From: an uncultured bacterium
Lineage (GTDB): Bacteria > Chlamydiota > Chlamydiia > Chlamydiales > SM23-39
Assembly: GCA_964516935.1 (NCBI GenBank)
Contig: CAZEZK010000002.1
Span: forward strand, 7,416 to 40,896
Length of the DNA stretch: 33,481 nucleotides
Direction: 5' to 3'
The notes beneath the pieces are model-generated. The model ran no database searches and had not been told where the DNA came from. It was given only the letters and a program-made list of their open reading frames with translations. Made by a program: the position numbers and the translations under genes. Positions 1-33,481 of the stretch are shown here, one piece after another. Within the stretch, counting starts at the first letter, position 1. The number at the start of each line of letters is the position of its first letter.

Positions 1-1772
1 TCCAATCTGTAGGTCATCTTCGCATCGATGTAGCGGTTCTGCTTCTGTTCATTAACAACGCTCTTATCCTTCTGGCGGAAGTCGACGATATTGGCGCAGG
101 AGAGGATGCCTGCAGCGCGCGCCACTCGGTTCCCCATCTCCATCACCCCTGGACCGCCTCCGGTCACAAGAGCTAGGGGCGTCCCCTCAGAGAGGAGCGG
201 ATGGTTCACCTGTTCACGCATGGCTAAAATGCCTTCAAGTAACCTCCTCAGCTCAGGCTCAAATTCGCTCTCGGAGAGGTTGGTACCATAGATACCGAAG
301 AAGGTAGCCTTGCGGAAGGTCTCGATCAGTGCAAGCGGCACAAACATCCCCACATCCTTATCGGGGCGTAAGATGTATTGCAGGATCTGTCCCGCCCCTT
401 CATCAACCCAATAGGTGGGGATGGCAAACTTAGCCAAGTCGACGAGCAGCGCGCGGTCTTCATGAGAGAAGAAGTCTCCGTAGGCGCGGGATGGATATTG
501 GAAGTAGAGCCGCTTGAGGCAGTGGCGCACCCGGTCACTCAGTAACAACTTCTTTAGTAGCGGTGTAGGGAAGTGGCGACAGAGCAGTACCCCCTGAGAG
601 GTGATCATCCCCTCCTCAATCGCATGGAGGAATGGCGTAGAGGGCTGCGTCTCGATATATTTCTCGACGATCAGCGCTTGCCGCGCTGGATGAGTCAGGC
701 CAGGGAACTCGTGCTTCATCGGATCGCGGACGATCCAGTCCGATGGCTTGAGACTAGCCAGCTGCGTGCCCTTCACCACGAAAACGGCTGCTAGATCATC
801 TTTCGGCTGGGGGGCAGTACCAAAGGCCTCGAAGAGGCTCTTTGGGCTATCCAAGGCCGCTTGAAGCTGATCCCTATCGAAAAAGAAAACGTGCTCGCGA
901 TGCGGCTCGAGCGTATAGAACTCTAGCGGGATATCGTCGAGCAGCTGACGACCGGTGCCGTAGAGTTCGTAAATATCGCCCGATGCCGCGGTGTCTGGCT
1001 GTAGCACGCTTGCCGCCATGTGGCGCACACCTTGTGGCAACAGCGCATCGACCACTCGTCCATAGACTGTGCGAATATGGAGCGGCGCTGTGCGTACTAG
1101 CAACACCTCGCCCTCTTCTACCAAGCGCGGTGTATGAGCTTCCCACTGCTGATGAAGATGGAGCATCTGGCGCGTAAGAGGCAAATTCTTCACAAGCGCC
1201 TTCGCCAGCGTCGTCAGGAAGCTATAGACGCTCTTTTCATAGCGGATCACTCCATCGCGCAGTGCAAGGAAGGCGATAGTTCGCCCCTCCTGTTTTTCCA
1301 AAACAAGATCCCCGCCCCCCTCTAATCCTCCTAGAGAGAGCAGAGGACGCCCTTTGCGATCGGAACGGCCAAACATGCGCAGCAGATAGTCGGGATCGCG
1401 CACGCGGCGACGCTCATCAGCGGCAAAGAGTTTGCCGATATAGGCGCCGACGGAGAGCAACTCTAACATCGCGCGCGCCATATCGCCAATGGCGACGAGC
1501 TCCACCTCTACATCAACTCGATGATTGGCGCGATCCCAATCATAGGAGCGAGCAATGCCATTCACTCCCAATTGTGCGAGGGTACTTTTGATGTTGAAGA
1601 AGACGAGATGTGCGTCGATTTGATAGCCGACAAAGAGCGGCGAGATATCTTCGATGCGCACTCGCGCAACGCGGTGCTTCACATCGATTGTGCGCAAATC
1701 AACGATATATCCATCTGGCGTAACCAGGTCGTAATGGTGCGAGGTGAGATAACTCTCCATTACTTCAATCAT
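1..1772 (-). CDS. PpnN/LOG-family (TIGR00730-like) domain protein with a long N-terminal extension; the 3' end runs off the window
   Basis: It is absent from the supplied ORF track because it has no stop codon inside the window. Read by hand on the minus strand from ATG 1772..1770 (MIEVMESYLTSHHYDLVTPDGY...), the frame stays open for 590 codons down to position 1. The last ~70 residues read FFGIYGTNLS...LALVTGGGPGVMEMGNRVARAAGILSCANIVDF...RYIDAKMTYRL. This matches the GGGPGxME glycine signature and layout of LOG/PpnN (YgdH) nucleotide nucleosidases. It starts 20 nt downstream of the stop of the preceding minus-strand gene. Confidence 0.75.
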   Translation of the reverse strand, partial: MIEVMESYLTSHHYDLVTPDGYIVDLRTIDVKHRVARVRIEDISPLFVGYQIDAHLVFFNIKSTLAQLGVNGIARSYDWDRANHRVDVEVELVAIGDMARAMLELLSVGAYIGKLFAADERRRVRDPDYLLRMFGRSDRKGRPLLSLGGLEGGGDLVLEKQEGRTIAFLALRDGVIRYEKSVYSFLTTLAKALVKNLPLTRQMLHLHQQWEAHTPRLVEEGEVLLVRTAPLHIRTVYGRVVDALLPQGVRHMAASVLQPDTAASGDIYELYGTGRQLLDDIPLEFYTLEPHREHVFFFDRDQLQAALDSPKSLFEAFGTAPQPKDDLAAVFVVKGTQLASLKPSDWIVRDPMKHEFPGLTHPARQALIVEKYIETQPSTPFLHAIEEGMITSQGVLLCRHFPTPLLKKLLLSDRVRHCLKRLYFQYPSRAYGDFFSHEDRALLVDLAKFAIPTYWVDEGAGQILQYILRPDKDVGMFVPLALIETFRKATFFGIYGTNLSESEFEPELRRLLEGILAMREQVNHPLLSEGTPLALVTGGGPGVMEMGNRVARAAGILSCANIVDFRQKDKSVVNEQKQNRYIDAKMTYRL

Positions 1773-1792
1773 GTAATGCTCGGGACGGTCTA

Positions 1793-2629
1793 CTACTCCA
1801 GATCAAGCGGCTCCAAAATGCGCTTTCCGTTGAGTGCGTTCCAGTAGCTGGTCATGACTGTACCGTCTGGATTCTGCACAACAATGCTGTAGACTGGCAA
1901 GAAAACTTCTCTTGTATTGCGAATTGCAAAATCTGTGCCAAATGCTGCGCGTGCAATCTCCTGAATTTGCGATGGGCGATAGCGCTTCTTCACGCGCAAT
2001 GCGTGTTTTGTCGGCTTCGTCACCAACCACTGCTCCAACTTCGTCTCAGAGATCACCATCAGACGCGGATTTTGCAAATGGAGGCGATAGCTGTTGCCAG
2101 TTTGGACGATAAGACTCTTCTTGCGGCAATTGTCAATCCAGCGATCGAGCGTATTATTCTCAATATTTAGAAATTTTGAAAGCCCTTCGCGATCCCACAC
2201 ACCACCCTTCGATGCCAATGCATTAATCACCTGAAACTCTTGTCTCGTTGCGCGCGCTTCGATACAGTCTGTAAAGCCGTGAGTCTTCTCCCAAGTACCT
2301 GTGTTAATCACCATCTCGCCATCTACAAGACTCCAGAGAATTACCCCCTCTCCTGTCTTGTCATAAGCACGAGTGTACTTCACCTCCATCAAAAGGTAGG
2401 GCACAAATTTCAGTACCGGATTTAAGTAGATGTGGTCGCTATCCTTTAACAGCTCGCTGCGATGCGCCTCCATCAGATGTTCTGCAGAGTAGCGCACCTC
2501 TAGTGTCTGAAAAGAGCCAACGCTCAAGTAATCTTCTATCTTTGATCGAAACCCTGGTAGATAGGTCCATGACCAAAATCCGCCAAGCCCCATGACAACT
2601 ATGCCAAGAAGAAAAACTATACTTCGCAT
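1793..2629 (-). CDS. hypothetical protein with an N-terminal membrane anchor or signal anchor
   Basis: This is a 278-aa ORF. The N-terminus MRSIVFLLGIVVMGLGGFWSW is one hydrophobic helix and the rest is soluble. I recognise no motif. Its tight spacing with the PpnN-like gene suggests an operon. Confidence 0.65.
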   Translation of the reverse strand: MRSIVFLLGIVVMGLGGFWSWTYLPGFRSKIEDYLSVGSFQTLEVRYSAEHLMEAHRSELLKDSDHIYLNPVLKFVPYLLMEVKYTRAYDKTGEGVILWSLVDGEMVINTGTWEKTHGFTDCIEARATRQEFQVINALASKGGVWDREGLSKFLNIENNTLDRWIDNCRKKSLIVQTGNSYRLHLQNPRLMVISETKLEQWLVTKPTKHALRVKKRYRPSQIQEIARAAFGTDFAIRNTREVFLPVYSIVVQNPDGTVMTSYWNALNGKRILEPLDLE

Positions 2630-2732
2630 GCTTCCCCTTTTAACGAAAAAATTGTTTTACGACTAGAGAGTTGAAACAAACAAAGCGCGTAAAGAAATAG
2701 ATTTTTAATTTCTCTTCTCCTATTCTTTACAC

Positions 2733-3593
2733 ATGCAACCTCTAGGTTATAGCGGACCAGGCTGGAATTTCTCCTCCTCAGATATAAAAAAAAATCTTGC
2801 GAAACTCGCTGGAGACATAGATAAACAGATAAATTCGATTTTCTTTTCCGCTGTCGTAAATCAGACAATTGCATCCATCCCCAAATCTTTTCCCAAATCC
2901 GGCGATACATTCCAAATCCCTGTAGAAGATGCAGATGGAAAGGGATGGACAGCACGCGAATATACCGTTGCAGAAATTCCTTTGGGATCCCCAAAACTAA
3001 AGGGAAATGTTTTCTTTGACTTTGTCCGAGAGCGCATCGTGATGTGTGCATATGGCCTTAAAAGCTCTGATTCAGACGCTCCCTCCCTATTGATCATGCC
3101 GGGCACCACATTTCCTGGGACACGAGGCTGCCTACACTCTGTCATGTCCGCCTTCACCCCCTTTGGGAATGTAGGAGAGTTCGCCTACCAGTCCGGCAAA
3201 GAAAATATCAATAACTGGTTGGAAAAACAAGAGAACGTTCGAGGGTATGGAATTAGCCAGGGAGGCGCTCTGCTACAGCTCACTCTCCAAGACCATTCTT
3301 GGAAATTTACACAGGCAAATATCATCTCCTCTCCCGGTTTTGTCTATGGGTGGAATCCAGAACACGGGCAGAAATCTGTCGAAACTCGCATCTACGTGCA
3401 GATAACAGACCCGGTCTCTAAAGTTGGAGATTTCCCCGAAGGGGATAATATTACGCTCTACACGCTCTCCCAAGAGAATGACTATAAAAGTCTATCCTGG
3501 TGGGCCGATCTATTCCTAGGATGGATTGCCCATTTCCAAGACTGCCTAACAACAGAAAAAAAAGATTTCTATCATCCCCTCCAAAAACATTAA
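2733..3593 (+). CDS. alpha/beta-hydrolase-like protein (putative esterase or lipase)
   Basis: This is a 286-aa ORF. It has a G-I-S-Q-G nucleophile-elbow motif (GxSxG) in ...NVRGYGISQGGALLQLTL..., preceded by LLIMPGTTFPG, which resembles a beta-strand plus oxyanion region. It is divergent from the 1793..2629 gene. No clear Shine-Dalgarno sequence is present. Confidence 0.6.
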   Translation: MQPLGYSGPGWNFSSSDIKKNLAKLAGDIDKQINSIFFSAVVNQTIASIPKSFPKSGDTFQIPVEDADGKGWTAREYTVAEIPLGSPKLKGNVFFDFVRERIVMCAYGLKSSDSDAPSLLIMPGTTFPGTRGCLHSVMSAFTPFGNVGEFAYQSGKENINNWLEKQENVRGYGISQGGALLQLTLQDHSWKFTQANIISSPGFVYGWNPEHGQKSVETRIYVQITDPVSKVGDFPEGDNITLYTLSQENDYKSLSWWADLFLGWIAHFQDCLTTEKKDFYHPLQKH

Positions 3594-3633
3594 GGCCTAC
3601 AACCACATCTTCGAACACAATTGCCGAACAACC

Positions 3634-3867
3634 GTGCATAAGGTCATCAGCCTGGTGATGTTTTTTCTTGCCCCTCTGATTGTCCTCATCTGCGAGATCG
3701 GTTTGCTTTTTTCTGCTGGTTGCTCTAAGCTAGGTGAGTTAACAAGGGATTCATGGCATCAGTTAAAAAGAAACGAAAAGCTAAGATCGCTCTTCACAAG
3801 CGTAAAAAACGCCGACGACGCGATCGACATAAGAAAAAATAGTCCATTCATCTCGCAGGCAGTATGA
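3634..3867 (+). CDS. questionable 77-aa hypothetical with a hydrophobic N-terminus
   Basis: The ORF starts at GTG and its stop overlaps the mnmG ATG (ATGA). However, it spans the terminator-like hairpin/T-run and overlaps the much more distinctive basic mini-ORF in another frame. Its hydrophobic N-terminus may simply reflect T-rich DNA. Confidence 0.25.
   Translation: MHKVISLVMFFLAPLIVLICEIGLLFSAGCSKLGELTRDSWHQLKRNEKLRSLFTSVKNADDAIDIRKNSPFISQAV
3645..3666 (+). terminator. weak intrinsic-terminator-like hairpin followed by T6
   Basis: The stem is catca (3645-3649) and tgatg (3656-3660), the loop is gcctgg, and tttttt follows at 3661-3666. It lies 52 nt after the hydrolase stop. The stem is only 5 bp, so this call is weak. 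Confidence 0.3.
3753..3842 (+). CDS. 29-aa extremely basic mini-protein, bS22 / AURKAIP1-COX24-like candidate
   Basis: Hand translation gives ATG GCA TCA GTT AAA AAG ... AAA TAG = MASVKKKRKAKIALHKRKKRRRRDRHKKK*. An AAGGGA sequence lies 5 nt upstream of the ATG. The ORF ends 21 nt before mnmG. The pattern M-x-S-V-KK-RK...HK-RK-RR-R resembles actinobacterial bS22 (remembered as [21 protein letters not shown]..., not checked against a database). Confidence 0.45.
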   Translation: MASVKKKRKAKIALHKRKKRRRRDRHKKK

Positions 3868-5681
3868 GCTGGACCTATCCAACAGAGTTTGACACTATCG
3901 TCGTCGGAGCGGGTCATGCAGGCTGCGAGGCTGCCCACGCAGCCGCTCGAATGGGTGCTCGGACGCTCCTTCTGACGATGAACCTCGATACCATCGCCAA
4001 GATGAGCTGCAACCCCTCTATTGGGGGAACTGCAAAGGGCCATCTGGTGCGAGAGATCGATGCGTTGGGTGGCCTGATGGGAAAGATCGCTGACAGGACG
4101 AGCATCCAGTTCCGCATGCTCAACCGCTCCAAAGGTCCCGCCGTCCGCTCCCCTCGTTCCCAAGCAGATAAGGCCGCCTACTCTCTCGAGATGAAGCGCG
4201 CGCTGGAAGACACCCCCAACTTAGAGATCAAACAGGCGACCATCGACTCTCTTCTCGTCGAAGGAGGAGAGATCCGCGGCATATTGACCAAGGAGGGCAT
4301 CACCTATCTCGGCAAAACCGTCATTCTCTCTGCGGGCACCTTTATGCGCGGGCTGATCCATATCGGCCTAAACCAGATATCTGGAGGGCGCGGTGGCGAT
4401 CCCGCCTCTATGGGGCTCTCCCCCAACCTCCAAGCGCTAGGTTTTAAGATGGGGCGCCTTAAGACTGGCACACCTCCTCGCATCCACCGCCGCTCCATCA
4501 ACTATGCTCTCTGCGAAGAGCAACCCGGCGACCTCGACGTCTCCTTCTCTTATGACGCCCCAGAACCGCGTCTTCCTCAAGTCTCTTGCTTCATCACCTA
4601 TACAACCCCGCAGACACACGAGATCATCCGCAATAATCTCTCTCGTTCACCCCTCTATGCCGGCATCATCAAAGGTGTGGGCCCTCGCTACTGCCCCTCC
4701 ATTGAGGATAAGGTCGTTCGTTTTGCCGACAAAGAGCGCCACCAGATCTTTCTAGAGCCTGAAGGGCTCACCACTGCTGAGGTCTACGTCAACGGCATCT
4801 CCTCTTCACTTCCTTTTGATGCGCAGCTCGCTACGATCCACTCCATTATCGGCCTTGAAGCTGCCGAGGTGATGCGCCCTGCCTACGCCATCGAGTATGA
4901 CTACGTCACTAGCGGTCAGATTTACGCCACTCTTGAGACAAAACTGGTCCAAGGACTCTTCCTCGCTGGACAGATCAACGGCACAACCGGTTACGAAGAG
5001 GCCGCAGGGCAAGGGCTCATCGCTGGCGCCAATGCCGCCTGCAAAGCGCTCAACCTCCCACCGCTAATCTTCAAGCGCAGCGACAGCTACCTCGGCGTCA
5101 TGATCGATGACCTGATCCGCTTCGAACTCAGTGAGCCCTATCGCCTCTTTACCAGCCGCGCCGAATATCGACTCCTCCTGCGCCAAGACAATGCCGATCT
5201 GCGCCTCCGCCCTCTTGCTTACCCCTACCAACTAGTCTCGCCTGAGCAATACCAACGCACTCTTACAAAACAAAATGCCATTACCGAAGAGATCCAACGG
5301 CTAGAGAAAAGCTTCACCAGCATCGCCGGCAAGAGCACCAACCTCTCCCAACTCCTCTGCCGCCCCGACTGGGACTATGCAAAGACGCTCGAAGCCTTCC
5401 CTGATCGCATCCGCGACCTTGGCGAAGAGATCAACACCCAGATCGAAACAGAGCTTAAGTATGCTGGCTACATCGAGCGACAGCAGCGCGAAGCCGCCAA
5501 ATGGGACCAGCTCGACCAGATCTCGATCCCAACCAATTTCAATTACGATTCGATCATCGGCCTACGCACTGAAGCACGCCAGAAATTGCGCCAGTTCACT
5601 CCCAGCCATCTTGGCCAAGCCTCCCGCATCTCCGGAGTCTCTCCCGCTGACATCTCGATCTTAATGGTCTCCCTTCGATGA
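3864..5681 (+). CDS. mnmG: tRNA uridine 5-carboxymethylaminomethyl modification enzyme MnmG (GidA)
   Basis: It is 605 aa. The N-terminal FAD fold is DTIVVGAGHAGCEAAHAAARMGARTLLLT, followed by MSCNPSIGGTAKGHLVREIDALGG and the GTTGYEEAAGQG motif. Length and architecture are typical. Confidence 0.97.
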   Translation: MSWTYPTEFDTIVVGAGHAGCEAAHAAARMGARTLLLTMNLDTIAKMSCNPSIGGTAKGHLVREIDALGGLMGKIADRTSIQFRMLNRSKGPAVRSPRSQADKAAYSLEMKRALEDTPNLEIKQATIDSLLVEGGEIRGILTKEGITYLGKTVILSAGTFMRGLIHIGLNQISGGRGGDPASMGLSPNLQALGFKMGRLKTGTPPRIHRRSINYALCEEQPGDLDVSFSYDAPEPRLPQVSCFITYTTPQTHEIIRNNLSRSPLYAGIIKGVGPRYCPSIEDKVVRFADKERHQIFLEPEGLTTAEVYVNGISSSLPFDAQLATIHSIIGLEAAEVMRPAYAIEYDYVTSGQIYATLETKLVQGLFLAGQINGTTGYEEAAGQGLIAGANAACKALNLPPLIFKRSDSYLGVMIDDLIRFELSEPYRLFTSRAEYRLLLRQDNADLRLRPLAYPYQLVSPEQYQRTLTKQNAITEEIQRLEKSFTSIAGKSTNLSQLLCRPDWDYAKTLEAFPDRIRDLGEEINTQIETELKYAGYIERQQREAAKWDQLDQISIPTNFNYDSIIGLRTEARQKLRQFTPSHLGQASRISGVSPADISILMVSLR

Positions 5682-6196
5682 ATTGGCTAATTATCGAAAC
5701 GAGCTCTAACGCCTCTTGCCTAGTATTGGGCTCGCAAGGTCGCGTTATCGCCCACAAACCGCTGATTGGAGGCGAACATCTTTCTCGCACACTCGCGCGC
5801 GAGGTGGAGCAGCTTTTAGCCCAACACCCCCTCACCCTTGATGCGATCGCCGTCGGCACAGGACCCGGCTCTTACACAGGCATCCGCATCGGCGCAGCGC
5901 TGGGACAATCTCTAGCCTTTGGCTGGAATATCCCAGTCAGAGGTTTCTGCAGCCTAGCAGGCTATGCGACAAATCTGCCTGTAGCTATCGACGCACGCGG
6001 TGGTGGTGTCTATCTTCTAGATCGCGGTCAGCTCTCTAAAATCCCACTCACCGAACTCACTGCAAATGAACTAGTCTCTCCAGATACCGCGACCTTGCAG
6101 CAAAGACTCCCCGAAAAGCGCTGGACTCAAGCTTCTCCGGACCCAGTCGCACTCCTTGCGGCAGAGAAGACGACCCTGCAGTTCCGCTACTTGTAA
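5678..6196 (+). CDS. tsaB: tRNA N6-threonylcarbamoyladenosine biosynthesis protein TsaB (YeaZ), short form
   Basis: It is 172 aa. It reads LIIETSSNASCLVL ... AIAVGTGPGSYTGIRIGAALGQSLAFGWNIPV, the characteristic TsaB/ASKHA segment. Its start overlaps the mnmG stop (ATGA), suggesting translational coupling. Confidence 0.85.
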   Translation: MNWLIIETSSNASCLVLGSQGRVIAHKPLIGGEHLSRTLAREVEQLLAQHPLTLDAIAVGTGPGSYTGIRIGAALGQSLAFGWNIPVRGFCSLAGYATNLPVAIDARGGGVYLLDRGQLSKIPLTELTANELVSPDTATLQQRLPEKRWTQASPDPVALLAAEKTTLQFRYL

Positions 6197-6227
6197 AGCA
6201 GCTTTACATTGGGTATCCTGACCTTAA

Positions 6228-7820
6228 ATGAAGATCTACCTCGCCCAGATCAACCCCACCATTGGCCATATAACAGGCAATACAGAGAAGATCTTGCACC
6301 ATCTAAGTCTAGCACGTGCGGCTGGTGCCGACATTGTCCTCTTTCCTGAGCTCGCCATCACCGGCTACCCCCCAGAAGACCTACTACTTGATATGACAAT
6401 GATTCAAGCAGCGGATGATGCGCTGACGAAGATCCAGCCCGCGACGCATGACCTCTTTGTCGTCGTAGGAGCGACACGCATAAATCCTTCTGGAATCGAA
6501 AGAGCTTTATACAACAGCGCCGCGATCTTTGCTGATGGCGAGCTGCTTGGCTTTCGTGACAAGGTTTTGCTTCCCACCTATGATGTCTTCGATGAGCGCC
6601 GCTTCTTTGAACCGGGCGCAGAGTCTCAGCCGATCTGGTCCCACATGGGCAAACGCATTGCAATCACCATCTGCGAAGATGGCTGGGATGGCACATATCA
6701 CTGCAATCCAATCTCAGCGATCCAGTCGCAACAGCCCGATCTGCTGATCAACATCTCCGCCTCGCCCTACTCTTTTGGACGCCAACGCACCCGACTTGAA
6801 ACCTTCTCTGCGGTCGCGAAAAAGCTGCAGTGCCCCCTACTCTACTGCAACCAGGTCGGTGCCAACGACCAGCTGATTTTCGACGGCAACAGCTTCTGCC
6901 TCAGCAAAGAAGGCGAGCTACTCCATCAAGCACGCTCGTTTCAAGAAGAGGGGGCTCTTATTGACATGACAGCGACTGCACCAATCGAACCGGCAGCAGA
7001 GTCCCTCTCACAGATCTATGAAGCGCTGGTACTAGGAGTGCGCGACTACTTCCACAAACAGGGCTTTTCAAAAGCGTTGCTGGGACTCTCTGGCGGCATC
7101 GACTCTGCTCTTACAGCCTGCATCGCGACTGAAGCGCTCGGTAAAGAGAATCTTGAGCTTTTCTATCTCCCCACTCGCATCTCCTCCCCCATCAGCGAAC
7201 GCGACGCTACACAGCTAGCTCACAATTTGGGGATTCCGTTACAGATTGTATCGATCCAGTCGATCTTCGAATCGGCATGTCAACAGTTCAACCTCCCACC
7301 GCAAGGCTTGCCTGTAGAAAATCTCCAAGCACGCCTGCGCGCACTCTTCCTAATGTCTCGCTCTAATGAGACGAACGCCCTTCTTCTCAACACAAGCAAT
7401 AAAAGCGAACTGGCGATGGGGTTCTCGACAATCTACGGAGACCTCTGCGGCGGCTTAGGAGTACTCCTCGATGTCCTCAAAACAAAAGTTTATGCCCTCG
7501 CTAACCACCTTGCCCCCCTCATCCCCCCCTCAATCCTCGAGCGCACCCCCACCGCTGAGCTACGCGAAAACCAGACCGACCAAGATACCCTTCCCCCCTA
7601 TCCCCTCCTCGACACGGTCCTAGAGGAGTATATCGAACATCGGACCCCCCCTATCCAGATCGTCAAACGCCATAACATCCCCCTAGACCTAGTCCAGGAG
7701 ATCATTCACAAAATCCATCTGGCTGAGTATAAGCGGCGCCAGGCCCCCATAGGCCTCCGGGTAACACAAAAATCCTTTAGTAAAGGGCGCAACGTGCCTA
7801 TCGCACAGAGCTGGAAATAG
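6228..7820 (+). CDS. nadE: glutamine-dependent NAD+ synthetase (CN-hydrolase domain plus NAD synthetase domain)
   Basis: It is 530 aa. The N-terminal nitrilase-type triad context is FPELAITGY, KVLLPTYDVFDE and ITICEDGW. The C-terminal PP-loop is GLSGGIDSAL. The protein ends with the typical ...YKRRQAPIGLRVT tail. Confidence 0.95.
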   Translation: MKIYLAQINPTIGHITGNTEKILHHLSLARAAGADIVLFPELAITGYPPEDLLLDMTMIQAADDALTKIQPATHDLFVVVGATRINPSGIERALYNSAAIFADGELLGFRDKVLLPTYDVFDERRFFEPGAESQPIWSHMGKRIAITICEDGWDGTYHCNPISAIQSQQPDLLINISASPYSFGRQRTRLETFSAVAKKLQCPLLYCNQVGANDQLIFDGNSFCLSKEGELLHQARSFQEEGALIDMTATAPIEPAAESLSQIYEALVLGVRDYFHKQGFSKALLGLSGGIDSALTACIATEALGKENLELFYLPTRISSPISERDATQLAHNLGIPLQIVSIQSIFESACQQFNLPPQGLPVENLQARLRALFLMSRSNETNALLLNTSNKSELAMGFSTIYGDLCGGLGVLLDVLKTKVYALANHLAPLIPPSILERTPTAELRENQTDQDTLPPYPLLDTVLEEYIEHRTPPIQIVKRHNIPLDLVQEIIHKIHLAEYKRRQAPIGLRVTQKSFSKGRNVPIAQSWK

Positions 7821-7970
7821 TTACATCACAGGTTACAAATAAACGTAAATATATGATACAATATGTAATGTAAATACAAATAATAATATTACCGATAGAA
7901 TGTTCGCAAAAATATAGATTTATTTTTCCGCGAATAATATTAATTACATCTTTACGAAAAGGGGCACATC
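7821..7970 (+). promoter_or_regulatory. conspicuously AT-rich 150-bp intergenic region, probable promoter/leader of the 7971 gene
   Basis: It is visibly much more AT-rich than the flanking coding DNA. It contains reiterated TACA/GTAAAT words and a 10-nt direct repeat AATAATATTA at 7882-7891 and 7933-7942. A Shine-Dalgarno-like AAAGGGG precedes the ATG at 7971. I could not pin down -35/-10 boxes with confidence. Confidence 0.35.
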
Positions 7971-8540
7971 ATGTCGTTCAGCATTTTTAACAATCGAAAT
8001 CAAATCCACCCAGTCACAACTGAAGTGGCCCCAGAACAGGCAGCCCCTGAAGAGTGCTTTCCCTGTCGTCTACTCTATGATCTTTTCTGCAATATCGCTA
8101 TAGGATCCGAAGAAATGAGTTTATCAACTCTACGGATACCCTCAGCAAGCGTTCATACCTTTCGAGTCTTAAGTCCACAAATCGAACCTATCAACAGCGA
8201 AATAGCACAATCTCCTTGCACCAATAATAGGATCGAAGAAAACCTCACCTCTGAAGAGATTGAAGACGAACCTTCCGCCAATATCGTGGCCGCACAAAAT
8301 CGCAGTACAGAAGAAATTCGTGAAGTCAACAATACCAACGGTGTAACCCGAGAAAGTCTTACCCTCGAAGATTTCGAAGCAGAAGAAATTCCAAATGCGA
8401 CGTTAATCATTGAGCCTCCCTCACAATTGGCGACTTCACTGTCGAATGAGAGACTGGACGCTATTCTAGTGATAACCAGAGATCTGGAACACCTCATCGA
8501 AGAGCGCATGTTGAATGAGATAGCTGATCTGTTCACCTAA
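7971..8540 (+). CDS. hypothetical acidic protein (orphan-looking)
   Basis: It is a 189-aa ORF. It is rich in Glu/Asp/Ser/Asn (SEEIEDE, TEEIREV, FEAEEIP). I recognise no domain. The gene is visibly more AT-rich than its neighbours. It is convergent with groEL. Confidence 0.55.
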   Translation: MSFSIFNNRNQIHPVTTEVAPEQAAPEECFPCRLLYDLFCNIAIGSEEMSLSTLRIPSASVHTFRVLSPQIEPINSEIAQSPCTNNRIEENLTSEEIEDEPSANIVAAQNRSTEEIREVNNTNGVTRESLTLEDFEAEEIPNATLIIEPPSQLATSLSNERLDAILVITRDLEHLIEERMLNEIADLFT

Positions 8541-8565
8541 AAAAGGTTCATCAGCTCATTTGGTA

Positions 8566-10489
<1,924 letters not shown>

Positions 10490-10582
10490 GAAATGCTCCT
10501 CTATTGACTTCGTTAGTTTACTGCCGAATGAAAAAAATTGGTAGTCCTAAAAAAATCACCTTTTTTCTCCGTGTCCTCCGCG

Positions 10583-13500
10583 TTAATCCTCTTGGGTGCC
10601 TTTGAGCTGGAAGCAGCTATAGATCAGACAGGCGATATTGACCGCGATCGCATTGAGAATTCTGTAGAACCAGTAACAGAGCAGCTCGAATGAGGAAAGT
10701 GTAGCCCAACTAGCTTCATATGCTTTAATTTTCTGCTCTACCTTGAGAACAAAACTCGTCAACCCCTCCTGTTTTTGAATAGAAGCCTGAGCGAAAAACC
10801 ACTTCCGATCTGCATCTGTCACACTTTGAAATAGTGCGTTCGCAGTATTATTGGCTTTCACCTCAAACTCCCCGTCAATTTTGATCTTCTGTAGCATATT
10901 TACTAGGTCGTTCCGCGTGACTTTTTTGGCAAAGTTAATGAACTCTTCAATCTGTATTTGAGAGAGTATTGGCGCATCAAACCCCTCTAGAATTTCGACA
11001 GCTAATTGCGGCCGCGAAAGCAGCGCCGCACTAAAGAGCTTGCTCATCAGCGGCGCCGAAATGGGCAGCGTTTTTTTGCCATTATAGGCGGCCCATAGCT
11101 TTTCAAAGACCACCACATCTGTCGCACTCTCCTCAAAAACCGCCTCAATGGTCTCTAAAGTCTGCGCGCGCAGTAGACATCCCGCCTCCTCAGTCAACGG
11201 AAGGGCGAGTTTGTTTCGAAGAACTTCTGTGATTGCATCTATCGAAAGAGGTGCCTTTTTTACAATAATCACCTGAATCAGCGCCTTTACAACAGAAATG
11301 CCACCCGAGCCATCTAACCATGCCAAGCCCTGTAATAGGGCCGGATCAAAATAGGCCCTGTCTATCTCTAAAGTTCGGAGGACTTTCACGAGATGCCCCA
11401 CAATCTTATTGCCTTTGTCTCCAAATCCATCGAAAGGGTAATTTTTAAGAATATTCAGCAGATCTTCTAAGGGAATCTGTAACTCTCGCGATCGCGCATG
11501 CGCGGCAATCGCTTCGACCAGTTCAAATAGCTTTTTCTCTTTTACGCGGTTGGTGAGCTGCACCAGCAACTTCCCAACCATCTCTCCAGTGAGTTGTGAA
11601 GAGGAGAGCAACGCCCACATCCGCTGCGTCATACAATACTCAAACCCCTTCTCCGCGCCAGCATGTCTCTCCTGGAGACCGTAGTCTGGAGCTTCACTAA
11701 ATACAAGCCACTTGTCTAACAAGTCTGTTCCCTCGTTCGCTGTTTGCAATAGAGCAGCTTCCAAATCTGCCGCTGGTACTTGCAACCCGTTAGTAAACGC
11801 TGTAGCAATCTTCGTCTCCATCGAGAAGATATGCGGCGCACCTTCTATAGAGGGAACGCCTTGCCAATGCAATAACGCCAATCCTCGCACCTTCTCCGAA
11901 TGAGCCATCGTTAACATGGACTCAACAAAGAGATGTGGGAGGGAACAGTCTGCCGAAAAGATTTTTACACAATCGGACTCTGATAGATTTGGCTTCAAAT
12001 CAATATAGGCAGCTATCACTTGAGAACGGTGTCTCTTGTTCATCGCATTTATAGAAGCAAGCTCCTGATCAACGAATTGGGCACTCCAGCGCTGACCGAA
12101 CTTCGGCTCGTTGAGAAACCAACTCATTGTATATAATTTCATCAACACCTCTATAAGTGGCGTAAGCTTATTGTCGATATAAAACTGCAATATCTGCTCA
12201 CACAATGGCCTATCCAGCTCAATATCAAGAGTCAATATCAACAGGTCACACTGCTGTTTAAGCATAGGAACCAGCAATGGCCACCTTAAGCGAAGAAACT
12301 TCTCGAGGTCGTTTGGGGTTACAACACCCATCGCATTTTGCTCAACCACCTTTAAAGAGATTTTTCCCGCGAGACGGGGCAACTCCAGAATAATTGCCTG
12401 AAGCCCCTGCTCCGAAATGGCTCTTACGCAGTCAAAGAGATGTCCATTTTCTATTACCTTGCGGATCAGCCATGGATTCTCCTCTACACACTGAGCAATC
12501 TGCTCTGCTGTTGCTGTTCGAAATAGGAAATCGATCGATTGCGTTCGATTCTTCAATGCGCTAGGGTTGAGCAACAGCGCCTTTTCTTCTTTAAAGCTCT
12601 TAGGCTCTTTTTTCCATAAAACTAGCAGCGCTGCGAATGCGGTTGCATCCTTGGGTGCAGCGCGAGCAGAGAGCGTCCAGAGCCGTCTAGCCACGAGATC
12701 GTTGACTCTTTGTGCGTGAATGTCGCGGTTGTTCCAGGCTCGAGCATGGCGTTCCTGAGCTCGATGCATCTGCTCGCGGATGTCATGATCATCGGGATTC
12801 TGACCATGAGCATCCTCTAAACGCATCGCTTCTGCATGAAGCTCATCAACATTGCCGAGCTCATATCGCCCTTCATCGCATATAAGTTCCATCACACCGA
12901 GACTGCTATTAATAAATCCATAAGCTAACCGCTGCAGCTGCAAAACAGAGCTCCAAAATGTTCTCAAGAGCTCGTATAGAGGACGATACTGTTTACAAAT
13001 TGCATAGTCGATGCTTCGCCTTGCCAATTGCTTATTTTTGTCTCTAAGAGCCTCACGCGCGTTTTGAAGCTCTTCGCGTTTTTGAATCAAATCGTTGCAT
13101 TTTTGTTTCAACTCTTCACGTTCCGCCTGCAAAAGGTTCAGCCGGTTTGTATCCAAATGAGCTGTCTTGAGACAAAATTGAAAAATCTGATCTTCCAGAA
13201 TTGCTCTGTGCGCTTCAACATCCTCAATCGCTTTCGAATTCTCGAATAGCGGTTTTTCCATATCGATAAAATGCTGAACCAGAGATTTTTCCTGCGCAAT
13301 CCTTGCGACAAAATCGCTCAGCACCGTTTCAAGGAAATCGGGCCGATCTTGATCGATCAGTAATTCAAGGAGCTGCGGAAAGAGTCCTCCGGATGGTTTC
13401 GGATGTCCACACAAGAGATAGCCTATCCAACTCGCAAGTATCGCGCGTTCACCTACTGTGAGCATGCCTTGATACCCATCGACCCAAGCCTGAATCGTCT

Positions 13501-13810
13501 TTGTCTGAAACTCCTCTTTCGTCAGCAGCAGTGTCGGCGCAGGAAGAAGGGTTTTGTCAATGGCGATCTCGCTAAATAGCGGATCTACTGCGTTTTTACG
13601 CAAGAAGTGCTCAATCTTACAATTAAGAGGAAACAGCTGCATCCTCCAGGATTGGCTCATCGATTCGCGAAACAATTGGCGAACCACTTCTTGTATTGTC
13701 TTGGATGTAGCCTGGTAAGCTATTACATCTAGAGGATCAAGAAATGTTATAATATGGCCTTGCAGATCCGACATACTGAGTACAATATCGCGCGCGCGCG
13801 GAGAAATCAT
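10583..13810 (-). CDS. large (1075 aa) mostly helical protein with an F-box-like N-terminus, a coiled-coil segment and a C-terminal tail-anchor helix
   Basis: Residues ~13-50 read SDLQGHIITFLDPLDVIAYQATSKTIQEVVRQL and fit the F-box pattern L-x-x-x-I-x-x-(F/Y)-L-D-x-x-D-(L/V)-x(5)-V/T-S-K-x-(W/I)-x-x-(L/V)-V. The coiled-coil-like run is LNLLQAEREELKQKCNDLIQKREELQNAREALRDKNKQLARR. The last 33 aa, LLCYWFYRILNAIAVNIACLIYSCF-QLKGTQED, form one hydrophobic helix plus a short polar tail. Confidence 0.8.
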   Translation of the reverse strand: MISPRARDIVLSMSDLQGHIITFLDPLDVIAYQATSKTIQEVVRQLFRESMSQSWRMQLFPLNCKIEHFLRKNAVDPLFSEIAIDKTLLPAPTLLLTKEEFQTKTIQAWVDGYQGMLTVGERAILASWIGYLLCGHPKPSGGLFPQLLELLIDQDRPDFLETVLSDFVARIAQEKSLVQHFIDMEKPLFENSKAIEDVEAHRAILEDQIFQFCLKTAHLDTNRLNLLQAEREELKQKCNDLIQKREELQNAREALRDKNKQLARRSIDYAICKQYRPLYELLRTFWSSVLQLQRLAYGFINSSLGVMELICDEGRYELGNVDELHAEAMRLEDAHGQNPDDHDIREQMHRAQERHARAWNNRDIHAQRVNDLVARRLWTLSARAAPKDATAFAALLVLWKKEPKSFKEEKALLLNPSALKNRTQSIDFLFRTATAEQIAQCVEENPWLIRKVIENGHLFDCVRAISEQGLQAIILELPRLAGKISLKVVEQNAMGVVTPNDLEKFLRLRWPLLVPMLKQQCDLLILTLDIELDRPLCEQILQFYIDNKLTPLIEVLMKLYTMSWFLNEPKFGQRWSAQFVDQELASINAMNKRHRSQVIAAYIDLKPNLSESDCVKIFSADCSLPHLFVESMLTMAHSEKVRGLALLHWQGVPSIEGAPHIFSMETKIATAFTNGLQVPAADLEAALLQTANEGTDLLDKWLVFSEAPDYGLQERHAGAEKGFEYCMTQRMWALLSSSQLTGEMVGKLLVQLTNRVKEKKLFELVEAIAAHARSRELQIPLEDLLNILKNYPFDGFGDKGNKIVGHLVKVLRTLEIDRAYFDPALLQGLAWLDGSGGISVVKALIQVIIVKKAPLSIDAITEVLRNKLALPLTEEAGCLLRAQTLETIEAVFEESATDVVVFEKLWAAYNGKKTLPISAPLMSKLFSAALLSRPQLAVEILEGFDAPILSQIQIEEFINFAKKVTRNDLVNMLQKIKIDGEFEVKANNTANALFQSVTDADRKWFFAQASIQKQEGLTSFVLKVEQKIKAYEASWATLSSFELLCYWFYRILNAIAVNIACLIYSCFQLKGTQED
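10585..10607. repeat. left copy of a 23-bp perfect inverted repeat (33 bp with 3 mismatches); partner at 18371-18393
   Basis: The sequence aatcctcttgggtgcctttgagc at 10585-10607 is the exact reverse complement of gctcaaaggcacccaagaggatt at 18371-18393. Here it encodes the last codons of the F-box-like gene (..LKGTQED*). Confidence 0.9.
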
Positions 13811-13858
13811 CCTGATATGATCGCACTAATGCGAGAATTTAACGAATAAAATTATTTT

Positions 13859-15061
13859 TTAATACAATAAATAGTTCTGTCTTTTTTTCAAGAAAAGCCG
13901 GCGCTCCTCACGATCTAGAGCAATAAGCTTGTGGGCAGGGTATTTTTCATTGAGAAGGATCTGATAGACGGCTGCAGTTCCATTAGCCTTGTGGAAGAGC
14001 TCTCTAGAGCCCCCTTCGATGCGCTTAAGCACCTCTTGAGGGTAAAGACTTTTTAAAATCCCCATAAGGAAGTACTGGACCAAAAGAGGGCGGTAACGTT
14101 TTTCATCGGTGATCTGAATTAGGATCCCTTGACAGTCAGCGCCCTTGTAGAGACCGAAAAAGGGACGGAAAAAGAAGGGCTGGAAGTGGACTCCAGGCAT
14201 CTTTTGACGATTGAGGGCATCGGCAAATTCCTGTGCGCAGATCCAGGGGGCACCGACAATTTTAAAGGGCAACGTATAGCCAATACCGACATTAACGAGC
14301 GAAAGGCCGCTAAGAAGTCCTGTAGAGGAGTAGAAGTGGGGAGTATCTGGCTCGGGGATGTTTGGACTAGGCGGCACCCAGGAGAGGCCAGTGTCGCGAT
14401 AGCTCATCGACCGGTTCCACCCTTTCATGGAGATCACGCTGAGATCACAATGAATCTGGTATTCGGCATTGAAGAAACGGGCTAGCTCACCAATCGTCAT
14501 ACCGTGGCAGTAGGGCACTCGAATATACCCGATGAAGGAGCGATAGCGCTCTTCGAGAAGTGGGCCATCAACCAACTCGCCATTGATCGGGTTAGGTCGG
14601 TCGAGGACAAGAACTGGAACGTGCGCTTTAGCAGCCTCTTCCATTACATAGAAGAGCGTGGTTTCGTAGGTGTAGGAACGAACGCCAATGCTCTGCACAT
14701 CGTAAATGAGAAGGTCGAGATCGCGCAGCATCTCCGCGGTGGGACGTCGGAGGGCGCCGTGCAGACTGTAGACAGGAACGCCATGAAACTCTGTGTGAGC
14801 CACCTTATCGTCAGCATATTCGTGACCGAAGAGACCATGCTCTGGAGAAAAGAGCGCTACTAAGGTGAATGTCTTCTGCTCTAAAAAGCGCTGCACGGTG
14901 GAGCGCATTAAGCGATCAACGCCAGTGTGGTTGGTGATAAGACCAACGCGCTTTCCCGCGTATTTCTGCGCATGACCTTCATCGAAAAAGATCTCCACAC
15001 CGGGAATCACTTCCGAATGGAGCAGATTTATGGAGAAAACTAGCAAGAAAAGAACGCGCAT
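13859..15061 (-). CDS. namZ: DUF1343 family protein, NamZ-type exo-beta-N-acetylmuramidase candidate, with a signal peptide
   Basis: It is 400 aa. The N-terminal signal-like sequence is MRVLFLLVFSINLLHS. The family hallmarks are VGLITNHTGV, LFSPEHG, IYDVQSIGVRSYTY and VLDRPNPING, which I recognise from the YbbC/NamZ (DUF1343) family. Confidence 0.8.
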   Translation of the reverse strand: MRVLFLLVFSINLLHSEVIPGVEIFFDEGHAQKYAGKRVGLITNHTGVDRLMRSTVQRFLEQKTFTLVALFSPEHGLFGHEYADDKVAHTEFHGVPVYSLHGALRRPTAEMLRDLDLLIYDVQSIGVRSYTYETTLFYVMEEAAKAHVPVLVLDRPNPINGELVDGPLLEERYRSFIGYIRVPYCHGMTIGELARFFNAEYQIHCDLSVISMKGWNRSMSYRDTGLSWVPPSPNIPEPDTPHFYSSTGLLSGLSLVNVGIGYTLPFKIVGAPWICAQEFADALNRQKMPGVHFQPFFFRPFFGLYKGADCQGILIQITDEKRYRPLLVQYFLMGILKSLYPQEVLKRIEGGSRELFHKANGTAAVYQILLNEKYPAHKLIALDREERRLFLKKRQNYLLY

Positions 15062-15109
15062 CTCTACATAGACTGGAAAAATTTCCCTTTTTGCACAACA
15101 CTGTTACTC

Positions 15110-16030
15110 GTGGCCTTGGATCGCATTTGCATAATTTTACTAAATTGGAATGGAAAAAGCGATACGCTCGAGTGTCTTGCCTCTCTATCTAAAGTGGAGT
15201 ATCGCGCCTTTCAGCCGATTGTCGTCGATAACGGCTCTACAGATGACTCTGTTGCGGTCATTCGCAATTCCTATCCGAATATCCCTATCCTAGAAACAGG
15301 CGCCAATTTGGGATTTGCTGGAGGAAATAATGTCGGCATCGAGTTTGCTCTAAGCAAATCGTATAACTGGATCTTGCTACTCAACAACGACACGATTGTC
15401 TCTCCCGATGTTCTCACCGCATTTATCGATGCCTCCAAAGAAAAACCAACCGGGAAAATTTTCGGTGCCAAGATCTTCCGTTACCATGAACCAGAGAGCA
15501 TTGATCATGTCGGCGGCATGTGGGATGCCTCTAGAGCTCACTTCATCTCTCTTCTGAATGGGGATGAGATGGCTCGCGTCGACTATGTTTGCGGCGCTGC
15601 GCTCTTCGCACACCGCTCCGTTTTCGAGGAGATTGGACTTCTAGAATCGCGCTTTTTTCTCTTCTGGGAGGAGAGCGACTGGTGCAGTCGCGCCACGCAA
15701 CATGGCTACGAAATCTGGACGGCACCCAAAGCAAAAGTATGGCACAAGGTCTCAGCATCCTTCACCGGAGGAAAACCGCAGATATACTACTTCTGGTGGC
15801 GCAATCGCCTCTTCTGGATAGAGCGCAACTGCACGCCGCAAGAGCGCAAGAAGATCTATCGAAATGTCTTGGTTCCTGAGATCCGAAAATTAGTTCGACT
15901 CTTTCTACTGCGCTCATTGCAGCGTCTCCTATTACATCCCTCTCCGCATCTACTGAGTTATCGAGGCAGTCTTGCTGGTATCCGCGACTACTATTTACGC
16001 CGATTCGGCAATCCCTATGCGAGGAAATAG
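15110..16030 (+). CDS. family 2 glycosyltransferase (WbbL/rhamnosyltransferase-like)
   Basis: It is 306 aa with a GTG start. It reads ILLNWNGKSDTLECLASL, VVDNGSTDDS, NLGFAGGNNVG and LLLNNDT, the standard GT-A/GT2 motifs. It is divergent from namZ across a 48-bp spacer. Confidence 0.85.
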   Translation: MALDRICIILLNWNGKSDTLECLASLSKVEYRAFQPIVVDNGSTDDSVAVIRNSYPNIPILETGANLGFAGGNNVGIEFALSKSYNWILLLNNDTIVSPDVLTAFIDASKEKPTGKIFGAKIFRYHEPESIDHVGGMWDASRAHFISLLNGDEMARVDYVCGAALFAHRSVFEEIGLLESRFFLFWEESDWCSRATQHGYEIWTAPKAKVWHKVSASFTGGKPQIYYFWWRNRLFWIERNCTPQERKKIYRNVLVPEIRKLVRLFLLRSLQRLLLHPSPHLLSYRGSLAGIRDYYLRRFGNPYARK

Positions 16031-17018
16031 ATATCTTCACTGGATTGACCGCTATATTGGCATCCTCCTCGTCACCTGTCTACGCCCCTTTCGTCGTCAT
16101 AAAGAGCAGCCGCACCACATCACATCGATCGCACTCTTAAAAAGCGCAGCGATCGGCGACACAGTTCTCCTCAGCGCAATCATCTATGATCTACAAGCCG
16201 CCTTCCCCTTTGCAAAGATTACCTTCTTTGCCGGCCCCTCCAACTACGAAATGGCTCAACTAATCTCAGGAATCGAGGTGCTTTCAGTAACGCAGCTGCG
16301 CACAAGAAGCTTCTCTCTCTGGATCGATTGCGACTCTTGGCCTCGCATAAATGCGCTCCTCACCTTCTTCTCACGGTCAGCCTATCGCATCGGCTTCAAT
16401 ACCCCACATCAGTATCGTCACTTTCTCTACGATCTTGCGATTGCACATCGCAGTGATCGCCATGAGCTCGAAAACTACCGAGATCTGCTGCGAGCACTCG
16501 ACATCCCTACAACACATCTCCCCAAGATTTCGCTTCCCAACACAATAAGCATAAAAAAACGCATCATACTCCACCTCTATCCCGGAGGTTCACGTGCAAA
16601 AGAGAAGATGTGGAGTGAAAGCTCTTGGAGAGAGCTGATGAGCTTTCTCAAGGAGAAAGGCTATGAAGTAGCTCTTACAGGCAGCGCTAAAGACCATGCG
16701 GCACTCAATACCTTCCCTGACGGAAGCAATGCTGCAGGCCTAAGCTTGCGCCAAACAGCAGAACTGCTCCTCTCGTCTCATTGCGTTGTCTCTATCGACA
16801 CGGGTATCATGCACCTCGCCGCCGCCCTCGGCTGTCGAGTCATTGCCCTCCACGGCCCCACCTCTCCTGCTCGCTGGGGCGCCATCGGCCCTCGCGTCAC
16901 CACAATCACCCCTCCCCCTCCCTATATCCCTACAATCTCATTAGGCTTCGAAAAATCAGACACCATCCGCTGCTCCACGAAGACCATCCCCCCAAAGATT
17001 GTTAAGGAAATTATTTAG
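16017..17018 (+). CDS. family 9 glycosyltransferase (heptosyltransferase-like)
   Basis: It has the GT9 signatures LKSAAIGDTVLLSAIIYDL (N-terminal) and VVSIDTGIMHLAAALGCRVIALHGPTSPARWG (C-terminal). The track ORF opens at 15972 with a non-ATG start. I prefer the in-frame ATG at 16017, which gives a 14-nt overlap with the GT2 stop. The 3' end is unambiguous. Confidence 0.8.
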   Translation: MRGNRYLHWIDRYIGILLVTCLRPFRRHKEQPHHITSIALLKSAAIGDTVLLSAIIYDLQAAFPFAKITFFAGPSNYEMAQLISGIEVLSVTQLRTRSFSLWIDCDSWPRINALLTFFSRSAYRIGFNTPHQYRHFLYDLAIAHRSDRHELENYRDLLRALDIPTTHLPKISLPNTISIKKRIILHLYPGGSRAKEKMWSESSWRELMSFLKEKGYEVALTGSAKDHAALNTFPDGSNAAGLSLRQTAELLLSSHCVVSIDTGIMHLAAALGCRVIALHGPTSPARWGAIGPRVTTITPPPPYIPTISLGFEKSDTIRCSTKTIPPKIVKEII

Positions 17019-17062
17019 TCTATTTCGGATTAATTGCAGATAAGCGTAGACTAGACACCCTA

Positions 17063-18352
17063 ATGTTTATCAATAATTCAGAATCAATTCAGAAGCGCAC
17101 GCAGCCATTGAAGCTGCAAGTAAATAATCCGTTTTGTCGGAGCAAGATCAACCAACTTTTGTTAGAAGCTGTAGACCAATCGAATGTAAAAAACTGCTAT
17201 AAGCTGTTAGAAAATCGAACTGTTGATTCTATTCCTATCGAAGAGTGGCACAAGATCAACTTCAAAGTGAACGGTTTTGAAATCATCTATCCAATGATTC
17301 ACTTCGCTCGTAAAAACGGTCGACAAGACCTCCTCTCGATTTTTATTGGTTCACGCAGTGGCTGTCTAGGGGACTTTCTACTCGATGCGATCGACAAATT
17401 CGATCTAGAAGTCTGCGCAGAAATCCTAAATGATCCCCACTGCCTCTCCATTCCGGCCGAAAAGTGGCTTCAAATCAACGCCAAAATAGTTGATAACGAG
17501 ATTGTCCATTTGGTCATTCTATTCGCCCATAAAAACAATCAGCAAGATCTCCTCGTCCTTTTGATCGGCTCGCGCAGGGACTCTTTGGGACACCTGTTAC
17601 TCGATGCTGTTGACCGATCTAATCTGGAAGTTTGTTTTGAGATACTCAAAGACCAGAATGTCTGTTTCATTCCAATCAAACTATGGCACGAGATCGGCGC
17701 TAAAATAGCTGACACCAACATCTTGTATCTAGCTCTCCATTTCGCTTGCGAAAATCAGCGCCGAGACATCGCCTCCATTATTATCAACTCATACAGTGGC
17801 TCGCTAGGAGAGGTGTTACTTGAAACTCTAAACCGATCGAACCCGACGGTCTATTTTGCAATATTAAACCATCCAAATGCCGGTTCTATTCCCCTCGAAA
17901 TGTGGCGCACAATCAAACTCCAAGTCAAAGATCCCACGCTATTTTATCCGATTCTTCGGTGCGCCAGCAAAACCGGTCGAGAAGATGTTCTATCCCTTTT
18001 TATCGGCTCCTACAATGCGCTGGAGTACATGAAGCTCTGTCTTCTTTGCCTGAATGATCTAGTCACTTTGACATCAGTTCTTCACTTCGTAACAAAGGAA
18101 CATCTTCCCGGTCATAATCGTCTTGCTATCCTATATTGGGCCAATCAGGGCGATGTTGGAGAGGTAACTCAATTGATCGATGAAGGAATCTCGACAGAAT
18201 GTTACGAAACGATTAGTTACCTTCTAGACGCCCATGATTTTGGAGAAAAAAAAGGGAAGTTTTTATATATTGTTGAACAACGCTCTTCCAAATGGATAAA
18301 CAGAAAACATGCAGAGGAAGTACTGGCACGAGTAAGCCCCCTCTCATTTTAG
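17063..18352 (+). CDS. tandem-repeat protein with ankyrin-like double repeats (429 aa)
   Basis: It has four consecutive 73-aa units. Each is of the form LL(E/D)A(V/I)D.SN.EVC.EIL......IP...W..I..K........L..FA.KN.(R/Q)QDLL.L.IGSR...LG. The LLxAVxxxNxxxxxxLL and xLHFAxxxxxxDxxxxLI halves resemble ANK helix pairs. A further ANK-like segment, AILYWANQGDVGEVTQLIDEG, lies near the C-terminus. Confidence 0.8.
   Translation: MFINNSESIQKRTQPLKLQVNNPFCRSKINQLLLEAVDQSNVKNCYKLLENRTVDSIPIEEWHKINFKVNGFEIIYPMIHFARKNGRQDLLSIFIGSRSGCLGDFLLDAIDKFDLEVCAEILNDPHCLSIPAEKWLQINAKIVDNEIVHLVILFAHKNNQQDLLVLLIGSRRDSLGHLLLDAVDRSNLEVCFEILKDQNVCFIPIKLWHEIGAKIADTNILYLALHFACENQRRDIASIIINSYSGSLGEVLLETLNRSNPTVYFAILNHPNAGSIPLEMWRTIKLQVKDPTLFYPILRCASKTGREDVLSLFIGSYNALEYMKLCLLCLNDLVTLTSVLHFVTKEHLPGHNRLAILYWANQGDVGEVTQLIDEGISTECYETISYLLDAHDFGEKKGKFLYIVEQRSSKWINRKHAEEVLARVSPLSF
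17159..18013 (+). repeat. 4 x 219-nt (73-codon) in-frame tandem repeat inside the ankyrin-like gene
   Basis: The motif LL(E/D)(A/T)(V/I/L)(D/N) recurs at residues 33, 106, 179 and 252, an exact 73-aa period. Copies are diverged at the protein level, so this is an old duplication rather than a slippage-prone repeat. Confidence 0.8.
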
Positions 18353-18370
18353 GAGTCTATACTCCTTCCT

Positions 18371-18393
18371 GCTCAAAGGCACCCAAGAGGATT
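18371..18393. repeat. right copy of the 23-bp perfect inverted repeat; an out-of-frame relic of a ...LKGTQED* gene end
   Basis: On the plus strand, 18363-18395 reads TCC TTC CTG CTC AAA GGC ACC CAA GAG GAT TGA = SFLLKGTQED*. This is the same C-terminal peptide and nearly the same DNA as the F-box-like gene end (CFQLKGTQED*). It sits 11 nt after the ankyrin-like gene stop, in a different frame. That frame has a stop at 18333, and no start codon lies between 18333 and the relic. Confidence 0.85.
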
Positions 18394-18408
18394 GATTCAA
18401 AGCCTCGG

Positions 18409-18474
18409 GGTTGGATTACCGCTAATGGGGGTAGTATTGAGTTTAATACAACCCCCATTAGCGGTAATCCAACC
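18409..18474. repeat. 66-nt near-perfect palindrome (long hairpin) in the intergenic region
   Basis: Arms 18409-18432 (ggttggattaccgctaatgggggt) and 18451-18474 (acccccattagcggtaatccaacc) form 24 perfect bp. One A/A mismatch (18433/18450) follows. Then come 5 more bp (gtatt 18434-18438 with aatac 18445-18449) and a 6-nt loop gagttt. No U-tract follows. Confidence 0.85.
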
Positions 18475-18526
18475 GCGAGAGCTTTCAATGCAACCCTATT
18501 GGGTGCCATTGAGGTGGAAGGAGTAT

Positions 18527-18859
18527 ATGTCAAGCTGTATAACGTATGATGATCTCCGCGAGATATTTTTAGAGGCGTGCTCCCTCCACAATATCGATTT
18601 CAATACTCTCAGCCCCTTTGACAAGCTCTGTGCGCTCACTTTGAAAATCACCCCTATTGTGACCGAAATTCTCCCCTCAATGCATCAACAACAGTCTCTA
18701 TTAGACCTGATGAGAAAAGTCGCAGACAGATTATCTGATGATGACTGTTTGAACCTAACTCAATTAGATTTTGAGATCATCGTATTTGTCAGCATGACTA
18801 TCAATCAAATAGAGCAGCAAGAACCTCCGCCACTCTCAGGAAAACATAAGCGGGTGTAA
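18527..18859 (+). CDS. small acidic hypothetical protein (110 aa)
   Basis: The track ORF opens at 18392 (TTG) but would then translate straight through the palindrome. The in-frame ATG at 18527 is preceded by GAGGTGGAAGGAG, a strong Shine-Dalgarno sequence. The product is MSSCITYDDLREIFLEACSL...; I recognise no motif. Confidence 0.55.
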   Translation: MSSCITYDDLREIFLEACSLHNIDFNTLSPFDKLCALTLKITPIVTEILPSMHQQQSLLDLMRKVADRLSDDDCLNLTQLDFEIIVFVSMTINQIEQQEPPPLSGKHKRV

Positions 18860-18882
18860 TACCATTTCTGATGTTTGGTATT
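18858..18882. terminator. weak AT-rich hairpin between convergent genes
   Basis: The stem is aatacca (18858-18864) and tggtatt (18876-18882) with an 11-nt loop. It lies between the stop of the 18527 gene (18857-18859) and the stop of the giant gene (18896-18898). No clear T-run follows. Confidence 0.25.
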
Positions 18883-18895
18883 ATACACAATATCA

Positions 18896-21800
18896 CTAAT
18901 TATCGTAATTTAGCACTGTACCTAAATAAGTTAGCTGAGCCACCAGAATGGGCGTTACTGCGACATTGAGGGTGTTTGGCACGTAGCCGCCGGATATCGT
19001 CAGCCCAGTTCCTGCCAAAATATGTGTATTTGGAGAAGCGTAAAAGGCTCCGGTGGAATCGAGTAGCTGTGTAGATGCCCTAGAGATCAGGAAGATTGCG
19101 GGATTAAAACTGCCAGCGGTAATGTTGATCGCATTGAGCGCAACCACATCGGCAAAAGTACTGTAACCATTTACTGTGATGATAAGCGATCCAAAGACCG
19201 TCATCGCCTCATAAGCCCCCGTCATCAATGCTCCCCCAGTAATCGTCAGATCTGCACTAGAGGAGATCGTCGCTACACTCATCGGCGTTGCGCGGCCAAG
19301 TGGTGAAAGAGAAATGTAGCCATCTTGACCGCCTATGCCGGAGGCATCGAGCGTACTGCTGTTAAAGAGGATCAGCCCATTCGGAACTGTGCCAAAAGTT
19401 CCGTTGATCGTATAGCCAGCTCCAGGCTGGAGATAGATATTTCCGCCATCGCCCGCTGTCCCCTGAGTATCGATACTGCCAATGGAGACATTGCCGGTTG
19501 AGGAGATGAGAGTAACATTGCCGCCAAAGGTGCCGGAGGTGGTGAGTGTGCCGCCGCAGGTAATCGCTCCACTGGCAGCGGCGTAGAGATGTTCGCCAAT
19601 CGAGCCCACGCTGGAGAGGTCAACCGTGCTGGTGAGAGAGATCGATCCTTGTAGTGCGAGGAGCATGAAGGAGTAGTTACCCGTCACTGCCCCGGTAATG
19701 GTAATTGCTCCAACACCGCTGTTTGTAAGCGTTACAGGCGCGAGAAGGGTCACGGCTCCAGTATGGCTCAGGCTGGTAGTCACGGATTGATTGGCGGCGA
19801 TCTGAATAGTCGTGGCGGTCACACTGAGTGTGCTGATCGGGGTGGTGTTGCCGATATCGCTGGCGAAGAGCGCGGTGCCGGCGGTGACTGTGAGGCTGTT
19901 GGCGCCGTTAATCGTTCGATTGAAGGTTACAGTGCTGCTGCCTGAATTAATCGTAGAGGTGCCTGTGAGGCTGATGGGGCTATTGAATGTGATTGTGGTA
20001 TTGGGTGTGGTCACTGTAGTAGCGAAAGAGACGGTGCCGCCGCCAAACTCTGCAAAAGTGCCTCCGGTGAGTGTGACTGCACCAGCGAGGGTGAGCGCTC
20101 CGGTATGGGTAAGGATCACGCCAGAGGAGGCATTAATGCCTCCATTGATTGCGATGGCATTGCCGTTAAGGTTGAATGTGCCCGTTGTAGTGAGGAGTCC
20201 ATCATAGGTCGCCGTACCAGCAGCATAGGTCTGAACAATCGAGGTGGCACTAATCGTGCTAGAGGCGGTGATGTTATTGGCATTCCGGAGTGTAAGTGTA
20301 GAGAGACCGCTGACGGCGGAGGAGAAAGAGATGGTCGATGACTGACCGGCATCAAGAGTCAAATTATTAGCCCCTGTAATGGTATTAGTAAAGGAGATCG
20401 CTCCGCCAACAGTGCCGGTGTTCATCACAACATCTCCTGTGAGTGTGACGGGAATAGCGAGGGAAATCGAGCTGTTATTGGTAGAAATGTTCTGGTTGAG
20501 GCTCAGAGAAGAACCACTAATAGAGACGCTGCCAAGAGGTGTAGTCCCTCCAAGCGCACCGCCGAGTGTGACGACGCCAGCCGCGCTAATCGTAAGAGCA
20601 TAATCGCCATCAATAGTGCTAGAGAAGGTCGCTGTAGTGCTAGTGGCGCTAAATGTTACTCCAGCGGTTAGAACGGCAGGGATGGCTACGCTAATCGCAC
20701 CGGCAGTAACAGAACCTCCAAAGCTAACTTGTGTACCGGTAGATGCGGTAAATGTGCCGCTACCGAGACCTACTGTGCTATCCAAAGTAATATAGCCCGT
20801 GCCAGCGGCAAGAGTTAGATTTAGATTCGTTCCTGTAACGCTGCTGCTCAAAACCATTGCAACAACGCTAGATGAGGTGGTAGTTAAGGTGACATTCCCA
20901 TTCAGCGTAACAGCTGGCGTAATCGCGAGAGTCGTTGTGCTAATATTGTTGCCCAAGAAAACTCCAGCAGTGGCCGCTGTGATGTCAAAGTTGTAGGCAC
21001 CAGTGACAGTTCCTCCAAATGTTACAGAAGAGGTGCCGGCGGAGATGGCGACATCGCTCTGAAGGGTGACATTGCCGCCACTCATATTAACGGCAGAGTT
21101 ATTGATCGTAATGTCACCTGCAAGAACATAGGCGCTGGCCGTCGTGCTAAAGGCGGTGAGCGGAGTTGTTGAGCCGATATTGCCTAGGAAGCTGAGAGTT
21201 CCGCTAGCTGTAGCACTCAATCCAAACGCTCCATCGATCGTGTCGTTGAAGGTGATGTTACCGCTGCTAGCGGTGAAAGTGGGAGTGCTGGATTCGAGAA
21301 TTACTGGGCCAGTGACGGTAATATTGGCAGCTGTCGAGCTAATAGTGGTTGTGTTGAGGAGGACGGGAGCATCCTGAATGCCGACGAGGGCAATCGCCCC
21401 ACTCGCGCTACTCATGGAACCAGTAGAGGCTACGTTGATCCCTCCATCGGAGGTAGAGGTGGAACTGGTCGCTCCCTGAAGTATGAGACTAATAGTGCTA
21501 TAGACAGTGATTGCGGCATTTACAGCAATTCCATTAAATCCGCTTCCTCCGGTGCCAGTCAATAGAATTGAGCCGGCGCCAAGCAAGCTGCTACTGAATG
21601 CGGCATCGATGAGGATTCCATCCCCCTGAATTGCCAACCCTGTGAATGTGGCACTACTAGAGGCGTTAGAGAGAGTAACAGTCGTCGCTGCTGTATCTAT
21701 GCCGATGCCTAGAGTTCCTTGACCAGTGACCGAGAGGGTCGCAGAAGCAGCGCCACCAGTATCTCCTATGAGGAAGCTGGCGCCAGAGAGCTCTACTCCA

Positions 21801-24800
21801 TAGTTCCCGCTGCCACTAGCATCATGGCTGCCAAATCCAATCAAGGTAACGACACCGCTATTAGCGCACTGTACAATACCGCTGCTGTCGATGAGAATCC
21901 CCACCTCTGTGGAGCCAGTGCCATGGCTTCCAGCAGCAACAGCGAGTGTCGTCGTAGTGGAGCTACCTAGCGTACCTCCATGGATGTAGAGTCCCACATT
22001 CTTGCCTGAGCCGGGACCGCCTTGAATCCCCTCTATCGAAAGCGTTGGGGCACTGAGCTGAATGCCATTGAGCATGAGACCAAAGTTATTGGCCGAGGAG
22101 GAAACTTGCCCTGGAAGGGGCCCTCCTCCCTGAACGTTGAAGAGAGTGACGGTTCCTTGGGTAGGAGCGAGAGATGCGGCGAGGACAACTCCTGCGTTAT
22201 TTGGCGTTGTACCTGTCTGCGTACCGCCGAGACCGCCGAGGCAGTCTGTAAAGACGAGTGCACTCGTGTTATCGGTGAAAGAGAGCGTGCCATTCCAATA
22301 GGCACCATAGTGCAGACCGCCGCTGCCAAAACCACCTCGGCCAATCACATAGGCTGTGGCGCCGGTTGCAATAGAGAGGGTACTACCTGATGCGAAGCTG
22401 ACACCGATATCACCGGTGCTACTGCTACTGAAGGAACCACCGCCGCTGCCTTGGAGGTAGGCGGTGCTATTCACCTGGAGAATAGCGCTACCGATTTGAA
22501 TACCAATCTCCCCTGTCCCACTGCCAGCGCTGCCGGCCTGAATCGAAAGAGTGGTAGCTGTAAAGGTGCCGCCATTGATATAGAAGCCGATGTCTCCTCC
22601 GGTGCCGATACCGCCCATTACATCTGTTGCTGTAATAATAGGTGCGGTGACACTAGCCCCGGCATAGACTCCATAATTATTTGCGAGAGGACCACCGCCA
22701 TTAATGTTTCGGAAGAGGAGCGTTCCTGCAGCTTGAGAGAGTGCGGCGCCAATATTGACACCATAGTTATCGCTGCCACCGCTGCCACCAAAGCTCTGGA
22801 TGAACTGAACGCTATTACTACCGCTGATGGCATTTGCGCTAATAACGGAGACGCCATGGTGACCACCGCCAGTGCCGGTACCACCAGTGCCGCTGATCTG
22901 GATAGTTCGTGAGAATGTATCCGACAGTCCAAGCGTTGCTGCAGCAATCACAACACCGATATTGCCTGAGCCGCTGCCGCTATAAAAGCCGCCACCAGTC
23001 CCTTGCAATAAAATAGTACCATTGCTGCTGCAATTCACTGTGCCAGCGAGGTAGATCCCGATCTCATTACTGCCGAGACCAAGAGATCCTGCGGAGACAG
23101 GGAGATAGCTCTCTGCTGTGCTGCCGAGCGTGCCTCCATTGAGATAGAAACCGTAATTCGAGCCGTTACCAGGGCCTCCGAGGATATCTGTCAGCTGAAT
23201 CGTGGGCGCTGTCACAGTGCCGGAGATGTAGAGGCCGTAATTATTGAGAAGACTACTGCCACCGACAATGTCGCGGAAGACGAGAGCGCCACTAGCGAGA
23301 TTCAAGTTGGTGATAAAATTAATGCCAACATTGTTATTTCCACCGATCCCTCCAGCGCAATGAATAAAGGTGAGTGCACTGCTCGTGGCACTAAAGCTAG
23401 TATTGATCTCAACACCATGGTGCGTGCCACCTGTCCCTGTGCCGCCAATGCCAGTGAGAGTGGAGGAATTTGTTCCTGTCAGGGAGGCTGCTGAAAGAAG
23501 GATACCGATGTTGCGAGAGCCAGAGGCGCTATAAAGGCCACCGCCACTCCCCGTCAGTTCTAGAATGGTCGCCTGAACAGAGCCATTGAGAATATAGATA
23601 CCTACCTCATTGCTGCCGAGCCCCATAGAACCGGCGCCGATCGAAACGCGCTGCGTCCCACTATTGCCGAGGGAGCCTCCATTAATATTCAATCCGACAT
23701 CATTACTTGATCCCGCGCCACCATAGAGATCGTGGCCGATAATATTGGTGGCAACAACTGTCGAGACGATGCGGACGCCATCATTGTAGGTTGAGGTGGG
23801 ATTGCTGCCACCGCTGATGTGGGTAAAGTAGAGAGTCCCTCGGTTAAGAGTCGTAGCTCCTGTTGCGGTGACATAAACGCCGATATTGTTGTTGCTGCCA
23901 AGGCCGCCAACACAATTTTGGAATGTGAGAGCATCCCCGTTGCTGGTACCATTGAGGTTCGCCGTAAAGCCATTTTCAATATTTACACCACAGTGACCAC
24001 TCCCCTCTCCTGCGCCGCCGATCCCCGTTAGAAGGATAATATTAGTAGCAGCACCTCCATTACCTGCTGTGAGCGTAGCGCCACTGAGCTCAATACCATG
24101 GTTGTTGGAGCCGCTTGTAATATAAAGACCTCCTCCGGCACCAATCAGTTCGAGTGTACCGCCGTTGCTTACGAGCGCAGAGCCGCTATCGAGATAGATT
24201 CCATACTCTTGGCTGCCCTGTCCTAAGCTACCAGCATTCATGTAAAGTTTGTTAGTAGTTGAGCTGCCGAGCGTACCGGCAATATGAAGCCCGACATTAT
24301 TGTTTGTTCCAGGGCCGCCTAAAAGATCTGTACCAAGAATAATTGGCGCCGACACGGTAACGCCGCTGGGGATGTAGACTCCATCGTTTTGAGTTGCGGT
24401 TCCGCTGCCACCGCCGGCGATATTATTAAATTGGAGAAGGCCAGTAACTAGAGAGAGGTTGCCAATAAAGTCGACCCCATTGTTCTGGTTTCCGCCGGTG
24501 CCACCGCTGCAATTCTGGAAGATCAATGTGGTGCCGCTAAAGGCAACGGCATTTACAGCAACCCCGTCATTGAAGCCACCAGAACCGACACCACCAATAC
24601 CAGTCAGGGTAGCAGTAGTCGTAGCAGTTAAGAGCGCGCTATCGAGGAAGATGCCATAATTCTGGAGACCGCTGCCATTATAGAAACCTCCACCTGTACC
24701 CATGAGCACCATGCTATTTGCTTGAACGGTTCCAGCCGTGTCGATCGCAATACCATAGTTGTGGCCCCCCATACCTATTGAGCCAGCGCTCACACTGATG

Positions 24801-27800
24801 AAACTGGTGCCAGCGCCTCCTAACGTGCCTCCCTGAATGTAGAGACCATGGTTTAGAAGTGTTCCAGGTCCACCGTAGATATCCTCGCAGAGAATTATCG
24901 GCGCTTGCACTGTCGATGTAATTAGCACACCGTAATTGCTTGTCGTCGTACCGCCACCGGCGATATTAGTGAACTGAAGCGTACCATGGGTAAGAGCGAG
25001 CCCCGTTGTCAGATTGACTCCGTAGTTATTGGCTCCTGAAGTTCCGCCTGTGCAGTTGAGGAAGGTGAACGTATCCCCGTTTCCTGTGCCATTGAGATTA
25101 ACGGAGAGGAGTGTCGCAGTATAGACGCCATAATTACCGCCCCCGACACCTACTCCACCTGTACCGCTAATGGTAATCGTATTGGTCGATGTACCTCCAG
25201 TTCCAGCAGTTAGCGTTGCGCTCTCTAGATCGACTCCATAATGGCCGCCGCTGATGCCAGAACCACCTACACCAGTCAATGCGATTGTGGTTCCGCTGAC
25301 GGACCCTGTATTGATCGAAAGGCCATAATTTCCCGAAACCGCGCTATTATAGAGGCCTCCGCCCGTTCCCATTAGAGAGAGAGTGCCTCCGCTGCCCACA
25401 GTTGCACTTCCGCTGCTGTCAATCAGAAGGCCGATCTCAGAAAGGCCAAGACCGATAGAGCCGGCGCTGATGCGAATCTGATTGGTAGCGCTACTGCCTA
25501 AAGTGCCGCCATGAATGTAGAGGCCATAATTGTTATTGATGCCAGGACCGCCATAAATATCTGCACCAAGAATGGTTGGCGCAGTCACTGTGCCGGCAAT
25601 ATAGATACCATAATTCGTGGGACCTGGAGCGCCTCCAGTGATATTGCTGAACTGCAACAGGCCGCTTACCAGCGTAAGATTGCTAACAAAATTGACACCA
25701 TAGTTACTGCCGACAGCACCCGTACCACCCGTGCAGTTAAGGAAGATCAAGCTACTGGTATTGGCCGCCACAGTATCGACTACGACACCGTGATGGAATC
25801 CTTGCGTTCCTACCCCGCCAAGGCCAGTAAGAGTCACAGTCGTTCCCGTCAGCGTAGCGCCTTGTAAATAGATGCCGTAATTGCCAGAGCTGCTGCTGCT
25901 ATAGAGACCACCACCGGCACCTGTAAGGGTAAATGTGGTTGCACTCACCGTGCCATTACTATAGATGCCATACTCAGATCCACCCAACCCGAGGGAGCCA
26001 CAGCTCATGCGCACCTGACTACCGATTAAGGTGCCACTAAGATAAAGACCTATATTGCTGCCGACTCCGGGACCGCCTACGATGTCTGCACCAAGAATCG
26101 TGGGCGCTCGCACCGTACTTGTGCTTTCAATGTAGATGCCGTAGTTATTTGCCACTGGACCGCCGCCAACAACATTGGTGAACTGCAGGGCACCACTGAC
26201 CATTGTAAGGTTACCTAGGAAGTCCACACCATAGTTATTGCTACCACCCTGGCCACCACTGCAATTTAAGAAAGTAAGGGTTGGCGTGCCTGCAGTTAGG
26301 CTATTGCAGACGACACCATGGTGAAATCCAGCTGTTCCCACACCACCAATCCCCGTTAAGGTTACAGAAGTGCCTCCAGTAACTGTAGCGCTATTAAGAT
26401 AGACGCCATAGTTGTTAATGCCAGAATTACTGTAGAGCCCTCCGCCTAGACCGACTACCGTAACCACCCCTTCGCTGCCAGAAACCACGCTGCCATTTAT
26501 ATAGATACCTATCTCCCCGCTACCAATTCCAAAAGAGCCGGCTGTTAGCGTAAGTTGGGAAAGTGTGGAGCTACCTAGCGTGCCTCCATTAATATAGAGG
26601 CCGTAATCATTACTGCTGCCAGGCCCCCCAAAAATATTGGAGGCTAGGATCGCTGGGGCGCTCACAGTTGCAGTGATCCAGAGGCCATAATTATCAGATG
26701 TGGTACCGCCTCCTGTGGCCCCAGAAAACTGAAGCATACCGCTCACCATCTGGAGGTTTGTTGCTAAGACAACGCCGCAATTGTTCAGTCCGCCAGTCCC
26801 TCCGGCACAATTTAAGAAGGTCAAACTAGCGCTATTGATCTCGAGAGATGTGGTGGCATTCACGCCGTGGTGCTGGCCACCTGTGCCTGTACCGCCGATA
26901 CCAGTTAGAGTCATCGCACTGCTGCCTGTAAGGGTAGCACTGCTGAGGAAAATCCCCAGATTCTGCTGACCACTACTACTATAGAGGCCGCCGCCGATAC
27001 CGGTCAGTGCAACTGTCTCGCCCGATACAGTTCCTCCGATATTGATTCCATACTCATTGCTGCCATTCCCGAGCGAGCCGCAGCTCATACGGAGCTGGCT
27101 GCCCTGTAGGGTGCCTGCAACATACATCCCGTAGTTATTATTGGTTCCAGGACCGCCGAAGATCCCGGTTCCGAGAATGGTCGGCGCGGTAACAGTTCCT
27201 GGAATATAGAGACCATAGTTGCTAGCTGTGCCATTGCCACCGCCAGCGACATCCGTAAACTGCAGTGTCCCGTTGATGAGGGTGAGATCTGAAGAAATAT
27301 TGACGCCGTGGTTGAGACTACCCCCCGTTCCCCCAGCACAATTGAGGAAGGTGGCAAGAGTAGTATTGAGCGTAACAGTTGTTGTATAGACGCCATAGTT
27401 ACTACCTGTAGAGCCCGTTCCTCCTAGACCGGTCAACGTAACAGAGCTACCAGTAAGTGTTGCCGTTTCAAGATCAAGACCATAATTTGTCCCGCTCATG
27501 CCTGTCCCACCAAAACCAGTCAATGTGACGGCTGCAGAGGCATTCACACTGCCGTTATTGATAGAGAGGCCATAGTTACCTCCAACGGCAGAGCTATAGA
27601 GACCACCACCAGTCCCGGTCAAGGAGATCGTATTGGCGAGTACTGTTCCACCGCTATCGATCAAGATTCCAATTTCAGAGCTACCTAATCCAATGGTACC
27701 TGCAGTTAAATCGATCTGCCCTAATCCGGTACTGCCTAAGGTTCCTCCATGGATATAGAGACCATAATCTGTGCCAGTGCCTAGACCGCCCATGATGTCT

Positions 27801-28876
27801 GAACCGATAATCACGGGAGCCGTCACAGTACCGGTAATATAAATCCCATAATTCCCCGCAGCGAGCCCGCCACCACAGATATTGGTGAACTGGAGCGTTC
27901 CACTCACCATCGAGAAGTTGCCGCTAAAGTTGATGCCGTAATTGGAAGAACCACCCGTGCCACCGGCGCAATTTAAGAATGTGATACCACCATTTGCAGT
28001 GAGACCGCTAACCAAAACGCCATGATGGTTTCCGAGCAGTCCAACGCCACCGATCCCTGTAACTGTCGCATTAAAAATCGTCCCGCTCAGCGATACACCA
28101 TAGTTGTTCTGCCCAGCTGCACTGTAGAGGCCGCCGCCACTGCCAGTGAGTAAAACGCTGGTCGCGTTAATCACACCAGTTGTATTGATACCAATCTCAT
28201 TGCTGCCAAGACCTAGTGAGCCAGCGCTAATGCGCACTAAATTAGCGACCAGACTTCCTGTGATATAGAGACCATAATTGGTCCCAGAACCAGGACCGCC
28301 GAGTATATCGGCACCGAGGATAGTTGGCGCGGTAACAGTGCCGGCCACAGCAACGCCATAGTTGCTCGCGCCGATGCCACCGCCTGTAATGTTGGTAAAT
28401 TGGAGAGTCCCCGTCGCTAGCGTCAAATTTCCGACAATATCGACCCCATCGCTACCCGCACCACTGCCGCCGCTGCAGTTTAGGAAGGTCAGCGTATTGC
28501 TACTGCTACTAAGACCGACCGTAGTAGTAGAGCTATCGATAAAGACGCCATGGTGCAGGCCGCTCAACCCAGTGCCGCCAATTCCAGTGAGGGTGAAACT
28601 ATTGCCAATAACAAAAGTCGCTCCACTCAGATAGATGCCATAATTCTGCTGACCAGAGCCGCTGTAGAGACCACCGCCGGTTCCCACAAATGTCAATGTG
28701 CCCCCCTGTCCGACAACCACACTTCCTGCAACCGCAATCCCATACTCATTGCTTCCAATTCCTAATGAACCGCCGGAGATCTGAAGCTCATTCGTCGATG
28801 AGCTGCCTAACGTAGAACCGCTTTCGATGTAAAGACCATAGTTATTGCCGGAGCCAGGACCACCAAAAATTTCCAT
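18896..28876 (-). CDS. giant beta-strand/Gly-rich repeat protein, distal part (3326 aa as tracked); the frame is actually open up to 28936 and continuous with the upstream ORF
   Basis: It contains 12 super-repeats marked by (T/I)F(L/Q)NCxGGxGG..NYG, LQFTNxxGGG, APTILGxDIxGGPGxxxNYGLYI, SAGSLGxGSxEYGI, LTGxGGGLYS and LTGIGGxGxxGxHHGV. These are followed by a ~950-aa Thr/Ser/Gly/Ala/Ile-rich region. No Shine-Dalgarno sequence lies upstream of the ATG at 28876. Confidence 0.85.
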   Translation of the reverse strand: MEIFGGPGSGNNYGLYIESGSTLGSSSTNELQISGGSLGIGSNEYGIAVAGSVVVGQGGTLTFVGTGGGLYSGSGQQNYGIYLSGATFVIGNSFTLTGIGGTGLSGLHHGVFIDSSTTTVGLSSSSNTLTFLNCSGGSGAGSDGVDIVGNLTLATGTLQFTNITGGGIGASNYGVAVAGTVTAPTILGADILGGPGSGTNYGLYITGSLVANLVRISAGSLGLGSNEIGINTTGVINATSVLLTGSGGGLYSAAGQNNYGVSLSGTIFNATVTGIGGVGLLGNHHGVLVSGLTANGGITFLNCAGGTGGSSNYGINFSGNFSMVSGTLQFTNICGGGLAAGNYGIYITGTVTAPVIIGSDIMGGLGTGTDYGLYIHGGTLGSTGLGQIDLTAGTIGLGSSEIGILIDSGGTVLANTISLTGTGGGLYSSAVGGNYGLSINNGSVNASAAVTLTGFGGTGMSGTNYGLDLETATLTGSSVTLTGLGGTGSTGSNYGVYTTTVTLNTTLATFLNCAGGTGGSLNHGVNISSDLTLINGTLQFTDVAGGGNGTASNYGLYIPGTVTAPTILGTGIFGGPGTNNNYGMYVAGTLQGSQLRMSCGSLGNGSNEYGINIGGTVSGETVALTGIGGGLYSSSGQQNLGIFLSSATLTGSSAMTLTGIGGTGTGGQHHGVNATTSLEINSASLTFLNCAGGTGGLNNCGVVLATNLQMVSGMLQFSGATGGGTTSDNYGLWITATVSAPAILASNIFGGPGSSNDYGLYINGGTLGSSTLSQLTLTAGSFGIGSGEIGIYINGSVVSGSEGVVTVVGLGGGLYSNSGINNYGVYLNSATVTGGTSVTLTGIGGVGTAGFHHGVVCNSLTAGTPTLTFLNCSGGQGGSNNYGVDFLGNLTMVSGALQFTNVVGGGPVANNYGIYIESTSTVRAPTILGADIVGGPGVGSNIGLYLSGTLIGSQVRMSCGSLGLGGSEYGIYSNGTVSATTFTLTGAGGGLYSSSSSGNYGIYLQGATLTGTTVTLTGLGGVGTQGFHHGVVVDTVAANTSSLIFLNCTGGTGAVGSNYGVNFVSNLTLVSGLLQFSNITGGAPGPTNYGIYIAGTVTAPTILGADIYGGPGINNNYGLYIHGGTLGSSATNQIRISAGSIGLGLSEIGLLIDSSGSATVGSGGTLSLMGTGGGLYNSAVSGNYGLSINTGSVSGTTIALTGVGGSGISGGHYGVDLESATLTAGTGGTSTNTITISGTGGVGVGGGNYGVYTATLLSVNLNGTGNGDTFTFLNCTGGTSGANNYGVNLTTGLALTHGTLQFTNIAGGGTTTSNYGVLITSTVQAPIILCEDIYGGPGTLLNHGLYIQGGTLGGAGTSFISVSAGSIGMGGHNYGIAIDTAGTVQANSMVLMGTGGGFYNGSGLQNYGIFLDSALLTATTTATLTGIGGVGSGGFNDGVAVNAVAFSGTTLIFQNCSGGTGGNQNNGVDFIGNLSLVTGLLQFNNIAGGGSGTATQNDGVYIPSGVTVSAPIILGTDLLGGPGTNNNVGLHIAGTLGSSTTNKLYMNAGSLGQGSQEYGIYLDSGSALVSNGGTLELIGAGGGLYITSGSNNHGIELSGATLTAGNGGAATNIILLTGIGGAGEGSGHCGVNIENGFTANLNGTSNGDALTFQNCVGGLGSNNNIGVYVTATGATTLNRGTLYFTHISGGSNPTSTYNDGVRIVSTVVATNIIGHDLYGGAGSSNDVGLNINGGSLGNSGTQRVSIGAGSMGLGSNEVGIYILNGSVQATILELTGSGGGLYSASGSRNIGILLSAASLTGTNSSTLTGIGGTGTGGTHHGVEINTSFSATSSALTFIHCAGGIGGNNNVGINFITNLNLASGALVFRDIVGGSSLLNNYGLYISGTVTAPTIQLTDILGGPGNGSNYGFYLNGGTLGSTAESYLPVSAGSLGLGSNEIGIYLAGTVNCSSNGTILLQGTGGGFYSGSGSGNIGVVIAAATLGLSDTFSRTIQISGTGGTGTGGGHHGVSVISANAISGSNSVQFIQSFGGSGGSDNYGVNIGAALSQAAGTLLFRNINGGGPLANNYGVYAGASVTAPIITATDVMGGIGTGGDIGFYINGGTFTATTLSIQAGSAGSGTGEIGIQIGSAILQVNSTAYLQGSGGGSFSSSSTGDIGVSFASGSTLSIATGATAYVIGRGGFGSGGLHYGAYWNGTLSFTDNTSALVFTDCLGGLGGTQTGTTPNNAGVVLAASLAPTQGTVTLFNVQGGGPLPGQVSSSANNFGLMLNGIQLSAPTLSIEGIQGGPGSGKNVGLYIHGGTLGSSTTTTLAVAAGSHGTGSTEVGILIDSSGIVQCANSGVVTLIGFGSHDASGSGNYGVELSGASFLIGDTGGAASATLSVTGQGTLGIGIDTAATTVTLSNASSSATFTGLAIQGDGILIDAAFSSSLLGAGSILLTGTGGSGFNGIAVNAAITVYSTISLILQGATSSTSTSDGGINVASTGSMSSASGAIALVGIQDAPVLLNTTTISSTAANITVTGPVILESSTPTFTASSGNITFNDTIDGAFGLSATASGTLSFLGNIGSTTPLTAFSTTASAYVLAGDITINNSAVNMSGGNVTLQSDVAISAGTSSVTFGGTVTGAYNFDITAATAGVFLGNNISTTTLAITPAVTLNGNVTLTTTSSSVVAMVLSSSVTGTNLNLTLAAGTGYITLDSTVGLGSGTFTASTGTQVSFGGSVTAGAISVAIPAVLTAGVTFSATSTTATFSSTIDGDYALTISAAGVVTLGGALGGTTPLGSVSISGSSLSLNQNISTNNSSISLAIPVTLTGDVVMNTGTVGGAISFTNTITGANNLTLDAGQSSTISFSSAVSGLSTLTLRNANNITASSTISATSIVQTYAAGTATYDGLLTTTGTFNLNGNAIAINGGINASSGVILTHTGALTLAGAVTLTGGTFAEFGGGTVSFATTVTTPNTTITFNSPISLTGTSTINSGSSTVTFNRTINGANSLTVTAGTALFASDIGNTTPISTLSVTATTIQIAANQSVTTSLSHTGAVTLLAPVTLTNSGVGAITITGAVTGNYSFMLLALQGSISLTSTVDLSSVGSIGEHLYAAASGAITCGGTLTTSGTFGGNVTLISSTGNVSIGSIDTQGTAGDGGNIYLQPGAGYTINGTFGTVPNGLILFNSSTLDASGIGGQDGYISLSPLGRATPMSVATISSSADLTITGGALMTGAYEAMTVFGSLIITVNGYSTFADVVALNAINITAGSFNPAIFLISRASTQLLDSTGAFYASPNTHILAGTGLTISGGYVPNTLNVAVTPILVAQLTYLGTVLNYDN

Positions 28877-33481: not shown

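What the first reader, a model, noticed from the sequence alone, without database searches (positions are those of the whole stretch)
28874..28939. A single in-frame TGA splits one gene of 4,860 or more codons into two giant ORFs
The 1507-aa ORF (stop TGA at 28939..28937, minus strand) and the 3326-aa ORF (ATG 28876..28874) are in the same frame. The 20 codons between them are open and read SNNFGLHLTGSVVTAPTILG. That is exactly the segment the repeat grammar requires between ...LQFTNLAGGGDGA and MEIFGGPGSGNNYGLYI. Compare an intact unit: LQFTDVAGGGNGTASNYGLYIPGTVTAPTILGTGIFGGPGTNNNYGMYV. No Shine-Dalgarno-like sequence precedes the ATG at 28876. This is therefore one gene with 1514 + 3346 = 4,860 sense codons inside the window and its 5' end still beyond 33481. 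It is interrupted by one nonsense codon at a variable Gly/Ser/Thr linker position. Possible explanations are recent pseudogenisation, a consensus error in a repeat, leaky UGA read-through giving short and full-length isoforms, or a genuine two-polypeptide arrangement.
Basis: partly seen in the sequence, partly recalled or inferred. Interest (0 to 1): 0.8.

Follow-up and report, generated by a model that had tools for sequence, protein, structure and literature searches.

The report
Premature stop in giant secreted-adhesin gene
The two giant reading frames are one roughly 5,270-codon gene for a filamentous-haemagglutinin-like secreted repeat protein, cut by a single very recent nonsense change (or a base-call error) at a codon that is serine in the closest relative, which is an ordinary kind of gene damage.

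Summary
On the minus strand, 33481..18896 is one frame of 4,862 codons. Its only internal stop is TGA at 28939..28937.

The interpretation "one gene interrupted by a nonsense codon" is supported.
- A syntenic ortholog (ENA GROS21-1 scaffold_624; NamZ-GT2-GT9 neighbours, 82% aa identity, collinear) is called as one uninterrupted 5,244-aa ORF. It reads TCC (Ser) where the window reads TGA.
- Every other homolog checked reads S, T or G there.
- The 3,346 downstream codons show dN/dS 0.076 against the ortholog and carry no second lesion. The change is therefore very recent, or it is not real.
- TGA is a normal stop in this genome (mnmG).
- The junction has no SECIS-like fold, Shine-Dalgarno motif or promoter. 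The "start" Met is an internal residue conserved in the ortholog.

The gene belongs to a rare family of giant TpsA (two-partner secretion, FHA-like) beta-solenoid exoproteins. These come mostly from Chlamydiales-labelled MAGs. Intact relatives carry an N-terminal TPS domain and an adjacent TpsB.

Best reading: a recent strain-level truncating allele that would give a product of about 1,919 aa. A consensus error cannot be excluded without reads. Programmed read-through and a true two-gene arrangement are unlikely. Interest is low.

The parts
28940..33481 (-). Upstream part of the single tpsA-like gene: 1,514 sense codons, open at the window end. About 405 further codons, including the expected signal peptide and TPS domain, should lie beyond 33481.
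   Evidence: The length estimate comes from the ortholog, where the orthologous Ser is about residue 1,920 of 5,244.
28937..28939 (-). Premature in-frame TGA. The orthologous codon is TCC (Ser) in two samples of the closest relative.
   Evidence: Homologs read S, T or G here.
28877..28936 (-). 20 sense codons (SNNFGLHLTGSVVTAPTILG) between the TGA and the first ATG. They are ordinary coding sequence of the repeat, not an intergenic spacer.
   Evidence: They align codon for codon with the ortholog (SNNFGVNLSGSVVAAPTILG). dN/dS over the first 60 downstream codons is 0.055. There is no SD motif, promoter or terminator.
18896..28876 (-). The '3,326-aa ORF', which is the downstream two thirds of the same gene and ends at TAG 18898..18896. 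Its ATG encodes an internal Met that is conserved in the ortholog (ILGMEIFGG against ILGMDIFGG).
   Evidence: dN/dS is 0.076 over 3,321 aligned codons.
21780..33481 (-). Array of about 21 super-repeats of ~180 aa (range ~170-225). Each is built from ~30-aa G-rich coils (…LTGxGGxGxxxNYGIxL…). The array is predicted to form a continuous beta-solenoid. The lower boundary is approximate.
   Evidence: Motif scan. Alignment A1 shows ~50% identity between units. The AlphaFold2 model has pLDDT 91.7 and is all beta. Foldseek returns only weak beta-helix hits.
18899..21779 (-). C-terminal region of ~960 aa with different, shorter T/S/A/G-rich repeats and a conserved end (…LTYLGTVLNYDN). It has no Pfam family.
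   Evidence: It is 81% identical to the ortholog's C-terminus.

Best explanation
The window holds about 92% of one gene for a giant exoprotein of roughly 5,270 aa. The protein is of the two-partner-secretion (type Vb, TpsA / filamentous-haemagglutinin-like) kind and comes from an uncultured bacterium, probably Chlamydiota. It is a long beta-solenoid shaft built from ~180-aa super-repeats. By analogy with intact relatives, it would be exported through an adjacent TpsB channel by means of an N-terminal TPS domain; both lie outside the window. In this assembly one codon (about codon 1,920) reads TGA where the closest relative has Ser (TCC). The most economical path is TCA to TGA by one C-to-G change. 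TGA is a genuine stop in this genome. As assembled, translation therefore ends there and gives an N-terminal product of about 1,919 aa. That product would keep the secretion domain and could probably still be exported, as truncated FHA derivatives are (inference from the literature on TPS systems). The 3,326-codon 'ORF' is not an independent gene. It has no ribosome-binding site, promoter, signal peptide or TPS domain, so any reinitiated product would stay in the cytoplasm. The lesion is evolutionarily very young. It is a strain-level truncating or pseudogenising allele, or less likely a wrong base in the consensus. Shown here: one ancestral gene, a sense codon in relatives, purifying selection on the downstream part, and the absence of recoding signals. 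Inferred: the TPS mode of export for this particular gene, the fate of the truncated product, and that the base call is real.
For: There is a single internal stop in 4,862 codons and the repeat phase is preserved across it. The syntenic ortholog (NamZ-GT2-GT9-...-giant gene) is called as one 5,244-aa ORF. It is 82% identical and collinear with window residues 1514-4861. It reads GCC TCC TCC AAC AAC TTT where the window reads GCC TGA TCG AAC AAC TTT, identically in two samples. Six further homologs read through the equivalent linker. dN/dS is 0.076 downstream of the stop, and 0.055 in the first 60 codons, which include the 20 codons before the ATG. Housekeeping neighbours give 0.025-0.145. About 2.1% of single-base changes downstream would create a stop, so a second stop is expected after roughly 33 (50%) to 141 (95%) neutral substitutions. 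None is present, although dS to the ortholog is ~1.4. TGA terminates mnmG at the homologous C-terminus. The junction has no SD motif, no promoter or terminator, no stable or SECIS-like fold (z = +0.83), no Rfam family and no tRNA. Junction DNA is unique in the window, with the next-best match at 65-73% identity, so a repeat-collapse artefact is unlikely. Family evidence: homologs sharing the repeats carry PF05860 TPS. They also have ShlB/TpsB immediately upstream (L001, L013).
Against: No reads and no second assembly covering the junction of this same strain could be obtained. A base-call or consensus error, or a minority variant, therefore cannot be separated from a fixed mutation. TCC to TGA needs two changes, so the TCA intermediate is assumed. 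The 5' end, TPS domain and TpsB of this particular gene are outside the window, so TpsA membership rests on homologs. The complete absence of secondary lesions also fits a gene that is in fact intact.
Confidence: 0.66

Rival explanations
1. Consensus, base-call or strain-mixture artefact. The organism's gene is intact (Ser or another sense codon), and the TGA exists only in the assembled contig or in a minority of the population.
For: There are no secondary lesions in 3,346 downstream codons, and purifying selection is strong. This is exactly what an intact gene would show. The sequence comes from a metagenome-derived contig. Other assemblies of relatives show artefactual breaks: an N-run scaffold gap splits the gene in L010, and frameshift splits occur in L001 and L002.
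Against: The lesion is a clean substitution, not an indel. The junction DNA is unique (at most 73% identity to any other unit), so mis-mapping or collapse is not expected. No other gene in the 33 kb looks damaged. Substitution errors in assembled consensus are much rarer than real nonsense polymorphisms in a 15.8-kb target (general knowledge).
Confidence: 0.22
2. Programmed recoding of the UGA, either leaky read-through by a near-cognate tRNA or selenocysteine insertion. One mRNA would then yield both a short (~1,919 aa) and a full-length (~5,270 aa) isoform.
For: The downstream frame is perfectly intact and in phase. UGA is the leakiest stop codon in bacteria (general knowledge).
Against: The ortholog and all homologs have ordinary sense codons (Ser, Thr, Gly), not a stop, Cys or Sec. 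No SECIS-like hairpin follows the UGA: the 86-nt context folds less stably than the mean of its shuffles (z = +0.83), and 169 of 200 shuffles fold at least as well. There is no Rfam hit. The +4 base is U, a strong termination context in E. coli (own knowledge, not tested here). TGA terminates mnmG normally.
Confidence: 0.04
3. Two genuine genes. The 1,9xx-aa and 3,326-aa polypeptides would be made separately, with the second starting at ATG 28876 by translational coupling, and would function together.
For: An ATG lies 20 codons after the stop. Relatives in L001 and L002 are also annotated as several consecutive large ORFs.
Against: The stop is absent from the syntenic ortholog (5,244 aa in one piece) and from the intact 5,514-aa homolog. 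The Met is an internal conserved residue, and the 20 'spacer' codons are conserved coding sequence. There is no SD motif or promoter. The second polypeptide would lack a signal peptide and TPS domain and so could not be secreted. The splits in L001 and L002 are frameshifts at other, non-homologous places.
Confidence: 0.03
4. Alternative genetic code, with TGA read as Trp or Gly as in codes 4 and 25.
For: Only that the frame continues after the TGA.
Against: mnmG ends at TGA exactly at the homologous C-terminus. Its Pfam C-terminal domain is complete 4 residues before the stop, and the alignment to E. coli MnmG runs to the end. It is the only in-frame TGA in 4,860 codons of a Gly-rich (21%) protein. 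GC content is about 52%.
Confidence: 0.01

Closest known systems
TpsA exoproteins of two-partner (type Vb) secretion systems: FhaB/FHA of Bordetella, EtpA of ETEC, HMW1, ShlA/HpmA
   Same: These are giant, repeat-built, all-beta solenoid proteins. Homologs sharing this gene's repeats have an N-terminal PF05860 TPS domain and a ShlB/FhaC-type TpsB gene directly upstream. The best structural superposition of the modelled repeats, although weak, is with EtpA (TM 0.49). N-terminal truncations of FHA are still secreted (literature knowledge).
   Different: The ~180-aa super-repeat has no Pfam, NCBIfam or PDB sequence match and no significant Foldseek hit (best E = 0.03). At about 5,270 aa the protein is larger than FhaB (~3,600 aa). 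The family is very rare, with 79 hits at E <= 1e-3 in 1.84 billion representatives, and is found in Chlamydiales/Parachlamydiales-labelled MAGs. This gene's own TPS domain and TpsB are outside the window.
Nonsense- or frameshift-inactivated giant adhesin genes (ordinary bacterial pseudogenes and truncation alleles of large surface proteins)
   Same: There is a single disabling substitution in an otherwise intact, selectively constrained giant surface-protein gene. An intact ortholog exists in the nearest relative.
   Different: Nothing of substance differs. No simple-sequence tract is involved, so this is not classical phase variation.
Bacterial selenoprotein genes or programmed UGA read-through
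   Same: An in-frame UGA is followed by a long open frame.
   Different: There is no SECIS-like structure. The ortholog has Ser, not Cys or Sec, and the stop is not conserved.

Membership tests
TpsA (two-partner secretion exoprotein, FHA-like) | N-terminal TPS secretion domain (PF05860) after a signal peptide | not testable with these tools
   The 5' ~400 codons lie beyond window position 33481. The feature is met in repeat-sharing homologs: P0044 (89 bits against a cut-off of 33.5), and P0025 and P0026.
TpsA (two-partner secretion exoprotein, FHA-like) | Cognate TpsB (POTRA + ShlB/FhaC Omp85 barrel) encoded next to it | not testable with these tools
   No TpsB is present among the window ORFs, but the expected position, upstream of the 5' end, is outside the window. 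A TpsB is present directly upstream in L013 and upstream in L001.
TpsA (two-partner secretion exoprotein, FHA-like) | Sequence homology of the shaft to proteins that carry a TPS domain | tested here: met
   P0025 and P0026 (PF05860-bearing) match at E ~1e-93, 40-42% identity. P0044 aligns over window residues 194-4860.
TpsA (two-partner secretion exoprotein, FHA-like) | Right-handed beta-helix / beta-solenoid shaft | tested here: inconclusive
   The AF2 model of 361 residues has pLDDT 91.7 and is all beta. All Foldseek PDB hits are beta-helix proteins, but none is significant (best E 0.03; EtpA TM 0.49). Handedness was not inspected.
Selenocysteine (UGA-Sec) recoding | SECIS hairpin immediately 3' of the UGA, and Cys or Sec at the position in orthologs | tested here: not met
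   Fold z-score is +0.83. There is no Rfam hit. The ortholog codon is TCC Ser.
Programmed stop-codon read-through, or two-gene arrangement | Stop codon conserved at the orthologous position in relatives | tested here: not met
   The syntenic ortholog is one 5,244-aa ORF with Ser at the site. Six homologs read through.
Independent downstream gene | Own translation-initiation signals (SD, promoter) before ATG 28876 | tested here: not met
   No SD-like tetramer lies within 30 nt. No promoter-like site lies in 28700-29200.
Alternative genetic code (TGA sense) | TGA not used as a terminator in conserved genes | tested here: not met
   mnmG terminates at TGA at the homologous C-terminus.

The most novel reading that the evidence does not exclude
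The UGA is real and tolerated because low-level read-through or reinitiation gives two products from one giant tpsA gene: an abundant secreted ~1,919-aa shaft and a rare full-length ~5,270-aa form. Alternatively, truncating alleles of this giant adhesin are recurrently selected in the population as a way of switching surface properties. Neither is excluded, because no reads, proteomics or further strains were available.
Probability: 0.05. Interest if true: 0.5.

Novelty: new member of a known kind. Interest (0 to 1): 0.15.

Why it matters
Mostly for annotation. The two 'giant ORFs' should be annotated as one interrupted tpsA-like gene, not as two hypothetical proteins. Identical fragments deposited elsewhere under the name 'nuclear pore complex protein Nup98-Nup96' in a Halothiobacillaceae MAG are mis-named and probably mis-binned. 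Beyond that, the locus documents a rare, uncharacterised family of very large two-partner-secretion exoproteins (5,200-5,500 aa) with a repeat that no domain library covers. The family appears to belong to environmental Chlamydiota, where surface adhesins for host (protist) contact are poorly known. The stop codon itself teaches nothing new about translation or gene structure unless read-level data show it is real and read through.

Tried and rejected
1. Exact look-up of the 3,326-aa product in the contig index found nothing on record. The neighbouring 429-aa gene led only to a 1.4-kb ENA contig.

2. Three homology searches were run: a 1,401-aa junction-spanning query, the ortholog's C-terminus, and a 149-aa junction query. 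None returned a second copy of this strain's junction, and none returned the 5,244-aa ortholog protein itself.

3. A GTDB genome scan found only a 30%-identical alphaproteobacterial protein.

4. A JGI metagenome protein-pattern scan and an exact-DNA scan both found nothing.

The work-around was listing of cluster members followed by a look-up with the returned P-id. This reached the orthologous codon with only 3 codons to spare.

6. Pfam, NCBIfam and PDB sequence searches on the repeats gave no family.

7. Foldseek against the PDB gave only non-significant beta-helix hits.

8. Rfam and ARAGORN found nothing.

9. I considered whether the multi-ORF state of relatives L001 and L002 means a conserved split. 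I rejected this. Those breaks are frameshifts at unrelated positions, and one L002 'junction' is a true intergenic region between two tandem giant genes.

10. I considered whether the L010 split was population variation. I rejected this because it is a run of N in a scaffold.

11. Literature searches for TpsA/FHA in Chlamydiae returned nothing specific.
Full report
**Observation**

On the minus strand the sequence reads …GGT GAC GGA GCC TGA TCG AAC AAC TTT…, with the TGA at 28939..28937.
- Translating 33481..18896 (-) gives 4,862 codons. There is one internal stop at codon 1515, and the terminal TAG is at 18898..18896.
- The mechanical ORF list shows a 1,507-aa ORF (28937..33460) and a 3,326-aa ORF (18896..28876) in the same frame. 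The upstream frame is open to the window edge.
- The 20 codons between the TGA and the first ATG read SNNFGLHLTGSVVTAPTILG, as reported.

**Repeat grammar**

The protein is 21% Gly and rich in Thr, Ser and Asn. It has only 2 Trp in 4,860 residues.
- It is built of about 21 super-repeats of ~180 aa. Each contains the landmark G-x-L-Q-F-x-N-x-x-G-G-G, then a 4-7-residue linker, then N-[YHF]-G.
- Two-unit segments align at ~50% identity, with dozens of invariant Gly, Asn and Phe columns.
- The TGA falls inside the variable linker (GGG-DGA*SN-NFG), and the repeat phase continues undisturbed.
- At the DNA level the units are only 62-73% identical over alignments of 100 nt or more; two 30-41-nt matches reach 85-87%. 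The 604 nt around the junction are unique in the window. A collapsed-repeat assembly artefact is therefore not a natural explanation.

**Genetic code and recoding signals**
- The neighbours are ordinary bacterial housekeeping genes: mnmG, a tsaB-like gene, nadE, groEL, namZ and GT2/GT9 glycosyltransferases.
- mnmG ends in TGA, overlapping the next ATG. Its Pfam C-terminal domain is complete four residues before that stop, and the alignment to solved MnmG structures runs to residue 604 of 605. TGA is therefore a real terminator here.
- The window has no tRNA or Rfam family.
- The 86 nt from the UGA onward fold less stably than the mean of their shuffles (z = +0.83), and 169 of 200 shuffles fold at least as well, so there is no SECIS-like element.
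- There is no promoter- or terminator-like site in 28700-29200.
- No AGGA, GGAG, GAGG or AAGG lies in the 30 nt before ATG 28876.
- The base after the stop is U. In E. coli that is a strong termination context (own knowledge, not tested).

**The ortholog**

The window's NamZ protein shares a 90% cluster with a protein on ENA contig GROS21-1_SAMEA9560839 scaffold_624, 63,437 bp.
- That contig has the same gene order, NamZ-GT2-GT9-two small ORFs-giant gene. NamZ is 95%, GT2 89% and GT9 78% identical.
- Its giant gene is called as a single ORF of 5,244 aa.
- By fetching the maximal flank around the adjacent 111-aa gene I recovered 3,328 residues of it (L008), and the same stretch from a sister sample (L009).
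- These residues are 82% identical and collinear with window residues 1514-4861.
- The fetched DNA reaches three codons beyond the site of interest. The ortholog reads GGC AGA GCC TCC TCC AAC AAC TTT GGG (G R A S S N N F G). The window reads GAC GGA GCC TGA TCG AAC AAC TTT GGA (D G A * S N N F G).

The orthologous residue is therefore Ser (TCC). The gene model runs through it, which places it at about residue 1,920 of 5,244. The window's 'start' Met is matched by an internal Met in the ortholog (ILGMDIFGG). Six more distant homologs also read through the equivalent linker with S, T or G.

**Age of the lesion**
- Nei-Gojobori dN/dS between the window and the ortholog is 0.076 over the 3,321 aligned codons downstream of the stop.
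- The ratio is uniform along the gene. It is 0.055 for the first 60 codons, which include the 20 codons ahead of the ATG.
- NamZ, GT2 and GT9 give 0.025, 0.054 and 0.145. dS is saturated at about 1.4.
- Of all possible single-base changes in the downstream 3,346 codons, 2.1% create a stop. Under neutrality a second stop would be expected after about 33 substitutions (50% chance; 0.3% divergence) and almost certainly after about 141 (95% chance; 1.4%). Indels are not counted.

No second stop is present. The downstream part has therefore been a translated, constrained coding sequence for essentially all of its history. The TGA is either very young or not real.

**What the gene is**

Pfam, NCBIfam and PDB sequence searches find nothing for the window's sequence.
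- Homology searches find a small family. There are 14 proteins in the word-indexed search and 79 with E <= 1e-3 among 1.84 billion cluster representatives.
- Several carry PF05860 (the TPS secretion domain). Their sources name them 'filamentous hemagglutinin N-terminal domain-containing protein', from Chlamydiales and Parachlamydiales MAGs.
- The intact 5,514-aa member P0044 has a signal-peptide-like N-terminus and a TPS domain (89 bits, cut-off 33.5). A ShlB/POTRA TpsB gene lies immediately upstream (L013).
- L001 likewise has ShlB, then a TPS-domain ORF, then the repeat ORFs.
- An AlphaFold2 model of the 361 residues after the stop, using the other repeats as the alignment, is confident (pLDDT 91.7, pTM 0.91) and all beta.
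- Foldseek against the PDB returns only beta-helix proteins: tailspikes, pectate-lyase-like enzymes, pertactin, HpmA and the TpsA adhesin EtpA. EtpA has the best TM-score, 0.49. No hit is significant (best E 0.03).

I therefore read the gene as a TpsA-type giant beta-solenoid exoprotein. The caveat is that this gene's own N-terminus and partner gene are outside the window.

**Mechanistic reading**

As assembled, ribosomes terminate at codon ~1,920.
- The ~1,919-aa product would retain the N-terminal secretion determinants. By analogy with truncated FHA derivatives (literature knowledge of TPS systems; review PMC5422565 found but not read here) it could still be exported. It would lack two thirds of the shaft and the conserved C-terminal region.
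- Any reinitiation at ATG 28876 would yield a cytoplasmic fragment with no export signal.

The arrangement is thus a truncation or pseudogene allele of one gene, not a two-gene design.

**Could it be an error?**

I could not obtain reads or a second assembly of this strain across the junction.
- Fragments 100% identical to residues 1677-2149, 2266-3517 and 4753-4861, and one 99.4% identical to 3816-3996, exist in other deposits. These are TPW12806.1, TPW18499.1, an ENA contig and TPW12978.1. None covers codon 1515.
- GTDB genomes and JGI metagenomes hold nothing close.
- Points favouring a real mutation: it is a clean substitution in unique DNA, and nothing else in the 33 kb looks damaged.
- Points favouring an error or minority variant: an intact gene is exactly what the flawless downstream frame looks like. 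Relatives' assemblies also show artefactual breaks, namely a scaffold N-run in L010 and frameshift splits in L001 and L002.

I put the probabilities at roughly 0.66 for a real recent lesion, 0.22 for an artefact, and about 0.08 together for recoding, two genes or an alternative code. The rest is unassigned.

**Comparison and novelty**

The gene is a new, unusually large member of the known TpsA/FHA-like class, with a repeat that no domain library models. The phenomenon flagged, a single nonsense codon splitting a giant surface-protein gene, is commonplace. Nothing here points to a new translational mechanism. Interest is low (0.15). The only reading that would raise it is demonstrated read-through or recurrent selected truncation, which I rate at about 5%.

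Noticed in passing
window 18896-28876 (-); proteins P0015, P0016, P0017 (TPW18499.1, TPW12806.1, TPW12978.1): GenBank proteins from a MAG labelled 'Halothiobacillaceae bacterium' (locus tags FD130_) are 99.4-100% identical to window giant-protein residues 2266-3517, 1677-2149 and 3816-3996. One is named 'nuclear pore complex protein Nup98-Nup96, partial'. The window's GroEL scores no better against E. coli GroEL than against non-gammaproteobacterial GroELs. The fragments are therefore probably mis-binned, and they are clearly mis-named.
   Followed up: partly
L001 6463-25071 and L002 10001-25079: Related giant tpsA-like genes on two contigs from ENA assemblies (contig_164188, contig_44355) are split into 3 ORFs each by frameshifts at unrelated positions. 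In L002 a separate gene of at least 3,848 aa lies upstream, across a true 330-nt intergenic region, so two giant genes sit in tandem. Whether the frameshifts are assembly indel errors or real decay was not resolved.
   Followed up: partly
L010 ~2089-2098; L009 gene call: In sister sample ERZ19044461 the ortholog is 'split' (129 aa + 1,786 aa) only because of a run of N in the scaffold. In ERZ19045193 (L009) the same gene is called as 4,465 aa instead of 5,244 aa, although the shared 11.5 kb differ by one base. The cause lies upstream of the fetched DNA and is unknown.
   Followed up: partly
window 18896-19100 (-), C-terminus of the giant protein: The window protein and its ortholog end right after …LTYLGTVLNYDN / …LNYDDE. 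The homologs P0043 and P0044 continue for about 80-130 more residues, with a Pro-rich linker and a conserved Cys-containing tail (…IPKICPxW…ECxEH…). This is a C-terminal module that this lineage lacks.
   Followed up: no
window 17063-18352 (+) and 18392-18859 (+): The two small ORFs between GT9 and the giant gene have no family in any library. They diverge much faster than their neighbours: 50% and 37% identity to the ortholog's 351-aa and 111-aa proteins, against 78-95% for the neighbours. The 429-aa protein is internally repetitive, with several offset tblastn matches.
   Followed up: no
window 10583-13810 (-): A 1,075-aa ORF has no Pfam or NCBIfam family above threshold, only faint coiled-coil-type hits. 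It is alone in its 90% cluster.
   Followed up: no
window 5678-5681: mnmG and the downstream tsaB-like gene overlap by ATGA (stop TGA, start ATG). This is a typical translational-coupling overlap. It served here as the control that TGA is a terminator.
   Followed up: yes
family level: The repeat family is extremely rare in public data: 79 representatives at E <= 1e-3 out of 1.84 billion, most of them short fragments. It has no Pfam model. Intact members reach 5,244-5,514 aa.
   Followed up: partly
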